Below are positions 1-64,000 of a stretch of DNA of 64,000 nt, in pieces. The stretch covers positions 164,710 to 228,709 of the forward strand of contig CAZMLK010000001.1 in NCBI GenBank assembly GCA_964567265.1, written 5' to 3'. A model generated the notes under the pieces. That model worked only from the letters and a program-made list of their open reading frames with translations, was not told the DNA's origin and ran no database searches. The stretch's first letter is position 1. Every line of letters starts with the position of its first letter. This stretch comes from an uncultured Candidatus Saccharibacteria bacterium (lineage in GTDB: Bacteria > Patescibacteriota > Minisyncoccia > Phycocordibacterales > UBA12088). Both the position numbers and the translations under genes were made by a program.

Positions 1-160
1 AGGTGATGTCCTCAGCTTCAAGCATTGCCGCGATGAATGCCGGCGAGGTGAAGTCGCCGAGGTGGAAGCCTGCGGTGATGCCGCGCTTGCCGATCTCGGC
101 AAGCGCGGCCGCGAGCGCTTCCCCGTTGTCGTGGCTGTCAGAAAGGACTGCGTATTTCAT
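1..160 (-). CDS. Metallophosphoesterase (YfcE-like), N-terminal fragment running off the window edge
   Basis: Reverse-strand translation from ATG at ~160: MKYAVLSDSHDNGEALAAALAEIGKRGITAGFHLGDF... (D-x-H-x-n-GD motifs of calcineurin-like phosphoesterases); truncated by window start. Confidence 0.6.
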   Translation of the reverse strand, partial: MKYAVLSDSHDNGEALAAALAEIGKRGITAGFHLGDFTSPAFIAAMLEAEDIT

Positions 161-732
161 TGCGTATCTTCGGTCTTGAACCCCTGCGCGTGGAGGATCA
201 GGTCCGCATGGAAGCGATTCCTATAGAGGACGATCTGAAGCGCCTCGAGATTCGCGAGCGCCGCTTCTACTTTTCCAAGGAACACGGAGTCCTTCGGTGC
301 GAATTCTGCGATCGCATCCCGCTCTGCTTCGATCGTGGTCTGTAACGATCGCGGAGTGGGGCAATTGCCGAGTACATCCTCGACGTCTTGGGCGCGCGAA
401 GCGTCGGTCGATATCCGTTTCGATTTATGGAAGAGCGTCGCGACGATGTCAGCGAATGTATTCCGAAGAAGCTCGTTTCCCGAAATCTGCTCAGCGATCT
501 TCTCGAAATCACCTTCAGGTCCCCGCGGCACGAGCGCGACGATGCTGTCGATATCCTCCTCGAGGTCCGGGCTGCCGACGAGAGAGAGCGTCTCAAGCAG
601 CGCGAGCGCGTCGGCATTGCCTCCAAGCAGCTCCTGGACATACCGTAAGTCTCTCTGCCGATCCAGCTCGCCGATCCGCTCGCGGACACCTTCAGATGGG
701 TTGATGGATTGTCGTGGATCAGCTTCGTGCAT
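157..732 (-). CDS. Hypothetical protein (191 aa)
   Basis: Long ORF in gene-dense minus-strand run between trxB and phosphoesterase; no recognisable motif. Confidence 0.5.
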   Translation of the reverse strand: MHEADPRQSINPSEGVRERIGELDRQRDLRYVQELLGGNADALALLETLSLVGSPDLEEDIDSIVALVPRGPEGDFEKIAEQISGNELLRNTFADIVATLFHKSKRISTDASRAQDVEDVLGNCPTPRSLQTTIEAERDAIAEFAPKDSVFLGKVEAALANLEALQIVLYRNRFHADLILHAQGFKTEDTQ

Positions 733-753
733 ATGCTTTCGGTTTCAGTTCGT

Positions 754-1674
754 CTAACGAGCCTTCAGGGTCGCGTAGATGTCTTCAAGCGCCTTCACGC
801 CATCTCCTGCCGCGATGTTGTTCTGGTGATAGAGCTCGTCTGTGCAGTCGCCTGCGGCCCAGATGCCCGGGACCGAAGTCCGCTGGTTCCGCGGATCCAC
901 GATGACGCGCTTATATGCATCCAAAGGAACGATCCCCTCGGCGTAGTCGGTATTGGGAAGCATGCCGATCTCGACGAAGATGCCGGTCACGGGGATTTCC
1001 TTCCGCTCGCCCGTTGTTTTGTCGGTATAGACGAATGCGTTCACGAATTTATCCCCCTTCACTTCAACCGGGTCCGCATTCAGGACTACCTTCATGTTCG
1101 GATGCTGGGTGACCGCTTCAATGGTCGCAGGGTCGGCGCGGAGCTCGTTGCTCCGGTTGAAGAGTGTGACGCTCTTCGCGTATGCGAGGAGCTGGGCCGC
1201 AGTCTCGAATGCCGCATTGCCGCCGCCGATCACGATGACATCCTGGTCCGCGAACAGCGGCCCGTCGCAGGATGCGCAGTAGGTAAGGCCTTTCTGGTCG
1301 AATTCTTTCGCACCCGGCACCTCAAGCTCGCGGCGGTGGCCGCCTGAAGCGATGAGGATTGCTTTCGCGCACTCCGATTTGTCGGTCCCGTAGCTTACCT
1401 TGAATCCGCCTTCGACTTTCTCGATCTTCGTCGCGCGGGCTTCGATGATCTTCACCCAGTCGCCCTTGTAGGCATCGAGGTGTCTGGTCATGGTTGCGGC
1501 GAGGTCCATACCCGAAATTGCAGGGGTACCAATCCAGTTCTGGATCTCCGATGAGACTGCGCTCTGGCCGCCCATGTCTTCGGCAATCAATATCGTTTTC
1601 AATTGTTTTCGAGACGCGTATACTCCGGCAGAAATTCCAGCGGGCCCGCCGCCGATGATGATGAGGTCGTGCAT
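754..1674 (-). CDS. trxB: Thioredoxin-disulfide reductase
   Basis: GGGPAG FAD motif, redox-active CASCDG, second GGGNAA NADPH motif; start trimmed to MHDLIIIGGG. Confidence 0.85.
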   Translation of the reverse strand: MHDLIIIGGGPAGISAGVYASRKQLKTILIAEDMGGQSAVSSEIQNWIGTPAISGMDLAATMTRHLDAYKGDWVKIIEARATKIEKVEGGFKVSYGTDKSECAKAILIASGGHRRELEVPGAKEFDQKGLTYCASCDGPLFADQDVIVIGGGNAAFETAAQLLAYAKSVTLFNRSNELRADPATIEAVTQHPNMKVVLNADPVEVKGDKFVNAFVYTDKTTGERKEIPVTGIFVEIGMLPNTDYAEGIVPLDAYKRVIVDPRNQRTSVPGIWAAGDCTDELYHQNNIAAGDGVKALEDIYATLKAR

Positions 1675-1763
1675 AGGGGAATATTGTACCACTTGATGCG
1701 TGATTGCATCACGCAAGTGCGCATTGTATAAAATCCTGAGGAACAGCCAGGGAGTATGTACGG

Positions 1764-2096
1764 ATGCCCGTCTTTTGCCAGATGTTCTTAGTGGCGGTCG
1801 CCGCCTTCATGGCAGGCTTATTCTGCGGCCCGCAAAGCATCTTCGTGATCCTCGTCATGTCCGCTGCCATGCTGTATCTCATCTGGTGGCATGAACGCTA
1901 CGCTGAGATGCATGCGTATGAAGCGGCGTACTGCAAGGCGTTGATCTTGCTTGCCGCAGTGGTGTCGACCGGATCGGGCATGATGTGGCGCCGCGACATC
2001 AGTCATGATATGTCGGTCATTTGGAACGTCTTCACGCTTGGCATTGTCATCTATATCGGCGTTTTGCTTCGCCGATCTGCTGCAAAGGGTTCTTGA
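1764..2096 (+). CDS. Small hydrophobic membrane protein (hypothetical)
   Basis: 110-aa ORF with 3 predicted TM segments. Confidence 0.4.
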   Translation: MPVFCQMFLVAVAAFMAGLFCGPQSIFVILVMSAAMLYLIWWHERYAEMHAYEAAYCKALILLAAVVSTGSGMMWRRDISHDMSVIWNVFTLGIVIYIGVLLRRSAAKGS

Positions 2097-2562
2097 TGTG
2101 AGTATGCCCGCCGGCCCCTTCGGGGCCGGCGGGCAATTGCTTTTTCCAGGTTCATATTGTATAAAACACCCTGGTCAGTTCAGAGGAGTATCCGTCGTGA
2201 GTCCTATGCGATTCATCATCTCGCTTCCAGCGCTCGCGCTCTGGCTGCTTGCGTACCATGTGGGTGTCCGCTATGGAGGTATGGCAATCGAGACAATCTT
2301 CTGGCTGTCGCTCATTGCCGCTTTCGTTAGCGTTCTTCTGAAGATGTGCGATTACATCACCGCGAATACTGGCACATCCTTTATTTCAGCTTCTGCTGGA
2401 ATATGCATGGCTGGGATCCAGTCGGTGTTCCCTGGATACCGGCCAGAGTCCAGCCTGCCGTTCTGGTGGGCCGTGTTTTCGGGAAGCCTCGTTCTTGCAG
2501 GCATGATGATCTTCACCTTCAGGGACGCGCACCGAGAGAGTGGGAGGAAAATCACGACCTAG
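2005..2562 (+). CDS. Membrane protein (hypothetical), start uncertain
   Basis: 185-aa ORF, multiple hydrophobic helices, followed by terminator hairpin 2575-2612. Confidence 0.4.
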   Translation: MICRSFGTSSRLALSSISAFCFADLLQRVLDVSMPAGPFGAGGQLLFPGSYCIKHPGQFRGVSVVSPMRFIISLPALALWLLAYHVGVRYGGMAIETIFWLSLIAAFVSVLLKMCDYITANTGTSFISASAGICMAGIQSVFPGYRPESSLPFWWAVFSGSLVLAGMMIFTFRDAHRESGRKITT

Positions 2563-2574
2563 ACTGAGAATGTC

Positions 2575-2612
2575 ACAGGGCCGTCCTTATGGACGGCCCT
2601 GTTTTCTTTTTA
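2575..2612 (+). terminator. Rho-independent terminator
   Basis: cagggccgtcc-ttat-ggacggccctg stem followed by ttttctttttac. Confidence 0.6.
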
Positions 2613-2631
2613 CAATCTTCGAAACCCTCGG

Positions 2632-3834
2632 TTACTTGATCTTGGAGCGGCGGAGGAATGCGGGAACCGCTCCCCAGTCGTCATCATCGTCTTCCGCCAC
2701 TTTCGGCGCATCAGCCGGGTCTTCATTCACTACTTCTGGCACCTCTTCAGATTTCAAGGTCATCGATTTCGGCGTAGGGATGTCGATCGCATTATGGATC
2801 GCCTGGCGATCCTCGCCGAACGACTTCACTTCCTCGCGGAGGGTCGTATTGAAAAGGGATGAGGAGCGGGATGGGCCGGTCTCCGGGAAACCGGTCGCGA
2901 TCACGGTCACCTTCACTTCGTTCTTCTTCAGCTTCTCGTCCTTGAAGGCGCCGAAGATGACGCGCGCGTTCGGGTCGATCGATTCGGTGATGACCTTCGC
3001 GGCATCCTGGACTTCGAGCATGCCGAGGTCGTCGCCGCCCGCGATCGCGAAGAGCACGCCCTTCGCGCCCGAGATCGAGATCTCGAGGAGGGGAGAGTTG
3101 ATGGCTGCGCGTGCTGCCTCTTCCGCGCGCTTGTCGCCCGAGGCGACGCCGACGCCCATGAGCGCTGAGCCCGCATTCTCCATGACGGAGCGGATGTCGG
3201 CGAAGTCGACGTTGACGATGCCCGGGGTCGTGATGAGGTCAGAGATGCCTTCGACTGCCTGGCGGAGGACGTCATCGCAGAGCGCGAAGGCGTTCTTGAC
3301 CGAGGTGTCGCGATCGACGACCGCGAGGAGGCGGTCGTTCGGGATGACGATGAGCGCATCCACCTCGCGCTTCAATTCCTCGAGTCCCTGCTCGGCCATG
3401 CGCTGGCGCTGCTGGCCTTCGAATGAGAACGGCTTGGTGACGACGCCGACGGTAAGCGCGCCGACTTCCTTCGCAGCGCGTGCGACGACGGACGAAGCGC
3501 CCGTTCCGGTGCCGCCTCCCATGCCGCAGGTGATGAAAGTCATGTCGGATCCTTTCAGGGAATCGATGACTTCTTCCTTCGTCTCTTCCGCTGCGCGCTT
3601 TCCGACATCAGCATGGCCGCCGGCGCCGAGTCCGCGAGTGAGGTTCTTTCCGATATGGATCTTCTTCTTCGCCAGCGACTGCTGGAGGTCCTGCGCATCG
3701 GTGTTGACGACAATGAACTCGACGCCCTTCACCTTGGAATTGATCATGTGGTTGACCGCGTTCTTGCCCGAACCGCCCACTCCGACTACTCGGATGCGTG
3801 CGAATGCCTCTACGTCTGAATTGACTTGTTTCAT
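2632..3834 (-). CDS. ftsZ: Cell division GTPase FtsZ
   Basis: GGGTGTG tubulin signature, N-terminal VVGVGGSGKNAVNHM, acidic C-terminal tail. Confidence 0.95.
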   Translation of the reverse strand: MKQVNSDVEAFARIRVVGVGGSGKNAVNHMINSKVKGVEFIVVNTDAQDLQQSLAKKKIHIGKNLTRGLGAGGHADVGKRAAEETKEEVIDSLKGSDMTFITCGMGGGTGTGASSVVARAAKEVGALTVGVVTKPFSFEGQQRQRMAEQGLEELKREVDALIVIPNDRLLAVVDRDTSVKNAFALCDDVLRQAVEGISDLITTPGIVNVDFADIRSVMENAGSALMGVGVASGDKRAEEAARAAINSPLLEISISGAKGVLFAIAGGDDLGMLEVQDAAKVITESIDPNARVIFGAFKDEKLKKNEVKVTVIATGFPETGPSRSSSLFNTTLREEVKSFGEDRQAIHNAIDIPTPKSMTLKSEEVPEVVNEDPADAPKVAEDDDDDWGAVPAFLRRSKIK

Positions 3835-3959
3835 ATAGTATGTTCTGCCAGAGGAGTGATTGAACTATCATATCAGAAAAAAGACCCGGTCTTGATTGAC
3901 ATATTTGCCGATATATTCTTGAGTACGGGGAGACCAGCCTGTCGCATTCGGGAGTACTT

Positions 3960-4169
3960 ATGGACGAACATCGATTCACGGCTATCTCGCCGCCCCGGTG
4001 GCTCCAGTGCCTTGCAGTGCTCGCTATCACGCTGGTACTCGCTGGCATCGCGATTCCGCAGGTGTGCCCGAGCGCAGGCATGATTCCGCTCTTCGCAGGA
4101 ATCCTGTCCCTGATCGCAGTACTCATCGCCCACGAATTCTGGAAAATCCGGATACGCGGCCACGCCTGA
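3960..4169 (+). CDS. Small membrane protein (hypothetical, 69 aa)
   Basis: Two hydrophobic helices; followed by terminator 4182-4223. Confidence 0.3.
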   Translation: MDEHRFTAISPPRWLQCLAVLAITLVLAGIAIPQVCPSAGMIPLFAGILSLIAVLIAHEFWKIRIRGHA

Positions 4170-4181
4170 CGCTCGCGAAAA

Positions 4182-4223
4182 ACGCCCTCTCGAATTGAAT
4201 CGGGAGGGCGTCTTGCTTTTTGG
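4182..4223 (+). terminator. Rho-independent terminator
   Basis: acgccctc...ggagggcgt hairpin then cttgctttttgg. Confidence 0.5.
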
Positions 4224-4237
4224 ATACGCTGCGGAGC

Positions 4238-5428
4238 CTACGGCAAAAACTGCTTCAGCCATTTGCCGATCGAGACGAAAGTCTCGCGCGCGGGACCGAC
4301 ACCTGAAAGGCTGCTGTCTTCCTTGTCCGACATGCCCCAGATGGTAAGGCCATAGGCGACCGCCCACGAGGAGTCCTTGATGCGGACACCGCCCTGCGGG
4401 GTCTCGAGCGCGATTGATTTCGAAGGAATCTTTAGCGACGCTCGCGCGAGATCCTCGACGCCTCCTGATGAGGAGCCGCCGCCCGTGAGGATGATGCCGG
4501 CAGGGAGGAGCCCGCTCTTGCCGATCTTCTTCAGATGCGCATCGATGAGCTCGAAGATGTCGGAAAGGCGGGCCGAAATGATCTCATCGAGCTTCTTCTT
4601 CGAATGGCTGCCGCCCGAGACGGCACCGCGCTTCAGATGCTCCGCTTCATCTAGAGAGACCTTGAAGCCGAGCGCGATGTCGTTCGTGATGTCGGTCGAA
4701 CCGATCGGGAAGGTCTTCAGCGAGATCGGGATGTTGTTCTCGAAGACGGCGATCGACACGGTTTCCGCGCCGATGTTCGCAAGCACGCAGCCGGCGATTT
4801 TCTGTGCCTTTGAGAGTGTGACGAAGCTCGCGGCGATCGGAGAGGCCATGACATCGGTCACGGAGATTCCGATCTCCTCGATGGTCGCAATCAAGTCATG
4901 GAGGTGCTGCTCCAGGGTCGTGATGAACAGCGTCTCGACTTCGAGCTTGTTGCCCTTCATGCCTTGCGGCCGGCCAAGGACTTTCTGCCCGTCGAGTACG
5001 AATGAGAGAGGAATCGTGTTGATGATCTTCTTGTTGACGATCATCGGCGAGACGCGCTCCTCGCTGTTGTCGATCGCGCGCTTGATATCGAGGTCGGTCA
5101 CTTCAGAGTCGGCGCGCGAGATGATGGTCTCGCCGCGTCCGCGGACCTCGTCGAGGCCGACGCCGCCGACCGAGAGGTAGGCTCTGCGCACCTTGAACCC
5201 CGCCGCCTTTTCAGCTTGCGAGACGGCAGCGCGGATGGAGCGGGCGACATCGCCCTGGTTGATGATGTATCCATGACGGAGGCCTTTCGATTGCGAAAAG
5301 CCGCTTCCGATGATGGTCGGAAGCGCGGCTCGTGTTTTCGGGCCAGCCTTCGGATCGCCGGATTCAGCAATGATGACCTTGATCTGGAAGGTGCCGACGT
5401 CGATGCCTACTGTGCTGTGTTTGGTCAT
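4238..5428 (-). CDS. ftsA: Cell division protein FtsA (actin-like ATPase)
   Basis: N-terminal VGIDVGTFQIKVI actin-fold motif, immediately upstream of ftsZ. Confidence 0.9.
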   Translation of the reverse strand: MTKHSTVGIDVGTFQIKVIIAESGDPKAGPKTRAALPTIIGSGFSQSKGLRHGYIINQGDVARSIRAAVSQAEKAAGFKVRRAYLSVGGVGLDEVRGRGETIISRADSEVTDLDIKRAIDNSEERVSPMIVNKKIINTIPLSFVLDGQKVLGRPQGMKGNKLEVETLFITTLEQHLHDLIATIEEIGISVTDVMASPIAASFVTLSKAQKIAGCVLANIGAETVSIAVFENNIPISLKTFPIGSTDITNDIALGFKVSLDEAEHLKRGAVSGGSHSKKKLDEIISARLSDIFELIDAHLKKIGKSGLLPAGIILTGGGSSSGGVEDLARASLKIPSKSIALETPQGGVRIKDSSWAVAYGLTIWGMSDKEDSSLSGVGPARETFVSIGKWLKQFLP

Positions 5429-5490
5429 AGGTACAAAAATACCCGCCGAATGCGAGTTGTAACATCGCAGATCAGCAAAGGCGTACGGTG

Positions 5491-5901
5491 CTAAGAAGAC
5501 GCGTGCGGGTCAGGCAAATCAAAAGCGCGCATCCACCTGCTCTCCAATTTTTCCATTCTACCCCCATGTTCGAGTCCCTTCAAATGAAGCAGCCCGTGGA
5601 TAAAGAGATATCCAGCGAACTTTTCGGGAGTCATGTCGAATTTTTTTGCATCGACGCGCACACGAGGGAGTGCAAGATAGATCTCGCCGGCGGTCTTCGA
5701 GAGCGGGAACGAGAGCACGTTCGTCGGATAATCCTTGCCGCGATAGGTGCGGTTGAGCCTCCGGGAGCGCTGATCGCCGATGCAGACAAGGGTAAGATCG
5801 TAGTTCTTGCCCAGGATCTGCTCCTTCATAGACGAAAACGGCAGCCGGGGAGATTTTCCGGCTGTCGTGTTCACGAGCGTGAAGGACGCTCCTTTCTGCA
5901 T
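5491..5901 (-). CDS. ybeY: rRNA maturation endoribonuclease YbeY
   Basis: HGLLHLKGLEH metal-binding motif of UPF0054/YbeY, 136 aa. Confidence 0.8.
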   Translation of the reverse strand: MQKGASFTLVNTTAGKSPRLPFSSMKEQILGKNYDLTLVCIGDQRSRRLNRTYRGKDYPTNVLSFPLSKTAGEIYLALPRVRVDAKKFDMTPEKFAGYLFIHGLLHLKGLEHGGRMEKLESRWMRAFDLPDPHASS

Positions 5902-5902
5902 A

Positions 5903-6157
5903 CTACTTCTTGTGAGGGGCCCCTGGGACGTGTTCCGCGATCTTGCCGCTCTTCAGCATCTCGTTGTAGTTCTCGCGGCGGGCGATCTTCTGGAGGGTCT
6001 TCTTCTTCTGGGTTGCCTTTGAGAAGCCGCGTGCGTAATAGCGGATGCTGCGGACACGCTGAAGGATGCCTGAACCCTGGACGCGCTTGGTGAACTTGCG
6101 TACCACGCTCGCGGTCGATTCGTTGTGGGCCTTCTCTATTTGTACGTTGATTGCCAT
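5903..6157 (-). CDS. rpsU: 30S ribosomal protein S21
   Basis: 84-aa basic protein, KRVQGSGILQRVRSIRYY, typical S21 length and composition. Confidence 0.8.
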   Translation of the reverse strand: MAINVQIEKAHNESTASVVRKFTKRVQGSGILQRVRSIRYYARGFSKATQKKKTLQKIARRENYNEMLKSGKIAEHVPGAPHKK

Positions 6158-6258
6158 AGGTTTGGAGACTATACCACAGGGGGGCGATAGGGCGCAACTA
6201 CGGGGTTTCCCGCCCTTTTGGCTTCGCCAAAAGGGCGGGAACTGACACTCTTCGACCG

Positions 6259-7494
6259 CTAGGCGCGGCTCATCTTCAGATAGGTAGGAAGGGCATCGAT
6301 CCGGACGGTCTGCTGGGCGCGGGTCCCGATATTCCGGACGATGACAGAGCTTTCGACGGCTTCCTTCTGTCCCATGATGATGAGATACGGAATCGAGAGG
6401 CGCTCTGCTTCTGAAATCTGGCTCGAGAAGCCGGATTCCGCTATCGAATGGTGGAATGGGATATGTGCCTTCCGCAAGGTCTCGATGACGGAAATGCTGT
6501 GGCGCTTGGCCTCGGTCCCGAGATGGACGAAATAGACCTTCGGCGCTTTGACGCGGATAGGCGCGACCGCGGAGGTGATGGTATTTCCGGGGTTCTGCAT
6601 TGAGAAAATGATGCCGACGGCAGGAATGGCGGTCTTGAACATGCGCTTCGAGAGCTCATCGTAGCGGCCGCCGCGGATGCGGAGATGTGAGGAGGCGGCA
6701 GGCTCGGACGGCGCAGTACCTTCGGCCGCGCGTTCCCTGATCTCGAAGACGGTTTCTGTGTAGTATTCGCGGCCGCCCATCAGCGTGTCATCAAGCTCAT
6801 AAGGGATTCCGGTCGCTTCGAGCTGCTCCAGGACTTCACGGAAATGGCGTCGGCTTGCTGCAGAAAGGAATTCGACCGGGCGCGGGAGTTCCTCGACGAT
6901 CGGATGCTTCTTCTTGATGAGATAGAGGAATGCTTCCATCGGATCGGTCTTGAGCGCAAGTTCAGCAGGAGCGGGGAGGTCGGCAATCCGCTTCCGCAGG
7001 TTTGATGCGAGCTCGCGGCCGAACCGCGCGGTCGAATCCTTGTCGCCGATAGAGTTCAGGTACACCTGCATGTCGGAGTGCCCGCCTTCCTCGAGAATCG
7101 AAAGCGACGCCTTGAGGACAACAGCCTCGCCAACGCTGCTCTGATTGGCGCCGTATGCCTGGAGCCCGAAGGAGAAAGACTTGAAATCGGATTTAGGAGA
7201 TGCGCCTTTCTTCACGAAATCGAGCGTGGTGTGGAAGAAGAGGAACGGATTGCGGCGGGAGAGGAGTCCTTGCTCGCCGCACACGCGGAGCGTCTTCGTG
7301 AATTCGGTACCCGCGAGGTCGGTGCTTCGGAGCGGTGCCGAATTTGGCACGGGGAACAGCCGCTCCTTCTTGCCGCCGCGCGAATTGAGGGCTTTCTCGC
7401 TCACCTCGGTGAACGGAAGGAATCCATAATGGCTTGCGGTAGTCGCTGCGCGCTTTAAAAAATCTGCGCCATTCTGTTTGCGTCCTTGGATCAT
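6259..7494 (-). CDS. hisS: Histidyl-tRNA synthetase homologue (class II aaRS core plus anticodon-binding domain), motif 2/3 divergent
   Basis: REYYTETVFE and RGGRYDEL HisRS motifs, C-terminal HGTP-anticodon-like domain; see finding on missing arginines. Confidence 0.7.
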   Translation of the reverse strand: MIQGRKQNGADFLKRAATTASHYGFLPFTEVSEKALNSRGGKKERLFPVPNSAPLRSTDLAGTEFTKTLRVCGEQGLLSRRNPFLFFHTTLDFVKKGASPKSDFKSFSFGLQAYGANQSSVGEAVVLKASLSILEEGGHSDMQVYLNSIGDKDSTARFGRELASNLRKRIADLPAPAELALKTDPMEAFLYLIKKKHPIVEELPRPVEFLSAASRRHFREVLEQLEATGIPYELDDTLMGGREYYTETVFEIRERAAEGTAPSEPAASSHLRIRGGRYDELSKRMFKTAIPAVGIIFSMQNPGNTITSAVAPIRVKAPKVYFVHLGTEAKRHSISVIETLRKAHIPFHHSIAESGFSSQISEAERLSIPYLIIMGQKEAVESSVIVRNIGTRAQQTVRIDALPTYLKMSRA

Positions 7495-7516
7495 TGGTGC
7501 TCGAATCGGGTCATTA

Positions 7517-8119
7517 CTACTCCGTAGTGCTATTCGTCGCAGAAATGTCGTACTTGCCTGGGAAAATATTTATCCGCGCGAGCGGCAGGAGACGGACCGC
7601 TGCCCGTCCGATCATGTCTTCTTTCGGCACCGGGCCCCAGATACGGGAATCGGAGCTCGCGCGGCGATTATCGCCCATGACGAAGTACTCGGTATCCGAA
7701 AGCTTTGTGGTGCCGTAGAATTCGCGGTCGTTTCCTTGGGCCACATAGGGTTCAACCAATTGCTCGGTGCGCTTGCCGTCTTTGTCGTGGATGATGACGG
7801 TGCTGCCGCGCACTTCAACCGTCTCGCCCGGAAGTCCGATGAGACGCTTGATGAAGTACTTTGAAGTGTCGCGCGGATATTTGAAGATGACGACATCGCC
7901 GCGCTTCGGTGCGTCGAAGCGGTAAGAGAGCTGGTCGACGATGAGGTATTCGCCGGTCTCGAATGTTGGAGACATCGATTCGCCCGACACGATGAAAGGC
8001 TGTGCGACGAAAAGTCGGAATGGGACGACGATGAAAAGGGCTATGACCGCGAACTTGAAAATTTCGGTGAAGAAATTTTCTTTTTGAGGTTCCATTGCGA
8101 CGTATTGTAATACGTCCAT
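7517..8119 (-). CDS. lepB: Signal peptidase I
   Basis: SGESMSPT (Ser box), KRLIGLPGE, GDNRRASSDSR boxes; start trimmed to MDVLQY before TM anchor. Confidence 0.85.
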   Translation of the reverse strand: MDVLQYVAMEPQKENFFTEIFKFAVIALFIVVPFRLFVAQPFIVSGESMSPTFETGEYLIVDQLSYRFDAPKRGDVVIFKYPRDTSKYFIKRLIGLPGETVEVRGSTVIIHDKDGKRTEQLVEPYVAQGNDREFYGTTKLSDTEYFVMGDNRRASSDSRIWGPVPKEDMIGRAAVRLLPLARINIFPGKYDISATNSTTE

Positions 8120-8215
8120 GTTTTTGACACAAGAATATTTTGCGTGTCGCGTTACTGAAATCGTGCAGCGTGCACGCGCGAATGCTAAACTGTTCCGACA
8201 AGAAACATTTTTTAT

Positions 8216-8818
8216 ATGGCAACTGCAAAATCGTGGATCATCGTCGGTCTTGGAAATCCCGGAGAGGAATATGCAGAGACGCGCCACAACACCGGACGCA
8301 TCGTCGTCAGCAAGATCGCCGAGTCGTTTGATGGAGGGGAATGGAAGACTGAGAAGATGCTTACGGCAGCGGTCGCTAAGGGAAGCGTCAATGGGAATCC
8401 GGCACGCTTCGTGCTCCCGAATACCTTCATGAACCTATCGGGAAAGTCGGTAAAACCTCTTATTCCTGGCCCCAAAGCCGCTGAGAGGCTCATCGTGGTC
8501 TACGATGACATCGATCTGCCATTCGGCTCCTTGAAGATCTCCTACGGGCGGAGCAGCGGCGGCCACAACGGGCTTGAATCTGTCATCAAGTCCTTGAAGA
8601 CCAAGGACTTCGTCCGCATCCGTATCGGCGTCGCGCCGACAACACCGGGCGGCAAGCTCAAGAAGCCCTCAGGCGAAGAGGCAGTCGTGAAATTCTTGCT
8701 CGGTGAATTCAAGAAGCCGGAGCTGGAGACACTGAAAAAAATAATCAAGCGCGTGGAGGAAGCGGTAACGATTATCGTGACCGAAAGCCGCGAGAAGGCG
8801 ATGAGCGTGACTCGCTAA
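8216..8818 (+). CDS. pth: Peptidyl-tRNA hydrolase
   Basis: IVGLGNPGEEYAETRHNTG N-terminus, 200 aa. Confidence 0.9.
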   Translation: MATAKSWIIVGLGNPGEEYAETRHNTGRIVVSKIAESFDGGEWKTEKMLTAAVAKGSVNGNPARFVLPNTFMNLSGKSVKPLIPGPKAAERLIVVYDDIDLPFGSLKISYGRSSGGHNGLESVIKSLKTKDFVRIRIGVAPTTPGGKLKKPSGEEAVVKFLLGEFKKPELETLKKIIKRVEEAVTIIVTESREKAMSVTR

Positions 8819-8908
8819 CTGCTGTCCGCTTGCATTTTTTTGCCACTTCGGTAATGTGCGGGATAGAATTTCTACCCCACCTCTAGCAATCAGGCAGGAG
8901 ATCCGACG

Positions 8909-9439
8909 ATGGCACTTGTGGAGTTTCCGACAGACGTTCTCGTTCGCGCGGTCGCGCTCTCGCTTCCGACGGACGCGCTTATCAGAGCGCGTGACGATTC
9001 GTACTATAAAATCACTCTTGCAAATACGGCAGAAGGATTCGTCAGAACGTTCGGTTGCCGCTTGTCGCACGGAACGGCACAACAGCTTCAACTGCGTGAT
9101 CTTCAAGTGGAGTGGGGCATGTGGGAGTTATTTCCTCGAGTCTCCCGTGCGGTTCTCCGCGAACGAGAGCAAGATTCAGCCATCCTAGAGCTCAGTGAGC
9201 TTTTGGCGATGCCGATCTTCTATAGAAAAGTCGGACGGCGCACCGCGCAGTGTGTCGCAAAAGGAATTTCCGATTCGGCTCTGCGTGCTCGTCCGATGAG
9301 CAAGAGACGAGCGGTGGCGCCACCTCGAAAGGATGAACTGGTCACAAATGCTGTCTACCTATATGAGCGATTCGTTGCCACAAGGCCGCGGCGCCCCGTG
9401 CGCAATCAATGGGGTGCGCAAGAATCTGCATTTCCGTGA
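8909..9439 (+). CDS. Hypothetical protein (176 aa)
   Basis: ORF with plausible spacing; no motif recognised. Confidence 0.4.
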   Translation: MALVEFPTDVLVRAVALSLPTDALIRARDDSYYKITLANTAEGFVRTFGCRLSHGTAQQLQLRDLQVEWGMWELFPRVSRAVLREREQDSAILELSELLAMPIFYRKVGRRTAQCVAKGISDSALRARPMSKRRAVAPPRKDELVTNAVYLYERFVATRPRRPVRNQWGAQESAFP

Positions 9440-9462
9440 TATGTTCGACTGATGATTAACGA

Positions 9463-9506
9463 CACACCCCGCCGTCCAAAAGGACGGCGGGGTGCATTCG
9501 TTTTAC
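9463..9506. terminator. Bidirectional terminator hairpin between convergent genes
   Basis: caccccgccgtcc-aaaa-ggacggcggggtg with flanking T/A tracts. Confidence 0.6.
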
Positions 9507-9519
9507 GCACTTCGCCTAA

Positions 9520-10713
9520 TTACTTCTTTTCAATCTTCTTCCCAGTGTAGGAGAGCGTCATGCGCTGTTCTCCCGGTTCGAAGAGGGTGATGGTGAATGG
9601 ATAGCTCTTGCCGAGCTCGAGGGTCGCGCGGAGCTCCTCCTCGCTCTTCCACTCGCTGATGTGGACGAGTCCGGCGACACCTTCCTCGATTGAGGCGAGG
9701 GCGCCATGCTTGTTGTACTTGATGATCGCGGCATTCACGACGTCGCCCTTCTTGAACTTCTCCTTGGCCTGGTGCCATGGATTGTCGCGGAGCGCCTTGA
9801 TCGAGAGGGAGATCTTGCCGTCCTTGATCTCGATGATCTTTACCTTCACGTTCTCGCCGATCTTGTACATCGCCTTCGGATTCTCAACGAGACCCCAATC
9901 GATTTCGGAGATATGGACGAGTCCTTCGAGGCCGTTCTCGATCTTCACGAAGATGCCGAAGTCGACAGCACCGGTAACGGTACCCTCGAGGACATCGCCG
10001 ACCTGGTAGCGGTCAACCATGACTTCGCGCGCCTTCTGCTCCAAGCCCTTCTCAGAGAAGATGAGCTTTCCTTCCTTCGGATCGGCAGTAATGATCGAGA
10101 CCGCGAGGCGCTCGCCGACGAGGCGGCGGAGCTCGGAGAGGATCTTCTCCTTATCGCCGTCCTCTACACGCGGATAGTGCTCAGCCTTGAGCTGGGAAGC
10201 CGGAAGGAATCCAACAATGCCCTGCCATTCGATGATAAGGCCGCCCTTGTTCGCATCCTTGACCGGAAGCTCGAAGACCGTCTTGTTATTGATTGCGCTC
10301 TCTGCTTCGCTCCAAATGAGGGCCTGGCGGGCTTCCTTGAGGGAAAGCTCGATGTAGCCGTCCTTGTTCTCAGCATCCACGATCTTCGCGGCGATCGTGT
10401 CGTTCATGTTGACGCGGCGAAGGATATCGCGCGCGTTCAAGTACTCACGGCCGTAGATGATACCGGTGCCGTACGGAGGCAAGTCGACGTAGATCTTGTT
10501 GTGGCCAATGCCAACGACCGGACCTTCGATCAGGTCGCCTGCTTTCGGCTTTTCCGGACTCTTGTCCATGAGCGCCGTCATCGGGCTCTCCGGAAGGACC
10601 GGCAACACTTCGTCCATATCCTCTTCGACCACTGCGGCGCGGACCTTCTTCACTTTTGTTTCTTCCATATGGTGTTTCAACCGGCTCCGGGTGTTGTCCT
10701 CCGTGGCTAGCAA
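9520..10713 (-). CDS. rpsA: 30S ribosomal protein S1 (four S1 domains)
   Basis: Repeated S1 OB-fold motifs (G.V.G.V....G.FV.L..G..GL.H.SE), 397 aa; true start may be a downstream Met. Confidence 0.85.
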   Translation of the reverse strand: MLATEDNTRSRLKHHMEETKVKKVRAAVVEEDMDEVLPVLPESPMTALMDKSPEKPKAGDLIEGPVVGIGHNKIYVDLPPYGTGIIYGREYLNARDILRRVNMNDTIAAKIVDAENKDGYIELSLKEARQALIWSEAESAINNKTVFELPVKDANKGGLIIEWQGIVGFLPASQLKAEHYPRVEDGDKEKILSELRRLVGERLAVSIITADPKEGKLIFSEKGLEQKAREVMVDRYQVGDVLEGTVTGAVDFGIFVKIENGLEGLVHISEIDWGLVENPKAMYKIGENVKVKIIEIKDGKISLSIKALRDNPWHQAKEKFKKGDVVNAAIIKYNKHGALASIEEGVAGLVHISEWKSEEELRATLELGKSYPFTITLFEPGEQRMTLSYTGKKIEKK

Positions 10714-11182
10714 TAAGCGCGGACAAGGGTTACTCCGGGGTCGGGAACTGGTAATAGAATTGCTCGAAATGTATCCGAAAACGACCTTCTTGTCCAGCTG
10801 GGGTCCTTAAAATGACAAACGCCCGATATCCATAGGATTCGGGTCGTTCAGGTGTCCGTGAATCGGACAATTTTTTGGAAAGAACACCTCTTTCGAGGGG
10901 TCGTCGGGACCCGAGGGTCCCGACGGGGCGAGAGGTTTCCTGCGCCGGGCTGTGTCAGTGGCGAAGGGCAAATGCTGGGTTGTCGGTGTCGTCGGCGACG
11001 CGCATTGAGGCCTGGCTGCGCTCGGTCATGGCGGTGAGCTTTGCGGCGTGCGGCGAGTACGACTGCGGTCGATGATGCATCGGAGTCCTCCGACGAGGTG
11101 TGCGTGGAACGGATGTCCCACCACGTATTTGTATCAAATGTTCATGAAGGCTGCAAATGGTTCCAAAGGAAGCTGTGTATAG

Positions 11183-11222
11183 GTAAAAAAGGAAAGGCCC
11201 GGAGCTATGAAGCTCCGGGCCC
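11183..11222 (-). terminator. Strong Rho-independent terminator (minus strand)
   Basis: ggcccggagct-atga-agctccgggcc stem followed on the minus strand by UUUCCUUUUUU. Confidence 0.7.
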
Positions 11223-11507
11223 GTGTCGAGGTATCTAATCTCGACATTTTGACGCTCGCTCGCGTCGTGTTGACTGCCGCTGTGTTGCCCTGTGGCAAAC
11301 CGCAGCAATCGGCTGGAAACATTCGAGGTGCAATCGCCTCGCGTCAACGGCTACGCTACGCGGAGCCTAACGGCCGAGCCGAACCTTCGAAGAGCAGTTT
11401 AGTGACCATGCTCAGGTCTGTCCTCGGCAAACGCAGGCTTTTTGTTCGCTCACCCAGAGGGTGATGCAGAGCCGGCAGATGCCGATCTGGTCGCCGACGG
11501 CCTGGCC

Positions 11508-11603
11508 CTAGCTGGTCGTCAGGGCCGGCGCCGCGCCGATGTCGTGCAGGTTGCCGTCGCCGGAGCCGTCGTCGTGCGGACGCGCGCTGGTCAGGTCGGT
11601 CAT
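11508..11603 (-). CDS. Candidate small peptide gene (31 aa, MTDLTSARPHDDGSGDGNLHDIGAAPALTTS)
   Basis: ATG preceded by AGGAGG about 15 nt upstream, nearly 100% GC3 codons, inside an ORF-poor high-GC segment; speculative. Confidence 0.25.
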   Translation of the reverse strand: MTDLTSARPHDDGSGDGNLHDIGAAPALTTS

Positions 11604-11853
11604 GGTCTGAATCCTGTTCCTCCTGGAGGCCGGACTCAGTCCGGTGGGATCGTGATTCCGCATCGAAGTCTCCCTTCGTGGAACACAGGCGACAATCGCT
11701 GTGCTGGGAATAGTTGTAACAGGCACCACAGACCTTGTCAAGATATTTTAATCATGTCCTAATGCTCGCCAAAAAAAGCTTTCAAATATAGCTTTTCTGT
11801 CGGTTCATGAAAATTTCGTCTGTTTTTCGTTCATCTGCTATACTCAGGGGACT

Positions 11854-12498
11854 ATGGTCATCACCTACCACGGCGGAGAATTCTTCAAAGTCTCCTTCGG
11901 AGACACGACGCTCGCATTCAACCCGATTTCCAAGGATTCCAAGCTGAAGGCAGCCCGTTTTGGTGCTGATATCGCCCTCATCTCCCTCAATCACCCTGAT
12001 TTCAACGGTGCGGACCAGGTCTCCCATGGCGACAAGCAGCCGTTCGTCATCAATGGTCCCGGAGAATACGAAGTCGGCGGGATTTTCGTGAAGGGCTTTG
12101 CGTCGAAGTCAGAATACGGCGGGGAGGAGCGCATCAATACTATTTATCATGTCACCCTGGAGGGCATGAACCTTCTCTTTCTCGGCGCAGCGAACGAGAA
12201 GAAGTTCGGCCAGGAGCTCGGCGAGGCGCTCGAAGTCGTTGATATCCTCTTCTTGCCGATCGGAGGCGAAGGCGTCCTTTCGCCTTCTGACGCCAATGAT
12301 CTCGCGGTCGACCTCGCTCCTCATATCGTGATCCCAATGCACTACACCGGCGCTGCCGGTTCTCTCGGCACCAAGGACGCGCTCCAGGTATTCCTCAAGG
12401 AAGCGGGCGGCAATGGAGCCGGCACTGTCGATAAACTCACCTTGAAAAAGAAGGACTTGGAAGGGAAGGAGGGAGAGATCGTCGTCCTCACGTCATAA
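11854..12498 (+). CDS. MBL-fold metal-dependent hydrolase
   Basis: Beta-lactamase-fold pattern (HxHxDH-like LNHPDFNG, IPMHY), 214 aa. Confidence 0.65.
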   Translation: MVITYHGGEFFKVSFGDTTLAFNPISKDSKLKAARFGADIALISLNHPDFNGADQVSHGDKQPFVINGPGEYEVGGIFVKGFASKSEYGGEERINTIYHVTLEGMNLLFLGAANEKKFGQELGEALEVVDILFLPIGGEGVLSPSDANDLAVDLAPHIVIPMHYTGAAGSLGTKDALQVFLKEAGGNGAGTVDKLTLKKKDLEGKEGEIVVLTS

Positions 12499-12534
12499 TC
12501 ACTAGTCAAAATAGGGGCATCGCCTCACCAATGT

Positions 12535-12918
12535 ATGGAGCGGTTCTTTCGATACATAGAAGAGATGCGGACGCGGCCGCTTCCTGAGCGCAGGCGCTTC
12601 GCGCTCACGACTGCATTCATCTTCACGTCCTGCGTCGCACTCGTCTGGGCATTCCTCATCTTGCCGCGTTCGATCCGCCAGGCAAATGAAGATGCGCCGA
12701 AGACGGACATCGCCGAAAGCCTGCGAGATGAAAGCGCCAAGCCGAAGCAGGACGCGACGTCTCTATTTGCGGAGATGCAGCAGAAATACAATCAGGCGAA
12801 ACAAGGTATCGGGAATGCTGTGGGGCAGATAGCTTCGACCTCAGCTACGACTTCTGCTGACTTCGGAGGCGATGACGAAGTGCCACCGCCACCTCCTGCC
12901 GCTCCTGCCTGGCAGTAA
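12535..12918 (+). CDS. Hypothetical membrane-anchored protein with Pro-rich C-terminus
   Basis: One TM helix, C-terminal PPPPPAAPAWQ. Confidence 0.4.
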   Translation: MERFFRYIEEMRTRPLPERRRFALTTAFIFTSCVALVWAFLILPRSIRQANEDAPKTDIAESLRDESAKPKQDATSLFAEMQQKYNQAKQGIGNAVGQIASTSATTSADFGGDDEVPPPPPAAPAWQ

Positions 12919-13041
12919 TTGAAGGCCGTTTCGCGCATTCACTCGGGGCAATAATTGTTTTTTCATCAGGCGAAGTGCGTAACGATTTCCCCGTTCATGA
13001 ACTTTTAGAAGTACCGTTTCTATGCTAAAATAGCCTCATCT

Positions 13042-15507
13042 ATGGCGAAAAAGGAGCCGATTCAAGAGCCAGAACCGAGGGCCCCAGGCCTCGGCGTTAT
13101 CTCGCAGAGCATCTCCGCAGAAATGAAGGAGGCGTATTTGAATTACGCCATGTCCGTCATTACCTCGCGTGCGCTTCCTGATGTGCGCGATGGCTTGAAG
13201 CCGGTCCACCGCCGCATCCTCTATGCCATGTACCAGATGGGTTTGGCGCCTTCCGCGAAGTTCCGTAAATCAGCACAGACCGTCGGCGAAGTGCTCGGTA
13301 AGTACCACCCGCACGGCGATTCCTCCGTGTACGATGCCATGACGAAGATGGTGCAGGACTTCACCATGCGCTATCCGCTCGTGCTCGGCCAGGGAAACTT
13401 CGGCTCTGTTGACGGCGACCCTCCTGCCGCGATGCGCTACACCGAGTCCAAGATGGCGCGCATGGCGATGGAGCTCATGCGCGATCTCGAGAAAGAGACC
13501 GTCGATTGGCGTCCGAACTACGACGGCACCCGCAAGGAACCGATCGTTCTTCCGGCTGCCGTCCCGAACATCCTCCTCAACGGCACGCTTGGCATCGCCG
13601 TCGGTATGGCGACGAACATCCCTCCGCACAACCTCACGGAAGTCATGAATGCCGTCTCGCATCTCATCGACAATCCGGACGCGACGACCGACGAGCTCTG
13701 CGAATTCGTGAAAGGTCCGGATTATCCGACCGGCGGCATGATCTATAACGAGAAGGAGATCCGCCACGCCTACGCGACCGGCCGCGGTCCGATCGTTTCT
13801 CGCGGTGAAGCGGAGATCGTCGAGGACAAGAAGGGTAACTACAACATCATCATCACGTCGATCCCGTATCGCGTGAACAAATCGACTCTGATCGAGAAGA
13901 TCGCCGACCTCGTCCGCGACAAGAAGCTCGAAGGCATCAAGGAGCTGCGCGACGAATCCACCAAGGACATCCGCATCTTCATCGGCCTTAAGAACACCGC
14001 GCAGCCCCAGAAGGTCCTCAACTACCTTTACAAGCACACCGAGCTCGAGAGCGTCTTCCACTTGAACCTCGTCGTGCTCGTCGACGGCGTCCCGCAGACC
14101 CTGTCCCTCAAGAGCGTACTCGAGGAGTTCATCAAGCATCGCCGCGATGTCGTGAAGCGTCGCACGGAATTCGATCTCCGAAAGGCGGAAGAGCGCGAAC
14201 ACATCCTCCTCGGCCTCAAGAAGGCGCTCGACCATATCGATGAGATCATCAAGCTCATCCGCGCGTCGAAGGATGTGCAGGCCGCGCACGCCGGCCTCAT
14301 GGCGAAGTTCAAGTTCTCCGAACTCCAGGCGACGGCAATCCTCGAGATGCGCCTCCAGAAGCTGGCCGGCCTCGAACGGAAGAAGGTCGAGCAAGAGCTC
14401 GACGAGATCCAGAAGCTGATCGCGGGGTACAAGGACATCCTCTCTTCCTCGAAGAAGATCCTCGGCGTCGTGAAGACCGAGATCAAGGAAGTCACAGAGA
14501 AATTCGGCGACGACCGTGCGACCCGCCTGGTGAAGGGCGGCATCAAGGCGATGTCCGATGAGGATCTCATTCCCGATGAGGAGAATGTGCTCGTCCTCAC
14601 CGCAGATGGCTATGTGAAGCGCACGAATCCGAATGAATACAAGAAGCAGAAGCGCGGCGGCGTCGGCGTCATCGATTTGAATACCAAAGAAGAAGATTTC
14701 GTGACGATGTTCCTGACTGCCTCGACCCACAGCGACGTGCTCTTCTTCACCAACAAGGGCAAGGCATACCAGATCAAGATGTATGACGTGCCGGAGGCGA
14801 AGCGTGCGACGAAGGGCAAGGCCTTGGTGAACTTCCTCTCGCTTGGAAGCGATGAAGCGGTGACGTCAGTCCTCGCCATGCCGAAATCGGTGAAGGGGAC
14901 CGGCCTCTCGCTCCTCATGGTCACCAAGGATGGCGTAGCGAAGAAGGTCGCCGCGAAGAGCTTCGAGGACGTTCGCCGTTCAGGCCTTATTGCGATGACG
15001 CTTGGCAAGGGTGATGAGCTCATCCGCGCTGCCTTCGTCGAGAAGGGAGACACGATCGCCCTTGTCTCCGCGAAAGGGCAGTCGATCCGATTCAAGGAAA
15101 ATGATATCCGCGAGATGGGCCGGACCGCTGGCGGAGTCCGCGGCATGAAGCTCGGCAAGGGCGACAAGATCGTGGGTATCGATGTGGTGCCCTCAGGCCG
15201 CAAGGATGCGGAACTCATGGTCCTTTCTGAGAATGGATACGGCAAGCGGACAAAAATCGACGAATATAAAATACAAAAGCGCGGCGGATCCGGCATCAAG
15301 ACGGCGTCGGTAACAGCAAAGACCGGCGCGATCATGGCATCGCATGTGATCCTCGAAGACGAGGAAGAGCTTGTGGTCATCTCCAAGAAGGGCCAGGTCA
15401 TCCGGAGCGAGCTCAAGGAAATCCCGACCCTTTCCCGCGCGACGCAGGGCGTCCGCATCATGAAGCTTCGGGACGGCGACTCCATCGCGACCTTCATCTG
15501 CCTGTAG
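13042..15507 (+). CDS. gyrA: DNA gyrase subunit A
   Basis: [32 protein letters not shown] region, active-site Tyr context, C-terminal beta-pinwheel repeats; 821 aa. Confidence 0.95.
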
Positions 15508-15584
15508 ATTCATAGACATCTCATTGATTCTATGTTTTGATTGCTGGGAACACGGATGTACATTTCACCAAAAGGAGCACGATA

Positions 15585-15797
15585 ATGGCACTTCCCGCAC
15601 CACTTCCTGTTTTAGGATTTGACGATTTGCTGGCGAGACATGCGTCTACCAAGGTGAGGAAGCAACTTCCTGGGGTTGAGTATCGGCGCCCAAACCGTCC
15701 CCTCTATCATGCAGACGGTACGCTTGAGTGGACCTACGAAGGTGATCCTCGCTTGCAAAAGCGGCGGGCTACTCCGATGCCTGATCCAAAGCAATAG
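15585..15797 (+). CDS. Small hypothetical protein (about 70 aa)
   Basis: ORF followed by a strong terminator; no homology recognised. Confidence 0.3.
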   Translation: MALPAPLPVLGFDDLLARHASTKVRKQLPGVEYRRPNRPLYHADGTLEWTYEGDPRLQKRRATPMPDPKQ

Positions 15798-15816
15798 CGG
15801 AGGTTCAAATCCAGAA

Positions 15817-15860
15817 GAAAGGCCGCCCTGTGCGGATGCACAGGGCGGCCTTCACGTTTT
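15817..15860 (+). terminator. Rho-independent terminator
   Basis: aaaggccgccctgtgc-ggatg-cacagggcggcctt then cacgtttt. Confidence 0.65.
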
Positions 15861-15934
15861 ACATTCATTTCCGCGGCTATACACAGACCGCCCGCGCGCC
15901 TTCGGCGCGCGGGCGGTTATACTGTACTGTACCG

Positions 15935-16471
15935 ATGTTTGCAAAACCAGATACGATTCTCGGAGGCTTTGGAGTGGAACCTGGATGGCTGGTTGCCGAC
16001 CTGGGAAGCGGTGCTGGTGCATATACACTTCCTTTGTCAGATCTCGTCGGCCCATCTGGTCGCGTGTATGCGATCGATGTCCAGCCGGAACTCCTCCGTA
16101 AGGTCAAGGACCTGAGCGACAAGAACAGGCGGGAGAATATCGACATCGTGAGGGGTAATATCGAAGAAATCGGAGGGACGCATCTCAAGGATGCGTCCGT
16201 GGATGCTGTGGTGGTCTCGAATGTCTTCTTCCAAATCGAAGAAAAGGGAAGTTTCATCGCCGAAATAAAGCGCATCCTCAAGCCGCGGGGCCGCCTGCTC
16301 CTTTCGGATTGGGAAGATTCCTTTAACCACATGGGACCGCATCCCGATGCAGTCGTTCCGGAGGCAAAAGCGGAAAAGCTGTTCGGGCAGGCAGGCTTCA
16401 GGGTGGAACGTACCATTCCAGCAGGAGAACATCATTACGCCATTGTATTTAGATATATCCCCGAATCATGA
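15935..16471 (+). CDS. Class I SAM-dependent methyltransferase
   Basis: VADLGSGAGAYTLPL motif I, D/E-loop, about 178 aa; start trimmed to MFAKPD. Confidence 0.7.
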   Translation: MFAKPDTILGGFGVEPGWLVADLGSGAGAYTLPLSDLVGPSGRVYAIDVQPELLRKVKDLSDKNRRENIDIVRGNIEEIGGTHLKDASVDAVVVSNVFFQIEEKGSFIAEIKRILKPRGRLLLSDWEDSFNHMGPHPDAVVPEAKAEKLFGQAGFRVERTIPAGEHHYAIVFRYIPES

Positions 16472-17766
16472 AAGGCCCCAATTTCTTTCAAATAGGCATT
16501 CTGGTCATCTTTACGTTGTTCATCTTCGGGGCAGTGCTGTATTTTGCCCTCTTCAAGGGTGCAGGCGCCTTTGGTTCGGCAGGAAGCGTCGTGATCTGGG
16601 GAACGCTTCCTGCGAACATCATGATCGAGCCTTTGGCCACCATCAAGAAGAAGGAAAGCGGCCTTGATAGCGTTTCGTATGTCGAAAAAGATCCGCGTAC
16701 GTATGAGAATGATATCCTCGAAGCGCTCGCGTCGGGTAAGGGTCCGGACCTCATCCTCCTTTCGGAAGACCGGGTAATGGCCAACCTCGACCGTATCACC
16801 CTCATCCCGTATACCTCGCTCTCCGAGCGCACCTTCAAGGATACATTCATAGAAGAAGCCGACCTCCTCTTGTTCCCGAAGGGAATCGTGGGCCTCCCGT
16901 TCTACTTCGACCCGCTGGTGATGTACTGGAATCGCGACATGTTCGCGACCGCAGGTCTCGCGACACCACCTGAGTATTGGGACGAATTCTTCACCATCAT
17001 CCCGAAGCTGACCAAGCGGGATAACAACCAGAACATCCTCAGGAGCGGGCTCGCGTTCGGTGAATATGACAACGTGACCCACGCGAAGGATATCCTCGCG
17101 CTCCTCATGCTCCAGGCGGGGACGCCGATCGTAGTCCGGAATGGTGAAAAACTCTCGCCGAACTTCGAGCTCAATGTGGACGGCGGTAATCCGGATCCGG
17201 GCGCAGCTGCGCTCCGCTTCTATACGGAATTCTCCAATCCGATCAAGAACGTCTACTCATGGCACCGTGCCCTTCCGGAATCCAAGCAGATGTTCCTTTC
17301 CGGGGATCTTGCTATCTATTTCGGCTTTGCCAGCGAATATCGTGATTTGAAGCGTGCCAATCCGAACCTCAACTTCGACCTCAAGGTGGTCCCGCAGTCG
17401 AGGACTGCGAAGCGTCGGACGTCATATGGCACCTTGACCTCGTTCATGATCCCGAAGCTTGCAAAGAATCCGAGCGGTGCCTATATCGCGGAAACCATCC
17501 TGGTACGGAGCGATCCCTTGAAGATCTTCGGAGAGCGGACCGAGATGCCGCCGGTACGACGTGACCTCCTAGCGACCCCGCAGACTGATGCCTACAAGAG
17601 CGTGACCTACAGTTCAGCGATCATCGCCCGATCATGGCTTGATCCGGATTCCGACAAGAGCGATGCGGTGTTCCAGACCATGGTCAACCAGATAACTGCC
17701 GGACGGAAGGAGCTCTCAAAGGCGCTCACAGAGGCGGAAAGCGAGCTCGCAAATCTATTCCACTAG
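16468..17766 (+). CDS. Membrane-anchored extracellular solute-binding-protein-like protein
   Basis: N-terminal TM, YWNRDMF...PPEYWDEF pattern typical of family-1 ABC substrate-binding proteins; ATGA overlap with upstream gene; no permease nearby. Confidence 0.5.
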   Translation: MKGPNFFQIGILVIFTLFIFGAVLYFALFKGAGAFGSAGSVVIWGTLPANIMIEPLATIKKKESGLDSVSYVEKDPRTYENDILEALASGKGPDLILLSEDRVMANLDRITLIPYTSLSERTFKDTFIEEADLLLFPKGIVGLPFYFDPLVMYWNRDMFATAGLATPPEYWDEFFTIIPKLTKRDNNQNILRSGLAFGEYDNVTHAKDILALLMLQAGTPIVVRNGEKLSPNFELNVDGGNPDPGAAALRFYTEFSNPIKNVYSWHRALPESKQMFLSGDLAIYFGFASEYRDLKRANPNLNFDLKVVPQSRTAKRRTSYGTLTSFMIPKLAKNPSGAYIAETILVRSDPLKIFGERTEMPPVRRDLLATPQTDAYKSVTYSSAIIARSWLDPDSDKSDAVFQTMVNQITAGRKELSKALTEAESELANLFH

Positions 17767-17775
17767 TTTTATACT

Positions 17776-18144
17776 ATGTTCATGAACAGACTCCTCCAGC
17801 CGTGCGCACGCTTCCTGTCGGCGCTCGCAGTGCTCGCTCTCCCGATGGTCGCATTCGGCCAGACTCGATTCGCGAATCCTATTGCAGCCGGATCGCTCAC
17901 TGAGCTCCTTACAAAGGTCCTCGATGCCGCCATCTTGATCCTTTTCCCGTTCATCGTGCTCTACATCGTCTATGCGGGCTTCAAGCTCGTGACCGCTCAG
18001 GGAAATTCAACAAAGATAGAAGAAGCAAAGCGGCAGATCATGTACGCGCTTATCGGCGCAGTCATCGTCCTTGCCGCCGGCGCGATCTCGATCGCGATCA
18101 AGACGACGGTTGAGAATATCCGCGGCGAACCGTTCCCTACATGA
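17776..18144 (+). CDS. Pilin-like small membrane protein, paralog A (TrbC/VirB2-type architecture)
   Basis: Signal peptide plus two TM helices; first of six tandem paralogs. Confidence 0.55.
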   Translation: MFMNRLLQPCARFLSALAVLALPMVAFGQTRFANPIAAGSLTELLTKVLDAAILILFPFIVLYIVYAGFKLVTAQGNSTKIEEAKRQIMYALIGAVIVLAAGAISIAIKTTVENIRGEPFPT

Positions 18145-18479
18145 TGACCGTACGGAAACAAAAAGCAATGGCAGGAAAGCGTGTGGGAGTAATAGCAATC
18201 GGCATGCTTTCATTGGCGTTCCTGCCGGAGATTGCCCTCGCGGCAAGCTTCAAGCAATTCGTGTCGATCCTGATCGGACTCGTTGAGACGGCGACCTTTC
18301 TTCTTGGGACCATCCTCCTCCTTGTCTTTTTCTGGGGAATCGCGCGCTTTATTTTCAATGCAAGCAACTCCCAGAAACACGCTGAGGACAAGACCTTCCT
18401 TTTCTGGAGCGTGCTCTGCCTCGCGGTCATGTTCTCGGTATGGGGCCTTGTCGAGATCTTGCGAGTAACGCTCATATAA
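18141..18479 (+). CDS. Pilin-like small membrane protein, paralog B
   Basis: Signal peptide, FFWGIARFIF and WSVLCLAVMFSVWGL helices. Confidence 0.55.
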   Translation: MMTVRKQKAMAGKRVGVIAIGMLSLAFLPEIALAASFKQFVSILIGLVETATFLLGTILLLVFFWGIARFIFNASNSQKHAEDKTFLFWSVLCLAVMFSVWGLVEILRVTLI

Positions 18480-18491
18480 TTACTCTGGGAC

Positions 18492-18890
18492 ATGAGACAC
18501 TTCACTCCATTCCTTTCCATCGTGTTGCTCGCGTTCGCCGTTTCGGTGCCTTTGCCGACGCATGCGGCCGCTACACTCTTCGATCTCATCGCAGGCGCAA
18601 CCGGAGTCGTACAGGCATTCACCGGGGTGGCATTCCTCTCAGCGCTCCTCTTCTTCTTCTGGGGTCTGGCGAAATATCTCTATGGCGGTACTGATGATGC
18701 GAAAGTGTCCGGAAGGAGCCTCATGCTCTGGGGAACCATAGCGCTCACAGTCGCCGCAACCGTCGGAGGGCTCGTCGCAGTCTTCCAGGTGACCTTCGAT
18801 ATCGACGGTGTTGATCCTGGCGGGACGCATACCTGCGTGCCGGAACTCGGCGGGGCGCCGACGAAGACTTGCCGAGACAGTGATCCATAG
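18492..18890 (+). CDS. Pilin-like small membrane protein, paralog C
   Basis: FFFWGLAKYLYGG and LWGTIALTVAATV motifs shared with neighbours. Confidence 0.6.
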   Translation: MRHFTPFLSIVLLAFAVSVPLPTHAAATLFDLIAGATGVVQAFTGVAFLSALLFFFWGLAKYLYGGTDDAKVSGRSLMLWGTIALTVAATVGGLVAVFQVTFDIDGVDPGGTHTCVPELGGAPTKTCRDSDP

Positions 18891-18987
18891 CTCTGTGGAG
18901 AAGTAGGTGGACACAGAGGCGTTCCACGCTATGATTACAGGGAAATTTCTTCAGCCTCCGACTTTATCAGGTCACAGAACTCATCCA

Positions 18988-19380
18988 ATGAATGTCATGT
19001 CAAAAATCGGAACGGAAATGCACGTCACCCGCGTACGGGTTGCGGCATTTTTCTCAGTGCTCGGGGCATCCACTTTGCCGCTTCTTGCCTACGCACAGGA
19101 TGACGCGTTCGAAACCGCGAACAGTGTCGCCGACAGCCTCATCGAGATTGTCAACGCGCTTATCATCGCAGCATTCGGGCTCATCCTTCTCGCCTTCTTC
19201 TGGGGCCTTGCAAAGTACATCTTTGGCGGTGCCGACGAGAAATCGAACGGAAAGAGCCTCATGTTCTGGGGAGTCATCGCTCTTGCCGTCGCCGCATCGG
19301 TATGGGGCATTAAGTCGGTGTTGGTCACGACCTTCGGCATCGGGACCGATACCAGCGTGACCATACCATTCGCAGTCTAA
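18988..19380 (+). CDS. Pilin-like small membrane protein, paralog D
   Basis: AFFWGLAKYIFGG and MFWGVIALAVAASVWGI motifs; start trimmed to MNVMSK. Confidence 0.6.
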   Translation: MNVMSKIGTEMHVTRVRVAAFFSVLGASTLPLLAYAQDDAFETANSVADSLIEIVNALIIAAFGLILLAFFWGLAKYIFGGADEKSNGKSLMFWGVIALAVAASVWGIKSVLVTTFGIGTDTSVTIPFAV

Positions 19381-19478
19381 AATACCTCTATCCACAGCCC
19401 CGGCTTGAATTATGGCTTGGTGGAGGTATCATGAAGGGTAAGTCGGTCGGAATTAATACTTTTATTTACTAGTAGAAT

Positions 19479-19844
19479 TTGATTATGAAGAAATTTGTCA
19501 CTGCAGCAACCGCAATCGGCGCATTCGCACCTGCATTTGCTTTCGCTGCACCGCTTGCCACAGGATTCGGTCCTACACTGCAGGCTACTGTCGACACGAT
19601 TGGTGCCATCGTCAACGCCCTTATCCCGATCGCCTTTGCAGCAGCGCTCCTCTTCTTCTTCTGGGGTCTCGCCAAGTACCTCCTTGGAGATGCAACCGAG
19701 CACGAGAAGGGCCGCAACCTCATGATCTGGGGCGTGATCGCGCTTGCGATCATGGCTTCCGTGTGGGGAATCGCCGCTGTCCTCCGCACGACCTTCGGCG
19801 TCGGAGGAGATACCACTGCGACTGTGCCGAAAGTCACTCCGTAA
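19479..19844 (+). CDS. Pilin-like small membrane protein, paralog E
   Basis: FFFWGLAKYLLGD and MIWGVIALAIMASVWGI motifs; own -10-like TAGAAT upstream. Confidence 0.6.
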   Translation: MIMKKFVTAATAIGAFAPAFAFAAPLATGFGPTLQATVDTIGAIVNALIPIAFAAALLFFFWGLAKYLLGDATEHEKGRNLMIWGVIALAIMASVWGIAAVLRTTFGVGGDTTATVPKVTP

Positions 19845-19913
19845 TCTGGCCTGCCTGTCGTAAGCTAGACCTCAGCATCTCTCCATTGCCAGTGCACTCG
19901 GAAGATCTGGCGA

Positions 19914-19952
19914 ACCGGGCCAACGATGCGAATCGTTGGCCCGGTTTCGGGT
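19914..19952 (+). terminator. Intra-array terminator/attenuator hairpin
   Basis: ccgggccaacgat-gcgaa-tcgttggcccgg then tttcgg. Confidence 0.5.
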
Positions 19953-19972
19953 CTGGAGGCAGCCTCCTGTAC

Positions 19973-20320
19973 ATGAAAAAAGCAATCCTTACCGTCCTCA
20001 CGTTTTCTGCGATTCCTGGAATCGCGCTTGCCGCATTTCCGGATACGATGGAAGAATTCGTGAACAGGGTCAATGATGCCATCATCAACCCAATCCTGGC
20101 CCTCATCTTTGTGTCTGCGCTCCTTTATTTCTTCTGGGGCGGCATCCAGTTCCTCCTCAATGCGGACAATGCGACCGCACGCACCGATGGCAAGAACCAC
20201 ATGTTCTGGGGAATCATCGGCATGTTCGTCATGGTCTCGGTCTATGCACTCCTCGCGGTGCTCCTCGGGACCTTCGAGGTCGCGCCGCCCGCTGGTCTTC
20301 CGATCGACAGCTGGATATAG
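19973..20320 (+). CDS. Pilin-like small membrane protein, paralog F
   Basis: MKKAILTVLTF signal peptide, YFFWGGIQFLLNAD and MFWGIIGMFVMVSVYAL; GGAGG RBS. Confidence 0.6.
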   Translation: MKKAILTVLTFSAIPGIALAAFPDTMEEFVNRVNDAIINPILALIFVSALLYFFWGGIQFLLNADNATARTDGKNHMFWGIIGMFVMVSVYALLAVLLGTFEVAPPAGLPIDSWI

Positions 20321-20329
20321 CGCAGGTTT

Positions 20330-20373
20330 TGCAAAAAAGAAAAAGGCGTGCAGGGGAGAACCCTGCACGCCTT
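20330..20373 (-). terminator. Rho-independent terminator (minus strand)
   Basis: aggcgtgcagggg-agaa-ccctgcacgcct preceded by a long A-tract on the plus strand. Confidence 0.65.
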
Positions 20374-20388
20374 CGCGATAATGAACAT

Positions 20389-22245
20389 TTACTTAGCGTT
20401 GACGGCCACTGTAATCAGTAGCGCGCTGTCCGCGTCCGGTGAGACATGGAAGGCGATGGCAACCTGGTTGCTACCAGATTTTCCGATCAATGTTTTGACA
20501 TCGGGAGTCTTGACTGGCTCCTTGTTCGCATCGCGGAACTCGGCAGTGATGAAGCCCTTTTTCAGTGTCGTGGTCGCCCACTCGGCCTTCGAGGTTTCAT
20601 CCCAGCAGAGCCAGCCGCTCCAGTTCCCCGGCTTCACCGTGATGTGGTTGGTGATTCCGGGAGGGAAGATGTACCGGCATTCTGCAACTGAAGCTTTTTG
20701 CGACTGGCCCGCAAAGCGAGCGGTAATCCCTGAGCTGGTTGCCAGTATTCCGAGGAGTAGGAGCGTTAGTATCGCGATGATGGCGGTCTTGCTCATGAGC
20801 CGGCCGAGGCCGGGTACGAGCGAGAGTGTCATGTAGATGAAGGGGATTACGAATCCCCAGACCCCGAGCGTCAAGAGAAGCTCGATGATGGGTCCGAGCC
20901 CGCTCCACCAGCGGTTCGAGTCATCGAACCCAAGGAAGAAGAACAGGGCCATGAGCATTGCGACTACAGAGAGTACCTTGAGCTGCTCCCGTGGCAGATG
21001 ACCCGTCGCATAGTAGCTGACCGCGAACGCGAGCAGCCCGAATGCGAAGAGGCCTTCGACAAGATAGATGCGACCCAGGGTCGGCATTCCGGCGGAAGCA
21101 AGGATGCCCCAGCCGAACCGCTGATCACAAAGCGTGAACAACGTCGCGGAGATAAGTATGATGAGCAGGAAGGAAAGCAGCCTTGCAAACCCACCGTAAA
21201 CTAACCCGTCCGCCGCGAAGACCTTTATACGGCCCGCGAGCGAACCCAAAATTAAGAGAACAGTGAACGCCTCACGCTGAGGCATCCAGATGCGCACCCA
21301 TTCGACCACACGAGCCGCTGTGACCCAGCCTTCTTTCGTGAGGTACGCTCCGAAGACTGGTAGATTCGCGACGATATGCGGATAGACGGAGTATGCGAAC
21401 GCGCCGAAGGCGATTGCTCTGAGCGTTATGAATGCCCATCCAAGAGTCCTGGGGAGCTGCGCTCCCCAGCGGAACGTGAAGCAGAGCGCCAAAAATATGA
21501 CGACGTACTTCCACAAGACCGGGTGATGGACGAGGGATGCGCTCGCGCTTTGCGGCATCAGGCCTGTCGGGTCGGAACCCAAGAGGTAGAGTGCTGTCAG
21601 TGGGAGGAGGATCAAGATCACTGCAGCGAGGGAAGGCCACGAGTCACGTGCGAACCGCGTAAGCCGCGATGGGTCCGTGTCGGGGGGCGTTCCCGGATCA
21701 ACTGCTGGCGCAGCAGCAACGGGAGTGGCAACAGGTGCCGCGACAGGTGCTGCTGCCGGAGGCGTCGCCACAGGCGGCACAACTGCAGCTGGTGCAACTG
21801 GAGCAGCGTATGACGCTTGAGCTGGCACCGGCGGTGCCAGCCATCTCCGAACGAGATACATGATCCCGATCCCGCCTGCCGTAGCGAGGACGAGGAAGGG
21901 AAGCAGTATCTTTAGCGCGATGCCGAGGCCATAGTTGAGCGTGCTCTGAAAGTCCGTGAACCATCCGGTGTACCACGTCAGTGCTATCCCGGATAGGATG
22001 AGGAGAAGCAGTACATGCTTTCGATTCAGTGTGTCCATTGTTCCTCCCAGGGTTGCTGTGGTTGAGGAGAACCCTCGGCGCGCGGCGGACAGCGTGTGCT
22101 GTCCGCCTGCAACCGCCATTCTCCGAAGCTGCTGTTCAATCCTTCCCCCTCTAGCATGACGCCAGACGAGGAAGGCAAGTGCTGCAGTTCCGCAGATGCG
22201 GAGTGCTATAAGGAGCCATCCTCCTAAGGGAAAGAAATCGATCAT
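20389..22245 (-). CDS. Large polytopic membrane protein (about 10 TM) with Pro/Ala-rich linker and C-terminal beta-rich domain
   Basis: 618 aa, many hydrophobic helices, PPVPAQASYAAPVAP...AAAPAVDPGTPPDTD linker; translationally coupled to upstream SPFH gene. Confidence 0.6.
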   Translation of the reverse strand: MIDFFPLGGWLLIALRICGTAALAFLVWRHARGGRIEQQLRRMAVAGGQHTLSAARRGFSSTTATLGGTMDTLNRKHVLLLLILSGIALTWYTGWFTDFQSTLNYGLGIALKILLPFLVLATAGGIGIMYLVRRWLAPPVPAQASYAAPVAPAAVVPPVATPPAAAPVAAPVATPVAAAPAVDPGTPPDTDPSRLTRFARDSWPSLAAVILILLPLTALYLLGSDPTGLMPQSASASLVHHPVLWKYVVIFLALCFTFRWGAQLPRTLGWAFITLRAIAFGAFAYSVYPHIVANLPVFGAYLTKEGWVTAARVVEWVRIWMPQREAFTVLLILGSLAGRIKVFAADGLVYGGFARLLSFLLIILISATLFTLCDQRFGWGILASAGMPTLGRIYLVEGLFAFGLLAFAVSYYATGHLPREQLKVLSVVAMLMALFFFLGFDDSNRWWSGLGPIIELLLTLGVWGFVIPFIYMTLSLVPGLGRLMSKTAIIAILTLLLLGILATSSGITARFAGQSQKASVAECRYIFPPGITNHITVKPGNWSGWLCWDETSKAEWATTTLKKGFITAEFRDANKEPVKTPDVKTLIGKSGSNQVAIAFHVSPDADSALLITVAVNAK

Positions 22246-23624
22246 CAGTTCCCATCTCCTTGGGTTGGGGGCGCCGCGGCAGGTGCCGCGTCGTCTGTTT
22301 TCGCCTTGCCTTGCCTGCGGATGCCGGCAAGGTTCGCAGTCTGCGACTCTCGTTGGCCAGCCCCGATGAACATGTCGACATTGGACGCATTCCTTGCAGC
22401 TTCAACGCCTGCGCGATTCCGCAGGTATTCTTCCGCGAACTGGCCGTGCTCTTCGATTCCCGCAAGCTCTTCTTCAATGATCTTACGGCGGCCCTTCGCT
22501 TCACCCGTGAGTTCTTCGGCGGTACGCTTGCCCTTCTGTTTGCCTTCGAACTCTGCAGCGAGGAAGCCTTCGATATCTTTGGCGCGCGCCGGATCAAGAT
22601 CTGGATCGCGGACATCGACATCCTTCACTACCTCGAACCCGATTGATTGGATGAACTGCTCTCTCGGAACACGCACGATGGACGCATTCGGATCACGTTT
22701 CTTCCGTGCAGCGAGGTCCGCGTCAATGACATCCTGTTCGACGCCCATGAGGCCGTCTCGGATGAATTGCGCGAGCGCACGCTTGTCTTCCGGCGACATT
22801 TCTCTGCCGGCATAGACTTGCCTGATGTCAGCTCCCTGGGCATATTCGCGTACGAGGTTTTGGACCCTGACCGCGATCTGCTGCTCCCACGCCCTGGCTT
22901 CCCAGAACGCGAGTACCGGGTTCACGCACCGAAGCGTGAGCACGATATGGAACCGGACATCATAACCTTGGAGCGTCGGTACCCCGGCACTGATGACGTG
23001 CAGCTGAAACTGCGCGTGGACCACCTTGCCGGTACGATCCTTCTCAGGTTCGTAGATCTCCACTTGCTTGCCGTCCCGTACGACGATGTCGTAGCGGACG
23101 CGGCGGAAGTCACGCGTCTCAACAGCCCACCCAAGCGGTGATAGCACGAGATGGGTGCCGGTCACTGCTTGTACGACGCGACGTGCGGCGTACCAGGGGC
23201 TGAACCACCCCCACTTACTGTAGAGGGGTCCATGGACCGGGTGCCGTGTCTTGTCGTGGTTGATGTGCCAATCCGCAACGCTCTTCTTGCTCGGCACTCG
23301 ACCCTTGTCGAGCTGCCATTCAAAGCAGGATTCAGACGCGGCGTCGATGAGATACGCGCTCACGTTTCCGCCGTAGGTCAGGCATACCACCGCATCCGGT
23401 TGCACCTCAACGAAGAGGTACTGCTCCGGAAGGGGAGGCTTGCCCTGGGCGATACGCGCAGCGTTCGTCTTGTCGATATTCGCGTCGTAATGCAGATTCT
23501 TATGCCAGAAGAATGTCGAGGCAGCTGCACCGACGGCGAGCGCGTAGATGGACGCGTACGATGCGAGTCCAGTGATGAAGAGACCCTGCCACATTCGATT
23601 TTTCCTTAAGTTGTCGAGGAACAC
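22245..23624 (-). CDS. SPFH/band-7 domain membrane protein (flotillin/stomatin-like)
   Basis: N-terminal TM, SPFH-like core, long charged coiled-coil C-terminus; 459 aa. Confidence 0.6.
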   Translation of the reverse strand: MFLDNLRKNRMWQGLFITGLASYASIYALAVGAAASTFFWHKNLHYDANIDKTNAARIAQGKPPLPEQYLFVEVQPDAVVCLTYGGNVSAYLIDAASESCFEWQLDKGRVPSKKSVADWHINHDKTRHPVHGPLYSKWGWFSPWYAARRVVQAVTGTHLVLSPLGWAVETRDFRRVRYDIVVRDGKQVEIYEPEKDRTGKVVHAQFQLHVISAGVPTLQGYDVRFHIVLTLRCVNPVLAFWEARAWEQQIAVRVQNLVREYAQGADIRQVYAGREMSPEDKRALAQFIRDGLMGVEQDVIDADLAARKKRDPNASIVRVPREQFIQSIGFEVVKDVDVRDPDLDPARAKDIEGFLAAEFEGKQKGKRTAEELTGEAKGRRKIIEEELAGIEEHGQFAEEYLRNRAGVEAARNASNVDMFIGAGQRESQTANLAGIRRQGKAKTDDAAPAAAPPTQGDGN

Positions 23625-23825
23625 CGAGGGTGTACCCTCACAGTTTCGACTAGCAGACGGAATGCCTGCTTCTGCGGAGATTTATATCATATAAAAATAC
23701 AAAAGTCAAGCTATAGCTTGACGCGATGACGGCAGAATAGTCTTATTTTAAGTCGTGGTTTGGGGGGAGGGGAGACAAAATTGACTGGGCAATTTTTGAG
23801 CGGATTCGTCTTTGTTTGTTGGAGG

Positions 23826-23910
23826 AGGACTTGGTCACGAGTTACTAAGGATTGCTCGTCACAAGCTCCTCAAATCCTAAGTACTCGTGACCCCGCCTCA
23901 GAGCTGGGGG
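23826..23910. repeat. Palindromic ~80-nt repeat element, copy 1 (tRNA-trailer associated)
   Basis: ggtcacgagttactaaggatt...aatcctaagtactcgtgacc inverted repeat followed by CCCGCCTCAG; about 92% identical to copy at 24318-24400. Confidence 0.7.
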
Positions 23911-24069
23911 AGAGGAATCTTGGTCCTTACAGGACCTGTACACCTTTCGTATTTTTTCGGAGCAGAGCTCCTCAAAAATATACTCAAGGTCGTTCATGTC
24001 CTCTCACGCGAGGCGAGCAGTCGCCTCGCTCCCAGCACTGCGAAAATTCCGCAAAGCTCCATTTTCTAG

Positions 24070-24151
24070 TGCTGGGGAGAGGACTTGAACCTCCATGGGT
24101 TGCCCCGTCTGCTCCTAAGGCAGGTGCGTATACCAATTCCGCCACCCCAGC
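24070..24151 (-). tRNA. tRNA-Leu (anticodon TAG)
   Basis: Cloverleaf with long variable arm, anticodon loop CTTAGGA, GTTCAAGTCC T-loop; no encoded CCA. Confidence 0.85.
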
Positions 24152-24317
24152 ATGTGTGTACTATAGCAAATAGACCTCCGCCATGGCTGCTTCTTCACAA
24201 GGAACTCTCTCCCTTACGGGAGCAGTATCCCGATTGGGTTTTTTGAACGGCCAGCAAAGGCCGTCAAAAAAAGCTCAATCGGGCTTCGAGTCCTTGTGGA
24301 ACTCTCCAAGAAGGTGC

Positions 24318-24400
24318 CGAGGACTCGGTCACGAGTCACTAAGGATTACTCGTCGCAAGCTCCTCAAATCCTAAGTGCTCGCGACCCCGCCTCAGTCCAG
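24318..24400. repeat. Palindromic ~80-nt repeat element, copy 2, flanked by 18-bp direct repeats antisense to tRNA-Lys 3' end
   Basis: Near-identical to 23826-23910; flanks cttcgagtccttgtgg at 24283-24300 and 24427-24444. Confidence 0.7.
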
Positions 24401-24467
24401 GCTCCGCGGGAGCCTGGACTCTCGGCCTTCGAGTCCTTGTGGGCTCAAAATTTCTTCGAAATTTTAG

Positions 24468-24540
24468 TCCGCCCACAAGGACTCGAACCTTGGACCATCT
24501 CCTTAAGAGGGAGTTGCTCTACCAACTGAGCTATGGGCGG
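24468..24540 (-). tRNA. tRNA-Lys (anticodon CTT)
   Basis: GCTCAGTTGGTAGAGC D-arm, anticodon loop CTCTTAA, GGTTCGAGTCC T-arm. Confidence 0.8.
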
Positions 24541-24689
24541 ATATCGGCACTTTAGCGAGGGGCAGGGGTCTCCTTCTCCAAGCCTCAAATGACTGCGAAA
24601 GTTTACAATATTTTCACGATTTGTGCCAACTTCCTATCCAGAGGTACCAAGGGTCTGCATGCTATTATTTGAGCGCTAAGACATGCTGC

Positions 24690-25892
24690 ATGCCGGACAC
24701 TCACACACAGAACGGAACGTCATGGCTCGATCGATTGAGGAGGCTTCCGATAGAAGCGTATGTCATTCTGGTGCCCGCGTTCTCTGCGATTCTTATCGTC
24801 ACGTTCTTCTTCCGTGATACCGCGCTCGTGATGGGCGTCGCTGAACTCACGAGCCCGGAGGGCATCGCGCACTCCATTGACGTACTCGGAGGCGGCACCT
24901 GGTTCGCGTATGTGTTCCAGGGTGCCGCATTCATCACGCTCACGCATCTTTTCCGGACGGTGTATCGAAGCATCCAGACGTTTCCGGCATTCCACGATTC
25001 CTTCAGAAGCGTCTGCATGACTGAAAAAGGATTCATCGCGAGCCTGCTCTGGATTGCGCTCCTCTTCACTGCGATCAATCTGTCGATCGGCATCTTCACG
25101 CATTTTCTATTCATGCATGCGGACCCCGTGCGTGCCGGCGCTGTATCTTCGTACCTTCTTGAAACGGAGTATGGAATGTTTGGAGTCTATCCGCATCTCG
25201 CGATTGCAAGTGCGCTCTCAGTATGGCCGCTCCTCGATACGCTGATCGTCCTGTCGTATCAGAACCTGCCACTGGCGATCTTCTTCGTGCTCATTCCCGC
25301 GCTTTTCCTTGGAAGGATATACATCGTCCGGTGGTTCCTCCTCTCGTTCTTCATCGTCTATCTGATCGCGGTTCCGATCTGGATACTTTCTCCTGCGGTG
25401 AGCCCGCTTGAGTTCCAGATCGAAAATACCCTCCACGTATCACAGACGGATGCGTCGGTGCGAGCAGCAGCTCTGTTTAGGGAACAGGGACTCGGAGAGA
25501 CGGGGAATCGCTACATCGAGCAGCTGAAGAAGTTCTGGATCGATCCGAGCGGAAAGACCTTTGCCATCACCTGCAATCCGAGCATGCATACTGCCTTCGC
25601 GATCGTGCTTCTCGCGGTCGCGTATCGTATCCGATTCCTCCTCGGCGTCCTCATGACTCCGTGGTTCATCCTGTGCATCCTCGGAACGGTGTATACGCTC
25701 CAGCACTACCTCACTGACGTAGTGACGGGAGGACTGGTCGCAGCTGCCGCGCTTACGCTTGCTGCCTGGTTTCTCCGCCTGGATGCAAGATACATTGTTC
25801 GGTCAGAACGGTTCTATGTGGCGGCGCTGGTATTCAAAGCGGATATGGCGAAGGTTGCGTCGGCGATGCGCAGGTTTTTAGGGGTGCGGTAG
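24690..25892 (+). CDS. Polytopic membrane protein, PAP2-like (phosphatidic acid phosphatase type 2 superfamily) motif
   Basis: Multiple TM helices; PSMHTA resembles the PAP2 PSGH box; start uncertain. Confidence 0.45.
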   Translation: MPDTHTQNGTSWLDRLRRLPIEAYVILVPAFSAILIVTFFFRDTALVMGVAELTSPEGIAHSIDVLGGGTWFAYVFQGAAFITLTHLFRTVYRSIQTFPAFHDSFRSVCMTEKGFIASLLWIALLFTAINLSIGIFTHFLFMHADPVRAGAVSSYLLETEYGMFGVYPHLAIASALSVWPLLDTLIVLSYQNLPLAIFFVLIPALFLGRIYIVRWFLLSFFIVYLIAVPIWILSPAVSPLEFQIENTLHVSQTDASVRAAALFREQGLGETGNRYIEQLKKFWIDPSGKTFAITCNPSMHTAFAIVLLAVAYRIRFLLGVLMTPWFILCILGTVYTLQHYLTDVVTGGLVAAAALTLAAWFLRLDARYIVRSERFYVAALVFKADMAKVASAMRRFLGVR

Positions 25893-25951
25893 GGGAAATA
25901 GTTGGGGAATCGATCACGGATAATTTTGCAAGCAAAATTTCCGCGACCCCG

Positions 25952-25980
25952 CCTCAGAAAAGCCCTCCCAGGGCTTTTCT
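25952..25980 (-). terminator. Terminator hairpin downstream of tRNA-Leu(TAA)
   Basis: aaaagccct-ccc-agggctttt symmetric A/T-flanked hairpin. Confidence 0.55.
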
Positions 25981-26033
25981 TCCGGCCTTCGATTCCCACC
26001 CCCGGAACTCTTCACTATGCTTCGCTTCGTTCG

Positions 26034-26119
26034 GTGCCGGGGGTGGGAATCGAACCCACACGAGCTTTTACACTCTCGGGATTTTAAGTCCCGTATGTCT
26101 ACCAGTTCCATCACCCCGG
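26034..26119 (-). tRNA. tRNA-Leu (anticodon TAA)
   Basis: Type-II tRNA, anticodon loop CTTAAAA, GGTTCGATTCC T-arm; 86 nt. Confidence 0.85.
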
Positions 26120-26299
26120 CGTGGGGTCTTTCAAAAGTAGAGTACCAATATACTCGCTCGAATCGGTCCGTACCGGACCAGTACCCCGATTGGATTTTTT
26201 GAACGGCCCCATACGACCTTCAAAAAATGCTCAATCGGGCTTTGATTCTCGCACAGACGCTCCGCCGGAGCGTCTTCGAGGCTCCTCGCTCCGCTTCGG

Positions 26300-26371
26300 A
26301 GTCCACGGCGAGAATCGAACTCGCGTATAAAGGTTTTGCAAACCCTTGCCTTACCACTTGGCTACGTGGAC
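26300..26371 (-). tRNA. tRNA-Cys (anticodon GCA)
   Basis: Anticodon loop TTGCAAA, U73 discriminator typical of Cys, GTTCGATTC T-loop; 72 nt. Confidence 0.75.
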
Positions 26372-26391
26372 ATCTCAATCTACCTGCCCAT

Positions 26392-26679
26392 TTATACTTT
26401 GGGAGCGAGGGCAAAGTCAATGAAGGGAAGGCGCTTCAGGCGGCTCTTCTCCTTGAGGTATTCGCGGAACTCGCCGCGATTGCGCTTCAGGAAATCAATG
26501 GCAGGCACCTCGCGGTCGGTAGGGTATACCGACACGTAGACGATAGCCTTCTTGCCGTCATCAGTCATGAAGACGCCGGTCACGGTGATCATCGAGAGCC
26601 GATTGGATTCCAGGTTCACGAATGCTGCCGCGAGGCGCTGCAATTCTTCCCGGGCCCTCAGTGTCGTGTCGTCCAGCAT
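26392..26679 (-). CDS. rbfA: Ribosome-binding factor A
   Basis: 95-aa KH-like protein, RLSMITVTGV..DGKKAIVYVS pattern, downstream of infB. Confidence 0.8.
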   Translation of the reverse strand: MLDDTTLRAREELQRLAAAFVNLESNRLSMITVTGVFMTDDGKKAIVYVSVYPTDREVPAIDFLKRNRGEFREYLKEKSRLKRLPFIDFALAPKV

Positions 26680-26684
26680 GGATA

Positions 26685-28196
26685 TTATTTGATCTCGACG
26701 ACGAAGCTTTCAAGGACGTCGCCAGCGGCGATGAGCGTCTTCGATTCAACCTGCGCTCCGAACTCGACGCCGGCCTCGACGGTCTTCGTGGTCGCTTTCG
26801 CGCGCTGGAGGCCCAGGATTTCGCCCGTGCCGATCCGCTCGCCACGGCGGGTGATCGAAAGCTTGTCGCCGACGGCGATCTCCCCATCCTCGACGCGTCC
26901 GCCGACGATCTGCTTATCCTTCTCGACGCCGAATACGCGGATGATCTTCACCGATCCCTTCGCGACCTCGACAGCCTGGCGAGGTCGGCGTGCTTCAAGC
27001 ATCACCTCGAGCCACTCGGTCAGGCGGTAGATGATGTCGAACTGCCCGATCTCGACGACGTTGCGTCGTGCAAGCTCGATTGCGGCCGCGTCGGTCTTCA
27101 CGTTGAATCCGACGACGAGGCCGCCTTTGCCCGCACCGACGCTCTGCACGTCGTTCTCGGTGATGGTCCCGATGCCTTCATGGACCACTTTGAAGGACAC
27201 CGTCTCGACGGCGATCTTCTTGATCTCGTGCTTGATAGCATCGAGCGCTCCCGCGACATCGGCCTTGATGGCGATCGGTACCTGCGGCTTGCCTGGCGTG
27301 TCGGTCACGATGCGCTGGCCGCCGGCCTTCTTGTTGCGCGTATAGGCCTCCACCATCTCTTCCGCCTCTTTCTTCGAAGCAACGGTCACGAACGGCATTC
27401 CTGTCTCGGGGACTTCAGAAAATCCGACAACCGAAAGCGGGCTCGAGAAGGTCGCCTCGCTGACAGGCTTACCCATGAAGTCCTGCATGATGCGGGTCGG
27501 CGCGAATGCGCTTCCGGCCACCACGAACATGCCGCTTCGGAGCGTGCCGTCCTTCACGATCAGGGTCGCAGTGATGCCTTTCTTCGGATCGCGGTTGGCT
27601 TCGATGATGAGCCCAGTTCCCGGCTTCGAGGGATCGCCCCGGAGCTCGGCGAGTTCCGCGACGAGGAGGATCATGTCGAGGAGCTCGTCCATACCCTCGC
27701 CGGTCTTCGATGAAAGGGGGACATAGGAGATGTCGCCGCCCTGTCCTTCGAGATAGATCTCGTTCTCGATGAGCGAGCTCTTTGCCTTCTCGACGTTGGC
27801 ACCACTCTTGTCGATCTTGGTGATCGCGACGACGAAGGGAACATTTGCGGCGCGGATCGCCTTCACGGCCTCAACGGTCTGCGCTTTCACGCCATCTTCG
27901 GCAGACACGACGAGGATCGCGATGTCCGCGACTTCGAGGCCCTGGGAGCGCATGCGCGCGAACGCTTCGTGTCCGGGCGTGTCGAGGAAGGTGATCCGTT
28001 TCACGCTGCCATCCTTCGTCTTGTGCTCGACTTCGTACGCTGAAAGGCGCTGGGTGATGCCCCCGGCTTCTGTTTCGACGATGCGCGTCTTCCGGATGTA
28101 ATCGAGGAGCGTTGATTTCCCGTGGTCAATATGCCCGAGTATGGCAACTACCGGGGGACGTTCGATATCTGATTGTGGTGAGGTTGGTGTTGCCAT
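26685..28196 (-). CDS. infB: Translation initiation factor IF-2 (short form lacking N-terminal domain)
   Basis: G-domain GHIDHGKST, DTPGHEAF, NKID; C-terminal beta-barrels; 503 aa. Confidence 0.9.
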   Translation of the reverse strand: MATPTSPQSDIERPPVVAILGHIDHGKSTLLDYIRKTRIVETEAGGITQRLSAYEVEHKTKDGSVKRITFLDTPGHEAFARMRSQGLEVADIAILVVSAEDGVKAQTVEAVKAIRAANVPFVVAITKIDKSGANVEKAKSSLIENEIYLEGQGGDISYVPLSSKTGEGMDELLDMILLVAELAELRGDPSKPGTGLIIEANRDPKKGITATLIVKDGTLRSGMFVVAGSAFAPTRIMQDFMGKPVSEATFSSPLSVVGFSEVPETGMPFVTVASKKEAEEMVEAYTRNKKAGGQRIVTDTPGKPQVPIAIKADVAGALDAIKHEIKKIAVETVSFKVVHEGIGTITENDVQSVGAGKGGLVVGFNVKTDAAAIELARRNVVEIGQFDIIYRLTEWLEVMLEARRPRQAVEVAKGSVKIIRVFGVEKDKQIVGGRVEDGEIAVGDKLSITRRGERIGTGEILGLQRAKATTKTVEAGVEFGAQVESKTLIAAGDVLESFVVEIK

Positions 28197-28220
28197 ACGA
28201 GTTCATGATACATGCGCGTC

Positions 28221-28703
28221 CTATTTCTTCGAGGAGAGGCGTTTCTTCGTATTCGCGATCGCATCGGCTTCCTCTGTACTGAGCTCATGAGCGGACGCGA
28301 AGTTCGTGACTGCTTTCGCATACACACTCACGCGTTCGCGCGCGTAGATGCCGGTGAGCACGAAGCCGTCGCCATTCTCAGAAAGGAGCGCCGCCGAGAA
28401 GCTTTGGTTCCCGCCGCCGCCATCGCCCTTGAACGGATTGAAGCGAATGACTTCCGCGCCCTGGATGCTCCTCCGGAGCCGGGCTTCGACTCCCTCGAGG
28501 TACGCTTCCAGTTTCTGCCGGAACTCATCATTCGAGCTCGTGGTCTCGACGATTCCGCGGATGACGCTCTCAAGATCGCTGCCGTTCTTACCCTTCAGGA
28601 ATTTCGACAACCGGAGTTCCAAGTGGATAATCCAGCCTAAAAGGATGACGATCGCTCCAGCGAGGAGGGCAATGCCGTAGGGCATCAGGGAAGCTAGGGG
28701 CAT
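28221..28703 (-). CDS. Membrane-anchored hypothetical protein (possibly DUF4446-like)
   Basis: N-terminal TM, GDGGGGNQ loop; conserved position downstream of infB-rbfA. Confidence 0.45.
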   Translation of the reverse strand: MPLASLMPYGIALLAGAIVILLGWIIHLELRLSKFLKGKNGSDLESVIRGIVETTSSNDEFRQKLEAYLEGVEARLRRSIQGAEVIRFNPFKGDGGGGNQSFSAALLSENGDGFVLTGIYARERVSVYAKAVTNFASAHELSTEEADAIANTKKRLSSKK

Positions 28704-28782
28704 GGGTGCCAGGGCTTAAGAACAATGTGGTCAGTATACACGGGGAGGGTGCCTTTGCCAAAAAGAAACGGCGCGGGCTACA

Positions 28783-29991
28783 ATGGGGTTTCCCTTTGAA
28801 AACCCCATGAAAGACGCCCCAGAAAAAAGAATCTATCTCGATCATGCGGCATCCACCCCTGTCTTTCCGGAGGTGGTCGAGGCGATGCTGCCGTATTGGA
28901 ATCAGGAGTTCGGGAATGCGGGCGGCATCCACACAGAGGGTGTCATCGCGAAGCGGCAGATTGAGGAAGCACGTGAGGCGTCGGCGCATCTCCTGTCGGT
29001 GAAGGCGTCCGACATCATTTTCACCTCCGGCGGCACCGAATCGAACAATCTCGCCATCTTCGGATTCGCGGACGCGCTCATTGAAAAAGGAACGCCGCTT
29101 TCTGACATGCATTTCATCACGGGCGCAATCGAGCACGCGTCCGTGCTCGATTGCTTCAAGGTGTTGGAACGCCGCGGTGCGATGCTCACCGTCGTGCCGG
29201 TGACGCCGGACGGATTCGTGACGCCGGAGTCGATTGCGTCGGCGATTACCGGGAAGACCGTGCTCGTATCAATAATGTATGCGAACAGCGAGATTGGGAC
29301 GATACAGCCAATCCGCGAGATCGGTGAAGCGATCCGGAAGGCTTCAAGTGCACGAAAAATCTATTTCCATACGGACGCGTCCCAGGCACCGACCTATCTT
29401 TCCTGCCACGCGGAATCGCTCGGCGTCGATCTCATGACCATCGATGCGCAGAAGATGTACGGCCCGAAGGGCGTCGGATTCCTCTATATCAAGAACGGGA
29501 CGCCGATTGCGCCCCTCATGCGAGGCGGAAGCCAGGAGCGGAATTTGCGCCCCGGTACTCCCGATGTGCCGCTTCTGGTCGGTATGGCGCTTGCATGCGA
29601 CATGGTTGATGCGATGCGGAAAGAAAAGGTTGAGAGCGTTTCAAAGCTCCGCGACCATTTCATCGACCGCGTGCTCACGGAAGTCCCAGGTGCTGATCTC
29701 AATGGGGCCAGAGACCGCCGTCTGCCTAACAACGCGAACTTCTCATTCCCCGGACTCTCCGGAGAGATGATCGTGCTCGCGCTCGACCAGAAGGGAATCG
29801 CTGCCGCAACCAGGAGCGCCTGCCATGTCGGCGAGAAAGCCGGCTCGCATGTGATCCAGGCGCTCGGCAAGGGTGATGCGTACGCGACGTCAGCAATCCG
29901 CTTCTCGCTCGGTCGCTCAACGACGCTCGAAGAAATCGATTACACGGTCGACGCGCTCACGGAGATCGTGAAGGGGATGACCGCAGCCTAG
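28783..29991 (+). CDS. Cysteine desulfurase (class V aminotransferase, NifS/IscS-like)
   Basis: LDHAASTP, SGGTESNNLAI, PLP-lysine region SIDAQKMYGPKGVG, active-site Cys loop ATRSACH. Confidence 0.85.
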   Translation: MGFPFENPMKDAPEKRIYLDHAASTPVFPEVVEAMLPYWNQEFGNAGGIHTEGVIAKRQIEEAREASAHLLSVKASDIIFTSGGTESNNLAIFGFADALIEKGTPLSDMHFITGAIEHASVLDCFKVLERRGAMLTVVPVTPDGFVTPESIASAITGKTVLVSIMYANSEIGTIQPIREIGEAIRKASSARKIYFHTDASQAPTYLSCHAESLGVDLMTIDAQKMYGPKGVGFLYIKNGTPIAPLMRGGSQERNLRPGTPDVPLLVGMALACDMVDAMRKEKVESVSKLRDHFIDRVLTEVPGADLNGARDRRLPNNANFSFPGLSGEMIVLALDQKGIAAATRSACHVGEKAGSHVIQALGKGDAYATSAIRFSLGRSTTLEEIDYTVDALTEIVKGMTAA

Positions 29992-30049
29992 CATTTGACA
30001 AATACTAAATTAGTTGTAATCTCCGGAAAGCACCAACCGAGAGGCAGTA

Positions 30050-30286
30050 ATGCTGAACCAGCTCGTCCTTACCGGAATCGCGCTCCTCATAGTCGGGTAC
30101 GGATTCCAGGTCGCCGGGAATCGGATTCCGCTCCATCTGCGCTTCATGCGTCTCGTGAAGCGGATGATAAGCCGCTATCTGCTCGCGCCGGTCAAACGCC
30201 ACTTCTCGAGGCATCAGAAGTTCTACCTCGGCATCGGGGTCGGCATGGCACTCTTCGCTTGGCTTATTTCCACGTCTTTTCCCTGA
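30050..30286 (+). CDS. Small membrane protein (78 aa, hypothetical)
   Basis: Two hydrophobic helices; followed by hairpin terminator about 30268-30312. Confidence 0.3.
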   Translation: MLNQLVLTGIALLIVGYGFQVAGNRIPLHLRFMRLVKRMISRYLLAPVKRHFSRHQKFYLGIGVGMALFAWLISTSFP

Positions 30287-30453
30287 AGGGAAAAGACGTG
30301 TTTCTTTTTCAAATCGCATCTATACGAGAGTCATTTTTTATGATTTGATATGCATATCGAAGGCACTCTCCTCGCAGTCGGCACTGACAGAACTGAATGA
30401 GCAAAGCGTCTTCTTGCGAGAGAGGGTTCATTTCGATACGATAGAGCAGAAGT

Positions 30454-31332
30454 ATGGATATTGAGCACCTCAACAGGACGCAGATTCTTCTGCTGACGCT
30501 TCTTGTAAGCTTCATGTCTTCTGTTGTTACGGGCATCGTGACCGTACGTCTCCTCGATCAAGCGCCGGGCCCTGTCACGCGCACCATCAATCAGGTCGTC
30601 GAGCACACCGTCGAGCGGCTCATTCCCGCCGAGCCCGGAAAATCCGATACCAAGGAAACGACCGTGGTCGTGCGCGAGGAAGACCTCATTACTGGCGCGA
30701 TCGATAAGAATGCGAAATCATTGGTACGCATCTACTCGGTCGCTGAAGGTACCGCGAGCACGACAGATGTTTCAAAATCGGGAACCTTCCGCGGCATCGG
30801 CGTCGTGGTGTCGAGTGACGGCATCATCGCGGTCCCCGATCAAGTCGCGGTCAAAGGTCGGACGTATATCGTCGAGACCGGGAACGGCGTGAAGACATCG
30901 GCGACGATCCTCGTCGAAGGACGCGGAGATGTCGCCCTTCTCAAGATGCAGCTTGCAACCTCGACTCCTTCGCTTTCCGTTGCAAGTCTCGGGAACGCGT
31001 CGTCCCTCAAGCTCGGGCAGACCGTGATCGCGCTCGGCGGCGATGAACGCACGAATGTCGGCGTAGGCATCGTCTCTGCAGTCACACCAGGCAAAGAAAC
31101 AGGCACGATCGATTCGATCGACGCATCCGTTTCGGGAACGCCTGCAAGCGGAAGCCCGCTCGTGACCGTCGCAGGGGATGTCGTCGGACTCTATATAACG
31201 GAATCAAAACTGTTCGCACCGCTGTCTGGAAGCATCGTGGCCGCGCTCAAGACCGCGCCGCCAAAAAAGACCTCTGAGGCAGATCCGAAGACCTCGACCG
31301 CCGCTGCCGCAAACGCTGTTACTCCCCAGTAA
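30454..31332 (+). CDS. Trypsin-like serine protease (S1C/HtrA-like, no PDZ)
   Basis: N-terminal TM anchor, catalytic-triad context (GDVALLK, GTPASGSPL resembling GNSGGPL). Confidence 0.7.
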   Translation: MDIEHLNRTQILLLTLLVSFMSSVVTGIVTVRLLDQAPGPVTRTINQVVEHTVERLIPAEPGKSDTKETTVVVREEDLITGAIDKNAKSLVRIYSVAEGTASTTDVSKSGTFRGIGVVVSSDGIIAVPDQVAVKGRTYIVETGNGVKTSATILVEGRGDVALLKMQLATSTPSLSVASLGNASSLKLGQTVIALGGDERTNVGVGIVSAVTPGKETGTIDSIDASVSGTPASGSPLVTVAGDVVGLYITESKLFAPLSGSIVAALKTAPPKKTSEADPKTSTAAAANAVTPQ

Positions 31333-31344
31333 CCAGAAACGCAT

Positions 31345-34044
31345 ATGACACCATTCAACAATTTCACAACCAAAGCTAAGGATGCCGTCCGGAAGGCGCA
31401 TGAGCTCGCGATCGAACGCGGGCAGAACCATGTGAATCCGCTCCATCTCTTGACCGCGCTCGTCCTCCAGGAGGAGAGCATGGTCTTTTCAGTACTCGAA
31501 CGGTTGGATGTCGATGCGGTCCTGCTTACCGACACGCTCCTCGAGGCGCTTGAAGCGCCTGAGGGATCTTCGGTACTCTCGCCGTCGTACCAGCTCTACC
31601 TCACGCCCGAGCTCGCGCAGGTCCTCGAGAATTCCGCGCGCATCGCTTCGGCGCTCGGCGACCAGTTCGTCTCGACCGAGCACATCTTCATCGCCATCCT
31701 CGACAACCCCGGACCGGCGCGCGAGATCATCGCCCGCTTCCGCTTCGATCGCAATTCCGTTATCCGTGTCATCCAGGAACTGAAGGCGAACAATGTCACC
31801 GATGTCTCGCAGCCGAAGAAGTTCAAGGCGCTCGCGAAGTACACGCGGAATCTGACCGCGCTCGCCGCGGAGAACAAGCTCGACCCAGTGATCGGCCGCG
31901 ACGTCGAGATCAACCGCGTCATCCAGATTCTCTCGCGCCGCACGAAGAACAACCCGATCCTCATCGGCGCTGCAGGCGTGGGGAAGACTGCGATCGCCGA
32001 AGGGCTCGCGACACGCATCGCGACCGGCGACGTCCCGGAATCGCTCCGCGGGAAGGACTTGGTCGCGCTCGACCTCGGCATGCTCATTGCGGGTACCAAG
32101 TACCGCGGCGAGTTCGAAGAGCGCCTCAAGAACATTATGAAAGAAGTCGAGCGCGCTGATGGAAAAGTCATCCTCTTCATCGACGAGATGCACACGATCG
32201 TGGGCGCCGGCGCTGCTGAGGGCGCGATGGACGCATCGAACATGCTGAAGCCAGCGCTCTCGCGTGGCGAGCTCCGCGTCATCGGTGCAACGACTCTCAA
32301 CGAATACCAGAAGCACATCGAGAAGGACGCGGCGCTCACGCGCCGCTTCCAGCCGGTCCATGTGGAAGAGCCGACCCTTGAAGACGCGGTCGCCATCCTC
32401 CGCGGCCTTCGCGAGAAGTACGAGGTGTACCACGGGGTGCGTATCACCGACGATGCGATCGTCGCTGCAGTGAATCTCTCCGCTCGATACATCCCTGACC
32501 GATTCCTCCCGGACAAGGCGATCGACCTCATCGACGAGGCCGCATCCGGACTCCGCATTTCACTCGAGAACAAGCCGCCTGCACTCGAGGAAGCGCAGCG
32601 GAAGATCATGCGCCTCGAAGTCGAGAAGGAAGCGCTCTCGAAGGATCTCGACATCCACGAAGGACGCGACACGAAGGCGCGCATCAAGCAGATCGAGAAG
32701 GACATCGCCGATCTTCGCGAGAAGACGGGCGACCTCGAGCTCCGCTGGAACAACGAGAAGGAAGTACTCTCCGATATAAAGGCGCTGAAGAAGCAGCTTG
32801 AGACGCTCCGCAATGAAGCTGAGAACGCGGAGGCGGTCGCAGACCTCTCACGCGCAGCGGAAGTCCGCTACGGCAAGATTCCTGCGCTTGAGAAGGATCT
32901 CGATGCGAAGACCAAGCGCTTGAAGCGCTTCCAGCAGACGCGCCGCGTCCTCAAGGAAGAAATTATGGAAGAGGACATCGCCTCCGTGGTCTCACGCTGG
33001 ACCGGCGTTCCTGTCGCGCGCATGCTCGAGGAAGAAGCCGAGAAGCTCTCGCGCATGGAAGAAGTCCTCAAGAGCCGAATCGTCGGCCAGGATGACGCCG
33101 TCCTCAAGGTTGCATCTGCCGTGAAGCGCTCGCGTGCGGGCATCAGTGACCCGAACCGTCCGATCGGCTCGTTCCTGTTCCTCGGCCCTACTGGCGTTGG
33201 AAAGACCGAGCTCTCGAAGGCGCTCGCGGAATTCATGTTCGACAATGACAAGGCCTTGATCCGCGTCGACATGTCCGAATACATGGAGCGGCACTCAGTC
33301 GCGAAGTTGATCGGCGCGCCTCCAGGATACGTCGGCTTCGAGGAGGGTGGCTCGCTCACGGAAATCGTGCGCCACCGCCCATACTCAGTGCTCCTCTTCG
33401 ACGAGATCGAGAAGGCGCACCCAGAAGTCTTCAACATCCTCCTCCAGGTCCTCGACAACGGCCATTTGACCGACTCAAAGGGACGGAGCGTGAACTTCAA
33501 GAACACCATCATCATCCTCACCTCGAACATCGGATCGCAGTACATCGACCGCATGTCGCAGATCGGATTCGCGAAGGACAGCGGCAACGAGGCGGTCGCG
33601 TACGAAGTTACCAAGGACAAGGTCATGGAAAGCCTCAAGGATTACTTCCGTCCGGAATTCCTGAATCGTCTCGACGAGATCCTCATCTTCAACATGCTCT
33701 CGAAGGAGGCGATCAAGGATATCGTCGGCATGCAGGTGAAGCTCGTCATGGAGCGCCTCAAGCAGAAGAACATCGCGCTCGAGCTCACCGAAGCGGTGTA
33801 CGAGCTTCTCGCGAAGGAGGGCTACGATCCGCACTACGGCGCCCGCCCGCTCAAGCGGCTCATCCAGAACAAGATCCTGACCCCGGTCGCGTCGATGATG
33901 ATCTCCGAAGGCCTCCTCCATGGCGGCACGGTCCTCGTCGATATCAAGAATGGCGTCTTCACCTTCGACGGCAAGAAAAGCCGCAAATCGGCGAAACGGA
34001 GTTCTATCAGAGCTTCCAAAAATCTCGAGGAGGTGGTAGCGTAG
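31345..34044 (+). CDS. clpB: Chaperone ClpB (AAA+ disaggregase, two NBDs plus middle coiled-coil)
   Basis: Clp_N repeats, [15 protein letters not shown] Walker A, FIDEMHT Walker B, long M-domain, second GPTGVGKTE, 899 aa. Confidence 0.95.
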
Positions 34045-34076
34045 CAAAAGTCTCCTCTTCTAAAGGAGGGGAACAT

Positions 34077-34159
34077 GCGTCGGTGGCGGAGTGGTCAATC
34101 GCACTTGGCTGTAAACCAAGCGGCTTATGCCTACGGGGGTTCGAATCCCTCCCGGCGCA
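34077..34159 (+). tRNA. tRNA-Tyr (anticodon GTA)
   Basis: Long variable arm, anticodon loop CTGTAAA, GGTTCGAATCC T-arm; 3' end embedded in long palindrome. Confidence 0.85.
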
Positions 34160-34205
34160 CAAATAGAAAAATCCCCGAAAGGGGATTTTTCTATTTGTGC
34201 GCCGG
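34152..34205. terminator. Long perfect palindrome/bidirectional terminator incorporating tRNA-Tyr 3' end
   Basis: ccggcgcacaaatagaaaaatcccc-gaaa-ggggatttttctatttgtgcgccgg. Confidence 0.7.
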
Positions 34206-34386
34206 AGCAAAGCGCTGAGCGCTTTGCGTGAGGGATTCGAAGACCTTTTCGATGTTTGTGAGGAGCTTTGCTCTGAACAAACCGAAAAGGTGTACTGCGC
34301 CTGTAAGGCGAGAATCTCGAATCCTCCAAAAATCTATCCCCACACAAAACACCCAATCGAAGCCACTTTCCCGCTATACTTTCCCT

Positions 34387-35508
34387 ATGCACCGCATACG
34401 GCCTCTCCATCGGTTCTTGATCGGGAGTCTTTTCCTGTTTCTCACTATTTTGCCGATTACGATGCTCTCGGCACAAAACCTCATCCCTTGCAGCGGGCCC
34501 GACTGCGATCTCTGCAGCTTCGTCCAGCTCGGGCAGAACATCATCAACTTCCTCGTCTACTTCTCGACCCTGCTTGCGACGGTGCTCTTCTGCTATGCCG
34601 GATTCAAGATGCTGACCGGAGCCGATAACCCAGGCGCGATCACCAAAGCAAAAAAACTCTTTTGGACAGTCCTCTGGGGCTTCGCGCTTCTCCTGGCGGC
34701 ATGGCTCATCCTCGATACTGCGATGCGTCTCCTCTTTGAGGATTCGGAGCTTCGCGCCACCGAATTCGGACGTCCGTGGAACGAGATCCTCTGCCAGTTC
34801 CAGAACGGCGCGCCGGCGCAGAATGTCTTCGTCACATTGACGGCGACGCCGAATCCGATAGCCGTGCCGGGCGGCAACATTACGCTTACCTGGACATCAT
34901 TCGGGGCAATAGCCTGTGCTGCGGGCGGGGGCTGGGCGGGCACGAAGGCGCTCAACGGGTCGGAAGTGGTCGCAATCACAACAACTACGGCGTTCGCGCT
35001 CTCCTGCGTCAATGCTGATGGGGATAGCGCAACAGTCACTGTGAGCGTGGTGGTTGGTACCGGGCCTGGGCCTGGAAGCTGTAGCATCACGGAGGATGGT
35101 CCCTGCGGTACCATCGCGCTCGCGGACATGTTCGGTCCAATCGCATCCCAGGCGTCTCAAATCTGCAGCGCGGAAAGCGCTGGTGATCCTGCGAGCGAAA
35201 GCAAGACCGACATCCTCATTGCGTCCGGACTTCCATTCTCGATCGGTCTTTTCCAGATCAACATGACGCAGCACAATCTGACGGGTCCCGCATGCAGGGC
35301 GCTCAATGGCGGGAACCCGCTCAACTGCATCAGCGCGTTTTCTGGGAAGAATTACACCGCCACGATCGTGGATATGCCGCTCTACGAGCAGTGCCGCGCC
35401 GCCCTCAAGAATCCGGATTGCAATGCTGAAACGGCGGCAGGTATCGTGACCACAGACGGCGGCAGCTGGCGCCAATGGTCCACGGCCAAGAAATGTAAAC
35501 TTCCGTAG
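34387..35508 (+). CDS. Composite secreted protein: pilin-like N-domain + Ig-like region + lytic transglycosylase (SLT-like) domain
   Basis: Signal peptide, CSGPDCDLCS, two TM helices (paralog of 36180-36611), then C-terminal AESAGDPASES...GLFQIN SLT/GEWL signature. Confidence 0.6.
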   Translation: MHRIRPLHRFLIGSLFLFLTILPITMLSAQNLIPCSGPDCDLCSFVQLGQNIINFLVYFSTLLATVLFCYAGFKMLTGADNPGAITKAKKLFWTVLWGFALLLAAWLILDTAMRLLFEDSELRATEFGRPWNEILCQFQNGAPAQNVFVTLTATPNPIAVPGGNITLTWTSFGAIACAAGGGWAGTKALNGSEVVAITTTTAFALSCVNADGDSATVTVSVVVGTGPGPGSCSITEDGPCGTIALADMFGPIASQASQICSAESAGDPASESKTDILIASGLPFSIGLFQINMTQHNLTGPACRALNGGNPLNCISAFSGKNYTATIVDMPLYEQCRAALKNPDCNAETAAGIVTTDGGSWRQWSTAKKCKLP

Positions 35509-35540
35509 GAAACCATGCGATACTATTCGAGAACGACCCT

Positions 35541-36122
35541 ATGAAACTCATCACCAAAATCGTCGTCATATTCCTGATTGTCGCTCTCGGTGTTTTTTTC
35601 GCCCTCTACTTTGTGTATAAGCGACCGAATGGGGGAGACGGGACGACGCCAGGCGCAACGGCAGGGCAGACGACGGCAGGCGGCCCGGGATCGTGGCAAA
35701 CAACCGGCATGTCTACCGGGACGACCGGAGCCATGGGTACCAGCACGGATGGAAAGCGCGTGGTGGCGGGCGCGGGCGGCGGACAGGTCCTCGTGAAGGA
35801 TTTCCTGGTTGGGAAAACTCCCGAGCAGAGTAAGGCCGTCGGTACGTACTATCATCTTCGCGAGATTGCCACGAATACTCCGTTCCAAGTAATCTTCACC
35901 GAGCGCGATAGCTTCTTCCAGGTAGCGCTTACGGCATCGCCGCTCGGTATCGTGAGGAAGGATGCAGAAGCATTCCTCCTTAATGAGCTTGGCATCGACG
36001 AGCCGACCGCGTGTACGCTCAAATATTCTGTGAACACGACATACGACCAGAGCGAGCTGTATTCGGGAAGGAATTTGAAATTCAGCTTCTGTCCTGACGC
36101 AGTGGGGCTTCCGGAAATTTAA
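35541..36122 (+). CDS. Membrane-anchored secreted hypothetical protein with Gly/Thr-rich linker
   Basis: N-terminal TM/signal, low-complexity G/T-rich region, 193 aa. Confidence 0.45.
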   Translation: MKLITKIVVIFLIVALGVFFALYFVYKRPNGGDGTTPGATAGQTTAGGPGSWQTTGMSTGTTGAMGTSTDGKRVVAGAGGGQVLVKDFLVGKTPEQSKAVGTYYHLREIATNTPFQVIFTERDSFFQVALTASPLGIVRKDAEAFLLNELGIDEPTACTLKYSVNTTYDQSELYSGRNLKFSFCPDAVGLPEI

Positions 36123-36179
36123 TCGCGGCCGCAAGCGTTTGTGTCCGAATCGGACCCTTAAAAAGTATACAGAGCAGCA

Positions 36180-36611
36180 ATGAAACGAATCTTTCCAATC
36201 ATCGTCGCGATCGCCGTATTCTGGATCGCTGTGCCGGCTCCCGCGGTACAGGCACAAATGAACCTGATACCGTGCAGCGGGCCTGATTGCGATCTCTGCA
36301 GCCTCGTCCAGCTCGGGCAGAACATCATCAATTTCTTGGTATACTTCTCGACTCTCCTCGCGACCATCCTCTTCGCATACGCTGGTTTCAAGATGCTGAC
36401 CTCTGGTGATAATCCAGCAGGGATCACGACCGCCAAGAAGCTGTTCTGGAGCGTCTTGTGGGGCTTCGCGCTCCTCCTTGCCGCTTGGCTCATCCTCGAT
36501 ACCATCATGCGGGTCCTCTTCGAGAATTCCGAGCTTCGGGCGACGGAATACGGCCGTCCGTGGAACGAGATCCTGTGCGAATTTGAGAGCGATGCGCCGC
36601 CGGCTCCCTAG
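36180..36611 (+). CDS. Pilin-like small membrane protein (stand-alone paralog of N-domain of 34387-35508)
   Basis: About 90% aa identity to residues 25-165 of the neighbouring fusion gene, including CSGPDCDLCS and both helices. Confidence 0.6.
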   Translation: MKRIFPIIVAIAVFWIAVPAPAVQAQMNLIPCSGPDCDLCSLVQLGQNIINFLVYFSTLLATILFAYAGFKMLTSGDNPAGITTAKKLFWSVLWGFALLLAAWLILDTIMRVLFENSELRATEYGRPWNEILCEFESDAPPAP

Positions 36612-36668
36612 GCCGGACGACACCCCGTCTTTGGTTGACTTCTACCGTTCTGATGATATATTGGCCCA

Positions 36669-36824
36669 ATGTCACAGGATAACTTGGTAAAGCTGAAGAA
36701 CGCCGAGACCGGCGAGATGTACTGGTCGCGGAAGAACCGCAAGAAAGTCGAGAAAAAGCTCGCGCTCAAGAAGTATTCTCCGAAGCTTCGGAAGCACGTG
36801 GTTTTCAAGGAGGTCAAGAAGTAA
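36669..36824 (+). CDS. rpmG: 50S ribosomal protein L33
   Basis: 51-aa ORF MSQDNLVKLKNAETGEMYWSRKNRKKVEKKLALKKYSPKLRKHVVFKEVKK matches the L33 pattern (..LKKY.P..RKHV..KE.K); below ORF-track size cutoff. Confidence 0.8.
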   Translation: MSQDNLVKLKNAETGEMYWSRKNRKKVEKKLALKKYSPKLRKHVVFKEVKK

Positions 36825-36827
36825 AAG

Positions 36828-36878
36828 CCAATCAAATCGCCGCCCCCTCCAGGGGGCGGCGATTTGATTGGGTACAGC
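36828..36878 (+). terminator. Strong 20-bp hairpin after rpmG
   Basis: ccaatcaaatcgccgccccc-tcca-gggggcggcgatttgattgg. Confidence 0.5.
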
Positions 36879-36945
36879 TATAAGTTGTGTTTTTAGCCAT
36901 TCTTTGAAAGAATGGCTGCACCGCCGTTCTCGTCGAAAACCAAAA

Positions 36946-37016
36946 GGGCCTATAGTTTAGTGGTAAAATTCTGGTCTCCAAAACCAGCGTCGCAGGTTCG
37001 AGTCCTGCTGGGCCCG
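36946..37016 (+). tRNA. tRNA-Trp (anticodon CCA)
   Basis: Anticodon loop CTCCAAA, G73 discriminator, GGTTCGAGTCC T-arm. Confidence 0.85.
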
Positions 37017-37212
37017 CTACGAACGAAGTGAGTAAGACGGGTCCAGAGGAAGCTCCGGGGGAGCTTCCGTCAGGACTCGAAAAGCTTGCGAGATTTTTTA
37101 GCGAACTCGTTCGCCTAAAAAATCCGCAAGGTGTACTGAAGCTGTAAGCTTCGAGATTTTGAATACTTCTGGCAGAATTAGTAATGACACTTGATCAAAT
37201 CAATCAAAAATT

Positions 37213-37566
37213 ATGGAACTAAAAGAATTTATAAAAAAAGTTCTTGCTGATGCGGTTGAAGCTGTTGACGAGTCTAGTTCGAATGCCTCCAGAGAGATTT
37301 CGCTGGCCTCTCGACCCGATAGGAGGACTATTGAATTCGATGTTGCAGTCTCTGCGGAAGAGACCACTACAACAGGTGGCAAGGCTGGGGTACGAGTTCT
37401 TTCCTTTATGGAGGCAGGAGCCGATGTTGGTACTCAGTCAAAAAACTCAACAGTAAGTCGAATCACTTTTGGCGTAGATGTAAACCAGGCAACTAAAGTA
37501 GAGAGGGCCAGACAGGAACAGGCATTTCAAAGTCATGCCCGATTGAGCAACGATGATTATCGATAG
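37213..37566 (+). CDS. Hypothetical protein (117 aa) in low-GC islet next to tRNA-Trp
   Basis: About 45% GC versus about 60% surroundings; followed by terminator 37608-37648. Confidence 0.5.
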   Translation: MELKEFIKKVLADAVEAVDESSSNASREISLASRPDRRTIEFDVAVSAEETTTTGGKAGVRVLSFMEAGADVGTQSKNSTVSRITFGVDVNQATKVERARQEQAFQSHARLSNDDYR

Positions 37567-37607
37567 CAATCCACAGACCCTTTGAAGTACCGTCATTAAA
37601 CTCCAAA

Positions 37608-37648
37608 GCGGCGATTCCTCGAAAAGGAATCGCCGCTGTTGATTTGTT
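37608..37648 (+). terminator. Rho-independent terminator
   Basis: gcggcgattcc-tcgaaaa-ggaatcgccgc then tgttgatttgtt. Confidence 0.65.
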
Positions 37649-37991
37649 CGAAAGTACTCCTCCCCGTTTCCTTTTTTCACGCAGGCCGGCCCGCCTGGCA
37701 CTTCCAGCTGCGTGTGAGAACCCAACCGGGATTTTCATTGGTCCAGCGGGCTGCTTCCATCTGGCCGAAGAGTATGCATTGCATGACAGAACCATCCCAG
37801 GGCATTTCTACATGTCGACATCGGTACGGTTGGCTGAGTGAGCTCAGATTAACGTCCGTGGGAACCGAGTTGTCGTAGCCAACACAGGCTACGAACGTTA
37901 AAGCAAGTAGGAACATCTGCAATCCTCTAGAAAAGGAGTGCCTGCGCGGTTCGCAGGTCTATTCCAATTAAAGCCACTCGCGGGATGGCTG

Positions 37992-38897
37992 TCAATTTTT
38001 TGACAGCCATTCTTCGACGAGTGCCGACGCAACTTCGATATCTCCTATTTCATACCACGTGATATTCGGATTCCGCTTCAGCCAGCGGACCTGTCGCTTC
38101 GCGAGCTGCCAGTCGCCGTATTCGAGCCTCTTCCCAAGTTCCACTTTCGTGATAACACCGTCGAGATATTTGAGCGTGAGGGAAAAGTCGAAGCCAAGCT
38201 CGCTGGCGCGCTCCGGAGTGAGCGTGCCGCTTTCATGGGCAGTCTTGATCTCATCAATCATGTCATCGAGGCGCGTCTCGATGCGCTTCTGGATGCGCGA
38301 ACGGAGCAGGTCATCGCTCGGCTTGAGGCCGATGGTGAGCACGTCGAATGCCGACTGGTACGAAATATCCGCCTCCGGCACTTTGCCGAGTGCGGTCGCG
38401 ATCTCGATCGCACGGATGAGACGACGCGGATTCTCTTTCTCGATTGAAAGCGCGCGGACCGGATCGAGTGATTCGAGAAGTGCGAACAGTTCAGAGGGAC
38501 TTTTGACGGCGAGCTCATTCCGAAGCGCGTCGTTGTCCGGAACTTCGGGGAAGGTGCGATCATAGAGGACCGCATCGATATAGTAGCCGGTTCCGCCGCA
38601 GAGGATGGGAAGACGGCCGCGATTGGCGATCTCGCTAATCGCGGCGAGCGCTTTCTCCTTGTACTCAACCACGGAGACCCGTGTGCTGATGTCGCTCACA
38701 TTGAGGAGGTGATGGGGAATGCTGTCCATTTCTTCAGGAGTCACTTTGACGGTGGCGACATCGAATCCGCGGTAGACCTGCCTTGAGTCAGCCGAAATGA
38801 CCTCGCCCGGAAAATGTTTCGCGAGCGCGATCGAAAGCGCCGTCTTTCCAGACGCCGTGGGGCCGACGATCGCGAGGATTTTCTGCTTCTTGTCCAT
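37992..38897 (-). CDS. miaA: tRNA dimethylallyltransferase
   Basis: P-loop GPTASGKT, SADSRQVYRG, ILCGGTGYY motifs; start trimmed to MDKKQK. Confidence 0.9.
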   Translation of the reverse strand: MDKKQKILAIVGPTASGKTALSIALAKHFPGEVISADSRQVYRGFDVATVKVTPEEMDSIPHHLLNVSDISTRVSVVEYKEKALAAISEIANRGRLPILCGGTGYYIDAVLYDRTFPEVPDNDALRNELAVKSPSELFALLESLDPVRALSIEKENPRRLIRAIEIATALGKVPEADISYQSAFDVLTIGLKPSDDLLRSRIQKRIETRLDDMIDEIKTAHESGTLTPERASELGFDFSLTLKYLDGVITKVELGKRLEYGDWQLAKRQVRWLKRNPNITWYEIGDIEVASALVEEWLSKN

Positions 38898-38962
38898 GGC
38901 TTTTGACATCGCGAGTATAGCAGGATATCGTCCCCATAGGCACTTCAAAGGGAGAATCTACG

Positions 38963-39670
38963 TTGGAATCTCATATCACGGTTCTTGAGGGCAATCCGAT
39001 AGCGGAGCGTATGCTCCAAAGACTCCTACGGAGTAACGCGCTTATCCAGGATCACGTCATCCTCGCTTCCTGGAAACACGCACCGGCGTATATCAACGTC
39101 AAAGAGCTTTTTTCCGGGAGGCATCCTCGATCGGCACAAAACACCTGCATGGATCTCATCTTGCCGGTCGCAGGACTTGGGATCGACGTCGTCGTGGGTC
39201 CCGAATCGGGTGGTGTCGCGATCGCAGAAGGCTGCGCGCGGCTGCTTACCCGGCTTACCGCCCGGAAGGTGCATGCAGTCACTGCATGGAAACGGAGACG
39301 CAAGGATCCGCATGCTCCCAAATCCTTCTACCTGAAATCTTCTGACAAGAAGCTCATCCGGGACAAACGCGTACTCCTGGTCGAGGATGTCATCACAACC
39401 GCCGATTCGGTCGCGGCAGTGGCGGCGTTGGTCACGAGGCATGGCGGTACCGTCATGCGCGTGCGGGTGGTCGTCGATCGGAGCGGCATGGATACGGAAG
39501 GCTTGTGGAACAAGCTACCGTTCCCGACCTCGAGCATTCTCAGGGTTGCGATCCCGACGTGGGAAAACGTATCGGTGTGCCCGCTCTGCACCGACAAGGT
39601 GCCGGTGAACTCCAGTCTCGGCAGGGGCCGGATATTTTTTGAAACGCATGAAAGACATGCCGCTGCGTGA
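38963..39670 (+). CDS. Phosphoribosyltransferase (orotate-PRTase-like)
   Basis: PRPP-binding motif RVLLVEDVITTADS; adjacent to OMP-decarboxylase-like gene. Confidence 0.55.
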   Translation: MESHITVLEGNPIAERMLQRLLRSNALIQDHVILASWKHAPAYINVKELFSGRHPRSAQNTCMDLILPVAGLGIDVVVGPESGGVAIAEGCARLLTRLTARKVHAVTAWKRRRKDPHAPKSFYLKSSDKKLIRDKRVLLVEDVITTADSVAAVAALVTRHGGTVMRVRVVVDRSGMDTEGLWNKLPFPTSSILRVAIPTWENVSVCPLCTDKVPVNSSLGRGRIFFETHERHAAA

Positions 39671-39796
39671 TTCGACCGTCGATGCTTTCGAGCCGCCGTT
39701 TCCTACGGAAACGGCGGCTCTTTCTTTTTCGCAAATGAATGGTACTGTAGCGGGCGGATAAACCATGCGCCGTACGAGGCGCGCAAGCAGGAGACA

Positions 39797-40579
39797 GTGA
39801 CCATGAGCAGACTGACCCCTATAGTTTTCGTCGCTCTGGATGGAATCGAAGAACCAAAGGGATCTACCGAATTGGTGAAGATTCTCGAAGGACTCCTCAG
39901 AGTCCCTGGGGTCACTCCCGAAACAGTCGGATTCAAGTTCAGCCAGTCTGCATTTCTTGCAGCCGGCATTGCGTCCGTACCACTCTTTCTCGATGCCATC
40001 GGCATGCCCGCGGACTACCAAATTTTCCTCGATACGAAATTCGCGTCGGAGGAGCGCGAGCTCATTCGCGCGCTGCAAGTGGTGCAGAGGGTGTACCCCT
40101 CGGCCTATGTAAATATCTGGGCACGACATCTGCAGCCGTCACGATTTGCCTCGCAAGAGTTCGTCGAACTGATTCGCGACCTGAATGTACTCTCACTCAT
40201 TACGTCCTCGTTCACTGGAGAGAATGACCATGCGGACGCACTGCTTCAGTCGCGTATCGACACTGCGTGCGAGCTCGGGTGTTCAGGGGTGATTATTCCG
40301 GGACATTGCCCTCAATGGGTCTTCAAGTATCCGAAGGGCAATCATCCAAATTCAAATGCGTGCCAGGTCTGGGCGACAGGCATTCGGTCTCCCTGGTATA
40401 CGATCAATGGTGTTCACATGAGCCCTGTCAGTCCGTCGATGGCAATCAAAAAGGGTGCTGACCGGATTATCGTGGGTACGCAGATTATGCGTCCACTCAT
40501 GCCTCCCTACAGAGAAACCGCCATGAAATCGCTCGGGCAGGTTCTCGCGGAAGTCCAGGAGGCGTTCACAAGTACCTGA
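39797..40579 (+). CDS. Orotidine-5'-phosphate decarboxylase-like (TIM-barrel)
   Basis: IVFVALDG, GFKFS, IFLDTKFAS resemble the OMPdecase LIVALD, YKVG and DxKxxD motifs; could also be a related HPS-family enzyme. Confidence 0.5.
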   Translation: MTMSRLTPIVFVALDGIEEPKGSTELVKILEGLLRVPGVTPETVGFKFSQSAFLAAGIASVPLFLDAIGMPADYQIFLDTKFASEERELIRALQVVQRVYPSAYVNIWARHLQPSRFASQEFVELIRDLNVLSLITSSFTGENDHADALLQSRIDTACELGCSGVIIPGHCPQWVFKYPKGNHPNSNACQVWATGIRSPWYTINGVHMSPVSPSMAIKKGADRIIVGTQIMRPLMPPYRETAMKSLGQVLAEVQEAFTST

Positions 40580-40607
40580 GACCGCGCCGCCCTTTGGTGA
40601 ACCGAAT

Positions 40608-40650
40608 GACCACACCCCCGATGCCTTGCGGCATCGGGGGTGGTTTTTTC
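40608..40650 (+). terminator. Rho-independent terminator
   Basis: ccacacccccgatgcc-ttgc-ggcatcgggggtgg then ttttttcg. Confidence 0.7.
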
Positions 40651-40826
40651 GAATCGGACTCTCGATTCCTGCAGAATCAGTACACCTTTCAATTGACTCG
40701 GTCACAAGTCGTATGGCCTGAGAGGCCATACGCTAGCGACCCCACTCTGAAATAATCTCTCCCAGAGATTATTTCAGAGTCTTCGATTCCCTCCCCCGGC
40801 ACTCTTCAATACGCTTCGCTTCTCGG

Positions 40827-40907
40827 TGCCGGGGGAGGGACTCGAACCCTCAAGCCTTGCGGCATGCGATTTTGAGTCGCACGTGTATACCATTCCACCA
40901 CCCCGGC
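40827..40907 (-). tRNA. tRNA-Leu (anticodon CAA)
   Basis: Type-II tRNA, anticodon loop CTCAAAA, GGTTCGAGTCC T-arm; 81 nt. Confidence 0.85.
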
Positions 40908-41005
40908 AGGGGTTGACCAGTGAGTTTGAGTGTAGCAAATCCGTGGCCTACCGCAATTCTTCATATCGTTTTCGGCTGCCTGCCCGGCCATGTTACAATC
41001 TTCGC

Positions 41006-41977
41006 ATGCCACAGACACAGCAGTACGAAACTTCCATATTCTGGGTACCTATTGAAAAAGTAGTGCCCAACCCATACCAGCCGCGGCGTGATTTCGACGA
41101 GATGCGTCTCAAGGAACTTGCCGATTCCATCCGCCAGTACGGCGTCCTCCAGCCGCTGGTCGTCACCAAGAAAGAAATCGAGAGCGGGGATGGCAACATC
41201 ACCGTCGAGTATGAGCTCATCGCCGGTGAACGGCGCCTCCGCGCCTCGAAGCTTGCCGGCCTCTCGCAACTCCCGGTCCTGATCCGTTCCCGCGAGGAGA
41301 CCGATCAGATGAAGCTCGAGCTCGCCATCATCGAGAACCTCCAGCGCGAGGACTTGAATCCTGTCGATCGCGCACGCGCCTTCAAGCAGCTCGCGGACGT
41401 ATTCAAATTCACGCACGCGGATATCGGCCGCAAGGTCGGACGAAGCCGCGAGTATGTCTCGAACTCGATCCGCCTCCTCCTCCTTCCTGAAAACATCCTG
41501 AACGCCGTGACGCAGGGCATCCTGTCGGAAGGACACACGCGTCCCTTGCTCATGCTCCATGACCGTCTCGCCGAGCAGGAGACGCTCTTCTCAGAGATTC
41601 TCACCAAGAAGCTGAATGTACGCGAAGCGGAATCGATCGCACGTCGCATCGCGATCGACAAGCAGCGGAAGCGCATCTTGAATCCGGAAATGGTCGCGCT
41701 CGAGCGCGAGCTCACGGAGTCGCTCGGCACCCGCGTGCATATCGAGGAAAAGGACTCAGGCGGGAAGCTCGTGATCGATTACTTCTCTCCGGAAGACCTT
41801 CGCAGCATCCTCTCTCTCATCCACCAGAAGCAGAACCTGGAGCGCGAGATCTCAGGCGAGCCGGTCGCGGTCTCCGGGCAGCCTGCGCTCTCTCCGGAAG
41901 AAGCGAAGGCGTTCATGAATGACGTACCGCCGAAGGAAGAGGAGGACCTGTATTCGGTGAAGAACTTCTCGCTGTAA
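41006..41977 (+). CDS. parB: Chromosome partitioning protein ParB/Spo0J
   Basis: ParB box GERRLRAS, HTH region, N-terminal PYQPRR; start trimmed to avoid tRNA overlap. Confidence 0.85.
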   Translation: MPQTQQYETSIFWVPIEKVVPNPYQPRRDFDEMRLKELADSIRQYGVLQPLVVTKKEIESGDGNITVEYELIAGERRLRASKLAGLSQLPVLIRSREETDQMKLELAIIENLQREDLNPVDRARAFKQLADVFKFTHADIGRKVGRSREYVSNSIRLLLLPENILNAVTQGILSEGHTRPLLMLHDRLAEQETLFSEILTKKLNVREAESIARRIAIDKQRKRILNPEMVALERELTESLGTRVHIEEKDSGGKLVIDYFSPEDLRSILSLIHQKQNLEREISGEPVAVSGQPALSPEEAKAFMNDVPPKEEEDLYSVKNFSL

Positions 41978-41983
41978 GCAGAA

Positions 41984-42035
41984 ATAACCCCACGAAAAAT
42001 CCCGCACGCGTGCGGGATTTTTCGTGGGGTTATTT
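41984..42035. terminator. 26-bp-arm perfect palindrome/bidirectional terminator between parB and rel
   Basis: aataaccccacgaaaaatcccgcacg|cgtgcgggatttttcgtggggttatt. Confidence 0.7.
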
Positions 42036-43571
42036 CCCGGCCTCGCCGAGCGTGGTCCGGATATGCTTCCGCGCGGTCGCGGTCTTCGCGAGCTCCAGCC
42101 ATTTCGTGGTCGGATGCGCGTTTTTCTTCACGATAATCTCGACGATATCGCCGTTCTTGAGCGACGTGTCGAATTGCACCAGCTTCCCGTTCACCTTCAC
42201 GCCCGCGATATGGTCTCCGATGTCGGAGTGGATCGCATACGCGAAATCGATGGGTGTCGAATCGATGGGGAGGTCGACGACGTCGCCTTTCGGCGTGAAC
42301 ACGAAGACGCGGTGGCTGAAGAAATCGCCCTTGAGCTCATTAAAAAACTCATCAGCTTCCGCGAGCTCTGCCTGCGTCTGCGCCACATCCTCGATCCAGC
42401 GAGGAATATTTTCCTTTGAATACGAGACCGTGTCTCCGATAGAGGTGGTGTTGGTGCCTCCGCGACGAATGCGGGGAAGCAGTGACCAGAGCCACATGAA
42501 CCCAGACTGTCCGCCGCCCGGATTGCCCTCGGCTGATTCCTTGTATGAAAAATGGGACGCGATGCCGAACTGCGCCTCACGGTGCATGGACTCGGAGCGG
42601 ATCTGGATCTCGATGATGCCACCGTCTCCGGTGAAGACGGTGGTGTGGATGGACTGGTAGCCGTTCGGCTTCGGGAAGGCGATGTAGTCCTTGATCTTCC
42701 CGGGAAGCGGCCGCCACAGGCTGTGCACGATCCCGAGCGCGCGGTAGCAGTCCGCGATGTTCTGCACGATGACGCGGAGCGCGACGGAATCGTAGATCGT
42801 TTCCATGTCGCCCTTCTTCCGCTGCACCTTCTTGAAGAAGCTGTAGAGTCCTTTCACGCGGGTCTCCGTGCGGAAGTTCGTGAATTTTTCCGACGCGAAT
42901 TCCTTCTTGATGCTTTTCTGGATCTTCTCGATATCGACGCCGATCTCCTTCATGCGCTCGTCGAGCATCTTCTTCGCGGCTTCGTATTCCTCAGGAAGCA
43001 CGTAGGGGAATGCAAGATCCTCGAGGTCGCGCTTGAGGCGGCCCATGCCGAGACGGTCTGCGATCGGAGCATAGATCTCGAGGGTCTCGAGCGCGATCCG
43101 CTTCTGCTTCTCCGGCTTCACATGATGCAAGGTCTTCATGTTGTGGAGGCGGTCCATCAGCTTGATGATGATGACGCGCACGTCCTGCGAAGTCGCGACG
43201 AAGAGCTTGCGGAGGCTCTCCACGTGGCGCTTCGCGCCGCGATACTTGAGCGCGCCGAGCTTCGTGACGCCTTCGACGAGGAAGAGGACGTCCTTCCCGA
43301 ATTCCTTCTCGATGGTCTCGTGGGTGATATTCACGTCCTCGATCGAGTCGTGGAGGAAACCGGCCGCGATGGTCTGCGCGCCCATGCCGAGCTCAGCCAG
43401 GGACTTCGCGGTCTCGAAGAGATGGAGGAAGTAGGGCTCGCCTGAAAGGCGCTGGTGCCCGGCGTGCGCCTCCTTTGAGAATTCGTACGCCTTGCGGATC
43501 AGGGTCTCGTCCTCGGGGGTGAGGCTCCCGGTGACGGTGAGTATTTCTTTGACATCCGGCATGAAATTCAT
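42030..43571 (-). CDS. rel: Bifunctional (p)ppGpp synthetase/hydrolase Rel (short form, no ACT domain)
   Basis: HD hydrolase domain (HD..ED), RelA/SpoT synthetase domain, TGS domain; start trimmed to MNFMPD. Confidence 0.9.
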   Translation of the reverse strand: MNFMPDVKEILTVTGSLTPEDETLIRKAYEFSKEAHAGHQRLSGEPYFLHLFETAKSLAELGMGAQTIAAGFLHDSIEDVNITHETIEKEFGKDVLFLVEGVTKLGALKYRGAKRHVESLRKLFVATSQDVRVIIIKLMDRLHNMKTLHHVKPEKQKRIALETLEIYAPIADRLGMGRLKRDLEDLAFPYVLPEEYEAAKKMLDERMKEIGVDIEKIQKSIKKEFASEKFTNFRTETRVKGLYSFFKKVQRKKGDMETIYDSVALRVIVQNIADCYRALGIVHSLWRPLPGKIKDYIAFPKPNGYQSIHTTVFTGDGGIIEIQIRSESMHREAQFGIASHFSYKESAEGNPGGGQSGFMWLWSLLPRIRRGGTNTTSIGDTVSYSKENIPRWIEDVAQTQAELAEADEFFNELKGDFFSHRVFVFTPKGDVVDLPIDSTPIDFAYAIHSDIGDHIAGVKVNGKLVQFDTSLKNGDIVEIIVKKNAHPTTKWLELAKTATARKHIRTTLGEAGK

Positions 43572-43873
43572 TATGGTCAATTCTGGACTTAGGCGCAATG
43601 ATGCGCAGAAATGGAAGCACGAGTATGTATCCGTCACCCTTTTTTGTGGAGTGCTTCGGAGCGCTGCTCCGGGCATGTCACCGGTTCGTACCGAGGGCAG
43701 AACACCGTAAGGCCTCGAGGCGTTCGGGAGGCCCCCCGACCAGTTCCGATCATGACAACGGGGATTATCTCAGTCGGGGAAAGCGAGGGTATGCTGCGGG
43801 GCGCGTTGGCACACCTCGCAAAGGTCCCAGAGCGAGCTGCCGGTTGATCGACTAGCAGTCAAAGGAGAATCTC

Positions 43874-44140
43874 GTGACTGATTTTCACCAAGCAGAAGTT
43901 GAGCGCCTGAAGGGGTTCGGTGGCACCGCTCAGGAATCAGGTGCGCATGTCGTGACGGACCTTCAGGAGCGGTTGCGCGCGCTTATACTCGCGGGCAAGA
44001 AGATTCCTGAGGAACTCAAGCACGCCTTCCATCCAAATCGGCTCGCGACGCTTACCGAGGCATATGAGGCGGAACGTGATGCGCCGAAATGCGAGCGATG
44101 CGGGCAGCCGAAGAGCGCTGGCGATTTCGGTTGCAGCTGA
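43874..44140 (+). CDS. Small hypothetical protein (88 aa) with C-terminal CxxC...C motif
   Basis: GTG start with AAAGGAG RBS; CERCGQPKSAGDFGCS. Confidence 0.4.
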   Translation: MTDFHQAEVERLKGFGGTAQESGAHVVTDLQERLRALILAGKKIPEELKHAFHPNRLATLTEAYEAERDAPKCERCGQPKSAGDFGCS

Positions 44141-44198
44141 GATGTGACGAACCCGCCCGGCGCTTTGCGCCGGGCGGGTATCTCTTTTCATATTTTTC

Positions 44199-46556
44199 TT
44201 ACGCCTTCAAGAATGCGATCGCATCCTCGACCGTGAACTTCTCAAGGTCTGTTCCGGGCGGGAGCATGATGTGCCGGAATCCTTTCTTCAGATACAGCCC
44301 CGACTTCGATTCGAACACCTTCAGCATCTTCTTCGTCTTCGGGTGGAGGCCGATCTCAGCGGCGACCTTCTCGCCCTTCCGGCCCTTCTTTTCCTCGGCA
44401 AGGATCTCGAGTGCGCGGTGGATGTCGATGGTGTACACATCATCGGGCGGTTTCACCGAGCGGAAGTCGCCAGCGTGCACGATATACGGGCCGAACTTCC
44501 CGACATTCGCGGTGATCGGCTCGCCGGACTCAGGCTGGTTGCCGAGCACGCGGGGAAGTGAGAGAAGTTTGAGCGCTTGCGCTTCGGTGAGCGTGATCGG
44601 ATCGATCTCTTTCGGGATGCTCGCACGGCGCGGCTTCGGAATATCTGCCTTCTTCTGGCCCTTCTTCTTCTCGGGCATCTCGCCGACCTGGACGTACGGG
44701 CCGAAGCGGCCGTTCATGACATAGATCTTCTCGCCGGTTTCCGGATAGATTCCAATTGGTTCTTCGGGTTTCACTTCGCTGCCGTTCTCGAGGCGCGCAC
44801 CTTTGCAGTCGGGGAAGCGCGAGCAGCTCATGAACTTGCCGTTCCGCGAAAGCTTGAACACCATCTCGCTGTCGCAGACCGGACACTTGAATTCCTTCGG
44901 CGCATCGCCGAGGTTGGTGATCTTCTCGGCCTCCTTGTCGCGCGCATGCACGTCCTTAAGAAACGGCTTGTAGAAGTCCTTCAAGGTCTTCACGTACTCC
45001 CGTTCGCCGCGGGCGATGTCGTCGAGCTTGTCTTCCATGTCAGCGGTGAAAGAGTCACTGATGTAGTCGGTGAAATATTTTTCGAGGAATGAGGAAACCA
45101 CGTCGCCGGTATCTGTCGGGGTGAGGGTGCGGCCCTCCTTCACGACGTAGCCGCGATCGGCCAAGGTCTTCATAGTAGACGCGTAGGTAGACGGGCGTCC
45201 GATGCCGCGCTTCTCGAGTTCCTTGATGAGGCCGGCTTCGGTGTAGCGTCCCGGCGGCTGCGTCTCCTTGCCTTCGGCATCGAGCTTGAGGATATCAACC
45301 GGCTCGCCGATTGCGACTTTTGGAAGTTCGACATCCTCGCCACGTGCGCGTGGATCGGCCCGGAGCCAGCCGTCGAACATGACGCGGGATCCGTTCGCTG
45401 CGAAATCAGGAACGATTGTATTGCCCGGACGTGCGACGATGCGCGTACGGAGCACTTCCGCATCCGCCATCTGCGAGGCGATCGTGCGATCCCAGATGAG
45501 CTCATAGAGTTTCTTCTGCTCATCATTCAGGCCTGCCGACTTCTTGTCGACGTGCGCGGGACGGATTGCCTCGTGCGCTTCCTGTGCGTTCTTGCTTTTG
45601 GTCTTGAACATGCGCGTCTCGACGTACTTCTTCCCGTACTCCTTCTCGACGAGCGCAGCGATCGCGGTCGTTGCAGACGCCGAAAGATTCACGCTGTCGG
45701 TACGCATGTAGGTGATGTGGCCGGCTTCATAGAGCTTCTGGGCAACGCCCATGGTGCGGGCAGGGGAAAAGCCGAGCCGGGTCGAGGCAACTTGTTGGAG
45801 TGTTGAGGTGGTGAAGGGCGGCTTCGGGGTGCGCTTCATCGCGGTCTCCGAGACATCCGTGATCGCCCACTTCTCCTTGCGGCCGATTTCAAGAATCTGG
45901 TCTACCAGTTTCTTGTCGCGCGGCTCCTCGCTGCAGGCGAAGGTGATTTTTGCGCCGCCCTTGGTTTTTGCATCCGCGGTAATCACCCAGTACGCCTCCG
46001 GGATGAAGGCGCGGATCTCGCGCTCGCGTTCCATGAGGATACGGAGCGCAGGTGATTGTACGCGACCGGCAGAAAGGCCGTAGCGGACTTTCTTCCAGAT
46101 AAGGCCGGAGAGATCGTATCCGACGAGGCGGTCGAGCACGCGGCGCGCTTCCTGCGCCTCGCGGAGGCTCTGATCGATGGTGCGGGGATGGTTCATCGCT
46201 TCCTGCACCGCTTCCTTGGTGATCTCGTGGAAGGTGATGCGCTTGGTCTTCTTCTTCGGGAGCTTCAAGGCTTCGGCCAAATGCCATGCGATGGCTTCGC
46301 CTTCGCGGTCGGGGTCGGTCGCGAGCACGATCTCGGTCGCCTTGTCCGCGAGCGCTTTCAGTTCATGGATGACATGCTCCTTGCCGCGCGAGACTTCATA
46401 GCGCGGCACGAAACCGCCGTCGATGTCGATGGCGTCTTTGTTGCTTTTTGGAAGATCGCGCACATGGCCGACCGATGCACGCACCGTGTACTCATTATTG
46501 AGATACTTGGCGATGGTCTTCGCTTTTGCAGGTGATTCTACGATGAGTAGCTTCAT
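44199..46556 (-). CDS. topA: DNA topoisomerase I
   Basis: TOPRIM N-terminus MKLLIVESPAKAKTI, active-site Tyr region, C-terminal Zn-ribbon repeats; 785 aa. Confidence 0.95.
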   Translation of the reverse strand: MKLLIVESPAKAKTIAKYLNNEYTVRASVGHVRDLPKSNKDAIDIDGGFVPRYEVSRGKEHVIHELKALADKATEIVLATDPDREGEAIAWHLAEALKLPKKKTKRITFHEITKEAVQEAMNHPRTIDQSLREAQEARRVLDRLVGYDLSGLIWKKVRYGLSAGRVQSPALRILMEREREIRAFIPEAYWVITADAKTKGGAKITFACSEEPRDKKLVDQILEIGRKEKWAITDVSETAMKRTPKPPFTTSTLQQVASTRLGFSPARTMGVAQKLYEAGHITYMRTDSVNLSASATTAIAALVEKEYGKKYVETRMFKTKSKNAQEAHEAIRPAHVDKKSAGLNDEQKKLYELIWDRTIASQMADAEVLRTRIVARPGNTIVPDFAANGSRVMFDGWLRADPRARGEDVELPKVAIGEPVDILKLDAEGKETQPPGRYTEAGLIKELEKRGIGRPSTYASTMKTLADRGYVVKEGRTLTPTDTGDVVSSFLEKYFTDYISDSFTADMEDKLDDIARGEREYVKTLKDFYKPFLKDVHARDKEAEKITNLGDAPKEFKCPVCDSEMVFKLSRNGKFMSCSRFPDCKGARLENGSEVKPEEPIGIYPETGEKIYVMNGRFGPYVQVGEMPEKKKGQKKADIPKPRRASIPKEIDPITLTEAQALKLLSLPRVLGNQPESGEPITANVGKFGPYIVHAGDFRSVKPPDDVYTIDIHRALEILAEEKKGRKGEKVAAEIGLHPKTKKMLKVFESKSGLYLKKGFRHIMLPPGTDLEKFTVEDAIAFLKA

Positions 46557-46714
46557 GGAGAGAAAGAAATACTAGAAGCGGCAACTTCTGTCAACTGTGC
46601 GCTTAAAAATCATCAATCGATACGTTCACTAGAGATGCTAGCACGGATGCGCGTCTGTCTATACATCTTATGTGCAAAGTGATAGTCTTTTTTCCGGAGA
46701 AAGGAAGGTGTCCG

Positions 46715-46999
46715 ATGCCTGGAATTCGCTTTACGCTCAAGATATCTTGCGAGGAGCCGAATCACGAAGGAGAGGTCATTTATGAAGTCAGCGGTGAAAC
46801 TGGATTTCAAGAGCTACTCATGTACGGACCGGAAGCAGATGTGCTTCGTGTGTTGGTTTCCAACATAGGAAGCCTGTGCCTCGTCAATCATGGTTTTGAA
46901 GCGACGGTGTTCGAGGTCCATCGCCCCGATGGAAGTACTGAGGACGTGGCAACATGGACCAATCTTCCACTCGGGAAGTATCAAATTCGCGTGGAGTAG
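46715..46999 (+). CDS. Hypothetical protein (about 94 aa)
   Basis: AAGGAAGG RBS before MPGIRF; no homology recognised. Confidence 0.35.
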   Translation: MPGIRFTLKISCEEPNHEGEVIYEVSGETGFQELLMYGPEADVLRVLVSNIGSLCLVNHGFEATVFEVHRPDGSTEDVATWTNLPLGKYQIRVE

Positions 47000-47054
47000 A
47001 CTCGCTACCAGCTGCAGAGTTTACAGCCGCTGCCCCTCTGGGGTAGCGGCTGAT

Positions 47055-47903
47055 TCATTTCGCATGGACCTCACCCATCCGCTCGACGATGAGGTTCTTG
47101 AGCTCCATCGAGGAGAGGAGGGCATTCGCTTTCGAAATAGGTAGATCGAGCGCGCGGATGAGCTCGTCGCGGGGAAGCGGGTTTTGGATGAGAGCGATGA
47201 CTTTTTGTTCGTCAGGTGAAAGGGTTGAGAAATCGAAGCTCGGGTTTTCGCCTGAAGGCGAAAACCCGAGCGCTTCCAAGATATCCGCACTCTTCGTGAT
47301 CGGTGTCGCCCCGAGCCGGATCAGCATATGCGGGCCGTACGAGTGTGCATTGAAAATCGAGCCGGGTACCGCGAACACGTCCCGATTGTATTCGGTCGCC
47401 AATCTCGAGGTGATGAGCGTTCCCGATTTTTCTCCCGCTTCGATGACCATGGTCGCGTGCGACATGCCGGCCATCAGGCGATTGCGGCGCGGGAAGCTCC
47501 AGGTGGTGGCTTTGAAATCCGGTTCGTATTCAGAAAGCAGTCCGCCACCCGAATCGATGATGCGTTTCGCGAGACTGCGATTTGATGCCGGATATAAAAC
47601 TGAATCCGAAAGCCCGGAACCTGGAATCCCAAGCGTGTAGAGTTCGGCACCGAGCGCGGCCTCATGCGCGAGTGCGTCGGTGCCGATCGCGAGCCCGGAG
47701 ACGATGCCGATTCCGTATCCGCGCAGTCCCTCGATCAGTGTCTTCGTCACTTCCTTTCCATATGTGGTCACTGCGCGCGAGCCGACGACCGCAAGTAATT
47801 TCAAATCATCGCTCGGCAATGTTCCACGCACAAATAATTTTTCCGGAACATCCGGAATCTCGCGGAGAAGGGGAGGAAACTCATTTCGTGTGAGCTTCTG
47901 CAT
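47055..47903 (-). CDS. dprA: DNA processing protein DprA (Smf)
   Basis: Rossmann-like DprA core LLAVVGSRAVTTYG, GIVSGLAIGTDALAHEAAL; classic dprA-topA adjacency; start uncertain. Confidence 0.8.
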   Translation of the reverse strand: MQKLTRNEFPPLLREIPDVPEKLFVRGTLPSDDLKLLAVVGSRAVTTYGKEVTKTLIEGLRGYGIGIVSGLAIGTDALAHEAALGAELYTLGIPGSGLSDSVLYPASNRSLAKRIIDSGGGLLSEYEPDFKATTWSFPRRNRLMAGMSHATMVIEAGEKSGTLITSRLATEYNRDVFAVPGSIFNAHSYGPHMLIRLGATPITKSADILEALGFSPSGENPSFDFSTLSPDEQKVIALIQNPLPRDELIRALDLPISKANALLSSMELKNLIVERMGEVHAK

Positions 47904-47929
47904 ACAAATATATTGTACAAGCTCCTCGG

Positions 47930-47963
47930 TATAAAAAGAAAACCGGCAGCGTATGCTGCCGGC
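47930..47963 (-). terminator. Rho-independent terminator (minus strand)
   Basis: ccggcagc-gtat-gctgccgg followed on the minus strand by UUUUCUUUUUAU. Confidence 0.55.
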
Positions 47964-48015
47964 GCGCTCCATGAAATGTGGAGCAAGTGATCATCAGGTC
48001 CGATGAGAGTCGAGG

Positions 48016-48435
48016 TTAAGCCTCGAGACGGTCGCGCTTGTCGGCGTGGTTGAGGCCGCGATGGCTGGTCCGCCGATGGCGCTTCCAGGTGCGATCCGTG
48101 TCGTGAGCAGCACGCATGCGAGTGTCACGGCCACGTACCGGTTCGAACTTGGGAGGATTGAAATCCTCGTCTCCAGAAAACCAGAGACTTGCAGGGGTAA
48201 CGCCGGAAACGTAGGGGAATGTCACTACCCCATCGACACAGCAGTCCTCATCGGCGCCGGTGTCGTGTCGAAGGCACAAAATCGTGCCGGGCTCCCTATC
48301 TGCAATAGCTATAGCTGTGCAGGCGCATTCTCGTCGCTTCTTGGCGTCGAGAGCGGTCATGACCAAGTCCTCGGGGGTCATTCCTGTGTACACGAGGAGG
48401 TCGGTTCCGAATCGACGCGCGTTCGAAGTCATCAT
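48016..48435 (-). CDS. Hypothetical protein (139 aa), Cys-containing, basic C-terminus
   Basis: ORF with downstream terminator; no motif recognised. Confidence 0.4.
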   Translation of the reverse strand: MMTSNARRFGTDLLVYTGMTPEDLVMTALDAKKRRECACTAIAIADREPGTILCLRHDTGADEDCCVDGVVTFPYVSGVTPASLWFSGDEDFNPPKFEPVRGRDTRMRAAHDTDRTWKRHRRTSHRGLNHADKRDRLEA

Positions 48436-48720
48436 TTCGCCATTCCCTGTTGGCGTTGGTTGAACAAACGGTCACTAGACCACAAGCTTTTTACCATGGC
48501 AATGCTATATTGTCAAGCTCAACCTTTTACACACATTCAGGCGTATTTGACGGCACAGAGACCCGTTGCTACGCTACCCACATGAAGCAGCTTGTTTCGT
48601 CATCCTCGAGCTCGTCCCTCCGCTAAGCGGGCTTTTGGAAGCTTCTAGACTTGAAGAGACCAGAAACCCGCGAAATGCGGGCATTTTTAATTAAAAAGCT
48701 GAGGATATATACTACACACC

Positions 48721-49992
48721 ATGTTAGACATCACATTCATCCGCGAGAATCTCGACATCGTGAAGATGGCCGCCAAGAAGAAGCATGTCGAGGTCGACCT
48801 CGATCACCTCGCCGCGCTCGACGATAAGCGGAAATCTCTCCAGACTTCAATAGAAGCGAAGCGCGCGGAACAGAACGCTGCGAGCGACAAAGTGCAACGC
48901 GCGGCGACCCCGGAAGAGCGCCAGAAGATCATCGAGGAGATGCGGACTCTCAAGGATGCGATCGCGAAGGAAGAAGAGCTCCTGAAGCCGGTCTTGGAGG
49001 AGTGGCGGCTCATGATGGTGCAGGTACCGAATGTTCCCGATATGTCCGTCCCCGACGGCGACTCCGATGCCGACAATGTCGAAGTGCGGAAGGTGGGCGA
49101 CATTCCGGTTTTCGATTTCGATCCGAAAAGCCATGTCGATCTGATGACGAAGCTCGACATGCTCGACCTCGAGCGTGGCGTGAAGGTCGCCGGTTTCCGC
49201 GGCTACTTCCTAAAAGGGGATGGTGCCCGTCTCAACTTCGCGATCTGGCAGTTCGTGATGGACGAATTCTATAAGAAGGATTTTGTGCCGATCATCGTCC
49301 CGTCGATGGTTCGGAAGGAACCGTTCATCGGCACCGGCTACCTCCCGCAGAGCGAGGAGGATTTGTATAAGACGCAGGACGGCGACTATCTCGCTGGCAC
49401 CGCCGAAGTCGCGACAATGGGCTACTACATGGATGAGGTCATCGACAAGAGCATGCTTCCTCTGAAATTCTTTGCATTCTCTCCATGCTACCGCCGCGAG
49501 GCAGGAAGCCATGGCAAGGACACCCGCGGCATCATGCGCGTGCATGAGTTCTTCAAGTTCGAGCAGGTGGTCCTGTGCGAAGCGAAGCACGAGGAGTCGG
49601 TCAAGTTCCACGAGGAGCTGACCGACAATTCAGAGAAGCTCCTCCAGCTCCTCGGCGTGCCATACCACGTGGTCGTCAACTGCGGCGGCGACATCGGGCT
49701 CGGCCAGGTGAAGAAATATGACATCGAGGCGTGGGTGCCATCCGAAAAGAAATACCGTGAGACGCACTCCGCATCCTACTTCCATGATTTCCAGACGCGG
49801 CGCCTCAACATCCGCTACCGCGATGACGACGGCAAATTGCGCTTCGTGCATTCCCTCAATAACACCGCCGCGGCAACACCCCGTCTCCTCATCTCCATCA
49901 TCGAGAACAACCAGCGCGCGGACGGTTCCATCTATATCCCGGAGGTCCTCCAGAAGTACATGGGCAAGGCCGTGATCGAAGCGAAGAAATAA
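48721..49992 (+). CDS. serS: Seryl-tRNA synthetase
   Basis: N-terminal coiled-coil arm, class II motifs (FRGYFLKGDGARL, PCYRREAGSHGKDTRGIMRVHEF, GSIYIP), 423 aa. Confidence 0.95.
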   Translation: MLDITFIRENLDIVKMAAKKKHVEVDLDHLAALDDKRKSLQTSIEAKRAEQNAASDKVQRAATPEERQKIIEEMRTLKDAIAKEEELLKPVLEEWRLMMVQVPNVPDMSVPDGDSDADNVEVRKVGDIPVFDFDPKSHVDLMTKLDMLDLERGVKVAGFRGYFLKGDGARLNFAIWQFVMDEFYKKDFVPIIVPSMVRKEPFIGTGYLPQSEEDLYKTQDGDYLAGTAEVATMGYYMDEVIDKSMLPLKFFAFSPCYRREAGSHGKDTRGIMRVHEFFKFEQVVLCEAKHEESVKFHEELTDNSEKLLQLLGVPYHVVVNCGGDIGLGQVKKYDIEAWVPSEKKYRETHSASYFHDFQTRRLNIRYRDDDGKLRFVHSLNNTAAATPRLLISIIENNQRADGSIYIPEVLQKYMGKAVIEAKK

Positions 49993-50006
49993 TCAGCACT
50001 TTTAGA

Positions 50007-50897
50007 ATGGCAGTCATACGAAGAGCAGGAAGCGGGCCGAGGCGGCGGATCGAGCTCCACACCAAGGAGCGTGCCAAGCGCGTGCGCCAGAAGCGCATCC
50101 GCGTCGCGTGTTTCTGCGGCCTCGCCTTCGCGCTCGTTGTCAGCGGCGTCATCGGAGTACTCCATCTCGATGCGCTCCGCATCCAGAATGTCGCGATCGT
50201 CGGAGCTGACGCGCTTCCAGGGCGAGAGATCGAGCTCGCCGTCCGCGACAGCCTCGTGGGCTCCATCTTCTTCGCAGTCCCGAAGAACAACATCCTCTTT
50301 TATCCAAAGAAAACGATTGAGGAAAAGGTGCGGAACGCGTTCCCGGAAATCGCCTCGATCTCGACCAAGCTTTCCGACACCAAGACCCTCGCAATCACGG
50401 TCGCTCCTCGGAAATCGATCGGGGCGTGGTGCGACCGGAAAGGGAACCTCGGGTGCTTCTTCCTCGACGAGGAGGGCTACCTCTTCGCGCGTGCTCCCGA
50501 GATCACCGGAAACGTCTACTTCACCTACTCGGGCGATCTCGCCGACGGCAACGACACCGGGCTCCGCGGCCACTTCATGGACCGTGACGCTTTCAGCCGC
50601 CTCCGCGCATTCACGGATGCGGTCGAGAAGAGCGCAGGCCTCCGCGTCGTCGCGTTCGACCGGACATCGGAGGGCGAAGGCGCGCTCATGACCGACTCTG
50701 GGGCGAAGCTCCTCGTGAGCATCACGCAGGATTTCGCGGCGACCGAGCAGAACCTGGCATCGATCCTCGCGGCAAGCGCGCTCAAGGATCCCGCGGTCCG
50801 CTCCAACCTCGACTACATCGATCTCCGCTTCGGCAACAAGGTCTATTACAAGCTGAAAGGGAACACACCAACGCCAGCTCCAGCTGCAGAGGAGTAG
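50007..50897 (+). CDS. ftsQ: Cell division protein FtsQ/DivIB-like (POTRA domain)
   Basis: N-terminal TM then POTRA-like beta-alpha region; 296 aa. Confidence 0.6.
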   Translation: MAVIRRAGSGPRRRIELHTKERAKRVRQKRIRVACFCGLAFALVVSGVIGVLHLDALRIQNVAIVGADALPGREIELAVRDSLVGSIFFAVPKNNILFYPKKTIEEKVRNAFPEIASISTKLSDTKTLAITVAPRKSIGAWCDRKGNLGCFFLDEEGYLFARAPEITGNVYFTYSGDLADGNDTGLRGHFMDRDAFSRLRAFTDAVEKSAGLRVVAFDRTSEGEGALMTDSGAKLLVSITQDFAATEQNLASILAASALKDPAVRSNLDYIDLRFGNKVYYKLKGNTPTPAPAAEE

Positions 50898-51166
50898 GTT
50901 GACAAAAATAAATAAAGTTGTATTGTTTCCATGAGTTCGTTTCGCTGAAATGATTACCAATAAGTACGCTTTTTTGTTGCCGCGCGCGGCGCTGCCTGCA
51001 CGGGTTCCTTGAAAAACTTGCGATTGGTCATAGCGACGAGTGGCTCAAAACTTGGCCTTTTTTCGCTATGACCACACCGGCCATAGTTCCTCCTCGGATG
51101 AGAGGATTCTTTCCATCAGTGAGGTGGAAAGAGAAAATGGGCAACTGAGCCCAAGGAGATACAGTC

Positions 51167-51814
51167 GTGAGCACCGAATTCGCGTCCGCCGGCCTTACCG
51201 CTGGCCAACTCAACGCCATCGTTAAGAAACTTGGTGGCCACGAGAAGGCACTCGCCTTTCTTCGCGGAGAACTCTCGGTATCCGAACCAGCTCGTTCGTG
51301 GCGCGAGGAAGACGGCGTCATCTACTTCTCGGTCACATCCGACGGCACGACCGGCGAGGACTGGTTGAGGCGTCTGAAAGACAACGGTTTCCGAGTCGGA
51401 AGTGGCGCCCTGAGGGTGCTCCGTTCACCGGACTTCAAGCCGACCAATGGCGTGACGACCAAAGTCGCCGTTCTCAATGGCAACACGCTTGTCGAAGACG
51501 ACTTTCGATTTATATGCAGGATTCGCGCCGAGGCAAACAAACGCAAGCTCATCGTACCGAATGCAGAGGTAGCCTGCCTCATCCGTCTGAAGTTCAGGGA
51601 CAAGGAGATCGAAGCGATGGGTCTGAGGCACATCGTTGTCGTACATGAACGCATCAACGACTCCGAGGGTGTTCCGGCCTTGCTGTGCGCGCACCGTGCC
51701 GGCGCTGGTTGCTGGCTGGACGCGTCCTACGACGGACCTGACGGCGCGTGGTGTCGTGACATCGGATTCGCATTTGCCGTGTCGCAAGTCAGTTCGGAGG
51801 CCTGTCCTAGTTAG
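51167..51814 (+). CDS. Hypothetical protein (215 aa), isolated transcription unit
   Basis: GTG start with AAGGAG RBS; TTGACA-16-TATTGT promoter upstream and 26-bp-stem terminator downstream. Confidence 0.5.
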   Translation: MSTEFASAGLTAGQLNAIVKKLGGHEKALAFLRGELSVSEPARSWREEDGVIYFSVTSDGTTGEDWLRRLKDNGFRVGSGALRVLRSPDFKPTNGVTTKVAVLNGNTLVEDDFRFICRIRAEANKRKLIVPNAEVACLIRLKFRDKEIEAMGLRHIVVVHERINDSEGVPALLCAHRAGAGCWLDASYDGPDGAWCRDIGFAFAVSQVSSEACPS

Positions 51815-51837
51815 TTGTAGATGTAAAGTTCTTACAG

Positions 51838-51907
51838 TAAGGCCGCAGGTTGGAGGGACGCGCACTCGTGCGCGCTCCCACTCCAACCTGCGGCCTTTTC
51901 CTTTTCC
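51838..51907 (+). terminator. Very long-stem Rho-independent terminator
   Basis: ggccgcaggttggag...(inner gcgcgcac/gtgcgcgc)...ctccaacctgcggcc then ttttcctttt. Confidence 0.75.
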
Positions 51908-51974
51908 CGGCACATGGCAGCTCGGGAAAACCCGTTCGCGGGAAGGGAACGGCGCATTGTATACTGGATAGGCA

Positions 51975-52358
51975 ATGACCCCCGTCTTTTTCTACTACAC
52001 GCTCTGGCATTACAGCCGCGCGCCGCGTGACATCCTCCGCATTTGGATGAACTTCCTCTGGTTCTTCTACAACTTCTTCTCGATCCCGCTCCTCCTCTTG
52101 TCACTCTTCGCGCCGTGGGAACGCATGGATGAAAGCTACAAGAAAGGACTCGACCTCGGCGCGATCGGCGAGACCATCATCGTCAACATGCTGATGCGCA
52201 TCGTCGGCTTCGTCGTCCGCATCTTCACCATCGCGCTTGGCACCACCGCGCTCATCGCAGTCTTTGTGGGCGGACTCGCGTTCTTCCTCTTCTGGCTCAT
52301 GGCGCCGGTCATGCTGGTCGCGCTCCTTGCTATCGGCGCCTATCTCGTCATCTCATAA
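51975..52358 (+). CDS. Small polytopic membrane protein (127 aa), 3 nt upstream of Clp-like ATPase
   Basis: Four hydrophobic helices; tight spacing to next gene. Confidence 0.5.
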   Translation: MTPVFFYYTLWHYSRAPRDILRIWMNFLWFFYNFFSIPLLLLSLFAPWERMDESYKKGLDLGAIGETIIVNMLMRIVGFVVRIFTIALGTTALIAVFVGGLAFFLFWLMAPVMLVALLAIGAYLVIS

Positions 52359-52360
52359 TC

Positions 52361-54832
52361 ATGACTTTCCGCGCATTCCAAGAATCAGTCGGGCGGAGCT
52401 TCGGGCCGGTGATCGCGCTCAATCGCGCGCTCCCTCTGCATCAGCGCCGCCAGATCGAGCACATTCTCGACGGCATCCTGGCGCTCACGTTCGCGGGCAT
52501 CCTTTTTTCAATACTTTCAGCGACGCTCTCGGCCCACGTCTCCGCCATTCCTGGCCTCGCATTCTTCGAGGCGTATGCGCGGAAGCTCTACGGCATCTTT
52601 CTGATCGCGCTCTCGGTACGGGCCGCATTCTCGTTCGTCGAATCATTCTTCCGCTCGTATCATTTCCGCGGGCTCGAGACCATCCTCAAGGAACAGGGCA
52701 CCGACGAGCGTCTCCCGACCAGCTACGAAGTCGCGGCGCTCATTTCCGCATCGCGCGAGGATGATCTCATCGGCGGCTTCTTCCAGTCTGAATACGGGCA
52801 GGAAGTCGCGCTCCGTGCCGGGCTCCATGAGGAGCAGGTCATGCAATTCCTCGACTCCCGCAACCATTCGCTCTCGCGTGCGACGATGGTCGTGACTGAA
52901 CCAGTCACGCTTCCGTCCTACGCATCCGACCTCGTGAAGTCGGACGCCGATTTCTCGCAGTTCCTACGGGACAGCGGAGTCACCGACGAGCTTTTCATAA
53001 AGACAGCTGAATGGGTGGAGCGGCTCCATGCCGAAGAGCGCTACCACAAGCGCTGGTGGTCCATGGACAATCTCGGCCGTATCCCATCGGTCGGCAAGAA
53101 TTGGTCATACGGCCAGGTGCGTGCACTGGAGCGATACGCCCGCGCGATCCGTGAGGATCCGGTGTACCAGGCGACTGCCGACCGCGCATTCGAGCACGAC
53201 GAGACCCTGAAGCGCCTTGAGGCGATCCTCGCGCGCGGCCGCGAAGCGAACGCGCTCCTCGTGGGGGAGGCGGGCACCGGCGTGCTTGAGACTATCGCGC
53301 GCCTTGGGCATGCGATCGAGGACGGGACTGCGCTCCCGCAGCTCGAAGCCAAGCGCCTCTATCTCCTCGACGGCAACGCGCTTATCGCCGCGACCCGCGA
53401 GAAAGGAGCATTTGAAGCCGCGTTCCACGAAAGCATGAAGGAATCCATCCGCGTCGGGAACATCATCCTCGGCATCGAGAATTTCCCGCTCTTCGTCGAG
53501 AGCGCGAAGGCGCTCGGCTCGAATCCCGTCGATCTCCTCGGCCCGTATCTCCGGAGCGACCGCATGCAGTTCATCGCGACCTCCGACCTCGGCGACTACC
53601 ATCGCGTGCTCGAATCGAACGGCCTTTTCATGGAGCTCTTCGAGAAGATCATGATCGAGGAAGCGGGCGGTGAAACACTGATGCGGCTTCTCGGGAAAGT
53701 GGCGCTCGAGCTCGAATACCATGCGGGCGTCCTCGTGACCTATCCGGCACTCAAGGAAATCGCTGATGGTGCTGATCGGTATATGACCGATGGCGTGATG
53801 CCGGACAAGGCGATCGATCTCCTCTCCGAAGTCATCCCGAACGCGCGTGCCGAAGGGAAGCATGTCGTCGAGCGATCCGACGTGCTCGCGCTTATCTCAT
53901 CAAAGACCGGCGTTCCGCTCGGCGAAGTCTCGACGGCGGAACAGGCCACACTCCTTAATCTCGAGAAGATCCTCCATGACCGGGTGATCGGCCAAGACGG
54001 CGCAGTCTCTGGTGTCGCGAACGCGATGCGTCGCGCGCGTGCTGGGATCCAGAATCCGAAGCGCCCGATCGGCTCGTTCCTGTTCCTCGGACCGACTGGC
54101 GTCGGAAAGACCGAGACAACGAAGGCGCTCGCTGCCGTCTTCTTCAAGGACGAGGATGCGATGATCCGCCTCGACATGTCTGAATACAAAGGTCCGGACG
54201 CGCTCGAGCGGCTCATCGGCTCGTTCGGTACCGGCAAATCCGGCGTGCTCGCCTCGAAGCTTCGCGAGAAGCCGTACGCCGTCCTCCTCCTCGATGAGTT
54301 CGAGAAGGCGACCAGCGAGGCGCATGACCTCTTCCTCCAGATACTCGATGAAGGCAAGTTCAAGGATGCGAGCGGCAAGGAAGTGAATGCCCGGAACACC
54401 ATCATCATCGCGACCTCGAACGCCGCGAGCGACAAGATCTGGGACTACTTCAAGCAGGGAGTCGAGATCGCCGGCAAGGAACGCGAGATCATCGATGCGA
54501 TCGTCGAGCGGAAGATATTCAAGCCTGAGCTCCTGAACCGTTTCGATGGCGTCATCGTCTTCCATCCGCTCGGCGAAGCCGACATCGCGAAGATCGCCCG
54601 CCTCATGCTCGAGAAGCTTTCGAAGCGGCTCAAGGAGCGCGGCATCGAGCTCGTGGTGACCGAGCCCCTGGTCGCGTATCTCGCGAAGGTCGGCTACGAT
54701 CCGCAGTTCGGCGCCCGCCCGATGGCACGCGCCATCCAGGAGAAGATCGAGCAGGTGGTCGCTGACCGCATGCTCCAGGGCTCTATCAAATCGGGCTCAC
54801 GCGTCGAGCTTACCGAAGCGGATCTCAAATAA
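52361..54832 (+). CDS. Clp/Hsp100-family AAA+ protein with hydrophobic N-terminal region and degenerate first ATPase domain
   Basis: D1 Walker A reads GEAGTGVLE (no Lys) and Walker B reads LLDGNAL; D2 intact ([18 protein letters not shown]); C-terminal D2-small domain. Confidence 0.8.
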   Translation: MTFRAFQESVGRSFGPVIALNRALPLHQRRQIEHILDGILALTFAGILFSILSATLSAHVSAIPGLAFFEAYARKLYGIFLIALSVRAAFSFVESFFRSYHFRGLETILKEQGTDERLPTSYEVAALISASREDDLIGGFFQSEYGQEVALRAGLHEEQVMQFLDSRNHSLSRATMVVTEPVTLPSYASDLVKSDADFSQFLRDSGVTDELFIKTAEWVERLHAEERYHKRWWSMDNLGRIPSVGKNWSYGQVRALERYARAIREDPVYQATADRAFEHDETLKRLEAILARGREANALLVGEAGTGVLETIARLGHAIEDGTALPQLEAKRLYLLDGNALIAATREKGAFEAAFHESMKESIRVGNIILGIENFPLFVESAKALGSNPVDLLGPYLRSDRMQFIATSDLGDYHRVLESNGLFMELFEKIMIEEAGGETLMRLLGKVALELEYHAGVLVTYPALKEIADGADRYMTDGVMPDKAIDLLSEVIPNARAEGKHVVERSDVLALISSKTGVPLGEVSTAEQATLLNLEKILHDRVIGQDGAVSGVANAMRRARAGIQNPKRPIGSFLFLGPTGVGKTETTKALAAVFFKDEDAMIRLDMSEYKGPDALERLIGSFGTGKSGVLASKLREKPYAVLLLDEFEKATSEAHDLFLQILDEGKFKDASGKEVNARNTIIIATSNAASDKIWDYFKQGVEIAGKEREIIDAIVERKIFKPELLNRFDGVIVFHPLGEADIAKIARLMLEKLSKRLKERGIELVVTEPLVAYLAKVGYDPQFGARPMARAIQEKIEQVVADRMLQGSIKSGSRVELTEADLK

Positions 54833-54835
54833 AAA

Positions 54836-54866
54836 AACAGGGGCACCGCAGTGCCCCTGTTCAATG
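54836..54866. terminator. Terminator hairpin between convergent genes
   Basis: caggggcac-cgca-gtgcccctg flanked by an A7 tract (acts as a T-tract for the minus-strand gene). Confidence 0.55.
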
Positions 54867-54871
54867 CTGCG

Positions 54872-55177
54872 TCAATCAGCGTCCTCCACTTGATCGATGA
54901 CCCCTCTGCAGTACTCGACGAACTTCGGGTCAGGATCGGCGCCCTCGCTCATCAGGTCCCCGTAGTGTTCCCCCAGTATCACATTGCCGTAGAAGCCGGT
55001 CGCGAGCGCCGTGACGGATAGATGCGACATGCGTGCCGCGAGATGCACGGTATCCATCCCAGAGCGTGTTCTCCTCGCAAGCCCTGGAATCTCGTATACG
55101 CTGGACATCAGGTTCTCCCTGTGCGATTTCAAAAACATAATCGAGCATGCACACATGCATGTCAAGGGTCGGTTCAT
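54872..55177 (-). CDS. Hypothetical protein (101 aa)
   Basis: ORF with terminator downstream; weak support. Confidence 0.3.
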   Translation of the reverse strand: MNRPLTCMCACSIMFLKSHRENLMSSVYEIPGLARRTRSGMDTVHLAARMSHLSVTALATGFYGNVILGEHYGDLMSEGADPDPKFVEYCRGVIDQVEDAD

Positions 55178-55198
55178 TGCGTAACGAAAAAGGAGGGC

Positions 55199-55540
55199 CT
55201 AGGGCCCTCCTTCCACGACAGTCAGTTGTATTTTCTTGCCCGGCGATTCAGTGAACGACGCTGCCATGTGTTCCAATTGGAGGACGATGGGCTCGGGAAG
55301 CGTTCCCCAGAGCTTCCACCATTCGTAGATCTCTTTGATTCTTTTTCGAGGCAGATTGAAACCTGGAAGAATCATATCCACCAACTCGCTCGGAGGAACC
55401 ACGTCGCCGCGGGTGGTATCGACATTGAACGCGTGATAGAGAGTCTCGTGCGCGAGCACCCTCCACGGAGGATCGTTGTCATTCGCGAGTTCGATATCGT
55501 CGAATCCTAGGTCGTCGGGGAATGGATGGCCGTCACTCAT
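55199..55540 (-). CDS. Hypothetical protein (113 aa)
   Basis: ORF ending in hairpin + T-tract terminator (55189-55213). Confidence 0.4.
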   Translation of the reverse strand: MSDGHPFPDDLGFDDIELANDNDPPWRVLAHETLYHAFNVDTTRGDVVPPSELVDMILPGFNLPRKRIKEIYEWWKLWGTLPEPIVLQLEHMAASFTESPGKKIQLTVVEGGP

Positions 55541-56024
55541 GGAAGTGTCTCCGTGCTATAAATGCTTTCAATATAATCCATCACGGATTAGTTATTGTCA
55601 AGTCGTACGCAAAATGCTCGGGAATAGAAAACGAGGAGGGTACTCCTCCTCGTTCTCGACGGTTAAACTGCGAACATTCTGTGGAATGCGTCCTCGGAGG
55701 CTTCCGTTGCTGGGTCGCGCCAGTAACTCGAATCTCTGAGTCGCGCGGGATCTCGCATGGGCTTGGAGGGCGTCAGTTCATCCGGCTCTTCGGGCGTGTT
55801 CGGGACGCTGGAACCGGCTCGTGCCCGCTGCTGCGCTTGCTGCATGAGCGTAAATCGTTGCTGCAAATCACTTCTATCGGTACCCATCGGAAATCTCCTT
55901 CGTCCGGGTTACTAGCTACCATAACTGTGCTCCTCCTTATGAATCTCGTCAATGAAGGAAATGTGAACAAGTCGCGTCAAACGGTGACACTTTCTCTTCG
56001 AGTGTCAAGATGCTACAGTGCGGC

Positions 56025-57015
56025 TATGCAGGGATTTTGGAAAAACCTCAAGAAGCCAATCATGGCGCTCGCGCCGATGGCTGACGTCACTGACGCGGCC
56101 TTTCGTCGTGTCATCGCGAAATATGGCAAGCCGGACGTCATGTGGACGGAATTCGTCTCCGCCGACGGCCTCTATCACACGCGAGAGATCCAGGGTCTTC
56201 CCGACTCCGAGAATCCGCTGATGCAGGATCTGCTCTACTCTGAAGCAGAGCGCCCGATCGTCGCGCAGTTCTTCACCGCGAAGCCTGAGATGATGGAGTA
56301 CGCCGCGAACCTCGCGCGCGAGCTCGGATTCGATGGCATCGACATCAACATGGGCTGCCCGGACCGCTCGATCGAGAAGCAGCAGGCAGGTGCCGCGATG
56401 ATCAAGAACCCGGACCAGGCCCTCGCGGTCCTCGCCGCGGCGAAACGGGGCGCCGGCGATGTGCCTGTCTCGGTCAAGACGCGTATCGGCTACGCGAAAC
56501 GCGAAGAGCTTGAGGCGTGGCTTCCAAAGATTCTGTCTGGGAAGCCGGCGGTACTGACCTTGCACGCGCGCACTCGGAACGAAATGTCCGATGTTCCGGC
56601 GAGGTGGGAACATGTCGCGCGGGCAGTCGAGATCCGAAATGAGATTTCTCCGGAGACGCTCATCCTCGGGAATGGGGACGTCATGTCGCTCGATGAGGCG
56701 GATGTACGCATACAGGAGACGGGAGCTGACGGCGTCATGATCGGACGCGGCATCTTCGGCAATCCGTGGCGGTTTAATCCAAAAACACGAATCGAGCTCG
56801 TTCCGCTTAAGGAGCGCTTCCGCGTCATGATCGAACACACTCGGCTCTTCACCGAGCTCCTTCCCAAAAAGAATTTCGCCATAATGAAGAAGCATTACAA
56901 AGCGTATGTGAACGGCTTCGACGGCGCCAAGGAACTCCGGGTCAAGCTCATGGAGGCGGGAAGCGTCGAAGAGATTGAACTCGGCGCGAGGGAATTTCTT
57001 GCTAAACGACCATAG
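56025..57015 (+). CDS. tRNA-dihydrouridine synthase (Dus family)
   Basis: LAPMADVTDAAFR, FMN-binding TIM-barrel motifs, catalytic Cys in INMGCP; trimmed from a 497-aa ORF to MQGFWKN. Confidence 0.85.
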
Positions 57016-57090
57016 AGGTGATTCCTCCCTGCGTTGACGCAGGGCTGATCGATAGATATATTCATATGAGCCACAGTCAAGGAAGCTTCC

Positions 57091-57405
57091 ATGTCCTGCA
57101 CTCGCGAACCGCAGTGGGAAATCATCCGCCCTACGCGTCAAGATTGGGATTCCTTCATCGCATCGCTCGAGATTGAGTCACATCTACGCCCATTGTCCGA
57201 TGCTCGTCGCTTCATACGAAGGAAAGGACGAAGTTCACGCATTGATCCGCTTTGGAACCGCCTCTTGTATTCGGAAGGATGCGAAAGTCCCGAGAACGTT
57301 ATGCCACGTCCGTGCAGTGAGGAACTTGCAGACAGGCTCCAGCAGATTCGCAAATATGGTCGATTTCTGCGTCGTAAGCAGAACCATGGCAAAGCCCATG
57401 GATAG
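57091..57405 (+). CDS. Hypothetical protein (104 aa)
   Basis: ORF followed by terminator hairpin 57445-57490. Confidence 0.35.
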   Translation: MSCTREPQWEIIRPTRQDWDSFIASLEIESHLRPLSDARRFIRRKGRSSRIDPLWNRLLYSEGCESPENVMPRPCSEELADRLQQIRKYGRFLRRKQNHGKAHG

Positions 57406-57506
57406 AAGTTGGTAACGTTTCTGCGACGTTAGGAAAATCTGATCCCAGCCCGCCGAAGTGCTTTCAGCACTTCGGCGGGCTTTCACTTGTCCCCAGGCAT
57501 TTTCAT

Positions 57507-57863
57507 GTGATTGTCACCTCCGCCCGTTATACTTATGTGGTGGACCAAGTTCTTCAGACGAACATCTTCTTCTATATAACGTCAGTGGCGGTCGTCATCG
57601 TGACGGTCCTCCTCGCGGTCGCGCTCTACTACATCATCGGCATCCTTGAGGATATCCGCGATGTCACGGATCGGGTGCGCCGCGGCAGCGAAGTATTCGC
57701 TGAAGATCTGAACGGGCTCCGCGACAATATAAAAGAAGAGGGTGCACGGGTTCGCCACTTCGCGCAGTTCATAGGAAAATATGCCGGATGGTATCCGGAC
57801 GAAAAAACCAAAGCGAAGCGAACGCGAAAGAAGAAGTCCGAGGAGTCGGGAAACGCTTCATAG
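57507..57863 (+). CDS. Small TM + coiled-coil protein (DUF948-like architecture), hypothetical
   Basis: Single N-terminal TM helix followed by charged helical region; basic C-terminus. Confidence 0.4.
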   Translation: MIVTSARYTYVVDQVLQTNIFFYITSVAVVIVTVLLAVALYYIIGILEDIRDVTDRVRRGSEVFAEDLNGLRDNIKEEGARVRHFAQFIGKYAGWYPDEKTKAKRTRKKKSEESGNAS

Positions 57864-57900
57864 GAAAGGCAGCAAGACTTTATTTAACAGAACGTAAGTA

Positions 57901-58359
57901 TTGAGTATGAAGAAAGCGACTAAGGGGACATTGGTGAAGGCCGCAGCCGCAGGCACTGCCGTCGCAGCAGCCGGCGCAGCAAGCGCCTACTATTTCTATG
58001 GTGCGAAAGACGCGAAGAAGCACCGCAAGCAGGCAGCAGCCTGGATGGTGAAGGCGGAGAAGGAGATCAAGGATCAGGCGGGGAAGCTCAAGGCTGCCGC
58101 GCTCAATGAGAAGAACTACAAGCAGATCGTCGGCGCCGTCTCGAAGAAGTACCAGGCGCTCCAGAAGCTCGACAAGAAGGACGTCGCTTCATTCGTGAAG
58201 GGCCTCGAGTCTGAGTGGAAGGGCATGAAGAGCGCGGCGGCGAAGTCTACGGCACCAGCAAAGAAGGCGGTAAAGAAGGTAGTCGCTGACGCAAAGAAGG
58301 ATGTAAAGAAAATCGTCAAGAAAGCAGCTCCGAAGAAGGTTGTCGCGAAGAAGAAATAA
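57901..58359 (+). CDS. Lys/Ala-rich basic protein with histone H1-like C-terminal tail
   Basis: KKAVKKVVADAKKDVKKIVKKAAPKKVVAKKK tail, N-terminal hydrophobic Ala/Gly segment; terminator 58379-58409. Confidence 0.5.
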   Translation: MSMKKATKGTLVKAAAAGTAVAAAGAASAYYFYGAKDAKKHRKQAAAWMVKAEKEIKDQAGKLKAAALNEKNYKQIVGAVSKKYQALQKLDKKDVASFVKGLESEWKGMKSAAAKSTAPAKKAVKKVVADAKKDVKKIVKKAAPKKVVAKKK

Positions 58360-58498
58360 ATCCGATTCCAGCATGCAAAACGCCGCCCCTCCTGGGGCGG
58401 CGTTTTGGTTACGCTGCCATACTTGACGTACATATATACCTATCGTATTGTCCACAACAGATTGCAATGAGCCATTCGCAATGGAAAGGAGGCCCTGC

Positions 58499-58849
58499 AT
58501 GTCCACCATGGACGAAGCAATCGCCGTTGCCATCCTGGCTCTCGGGCTGTCCTACTTCACAGGACTCGCGGGTGAGAGTTACGGCGAACAGAACTACACG
58601 CATGCGCTGTTTGGAATAGTCATCTTCGCGCATGCGTACCTGCGCCGCCGCGTGAGCAGCATTCCGATTTCTGGACGTACGGTAAACGATATCCAGACGG
58701 TCGACGGCTTCTTTCTCATCGTCTACGGGACCTACGCGCTCTTGTACGGGGATTTCTCGAGACTCCACGAGATCGCGGATCTGGTCCAGCGCTCAGTCGG
58801 GTGGGGATGCGTGTTTGCTGGCCTGGTATTCCTGGCATCTCGCAGGTAG
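58499..58849 (+). CDS. Small membrane protein (hypothetical)
   Basis: GGAGG RBS 7 nt upstream of ATG; 3 hydrophobic helices. Confidence 0.45.
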   Translation: MSTMDEAIAVAILALGLSYFTGLAGESYGEQNYTHALFGIVIFAHAYLRRRVSSIPISGRTVNDIQTVDGFFLIVYGTYALLYGDFSRLHEIADLVQRSVGWGCVFAGLVFLASRR

Positions 58850-58911
58850 TGCCTGCTGCGTACGCTCCTCGAAATACACACTTGCGTAGCCACCTTCCAA
58901 AGGAACTTGTG

Positions 58912-59292
58912 ATGACGACTTCCAATCGAAATGCTTCAAGGAAGATCAGCATGAAGATTTCTGGATCGAGAATGCTGCCGGTCCTGCTGCTCGTATCCGC
59001 GCTCTCGATGCTGGCATTCAGTCTCGTTACGATGAATATCGAAATGCTCCTGTTCAGCTTCCTCTTGTTGCTGTGGTGGTGCGCGCGGACGCAGATCTTC
59101 CTCCATCTTGAGGGATGGACGCTTGATCTCGTATTCATCGCGATTGGCACCGTCGGCGCCTTCTACCTCGAGCTGTTCGCGTCTCCGGAGCTCCGGGCAG
59201 CGTTTGCAGCGCACTATGTTCATTTCCTGTCTATCGCTGCAATCGTGGCGTTCGCCTTGTGGTGGTTGCTTGCCCCTCTAGATGAGGGCTAG
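58912..59292 (+). CDS. Small membrane protein (hypothetical)
   Basis: Hydrophobic helices; terminator 59330-59362 downstream. Confidence 0.45.
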   Translation: MTTSNRNASRKISMKISGSRMLPVLLLVSALSMLAFSLVTMNIEMLLFSFLLLLWWCARTQIFLHLEGWTLDLVFIAIGTVGAFYLELFASPELRAAFAAHYVHFLSIAAIVAFALWWLLAPLDEG

Positions 59293-59430
59293 TGGACCAA
59301 CCCTCTCGAACTCCATACCGTTTCAACAGTAGGCGGCCTATGAAGGCCGCCTTTCTTTTTTGCATTCGGACCTGCTCTTCGCTATAGTCGCAGGAGACGA
59401 TCGCTTGATACACCCTATCGGAGAATTGCC

Positions 59431-59781
59431 ATGCCATCAGGCAAGGATAGCTGGATCACGAACTGCTTCTTCCTGCTGACGCTCTATTTCCTCGAGCATG
59501 CGAGCTGGTACAACCGGCCCGAATGCATGCCGGTCGCGGCCGTCCTCTTCGCATGGGCGCTTTCGCGACGCACCTTCTCTGATTGGTCGGCGAGGGTTGA
59601 CGGACTCGGCAGTCTCGGGCTCGGGTATGTCCTCTTCACGGCCTATTATCCGGCACACTATGAGGATGAATCGTCCTTTGTCTACCAGTTCGCAATAGTC
59701 ATCGCCGTGATGCTTCTGATTGGATCCATCGCGCTCCTGACCTTCGGCATTTTCCGGAAAAAGACGCAGGAAGAATCTTGA
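59431..59781 (+). CDS. Small membrane protein (hypothetical)
   Basis: 3 hydrophobic helices; terminator 59789-59818 downstream. Confidence 0.45.
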   Translation: MPSGKDSWITNCFFLLTLYFLEHASWYNRPECMPVAAVLFAWALSRRTFSDWSARVDGLGSLGLGYVLFTAYYPAHYEDESSFVYQFAIVIAVMLLIGSIALLTFGIFRKKTQEES

Positions 59782-59838
59782 ATCGGGAAGCGGCCGCCTC
59801 AGTGCGGCCGCTTTTTATATTCTGGTATACTGGCATTT

Positions 59839-60891
59839 ATGAAATCGAACGATCAGCACGAGCACCAGACCCTGTATCGGAAATACCGACCCGGAGCGTT
59901 CGCCGACGTCCTCGGGCAGGAGCATATCACTGCCGTCCTCGAAGGCGAGATCGCGAAGGGCTCGATCGCGCACGCCTACCTCTTCGCAGGGCCCCGCGGG
60001 ACGGGGAAGACCTCGACCGCCCGCATCTTCGCGAAGGCGCTCGGGACATCCGACAATGACCTCTATGAGCTCGATGCGGCCTCGAATGGCGGCATTGATG
60101 AGATCCGCGAGCTTCGCGAGGCAGTCCTCACCCTCCCGTTCGAGTCTCCGAAAAAGGTCTACATCCTCGACGAGGCGCACATGATCACCAAGGCTGCGTT
60201 CAACGCGTTCCTGAAGACGCTCGAAGAACCGCCGAAGCATGTGGTGTTCATCCTCGCGACCACCGACGTCGAGAAGGTCCCGGAGACCGTGCTCTCGCGC
60301 TGCGAGACCTTCACGTTCCGGAAGCCCTCGCAGCTCATACTTCGCGAGATGATCATGCGGACTGCGAAGAAAGAGGGCGTCACGCTCGAGAGCGCGTCTG
60401 CTGACCTGATAGCGCTCCTTGCAGAAGGCTCGTTCCGCGACGCGCATGGCATCCTCCAGAAAATCCTCTCGTCCTCGACCGACAAGAAAGTGACGCTCGC
60501 GGAAGTCGAGCAGGTGACGGGCGCTCCGAAGGGAGGTCTCGTGAATGCAGTGGTCGGAGCGATCGCGAGCGGCGACATCGAAGCCGCTCTTGCCGCATCC
60601 GAGTCCGCAACCGCAGCGAACCTCGACATGAAGCTCTTCCTCCGCCTCATCCTCGAGAAGACGCGCGCAGTCCTGTTGTACCGCCTTGCGCCCGAACTCC
60701 GGAAATCGCTCGAAGAAAAATATTCGGGAGAAGATTTCGAATTCCTGAAGACGACGGCCGAGGACAAGGCATCGAAGCTGAACGCGAACGCGCTCCGCGA
60801 GCTCCTCACCGCGTACTCGGACCTCTTCACCGCCGCCGTCCCCGAAGTCCCTTTGCAGCTCGCGCTCATCCGCATCATCAATGGAAACTAA
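59839..60891 (+). CDS. dnaX: DNA polymerase III subunit gamma/tau (short form)
   Basis: YRKYRP, GPRGTGKTSTARIFA Walker A, DEAHM Walker B, SRC sensor; 350 aa. Confidence 0.9.
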   Translation: MKSNDQHEHQTLYRKYRPGAFADVLGQEHITAVLEGEIAKGSIAHAYLFAGPRGTGKTSTARIFAKALGTSDNDLYELDAASNGGIDEIRELREAVLTLPFESPKKVYILDEAHMITKAAFNAFLKTLEEPPKHVVFILATTDVEKVPETVLSRCETFTFRKPSQLILREMIMRTAKKEGVTLESASADLIALLAEGSFRDAHGILQKILSSSTDKKVTLAEVEQVTGAPKGGLVNAVVGAIASGDIEAALAASESATAANLDMKLFLRLILEKTRAVLLYRLAPELRKSLEEKYSGEDFEFLKTTAEDKASKLNANALRELLTAYSDLFTAAVPEVPLQLALIRIINGN

Positions 60892-61522
60892 CCCGAACCA
60901 CAAACGCGTGTACCTCGTCCGCCACGGCCAGACCGTGGCGAACATTTCTGGTGCGGTCCAAGGGCTCGCAGATCCGCTCACCGAGGCGGGGGAGGAGCAG
61001 GCGAGGATCCTCGCAGAGCGGTTCCGCCTGATCCCGTTCGATGTCCTCTATGCGAGCGATGCCATCCGTGCCCATGAGACTGCCCGGAGGATCGGAGACG
61101 CGACGGGTCATGCCATCCAATCGACACCGCTCCTTCGCGAAGTACCGTATCCGACTTCGCTTGTCGGCCTGCAAAAGACGGAGGCTTCAGTGGCAGCCTA
61201 TCTGGTGGAGCAATACTGCCTTCGGGAAGATTCCACCTGGAAATATGAGGACGAGGAAAGCTTCAGCGAGCTTTGCCTGCGCGCCGATGCCGTCCTCGAG
61301 ATATTCGAGAACGAATCCGCCGCCACCATCACGGCGGTTACCCATGGGCACTTCCTCAAGATCATCATCGGCCGCCTGCTCCTCGGGGAAGCATTCACCG
61401 TTTCCGACTGGCACCGGCTCGTGACATTCCTCTCTATGTCGAATACCGGCATCACCATGCTCGACTTTGACGGGACCAAGTGGCGCATGCTCACCTGGAA
61501 CGACCACGCGCATCTGGGGTAA
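60881..61522 (+). CDS. Histidine phosphatase family protein (phosphoglycerate-mutase-like)
   Basis: RHGQT catalytic motif (VYLVRHGQTVAN), second His in VTHGHF. Confidence 0.75.
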   Translation: METNPNHKRVYLVRHGQTVANISGAVQGLADPLTEAGEEQARILAERFRLIPFDVLYASDAIRAHETARRIGDATGHAIQSTPLLREVPYPTSLVGLQKTEASVAAYLVEQYCLREDSTWKYEDEESFSELCLRADAVLEIFENESAATITAVTHGHFLKIIIGRLLLGEAFTVSDWHRLVTFLSMSNTGITMLDFDGTKWRMLTWNDHAHLG

Positions 61523-61608
61523 TCTCCACTCTCCATCCATTGACGTACTCACTCGCCGGTCGTATGGTTACGGGGGGATAAACAATCGATCAGCGAAGGA
61601 TCAGGGCA

Positions 61609-62001
61609 ATGCCCAAAGGCAAGTCAAAGAATCCCAGGGAACTTTTATTCCGTTGGGTAGTGCTGAATCCTCGAGCCATTCGCAATCAAGAGGTGTTGCT
61701 CCATTTCGGTGCGTTACCCGAGGATGAAAGGTATTCACTCCTTGGCTCCGCCGAACCGATGGAACTCGTTGCAGACGCGTACGATACTCTCGTTCCCTGG
61801 GATTACAGCGCGGTTCTGGGACTCTGCCGGCATCCGCTTAGGTGCAGCCCCGCAGAACTCTGGTGCGCGACCAACAGCCAGCAGATGTGCAGGCTTCGGT
61901 ATTTAATGTCAATCCGTGACTTCAAGATCCTCTGGTACCGGGCGAACACGACAGAAATGTTCGCCAGGCACAACGCACGCGTGCGAGAATTTATCGCATG
62001 A
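61609..62001 (+). CDS. Hypothetical protein (130 aa)
   Basis: ORF only. Confidence 0.3.
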   Translation: MPKGKSKNPRELLFRWVVLNPRAIRNQEVLLHFGALPEDERYSLLGSAEPMELVADAYDTLVPWDYSAVLGLCRHPLRCSPAELWCATNSQQMCRLRYLMSIRDFKILWYRANTTEMFARHNARVREFIA

Positions 62002-62120
62002 GTTTCAAGGGCGGCCCCTCCGGGGCCGCCCTTAGCCATTTCCATACACCCAAGCAGTTCATGGATAAAAGCCGCTATATTTGGTACGTTTACAGGTGAG
62101 TGGCGAAGAGCCATTGAAAT

Positions 62121-62191
62121 TGGGGAGTCGTCTAATGGTAGGACAGAGGCCTTTGAAGCCTTTAATTGGGGTTCGAATCCCTACTCCCCAG
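62121..62191 (+). tRNA. tRNA-Gln (anticodon TTG)
   Basis: U1-A72 pair, anticodon loop CTTTGAA, GGTTCGAATCC T-arm. Confidence 0.8.
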
Positions 62192-62227
62192 CAAAGTTCA
62201 AAAGCAATTGTATATAATAGTAAGGAT

Positions 62228-62755
62228 ATGAATTTTTTAGCGCGTATAAACAGTAGAAATCCAATAGCGGAATCTGAACCTCGCAAGTCAAAGAGCAGAC
62301 TCAAGACAGTTCTAGCAATAATCGGTGGCATTGTGCTGCTACTTGTTGTAATCGCTGGTTTTGGAATCATGCAGGGAGCCAGAGAGAAGTCAGAGGTTGA
62401 GCCGGTACTTGTTGCATACATGCAGGCCGTCTCAAATAATGAAATTGAAAAAGCTTATGACCTTGTTTCGGAAGAGTTCAAGTCCGTTGCACCCATCGAA
62501 GATTTTAAAAATAATCAAGCTCTATTTGAAGCACAGTATTCTGGTTTCCAAAAGTTGGAATACAGAGGCTTTCGTGTAAATAAGGTCGTGGGCTCTCCTG
62601 ACGTTTATCAATATTTCGGATTGATTACTTATACAAATGGCGACAAGGGCGAACTTACTGCCTCTCTGAAAAAGCAAAGTGGTGTGTATAAAATCTTGGG
62701 TATAAACGTCAACATTGGCGTCGATAGGGCTAATGCGTTTAAGGATAAGCTGTAA
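62228..62755 (+). CDS. Membrane-anchored protein with NTF2-like/DUF4878-like periplasmic domain; low-GC gene next to tRNA-Gln
   Basis: About 40% GC versus about 60% background; TM helix then about 110-aa domain (YMQAVSNNEIEKAYDLVSEEFK...). Confidence 0.5.
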   Translation: MNFLARINSRNPIAESEPRKSKSRLKTVLAIIGGIVLLLVVIAGFGIMQGAREKSEVEPVLVAYMQAVSNNEIEKAYDLVSEEFKSVAPIEDFKNNQALFEAQYSGFQKLEYRGFRVNKVVGSPDVYQYFGLITYTNGDKGELTASLKKQSGVYKILGINVNIGVDRANAFKDKL

Positions 62756-62844
62756 TTTCAAACTCCTCGCCACCCACCTCCACCCATGCTACATTCCCCG
62801 TATAGCATACGGCCTCCCAAGGGGAGCCGGTAACACCACACAGT

Positions 62845-63708
62845 ATGGTTACCCAGTACGTACTCTATGCGATCGCGGTCCTCGTCGTTTTTTTCTTCCT
62901 CAGCGGCATCCGCATCATCCGCCCCACGCAGCGTGCGGTCGTTGAGCGTCTCGGACGGTATAAGAATTTCGCCAATCCCGGTTTTCACTGGATCATCCCC
63001 ATCATCGACCAGATGGAGAAGGTCGATACCACTGAGAACATGGTGGATATCGCGGCACACGAGATCATCACTGAGGACAATCTGAACGCGAAGGTGGACA
63101 TGATGATCTACTTCCAGGTGAAGCATGACGAGGAGAGCGTGAAGCGCTCTCTCTATGAGGTCAGCGACTTCCGGAGCCAGATCGTTTCACTCGCGCAGAC
63201 CACTGCCCGCAATGTCATCGGCGGCATGGCGTTCAAGGACGTGAACTCGCAGCGCTCGAAGCTGAATGTCGCGCTTGCGACCATTCTCCGCGCGGAGACC
63301 GCGAAGTGGGGTGTCGAAGTAGTCCGTGTCGAGATGAAAGAGATCATCCCGCCGACTGATGTGCAGGAGACCATGAACATGGTCATCAAGGCCGAGAACA
63401 GCAAGCGCTCCGCGATCGACTTCGCGACCGCGAAGGAAACGGAAGCCGATGGTAACCGCCGCGCGATGATCAAGGAAGCCGAAGGAAAGAAGCAGGCTGC
63501 GATCCTCGAAGCCGAAGGACAGGCGCAGGCGTTCGATCTCATCAACAAGGCATTCACTGGAAACGCGCAGATCCTGAAGCAGCTTGAAGTCACGCAGAAC
63601 GCGCTCCAGGACAACGCGAAGATCGTCCTCACGGACAAGGGAATTTCCCCGCAGCTCATCCTCGGCGATCTGCCGCTTCCGATGAAGCCCGCTCCGAAGA
63701 GTTACTAG
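62845..63708 (+). CDS. SPFH/band-7 family protein (stomatin/HflK/C-like)
   Basis: N-terminal TM, SPFH core (RIIRPTQRAVVERLGRY...), coiled-coil C-terminus. Confidence 0.85.
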   Translation: MVTQYVLYAIAVLVVFFFLSGIRIIRPTQRAVVERLGRYKNFANPGFHWIIPIIDQMEKVDTTENMVDIAAHEIITEDNLNAKVDMMIYFQVKHDEESVKRSLYEVSDFRSQIVSLAQTTARNVIGGMAFKDVNSQRSKLNVALATILRAETAKWGVEVVRVEMKEIIPPTDVQETMNMVIKAENSKRSAIDFATAKETEADGNRRAMIKEAEGKKQAAILEAEGQAQAFDLINKAFTGNAQILKQLEVTQNALQDNAKIVLTDKGISPQLILGDLPLPMKPAPKSY

Positions 63709-63725
63709 TAGGAGTGGTGTACTGA

Positions 63726-63767
63726 AAACCCCCGGCACAAGCGCAGCTTGTGCCGGGGGTTTTCTTG
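63726..63767 (+). terminator. Rho-independent terminator
   Basis: cccccggcacaagc-gcag-cttgtgccggggg then ttttcttgg. Confidence 0.7.
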
Positions 63768-63837
63768 GGGAGCAATCCTTACCTGCATATCTCTTGGATT
63801 CAATTTTGGGGGGAGTATACTAACCTCATGGAACCGC

Positions 63838-64000
63838 TCATATTCAAAAGCAAGAGCTGGTGGAAAAGCGAATGGGACCTTTATCGAGGCGAGCAGCTAG
63901 TGGGCTCCCTGCGTATGAGAAAGAAAATGTCGTATGCGCTCGCGGAAATTTCTATCGGCGAGAAGCGATGGGAGATCGGCTACAAGGGATGGAATGCGAA
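63838..64000 (+). CDS. Hypothetical protein, N-terminal fragment (runs off window)
   Basis: ORF MEPLIFKSKSWWKSEWDLYRGE... continues past window end. Confidence 0.3.

Follow-up and report, generated by a model that had tools for sequence, protein, structure and literature searches.

Seven of the eight tRNA genes in the 64-kb stretch of DNA analyzed here (the window) are followed by small, folded, conserved elements that are flanked by antisense and direct copies of the 3' end of their own tRNA. These elements represent a previously undescribed family that lies in the 3' flanks of tRNA and tmRNA genes in Paceibacteria-type CPR bacteria, with many occurrences across related genomes and metagenomes. 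We favor, with a probability of roughly one-half, the reading in which each antisense trailer forms the inner arm of an inserted element of a new kind, which has no protein of its own, enters the tRNA gene at U55|C56, and restores the tRNA 3' end.

tRNA calling and an Rfam gathering scan placed the genes for tRNA-Leu(TAG) (24070-24151), tRNA-Lys(CTT) (24468-24540), tRNA-Leu(TAA) (26035-26120), tRNA-Cys(GCA) (26300-26371), and tRNA-Leu(CAA) (40827-40907) on the minus strand and those for tRNA-Tyr(GTA) (34077-34159) and tRNA-Trp(CCA) (36946-37016) on the plus strand; tRNA-Gln (62121-62191, plus strand), also called, is the one without an element. The window comes from a tiny-genome CPR/Patescibacteria bacterium. 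We refer to the tRNA segment from C56 to at least one base past the discriminator as X, and to the antisense copy, in the trailer, of the same tRNA's T-loop and of the 3' strands of its T-stem and acceptor as antiX. An antiX was found in the trailers of seven of the eight tRNAs. When cognate and noncognate tRNA-trailer combinations were compared in a matrix, the diagonal was the maximum for seven of the eight tRNAs (19, 19, 17, 14, 13, 11, and 11, versus 6 to 10 off the diagonal), the exception being the pair of near-identical tRNAs Leu-TAA and Leu-CAA. The antisense-trailer pattern described in the initial annotation was thereby confirmed as real and far above chance: dinucleotide shuffles matched the observed complementarity in 0/500 cases for Lys, Leu-TAA, Tyr, and Leu-CAA, in 1/500 for Leu-TAG and Trp, and in 8/500 for Cys, and they reached the match seen in the element-free Gln trailer in 35/500.

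Read in the tRNA sense, a unit consists of the tRNA up to U55 and its X, a terminator or linker, antiX, a two-hairpin core, and a direct copy of X that begins at C56. The loop between X and antiX is either a locus-specific terminator hairpin or a linker of the type GAACGAAGYGA; a canonical terminator separates the tRNA from antiX in 34 of 61 copies, and linker-type copies have none ahead of antiX. In some units antiX is split by a conserved AG-hp2-CGT module at the acceptor/T-stem junction. The initial annotation had overlooked this split, which falls exactly at that junction after Tyr, Trp, Cys, and Leu-TAG, as well as the degenerate direct repeats of tRNA 3'-end sequence with which each element closes. 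The right junction is fixed, with the distal X always starting at C56 (..GUGAC|CGA..). Pairing of antiX with the distal X creates helix H1 of a three-way junction, a topology common to the two core families, A and B; hp4 has conserved G.T/G.U pairs and a bulged A. Elements measure about 90 to 250 nt and the core about 86 nt.

A covariance model of family A recovered 81 copies at E<1e-3 from Paceibacteria-type genomes and metagenomes. In this family 92.3% of structure cells pair, versus 69.9% in shuffled and 34 to 44% in slid controls, and compensatory double changes occur at 24 of 31 pairs; the G.U at 147:216 is kept in 74 of 79 copies, and GNC/GN'C covariation holds in 38 of 38. For family B, RNAalifold yielded the same junction, with compensatory changes at 15 of 20 pairs. 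The internal helices H2 and H3 contain 131 G.U versus 9 A.C mismatches, indicating that it is the tRNA-sense strand of the core that folds, be it RNA or single-stranded DNA. The corresponding counts for H1, the arm formed with the tRNA copy, are 19 to 23 versus 17 to 19, and on this evidence the arm looks copy-derived.

On the minus strand, X of tRNA-Leu(TAA) (about 26034-26054, from C56 to one base past the discriminator) is copied in a trailer that begins with the linker CCGAACGAAGCGAAGCATAGTGAAGAGT (26007-26034), which takes the place of a terminator hairpin. Linkers of this GAACGAAGYGA type also follow Leu-CAA and Trp and, outside the window, occur in L002, L064, L079, and L113. The antiX here is contiguous (25988-26006; 0/500 shuffles), taking in the T-loop and the 3' strands of both T-stem and acceptor, and the inverted copy already reported here pairs 25988-26008 with 26034-26054 (21 nt, 95%). 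Its A-type three-way-junction core (25901-25999; covariance-model match 61.4 bits, E about 1e-12) comprises hp3 (25957-25979), GAGGCGGGGTC plus hp4 (25913-25955), and a degenerate direct X (25901-25912). Behind tRNA-Lys, a weak, AT-rich hairpin 1 (24445-24466) precedes a first antiX (24428-24444; inverted repeat with 24471-24487, 17/17) and an A-type core (24316-24439; 55 bits) with hp3 (24395-24419), hp4 (24328-24393), and a decayed direct X (24313-24327). A second antiX (24285-24299; 15/15 with 24473-24487) opens a second, B-type element, whose core (24193-24283) contains a long hairpin (24229-24283), ATACTG plus a small hairpin (24209-24228), and a direct X remnant (24193-24208). The presence of two antisense copies after tRNA-Lys therefore stands, with matches of 17/17 and 15/15 in place of the 17/19 originally given. 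After tRNA-Leu(TAG), the split antiX (23992-24037; 1/500 shuffles) is made up of an acceptor-antisense part (24029-24037), the hp2 insert (24009-24028), and a T-arm antisense part (23992-24005); the B-type core that follows (23903-23989) consists of a long hairpin (23943-23989), GTACAG plus a UGUAA hairpin (23922-23941), and direct X (23903-23921). Beyond it lies a partial A-type element (23821-23899; 19.7 bits, 92% identical to 24319-24395) with GAGGCGGGGTC plus hp4 (23834-23899) and a second X remnant (23821-23833). The two hp4 segments correspond to the pair of approximately 80-nt hairpin repeats noted previously, which we recovered at 23825-23901 (copy 1) and 24319-24395 (copy 2) with 92% identity, copy 2 being bracketed as described by direct repeats (24279-24299 and 24422-24442; 21 nt, 95%). 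Consensus scans placed a promoter-like site at 24629-24600 and, past the last element, a terminator-like hairpin at 23705-23722, both on the minus strand, and these signals suggest a single transcription unit, Lys-[A][B]-Leu(TAG)-[B][A]. The Cys element (26155-26275, minus strand; inverted repeat of 26241-26252 with 26308-26319, 11/12) comprises hp2 (26255-26275), T-arm antisense (26241-26252), a B-type long hairpin (26185-26239), GTACTG plus a small hairpin (26165-26184), and an X remnant (26155-26164).

On the plus strand, the palindrome reported for tRNA-Tyr (34152-34205, 25-nt arms) was recovered and runs from the last tRNA bases through an A-tract/GC/T-tract terminator hairpin into the acceptor-antisense part. 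The Tyr element (34208-34327), an orthologue of which is present in L002, then contains hp2 (34208-34226), T-arm antisense (34230-34241), a B-type long hairpin (34244-34290), GTACTG plus a hairpin (34292-34312), and a partial X (34317-34327). The Trp trailer (37017-37152, plus strand) comprises a linker (37017-37037), acceptor-antisense (37038-37046), hp2 (37049-37067), T-arm antisense (37071-37081), a B-type long hairpin (37085-37131), and GTACTG plus a UGUAA hairpin (37133-37152); the antisense block announced for this tRNA thus exists, at 37071-37081 with its acceptor part at 37038-37046 and not at 37079-37089. The Leu-CAA trailer (40664-40826, minus strand) has a linker (40801-40826) that shares the spacer of Leu-TAA (26007-26034), as stated before, and an antiX (40782-40800; 19/20, 0/500 shuffles) that bears out the inverted copy claimed there. 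Its A-type core (40689-40793; 27 bits) contains hp3 (40744-40780), hp4 (40701-40743), and an X remnant (40690-40700), and a B-type small hairpin (40664-40683) lies beyond. The motif CGYGACCCCGCCTCAG, said to recur in four trailers, occurs three times, the fourth instance (40736-40744) being a variant only.

The family is restricted to tRNA and tmRNA tails. Of the 81 family A copies, 66 have a same-strand tRNA upstream within 450 nt, one more follows a tmRNA, and nine of the remainder are cut off at contig ends; the preceding tRNAs represent 15 amino-acid families, and within the 64 kb of the window the core motifs are confined to tRNA trailers. The flanking copies are cognate: in 34 of 63 copies elsewhere the direct repeat is intact, its acceptor part agreeing with the tRNA at 8/9 or more positions, versus 0.1% for noncognate tRNAs, and the acceptor-antisense reaches this level in 11 of 63, versus 0.3%. 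The direct repeat is 18 to 32 nt long (once 46 nt), always starts at C56, and in some cases extends into non-tRNA flank. Tandem or nested units follow Lys and Leu-TAG, and orphan, inverted, and truncated copies exist. In relatives, the same tRNA carries a different element type or none, and in related genomes without elements the same tRNAs lie 17 nt apart. Elements have been retained over long periods: in L002, whose IF-2 is 67% identical to that of the window, the same tRNAs keep them, and between the two, antiX has followed two acceptor changes in Leu-TAA and one T-stem change in Cys. Core similarity is 0.63 within a genome versus 0.59 between genomes, and because within-genome cores are no more alike than those from different genomes, nothing points to a recent burst of copying inside a genome. 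Among the copies examined, none carried an ORF, and none of the elements was found in viral contigs.

The initial annotation had wavered between scars of small-element insertion at tRNA 3' ends and a processing or termination structure that uses the tRNA as half of its stem. The first proposal is borne out insofar as these are discrete elements with a fixed junction (..GTGAC|C56), direct repeats, and tandem arrays; they are not scars, because their core is kept as a three-way junction and covaries strongly. In the insertion that we favor, an element of the form X-loop-antiX-core would enter the tRNA gene by recombination at the U55/C56 boundary, or would reverse splice into the tRNA transcript and then be copied back. 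Its own X would rebuild the tRNA while the original 3' end is pushed downstream, and such an insertion would yield the order tRNA..U55 | X-loop-antiX-core | X-flank. Folded on X, antiX would provide a hairpin copy of the target, serving as an att-site mimic or as a guide, and the core would presumably be recognized by the catalyst or act as the catalyst. In old copies, such as those in the window, the displaced X would shrink to the approximately 8 to 10 nt needed for H1, with antiX remaining complementary to the resident tRNA, and in a transcribed trailer antiX could thermodynamically clamp the tRNA 3' half. A perfect direct repeat may mark a recent copy or an identity kept by conversion. What speaks against insertion is that every copy has arms cognate to its own tRNA, and a move to a new tRNA species therefore needs re-targeting, for which rare events plus correction would be the sole explanation that we can offer. 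Also counting against it are the failure to find a recombinase, transposase, or reverse transcriptase in the window or recurrently near the 81 copies, the lack of ORF-carrying versions and of copies in viral contigs, and the missing signs of recent bursts. It is conceivable, although unlikely, that the core acts as a small RNA that is itself catalytic or recruits a catalyst, with the antiX guide pairing from the T-loop to the 3' end and the backbone broken and rejoined at U55|C56. Were this the case, the family would be a miniature, protein-less, intron-like self-inserting element specialized on tRNA and tmRNA, whose integrated form regenerates the host tRNA automatically and leaves the displaced 3' fragment behind, and bacteria would thus possess mobile ribozymes or guide-directed elements of a new class.

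The second proposal, as a cis-acting structure, is a possibility that we regard as real if doubtful. Here the trailer would be selected to pair as a clamp with its own T-arm and acceptor 3' strand, toggling with the distal copy, and would control or assist 3' processing, termination, storage, or quality control, the elements being lineage-specific modules and not insertions. Consistent with this idea, for six of the eight window tRNAs, 17 to 22 nt from the 3' part are paired to trailer sequence in the minimum free energy fold of tRNA plus trailer, and the alternative hairpin, whose competition with the T-arm had been raised before, is predicted to beat any cloverleaf-keeping fold by 6 to 22.5 kcal/mol. 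In the window antiX is near perfect and the distal copies are decayed; together with the tracking of tRNA substitutions relative to L002, the age of the copies (divergence within genomes equals that between them), the presence of an element at seven of eight tRNAs, the RNA-type covariation of the core, the operon-like Lys/Leu-TAG cluster, and the linker-type copies without a terminator ahead of antiX, this is what a functional trailer would lead one to expect. Four results weaken it, however: the canonical terminator between tRNA and antiX in 34/61 copies, the close relatives that lack elements and have the same tRNAs 17 nt apart, the absence of the acceptor-antisense part from most copies with an intact distal X, and the lack of a G.U preference among mismatches of the tRNA-complementary arm, unlike the internal helices. 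In addition, insertion more readily explains copies that are tandem, nested, orphan, or inverted and repeats reaching into non-tRNA flank, and trapping of single-copy essential tRNAs would be costly.

It is improbable that the element is a small-RNA gene in its own right, closed by a tRNA-like helix, in which hp2 replaces the D and anticodon arms and whose product, in the manner of mascRNA or plant t-elements, RNase P and RNase Z would cut out of read-through transcripts. The host acceptor and T stems can be reproduced by antiX together with the distal X, the branch point of hp2 is exactly that of the D and anticodon arms, and the discriminator plus 1 to 6 further nt is preserved in the distal X of half of the copies. 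Against this, the elbow recognized by RNase P would be missing because the T-loop is paired or replaced by the core, most copies whose distal X is intact lack the acceptor-antisense, there is no evident promoter, a terminator is usually present upstream, and no tRNA-like Rfam match covers the element.

Very unlikely, in our judgment, are ordinary integrase remnants, i.e., prophages, ICEs, or cis-mobilizable elements at the T-loop that have been reduced to attL/attR arms, with the conserved hairpins as integrase arm sites. The direct repeat of the tRNA 3' segment, running from within the T-loop to a point just beyond the tRNA, the decay of the displaced copy, and tandem accretion would all suit such remnants. 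However, no integrase was found in the window or near the 81 copies, the units are just 90 to 250 nt, a single core lies behind 15 tRNA families and tmRNA whereas integrases are tRNA specific, att sites have no antisense copy, the core covaries in single-strand fashion (G.U 131 versus A.C 9, with a conserved G.U), and viral contigs lack the element. Least probable of all is replication template switching at palindromes (tandem inversion duplication or quasipalindrome correction between the terminator hairpin and T-loop TTCGAA, with no element or function), which would account for the X/inverted X/X signature, the perfect palindromes (Tyr 34152-34205; L047 and L056) in which the terminator continues into the acceptor strand, and the strand-symmetric H1 mismatches, but is refuted as the sole explanation by the conserved covarying core at 81 or more loci and also leaves unexplained the conserved hp2 module between target-specific segments and the constant GTGAC|C56 junction; it may contribute to growth and upkeep of the acceptor-antisense part.

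Searches for known families and enzymes returned none. Apart from the eight tRNAs, the gathering scan of the window was empty, and Rfam 15 E-value scans of 23650-26420 and of L003 12600-14250 gave nothing above noise besides tRNAs, the best non-tRNA match, to IS605-orfB-I, reaching 17.5 bits (gathering score, 94). No match approached the gathering score of any Rfam 15 family, including hammerhead, twister, hairpin, and HDV-like ribozymes, group I/II introns, IS605-orfB, HEARO, and tRNA-like RNAs. Pfam analysis of 35 window ORFs (nearly all of at least 180 aa) identified housekeeping or unassigned proteins only, with no integrase, transposase/recombinase, or reverse transcriptase, and no protein family, including recombinases, transposases, and reverse transcriptases, recurs around the 81 copies; the search for integrase genes proposed in the initial annotation thus found none in either setting, nor did the elements match a known IS or MITE family. 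MITEs were rejected on structural grounds, the inverted repeat being target derived and different at every tRNA, the duplication 18 to 46 nt and not short or fixed, and constant terminal inverted repeats lacking. REP/BIME dispersed repeats were set aside given the confinement of the core motifs to tRNA trailers, and a retroviral-type primer-binding site was set aside because antiX spans the T-loop to the acceptor strand and then genomic trailer rather than CCA (for Tyr, TTGTGCGCCGG versus the expected TGGTGCGCCGG; the Lys antiX stops short of the 3' end). Only hairpin 1, in the 34/61 copies and the Tyr palindrome, qualifies as an intrinsic terminator, which leaves antiX and the core unaccounted for.

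Among known systems, integrative elements and CIMEs placed by tyrosine integrases at tRNA/tmRNA 3' ends, with crossover in the T-loop or anticodon loop, come close in topology: they too lie directly 3' of an intact tRNA, accrete in tandem, follow from circle integration, and have a direct repeat starting in the T-loop, which is present here (18 to 32 nt, from C56; degenerate in the window). They differ in that our units are 90 to 250 nt, have no integrase among window ORFs or near the 81 copies, share one core at 15 tRNA families and tmRNA instead of one or a few tRNA species, and possess an extra inverted target copy and RNA-type core covariation. Folded single-stranded DNA integration, as in CTX-phi and integron attC, likewise involves inverted segments that fold into a double-stranded target mimic, strand-specific recognition, and conserved wobble and bulged bases in hairpins; here the target is the tRNA T-loop and not dif or attI, the elements are tiny and noncoding with no Xer/IntI site consensus, and the likeness is one of topology only. 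Group I introns are known in tRNA anticodon loops and tmRNA T-loops of Patescibacteria (PMC13011429). Group I/II introns and IStrons resemble our elements as structured RNAs in tRNA/tmRNA genes with a guide complementary to the flanking exon and a precise site, and are distinguished from them by the absence here of any RF00028 or group II match, the core of about 86 nt, and the duplicated target; unlike introns, the elements need no splicing because the upstream tRNA is already complete. Retrozymes, nonautonomous elements with self-cleaving ribozymes (PMC4918200), are also protein-less, structured, multicopy, and repeat flanked, with a mobility that would rest on RNA structure and trans enzymes, whereas our elements have no known ribozyme motif detected, a bacterial host, strict tRNA tails, and target-derived arms. 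REP/BIME repeats, MITEs, and IS200/IS605-derived palindromes are similarly short, hairpin-rich intergenic repeats with a hairpin abutting the junction, but ours are undispersed, lack constant TIRs, have duplications of 18 to 46 nt, and show low intragenomic similarity; set beside the IS200/IS605 type, with its subterminal hairpins on one strand, insertion 3' of a fixed tetra- or pentanucleotide, and unduplicated target, our elements have strand-specific hairpins and a fixed junction after U55, but the target is duplicated and neither tnpA nor tnpB was seen among the window ORFs analyzed or near the 81 copies. With regard to the tRNA-like mascRNA and t-elements, antiX and the distal X are predicted to be able to form acceptor-like and T-like stems, but the core takes the place of the T-loop, and most such copies have no acceptor-antisense part. 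Finally, functional tRNA 3' external transcribed spacers exist, such as the 3'ETS-leuZ sponge of Escherichia coli, a tRNA trailer that acts through base pairing; pairing is predicted here as well, except that the trailer's complementarity is to its own tRNA and a conserved three-way junction accompanies it.

Eight tRNA genes were identified in the window by ARAGORN and Rfam concordantly; none of them encodes CCA, and each has a C directly after the discriminator. The initial annotation had described trailers antisense to the 3' ends of their own tRNAs, together with a repeated hairpin of about 80 nt. When the 3'-terminal 30 nt of the tRNAs were compared with every 150-nt trailer, the best match was the tRNA's own trailer for seven of the eight. 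Of 500 dinucleotide shuffles per trailer, none equalled the observed match for four tRNAs, one did so for two, and eight did so for Cys. The antisense trailers are therefore real, their complementarity exceeding that of the shuffled controls. No element was found in the trailer of tRNA-Gln, and the upstream flanks of the tRNAs showed background-level matching only. A repeat finder returned inverted repeats for Leu-TAA (25988-26008 with 26034-26054; 21 nt, 95%), Lys (24428-24444 and 24285-24299 with 24471-24487; 17/17 and 15/15), and Cys (26241-26252 with 26308-26319). It also recovered the two hairpin elements, 92% identical and about 77 nt long, the second of which is indeed bracketed by direct repeats, of 21 nt rather than the 18 originally given. 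A recurring motif claimed for four trailers, CGYGACCCCGCCTCAG, was found in three copies in the window, and the coordinates of the initial annotation needed minor corrections only.

Read in tRNA sense, the trailers share a common modular order. The 3' segment of the tRNA from C56 of the T-loop to at least 1 base past the discriminator (here called X) is followed by a spacer, the Watson-Crick complement of X (antiX), a core of two hairpins, and a direct copy of X (distal X), which is degenerate in the window. The spacer takes one of two forms, a terminator hairpin (A-tract/GC/U-tract) or the conserved linker GAACGAAGYGA; copies of the linker type, without a terminator, follow Leu-TAA, Leu-CAA, and Trp in the window. 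The purine-rich conserved linker GAACGAAGYGAAG stands in place of the terminator at 26007-26034, 40801-40826, and 37017-37037, and likewise at five loci elsewhere (L002, L064, L079, L113, and L046). antiX is contiguous in the Lys, Leu-TAA, and Leu-CAA trailers and is split in those of Tyr, Trp, Cys, and Leu-TAG, exactly between its acceptor and T-stem parts, by a hairpin (hp2) flanked by AG and CGT. It complements the 3' strand of the tRNA and does not copy the 5' strand: the positions of U4.G69 and G50.U64 in tRNA-Tyr read C and A in the trailer. Beyond the discriminator antiX tracks the genomic sequence and not CCA, which rules out a primer-binding site, and it often ends short of the tRNA 3' end. 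Plain fold-back copying of the tRNA end was also ruled out as the whole story, because target-specific segments alternate with the conserved AG-hp2-CGT module.

Two families of core, A and B, occupy the position between antiX and distal X. Metagenomes were scanned with a core pattern, and true matches were filtered by context and then with a covariance model. About 60% of the core-pattern matches listed were chance matches to GC-rich stretches of coding DNA, and the true A matches among those listed had a tRNA, of whatever identity, on the same strand 65 to 330 nt upstream. The A consensus, from 38 copies parsed, is antiT - UCGAA - A - GNC - GGAG - hp3 - GAG - N'C - GGGGUC - hp4 - YGUGAC / CGA.., in which N and N' pair in all 38 copies, with each of the four Watson-Crick combinations represented. 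Ten short copies served to build a covariance model of a three-way junction, in which helix H1 pairs the T-arm antisense with X positions 56-65, H2 comprises GNC/GN'C, a GGA/GA internal loop, and hp3, and H3 is hp4 with a bulged A. This model matched four copies in the window (61, 55, 27, and 20 bits) and at least 81 copies at E<1e-3 from 69 sources. In the A alignment, whose fitting to the model favours the structure, 92.3% of structure cells pair, compared with 69.9% when shuffled and 34 to 44% when partners were slid. Both partners have changed at 24 of the 31 pairs, and 74 of 79 sequences retain one particular G.U. The A structure is likewise borne out by the slid controls and by the 38 copies that were parsed independently. 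In one A subfamily (loci L014, L020, L091, L100, and L052) the T-loop antisense reads UGAGAA, not UUCGAA; facing G57 A58 of distal X, it would form G.A pairs in tandem. Hammerhead and other known ribozymes were rejected, as the junction linkers (AAR / GGG / 0 nt) misfit the hammerhead core and Rfam E-value scans were negative; a kink-turn, considered by eye only for the GGA/GA internal loop, was not established. The B core consists of a long hairpin, RUACWG, and a 5-bp hairpin with a UGUAA loop, the last base of the loop being C56, and is found in the window after Tyr, Trp, Cys, Leu-TAG, Lys (second unit), and Leu-CAA. Unguided RNAalifold analysis of 12 B copies predicted the same three-way junction, with 15 of 20 pairs compensatory.

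Among 63 A copies with an identifiable tRNA, 34 have a distal X whose acceptor part agrees with the host tRNA at no fewer than 8 of 9 positions (0.1% with non-cognate tRNAs); the acceptor-antisense reaches this level in 11 (0.3%), and the T-arm antisense is cognate in most. Where distal X is intact, the direct repeat spans 18 to 32 nt (46 once), always starting from C56 and ending 1 to 14 nt past the discriminator; in many relatives of the window it is intact over 17 to 27 nt, always from C56 after ..GTGAC. The DNA from proximal X to antiX is locus-specific. The acceptor-antisense tends to be missing where distal X is perfect; in copies with a decayed distal X, among them all window copies, antiX is near-perfect and distal X still keeps the 8 to 10 nt required for H1. 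A series from young copies (perfect distal X) to old ones (perfect antiX) was dropped as the sole reading, given the low similarity of cores within a genome; conversion could just as well keep the repeats perfect. Core similarity is 0.63 within and 0.59 between genomes, which we take as no higher within than between and hence as speaking against a recent intragenomic burst.

A same-strand tRNA lies within 450 nt upstream of 66 of the 81 A copies, nine of the remainder being at contig ends, and the hosts span 15 amino-acid families; a few copies are orphan, inverted, or truncated. The elements are not confined to tRNAs: at locus L103 an A-type element (1396-1505) lies 58 nt downstream of a tmRNA (944-1337), and its antisense arm matches the tmRNA T-arm. 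The core motifs are absent elsewhere in the 64-kb window, and viral contigs yielded no true copy, only GC-rich chance matches. Relatives found through IF-2 are all Paceibacteria-type Patescibacteria (Campbellbacteria, Nomurabacteria, Kaiserbacteria, and Paceibacterota), the closest being 67% identical. The gene order IF-2 - Cys - Leu(TAA) - Lys - Leu(TAG) is kept among them, with tRNAs spaced by 17 nt in some genomes and by hundreds of nt in others, and relatives with long spacers have the same architecture throughout. Other rearrangements were seen at individual loci. At L014 (~10745-10940), tandem repeats of ~94 nt each copy tRNA-Leu(TAA) in part, beginning in the anticodon-stem region and reaching the 3' end, with an additional AT-rich insert; as tRNA-tail repeats they differ in kind from the elements studied here. 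At L114 (~640-830), the 5' two-thirds of tRNA-Lys(TTT) occur as a truncated duplicate joined to an A-type element, directly upstream of an intact tRNA-Lys, which carries its own element. At L011 (~9510-9545), 66 nt downstream of the tRNA-Lys gene, the entire T-arm and the acceptor 3' strand of that tRNA recur as a 27-nt copy, with neither an A nor a B core recognisable.

No ORF-containing version of the element was found, and a search for autonomous copies, defined as a left half without a nearby right end, returned only an inverted compact copy at locus L123. There (~1722-1866) a second A core is inverted and faces the first across a displaced tRNA-Arg 3' copy, the sole convergent pair. Clustering of neighbouring genes revealed no partner enzyme family recurring beside the elements; the recurrent neighbours were spurious ORFs and IF-2 and RbfA, the latter two because the loci had been chosen that way. 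The window belongs to a reduced genome and carries housekeeping genes (a short IF-2, RbfA, GyrA, TopA, ClpB, SerRS, HisRS, RelA/SpoT, ParB, DprA, MiaA, and Dus). Beside the tRNA cluster lie two large adjacent ORFs on the minus strand (20389-22245 and 22245-23624; 618 and 459 aa) with no Pfam match. Type IV secretion pilin-like domains occur in plus-strand ORFs 19763-20320 and 34228-35508; the latter also has a lysozyme-like SLT_3 domain, and its called start lies inside the tRNA-Tyr trailer, the true start probably being further downstream.

We give a probability of about one half to the reading that these are inserted, protein-less structured elements with target-derived arms. Insertion would be expected to leave the observed arrangement, tRNA..U55 / X - loop - antiX - core - GUGAC / X - flank. 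A small circle (X-loop-antiX-core) would integrate between U55 and C56; alternatively, such an RNA might be reverse-spliced into the tRNA transcript and then copied back to DNA, which would give the same order. The element's own X would complete the tRNA, the original 3' end would be displaced and free to decay, and repeated events at one tRNA would yield the arrays that are observed. In the Lys trailer, the stretch from the A core to the second antiX reads as X lacking 6 nt and then a short loop, in keeping with the prediction of the insertion model. antiX on X would form a hairpin copy of the target, like folded single-stranded att sites, or might act as a guide. We infer this putative mechanism from anatomy alone, and its weakest point is that cognate arms are required at every tRNA.

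The folding of the core has a strand preference. On the tRNA-sense strand, the non-Watson-Crick pairs of H2 and H3 comprise 131 G.U against 9 A.C, and this strand is also preferred by the summed predicted folding energies (-1487 versus -1139 kcal/mol); selection therefore acts on the core in single-stranded form, with the polarity of the tRNA, be it RNA or top-strand DNA. The Lys-A-B-Leu(TAG)-B-A cluster is bracketed by promoter-like and terminator-like sites, and so its elements, at least, are probably transcribed.

The main rival, which we consider unlikely, is that the trailer acts in cis as a clamp on the pre-tRNA. The window and L002, the locus with the 67% identical IF-2, carry same-type elements at Tyr, Cys, and Leu-TAA whose hairpin sequences have diverged yet remain paired. 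Between them antiX co-varies with the tRNA, tracking two acceptor substitutions in Leu-TAA and one T-stem substitution in Cys, which favours a clamp. The energetics also favour it: the trailer, if transcribed, is predicted by thermodynamic folding only to beat the cloverleaf by 6 to 22.5 kcal/mol in six of eight tRNAs. However, a terminator-like hairpin intervenes between tRNA and element in 34 of 61 copies (one follows distal X in just 11), and the element is dispensable in related genomes. Nor does H1 show the expected asymmetry: G.U (19 to 23) and A.C (17 to 19) are equally frequent, so that the tRNA complementarity seems to stem from templated copying and later symmetric decay, not from wobble-tolerant RNA selection. 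Less likely are classical integrase scars (no integrase, transposase, or reverse transcriptase gene was found in the window), palindromes produced purely by template switching, and a small-RNA gene resembling a tRNA.

If insertion is correct, ultra-small CPR bacteria would bear an abundant, unnoticed class of elements behind most tRNA genes, each copy combining a conserved folded core with antisense and sense copies of the host tRNA 3' end. It would add two or more new motifs of structured RNA (or single-stranded DNA), represented by ~100 examples, and a testable case of target-derived or guide-like T-loop recognition without a linked protein gene. It would also raise the question of how single-copy essential tRNAs mature when their trailers are predicted to out-compete the cloverleaf by 6 to 22 kcal/mol. 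The elements inflate tRNA intergenic regions, and their tRNA-3'-end repeats could pass for prophage att sites in CPR genomes.

The initial annotation had allowed for a known family; no Rfam 15 family matches the element, and a full-text search of the published literature found no description of such elements. The nearest published systems are the group I introns in tRNA anticodon loops and tmRNA T-loops of Patescibacteria (PMC13011429). Single features of the element recur in tRNA-targeting integrative elements, folded single-stranded DNA att sites, guide-bearing introns, ribozyme-based non-autonomous elements, and REP-like repeats, but it fails at least one defining feature of each. We therefore rate the family, with a mechanism proposed from its architecture, as lying outside the known kinds.

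What the first reader, a model, noticed from the sequence alone, without database searches (positions are those of the whole stretch)
34387..36611. Pilin-like domain fused to a lytic-transglycosylase domain, with a nearly identical stand-alone pilin paralog 0.7 kb downstream
The 34387-35508 protein starts with the same pilin-like module as the array above (signal peptide, CSGPDCDLCS, two TM helices). It continues into a beta-rich segment (VTLTATPNPIAVPGGNITLTWT...SATVTVSVV) and a C-terminal region carrying the SLT/goose-lysozyme catalytic signature E-S-x-G-D-P-x-S...G-L-F-Q-I-N. Gene 36180-36611 is about 90% identical at the amino-acid level (about 85% nt) to the N-terminal module alone, indicating a recent duplication. 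A VirB2-like anchor covalently linked to a VirB1-like peptidoglycan lyase is an unusual composite. It could mark a minimal cell-wall-penetrating surface apparatus.
Basis: partly seen in the sequence, partly recalled or inferred. Interest (0 to 1): 0.8.

Follow-up and report, generated by a model that had tools for sequence, protein, structure and literature searches.

The report
Pilin-anchored cell-wall lysozyme of Patescibacteria
This is a real gene in which a secretion-system pilin-like membrane hairpin is fused to a lysozyme-like cell-wall-cutting domain. It belongs to a large, uncharacterised family that in related ultrasmall (CPR/Patescibacteria) bacteria sits inside type IV secretion operons, and it probably supplies the "missing" wall-opening enzyme of that system.

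Summary

The fusion is not a rarity. The C-terminal domain has 1213 cluster representatives, nearly always at the C-terminus of 270-450 aa proteins, and most proteins from 44 related genomes carry PF18895.

New context:
- The gene is followed by a conserved ~150-200 aa bitopic protein in 44 of 49 related loci.
- It is often followed by a second pilin fused to a peptidoglycan peptidase (M15, NlpC/P60). In this window that second gene is pilin-only.
- A VirB4-like ATPase lies upstream in 13 of 28 loci. No such gene lies in this window.
- Pilin modules of the two genes evolve in concert within genomes.

Best reading: a pilin-anchored VirB1-equivalent of the Patescibacteria T4SS. Whether it acts on its own wall or the host's is unresolved. 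I found no paper describing this. It is a new variant of a known kind, of moderate to high interest.

The parts
34387..35508 (+). Fusion gene, 373 aa: signal peptide, pilin hairpin, Ig-like insert and lysozyme-like domain
   Evidence: ORF list. Pfam PF18895 and PF18896, both above the gathering score. AF2 model.
34387..34476 (+). Signal peptide (residues 1-30, ...TMLSA|QN)
   Evidence: Hydrophobic segment starting at residue 6. Helix 5-29 in the model. N-termini of homologs align here. The cleavage site is inferred.
34477..34815 (+). VirB2-family pilin module (residues 31-143). It has an N-terminal CxxxxCxxC motif, two TM helices (42-77 and 82-117) joined by a K-rich loop, and a conserved Cys136.
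   Evidence: PF18895 at 27.3 bits. Helical hairpin at pLDDT about 90. 85% identical to the mature module of 36180-36611.
34825..35061 (+). Ig-like beta-sandwich insert (residues ~147-225), specific to this lineage
   Evidence: Strands 164-221, pLDDT 50-70. Absent from the closest homologs P0002 and P0003. Homologous to tandem repeats in P0005, P0007, P0008 and P0012. No Pfam hit.
35068..35505 (+). Lysozyme-like catalytic domain (residues 228-373, Pfam SLT_3) with 8 Cys
35173..35175 (+). Codon of the predicted catalytic Glu263
   Evidence: Translation. Invariant in 44 genome-derived family members and in alignments A2 and A6.
35541..36122 (+). Conserved partner gene, 193 aa. It has an N-terminal TM helix, a Gly/Thr-rich linker, and a ~95-aa ectodomain with invariant Glu143, Cys158 and Cys184.
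   Evidence: Alignment A7. A homolog lies directly downstream of the SLT_3 gene in 44 of 49 loci. No Pfam or PDB sequence match.
36180..36611 (+). Stand-alone pilin paralog, 143 aa. It occupies the position that in relatives holds a pilin fused to a peptidoglycan peptidase.
   Evidence: PF18895 at 28.3 bits. BLASTP E = 2e-65 to the fusion. Positional equivalents in L001, L002, L025 and others carry M15 or NlpC/P60 domains.
17776..20320 (+). Array of six PF18895-family pilin genes (distant paralogs, 16-26% identical to the fusion's module)
   Evidence: Pfam. HMM search finds six ORFs. Alignment A8.
16468..17766 (+). Membrane-anchored SBP_bac_8/SBP_bac_1-like protein directly upstream of the pilin array
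   Evidence: Pfam. Homologs sit directly upstream of pilin arrays that include the fusion and partner genes in L028, L029, L030, L032, L040 and L046.

Best explanation
The gene encodes an extracytoplasmic peptidoglycan glycosidase (muramidase or lytic transglycosylase). It is tethered to the cell membrane, and possibly to a pilin polymer, by a VirB2-family pilin hairpin.

Inferred topology: the signal peptide is cleaved and the two helices form a hairpin with the K-rich loop in the cytoplasm. Both ends lie outside. The C-terminal linker, Ig-like spacer and disulfide-rich lysozyme-like domain are therefore displayed on the outer face.

The protein belongs to a conserved cassette: pilin-glycosidase, a small bitopic partner protein, and a second pilin that in relatives carries a peptidoglycan peptidase. 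In many Patescibacteria this cassette is part of the VirB4/PrgI/VirB6-type T4SS operon.

I therefore read it as the VirB1-equivalent (wall-opening enzyme) of the Patescibacteria T4SS/pilin system. It would be addressed to the machine by sharing the pilin module. The partner protein most likely regulates or inhibits the enzyme.

Shown: domain content, fold, conserved catalytic Glu, gene neighbourhoods.
Inferred: topology, enzymatic activity, T4SS coupling in this particular genome, and role of the partner.
For: Domain and fold:
- Both Pfam domains score above the gathering cut-off.
- Glu263, Ser285, Gly287, Leu288, Gln290 and Asn292 are invariant in 44 genomes.
- There are eight Cys in the catalytic domain and four in the two outside-facing ends of the hairpin, consistent with an extracytoplasmic location (sequence).

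Family:
- The domain has 1213 cluster representatives and is almost always C-terminal in 270-450 aa proteins.
- 33 of 44 genome-derived members carry PF18895.

Genomic context in relatives:
- A VirB4-like ATPase lies 2-7 kb upstream on the same strand in 13 of 28 loci with enough flank.
- The L018 operon reads TrbL/VirB6 (weak), PrgI, VirB4, surface protein, fusion, partner.
- The fusion is embedded in pilin arrays in L028-L030, L032, L040 and L046.
- The second pilin gene carries Peptidase_M15_4, VanY or NlpC/P60. This gives the same enzyme set (glycosidase plus peptidase) as monoderm VirB1 proteins.

Literature:
- The essential Southlakia genes SEML1_0006 and SEML1_0007, next to virB4, carry lysozyme-like plus Cys-peptidase and M15B domains.
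- All known Gram-positive VirB1 homologs are membrane-anchored (PMC12857230).
- Most Patescibacteria with VirB2 lack a recognised VirB1 (PMC12102498).
Against: - In this window the cassette lies between clpB/tRNA-Tyr and rpmG/tRNA-Trp/miaA. No VirB4, VirB6 or PrgI was found in the 64 kb. T4SS coupling here rests on relatives.
- PF18895 is hit only just above threshold (27.3 vs 26.6 bits), and TrbC/VirB2 proper (PF04956) is not hit for this protein.
- No T4SS pilus has been seen in these organisms, so 'pilin' may mean only a membrane anchor.
- No activity data exist. The Asp52 equivalent of c-type lysozyme is an invariant Ser, and the third SLT motif is absent, so the chemistry is unknown.
- Foldseek with the whole model found nothing significant.
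Confidence: 0.6

Rival explanations
1. Host-directed weapon. The pilin module incorporates the enzyme into, or onto the tip of, a T4SS filament. The glycosidase, with the sister pilin-peptidase in relatives, digests the wall of the bacterial host at the contact site. The small partner protein is an immunity or inhibitor protein protecting the producer's own wall.
For: - A membrane-anchored small protein follows the enzyme gene almost obligatorily, in 44 of 49 loci, as in effector-immunity pairs.
- One constant N-terminal module carries different C-terminal wall-degrading domains: SLT_3, M15, NlpC/P60.
- The organisms have an epibiotic lifestyle, and the T4SS and pilin array are essential in Southlakia (PMC10633639).
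- PF18895 pilins are among the most highly expressed genes of parasitic Paceibacteria (PMC10936435).
Against: - The partner protein is conserved rather than co-diversifying, and it follows only the glycosidase, not the peptidases.
- The glycosidase domain is conserved, not polymorphic.
- Some Paceibacteria parasitise methanogenic archaea. From my own knowledge, such archaea lack murein.
- There is no evidence that these pilins polymerise.
Confidence: 0.2
2. Housekeeping autolysin. This would be a membrane-tethered wall-remodelling enzyme for growth and division. The pilin-like hairpin would be merely a convenient two-helix anchor with no link to a T4SS.
For: - The neighbourhood in this window is housekeeping: clpB, tRNAs, rpmG, miaA, with ftsZ/ftsA elsewhere.
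- The same clpB-linked position is kept in L001, L010, L014 and L020.
- The PF18895 score is marginal.
Against: - The gene lies in T4SS operons in 13 of 28 loci and inside pilin arrays in others.
- The pilin module is shared with a neighbouring pilin and kept similar by concerted evolution. A generic anchor would not be expected to show this.
Confidence: 0.13
3. Catalytically inert adhesin. The lysozyme-like domain binds but does not cut glycan, as proposed for some inactive VirB1 homologs of Gram-positive conjugation systems.
For: - The FEMS review cites inactive VirB1 homologs used as adhesins (PMC12857230).
- This copy has an Ig-like spacer typical of adhesins.
Against: The catalytic Glu and the surrounding motif are invariant across 44 divergent genomes. 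This argues for retained catalysis.
Confidence: 0.05
4. Phage-derived lysis module, such as a holin-like or signal-anchor endolysin.
For: A two-TM N-terminus plus a lysozyme-like C-terminus superficially resembles membrane-tethered endolysins (own knowledge).
Against: - No phage genes are nearby.
- The search of predicted viral structures gave only weak hits, none at E <= 0.001.
- The chromosomal and T4SS synteny is conserved.
Confidence: 0.02

Closest known systems
Membrane-anchored VirB1-class hydrolases of monoderm T4SSs (PrgK of pCF10, TraG of pIP501, CwlT of ICEBs1)
   Same: They are extracytoplasmic, membrane-tethered peptidoglycan hydrolases encoded in VirB4-type (MPF-FATA) clusters. 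They combine a lysozyme/SLT-type glycosidase with a peptidase activity (PMC12102498, PMC12857230).
   Different: - The anchor here is a signal peptide plus a two-helix PF18895 pilin hairpin rather than a single N-terminal TM.
- The glycosidase and peptidase are on two separate pilin-fused polypeptides.
- In this window the peptidase partner has no enzyme domain.
- The glycosidase is SLT_3, not PF01464.
- The window copy is not next to virB4.
VirB2-like pilin arrays of Patescibacteria (Southlakia SEML1_0014-0019; 441 arrays reported by Quinonero-Coronel et al. 2025)
   Same: They belong to the same Pfam family (PF18895), occur in tandem arrays and are chromosomal. Such an array is present in this window at 17.8-20.3 kb.
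   Different: - The described arrays consist of small, plain pilins averaging 25% identity, with a maximum of 54%.
- Here a pilin carries about 230 extra residues with an enzyme.
- Its neighbouring paralog is 85% identical over the mature module.
Southlakia epibionticum SEML1_0006 (two lysozyme-like domains plus a Cys peptidase) and SEML1_0007 (M15B-like), next to virB4
   Same: They provide the same enzymatic repertoire (glycosidase, Cys peptidase, M15 peptidase) associated with a Patescibacteria T4SS, and they are essential for epibiotic growth.
   Different: They are not fused to pilin modules. The lysozyme families differ (PF18013, PF01832).
C-type lysozyme (GH22; 1gd6) and family-1 lytic transglycosylases (GH23; Slt, MltC, MltE, EtgA)
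   Same: - The catalytic Glu sits at the end of the first long helix, followed by the G-[LI]-[FLM]-Q-I-N strand.
- Like c-type lysozyme, the domain is rich in disulfides and has the W-x-x-W-S...C tail.
   Different: - Sequence identity is only 16-20%.
- Pfam SLT (PF01464) is not hit.
- There is no AYNxG-type third motif.
- The position of lysozyme Asp52 is an invariant Ser.
- There is an invariant Asp275 of unknown role.
Brucella SagA autolysin with its inhibitor PhiA (T4SS-associated)
   Same: This is a T4SS-linked peptidoglycan hydrolase paired with a dedicated protein inhibitor (abstract of PMC8334348, seen). It is a possible analogy for the SLT_3-partner gene pair.
   Different: No sequence relationship was shown. 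The partner here is a bitopic membrane protein of unknown fold. Inhibition is purely hypothetical.
FlgJ (flagellar rod cap fused to a muramidase) and 'evolved' VgrG/PAAR proteins of T6SS (own knowledge, not tested)
   Same: The design principle is the same: a structural subunit of a trans-envelope machine is covalently joined to a wall-degrading enzyme.
   Different: The protein families and machines are unrelated.

Membership tests
Pfam PF18895 T4SS_pilin (VirB2-like pilins of monoderms/CPR) | Profile score at or above the gathering threshold | tested here: met
   27.3 bits vs 26.6 for the fusion, and 28.3 bits for the paralog. The margin is narrow.
Pfam PF18895 T4SS_pilin (VirB2-like pilins of monoderms/CPR) | Signal peptide followed by a two-helix hydrophobic hairpin with a short charged loop | tested here: met
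   Hydrophobic segments at residues 6, 51 and 90. Helices 42-77 and 82-117 at pLDDT about 90.
Pfam PF18895 T4SS_pilin (VirB2-like pilins of monoderms/CPR) | Encoded with VirB4-type T4SS genes | tested here: inconclusive
   No T4SS gene lies in the 64-kb window. Orthologous fusions lie downstream of VirB4 in 13 of 28 loci.
Pfam PF18895 T4SS_pilin (VirB2-like pilins of monoderms/CPR) | Polymerises into a pilus | not testable with these tools
   No experimental data. No T4SS pilus is reported for Patescibacteria in the papers read.
TrbC/VirB2 proper (PF04956) | Profile match | tested here: not met
   No hit for the fusion or its paralog at E <= 0.1. There are only sub-threshold hits for array member 17776-18144 (23.7 vs 27.9 bits) and for the second gene of L001.
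Pfam PF18896 SLT_3 / lysozyme-like superfamily | Profile score at or above the gathering threshold | tested here: met
   32.3 bits vs 27.
Pfam PF18896 SLT_3 / lysozyme-like superfamily | Lysozyme-like fold | tested here: met
   [not shown]
Pfam PF18896 SLT_3 / lysozyme-like superfamily | Conserved catalytic glutamate | tested here: met
   Glu263 is invariant in A3 (44 sequences), A2 and A6.
Pfam PF18896 SLT_3 / lysozyme-like superfamily | Cleaves peptidoglycan glycan strands | not testable with these tools
   Needs a biochemical assay.
Family-1 lytic transglycosylases (Pfam SLT PF01464, GH23) | PF01464 profile match and the three motifs ES / GLMQ / AYNxG | tested here: not met
   No PF01464 hit for this protein, and only 3 of 44 relatives hit at E < 0.01. 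The ES and GLFQ motifs are present, the third is absent, and there is a 12-13-residue insertion between the first two relative to P0011.
C-type lysozyme (GH22) | Glu35/Asp52 catalytic pair | tested here: inconclusive
   [not shown]
VirB1-type T4SS wall hydrolase (functional class) | Muralytic domain encoded within a T4SS cluster and required for machine assembly | tested here: inconclusive
   Domain: met. Cluster membership: met in relatives but not in this window. Requirement for assembly: not testable.

The most novel reading that the evidence does not exclude
Patescibacteria build 'armed pilins'. One pilin module is kept identical between neighbouring genes by gene conversion and fused to different wall-degrading enzymes (glycosidase, M15 or NlpC/P60 peptidase). 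These would co-assemble into the T4SS filament and form an enzymatic drill that opens the envelope of the host cell. A dedicated bitopic partner protein would keep the glycosidase silent on the producer's own wall. This would give the essential but functionally unexplained Patescibacteria T4SS a concrete mechanism.
Probability: 0.2. Interest if true: 0.85.

Novelty: new variant of a known kind. Interest (0 to 1): 0.6.

Why it matters
The T4SS and its VirB2-like pilin array are essential in the only genetically tractable Patescibacterium, yet the system's role is described as completely unknown (PMC10633639, PMC11665869). A 2025 survey concluded that most Patescibacteria with VirB2 lack a VirB1 (PMC12102498).

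The family documented here offers a candidate answer. The wall-cutting enzymes are present but hidden as C-terminal extensions of pilins, within a conserved cassette that can be tested directly. It also provides three further leads:
- an unannotated, near-obligate partner protein family;
- a clear case of concerted evolution of a delivery/anchor module;
- a distinctive lysozyme-like domain intermediate between GH22 and GH23.

For this particular window the finding is one (Ig-decorated, peptidase-less) member of that family, so the value lies in the family-level pattern.

Tried and rejected
- The afdb50 library was unavailable.
- The search for related loci with the full-length alignment A1 failed because it is too divergent. 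The C-terminal alignment A2 worked.
- The sequence-profile search of PDB with the SLT_3 alignment gave only E 0.49 to a c-type lysozyme.
- The partner protein had no meaningful hit in PDB sequences or Pfam. NCBIfam gave nothing for it, and only sub-threshold 'pilin-like conjugal transfer protein' hits for the pilins.
- tblastn of the VirB4-like protein, the large upstream surface proteins and the C-terminal domain of L001's second gene found nothing in the window.
- Literature searches for PF18896 / SLT_3 found no relevant paper. Only the 2025 T4SS survey mentions PF18895. Further searches found no description of a pilin-hydrolase fusion.
- I rejected 'recent duplication' (dS 1.1) and 'assembly or frameshift artefact' (the architecture recurs in hundreds of clusters).
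- Organism labels on several TPA_asm records (Saccharibacteria, Bdellovibrionales, Gammaproteobacteria, archaeon) look unreliable and were not used for taxonomy.
Full report
WHAT IS THERE

The window is a housekeeping stretch of a small, 57% GC genome.
- Its genes include ftsZ, ftsA, hisS, lepB, gyrA, IF-2, a cysteine desulfurase, two clpB-type genes, miaA, parB, relA/spoT, topA, dprA and serS, plus eight tRNAs.
- Exact look-ups place several of its proteins, including ClpB and the two genes downstream of the fusion, on an NCBI contig of 621,860 nt.
- All relatives of the gene of interest come from Patescibacteria (CPR) assemblies. Many are labelled Parcubacteria, Paceibacterota, Minisyncoccia, Moranbacteria, Doudnabacteria, Gottesmanbacteria or Staskawiczbacteria.

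ORF 34387-35508 (+) encodes 373 aa.
- Pfam finds T4SS_pilin (PF18895, residues 46-110, 27.3 bits vs a 26.6 cut-off) and SLT_3 'lysozyme-like domain' (PF18896, residues 259-366, 32.3 bits vs 27).
- An AlphaFold model built with 39 homologs (mean pLDDT 80) shows four elements:
  - a signal-peptide helix (5-29);
  - a long helical hairpin (42-77 and 82-117, pLDDT about 90);
  - a poorly determined linker and beta-sandwich (strands 164-221, pLDDT 50-70);
  - a very confident C-terminal domain (residues 230-373, pLDDT above 93).
- The beta-sandwich is an insert absent from the nearest homologs P0002 and P0003. It is related to a ~90-aa repeat found in tandem in many large surface proteins.

THE C-TERMINAL DOMAIN

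Conservation:
- Glu263 (codon 35173-35175) is invariant in 44 full-length family members from different genomes. So are Ser285, Gly287, Leu288, Gln290, Asn292, Cys336, Trp364 and Cys370.
- The motif A-E-S...T-D...S-I-G-L-F-Q-I-N and the tail W-x-x-W-S...C resemble c-type lysozyme. HMMER aligns both stretches to 3cb7, but only at E 0.49.

Differences from the two closest enzyme families:
- By motif register, the position of lysozyme Asp52 is an invariant Ser.
- The third motif of family-1 lytic transglycosylases is missing.
- Pfam SLT (PF01464) is not hit.

The fold and catalytic Glu are therefore established. Whether the enzyme is a hydrolase or a lytic transglycosylase is not.

THE PARALOG

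Gene 36180-36611 encodes a 143-aa stand-alone PF18895 protein.
- It aligns to the first 143 residues of the fusion at 73% identity, E = 2e-65.
- Over the mature module the identity is 83-85%. Nucleotide identity is 78-80%.
- dN = 0.098 and dS = 1.11, so this is an old pair under strong purifying selection, not a recent copy.
- The six pilin genes at 17776-20320 belong to the same Pfam family. They are only 16-26% identical and lack the Cys motif.

THE FUSION IS A LARGE FAMILY

- A profile of the C-terminal domain finds 1213 representatives (E <= 1e-3; 820 at <= 1e-10) among 1.84 billion 50%-identity clusters. The domain almost always lies at the extreme C-terminus of 270-450 aa proteins.
- In the word-indexed database, most hits are ~280-290 aa proteins with precomputed PF18895 and/or PF18896. 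NCBI names some simply 'pilin'.
- In species-representative genomes I obtained 52 loci. Of 44 full-length proteins from them, 33 hit PF18895 and 30 hit PF18896.
- A minority carry the domain on larger, non-pilin proteins of 640-980 aa (L011, L012, L021, L034).
- One relative (P0011) joins the pilin to a classical PF01464 SLT domain.

A CONSERVED CASSETTE

Three genes recur in the related loci.
- The partner protein comes directly downstream of the SLT_3 gene.
  - It is ~150-200 aa, with an N-terminal TM helix, a low-complexity linker and a ~95-aa ectodomain.
  - Glu143, Cys158 and Cys184 are invariant (window gene 35541-36122; alignment A7).
  - An HMM of it finds such a gene within 2.5 kb downstream in 44 of 49 loci with enough sequence. 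This includes loci where the SLT_3 protein is not pilin-fused.
  - It has no Pfam, NCBIfam or PDB-sequence match. A database search returns only unnamed proteins.
- A second pilin-domain gene often follows the partner.
  - In 16 loci examined it is ~245-450 aa (mostly ~290-345 aa). Pfam identifies Peptidase_M15_4 (3), NlpC/P60 (2), VanY (1) and Peptidase_M15 (1) at its C-terminus.
  - Several others show an SxHxxGxxxD motif that I read as M15/LAS-like. This is my inference from the sequences.
  - In a second group of loci the fusion and partner are embedded in arrays of plain pilins.
- The window has the first two genes, then a pilin with no enzyme domain, then rpmG 57 nt later.
- The closest relative, L001 (ClpB 88% identical), keeps the same gene order: cysteine desulfurase, trypsin-like protease, clpB, fusion, partner, second pilin, rpmG, miaA. 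Its second pilin is 312 aa and ends in a putative M15-like domain.
- No remnant of that domain is found in the window.

CONCERTED EVOLUTION

- Within a genome the pilin modules of the two cassette genes are much more alike than positional orthologs are between genomes. Pairs are 85% identical in the window, 65% in L001 and 100% in L002, but only 43% in L004. Window-to-L001 comparisons are 53-55%.
- Across 17 loci, within-locus identity ranges from 27% to 100%. The median between loci is 32%.
- The cassette order predates these lineages. This pattern therefore indicates gene conversion or co-selection for a shared module.

LINK TO THE TYPE IV SECRETION SYSTEM

- A 1108-aa protein directly upstream of the SLT_3 gene in L034 hits P-loop_TraG, AAA_10 and DUF87.
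- phmmer with that protein finds strong homologs (300-1160 bits), all upstream of the SLT_3 gene and on the same strand, in 15 loci. That is 13 of the 28 loci with at least 7 kb of upstream flank.
- In L018 the colinear operon reads as follows:
  - TrbL/VirB6-like (weak hit), an unknown protein, then PrgI (VirB3-like);
  - an unknown protein, then VirB4 (P-loop_TraG, AAA_10, TraC_F_IV, CagE_TrbE_VirB);
  - two unknown proteins, then an 887-aa signal-peptide/C-terminal-TM surface protein;
  - the pilin-SLT_3 fusion, the partner, then a PD40 repeat protein.
- In other lineages (L028-L030, L032, L040, L046) the fusion and partner sit in a pilin array behind an SBP-like gene. That SBP-like gene is homologous to window gene 16468-17766, which also precedes the window's pilin array.
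- In the window and its nearest relatives (L001, L010, L014, L020) the cassette sits 0.3-1.8 kb downstream of clpB, away from any T4SS gene in the sequence available.

LITERATURE

- Patescibacteria T4SSs are MPF-FATA-like and usually lack a relaxase. They include VirB2-like pilins (PF18895/PF04956) and 441 pilin arrays. The authors note that most genomes with VirB2 lack VirB1 and that other glycosidases might fill the role (PMC12102498).
- In Southlakia the T4SS and pilin array are essential (PMC10633639). Its supplementary structure-based annotation shows non-pilin proteins next to virB4: lysozyme-like x2 plus Cys-peptidase (SEML1_0006) and M15B-like (SEML1_0007).
- A 2025 review states that all known Gram-positive VirB1 homologs are membrane-anchored with extracellular enzymatic domains (PMC12857230).
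- PF18895 pilins are among the most highly expressed unknown genes of Paceibacteria parasitising methanogens (PMC10936435).
- I found no paper mentioning PF18896 or a pilin-hydrolase fusion. This is absence within the searchable library only.
- The consecutive Pfam accessions suggest to me that the curators saw the fusion. That is a guess.

INTERPRETATION

The best-supported reading is a pilin-anchored, extracytoplasmic peptidoglycan glycosidase serving as the VirB1-equivalent of the Patescibacteria T4SS/pilin system.
- It has a dedicated partner protein. In most relatives it also has a sister pilin-peptidase. I put confidence at about 0.6.
- The topology is inferred from three features:
  - the positive-inside K-rich loop;
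  - Cys residues on both outside-facing ends of the hairpin;
  - eight Cys in the catalytic domain.
- It is unresolved whether the enzyme opens the producer's own wall, attacks the host's wall from a filament, or both.
- The near-obligate downstream partner and the 'one module, several enzymes' design favour a weapon-like reading.
- The conserved, non-polymorphic nature of both enzyme and partner favours self-wall remodelling. So does the existence of archaeal hosts which, to my knowledge, lack murein.
- The weakest rivals are a pure housekeeping autolysin, an inert adhesin and a phage lysis module.

VERDICT

- The window's gene is one member of a widespread but, as far as I could find, undescribed family. 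This member is decorated with an Ig-like insert and paired with an enzyme-less pilin.
- The family is a new variant of T4SS-associated wall hydrolases.

Noticed in passing
window 16468-17766 (+): This is a membrane-anchored SBP_bac_8/SBP_bac_1-like 'solute-binding' protein with no Pfam-identified ABC-transporter gene among its immediate neighbours. It sits directly upstream of the pilin array. Homologs occupy the same position ahead of pilin arrays in L028, L029, L030, L032, L040 and L046, so it may be a component of the pilin system rather than a transporter part.
   Followed up: partly
window 20389-22245 (-) and 22245-23624 (-): Two adjacent ORFs have no Pfam or NCBIfam hit and lie convergent to the end of the pilin array. 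One is a 618-aa polytopic protein with about 10-11 hydrophobic segments (a VirB6-like candidate?). The other is a 459-aa protein with one N-terminal TM segment. Neither has a homolog in the 52 related loci.
   Followed up: partly
L005, L009, L016, L018, L027, L033, L035, L050 (e.g. L018:6824-9487): A family of 870-1140 aa proteins with a signal peptide and a C-terminal TM anchor has no Pfam domain. They are always encoded directly upstream of the pilin-SLT_3 gene inside the T4SS operon. They may be an adhesin or surface component. No homolog lies in the window.
   Followed up: partly
window 34387 vs 34462: The NCBI record's product for this gene is 348 aa, which fits a start at Met26 and would remove the signal peptide. 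A Logan assembly calls a 407-aa version. Homolog N-termini support the 373-aa form.
   Followed up: partly
window 36828-36871: A 20-bp-stem GC-rich hairpin (13 G-C pairs, 4-nt loop) lies between rpmG (36669-36824) and tRNA-Trp (36946-37017). It was reported as terminator-like on the minus strand.
   Followed up: no
window 37213-37566 (+): A small 117-aa protein gives a sub-threshold hit to Trypco2 (trypsin-co-occurring domain 2; 18.7 vs 24.2 bits). A trypsin-like protease gene lies at 30454-31332.
   Followed up: no
window 34069-34252 vs L001 ~8613-8794: A ~186-nt segment spanning tRNA-Tyr and about 90 nt of downstream flank, between clpB and the fusion gene, matches L001 in inverted orientation (84% identity). 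This suggests a small local inversion between the two genomes.
   Followed up: no
L002 and L003 (same MAG, two contigs): The whole cassette (fusion, partner, pilin-NlpC/P60) appears, apparently identical, on two contigs of one assembly. Within each copy the pilin modules of the two fusion genes are 100% identical over the mature module. This is either a true duplication or assembly redundancy.
   Followed up: no
window 31345-34044 and 52361-54832: There are two ClpB-type AAA+ genes. The first is a full ClpB conserved upstream of the cassette in L001, L010, L014 and L020. The second is an 823-aa protein that matches only the C-terminal part (AAA_2, ClpB_D2-small).
   Followed up: no
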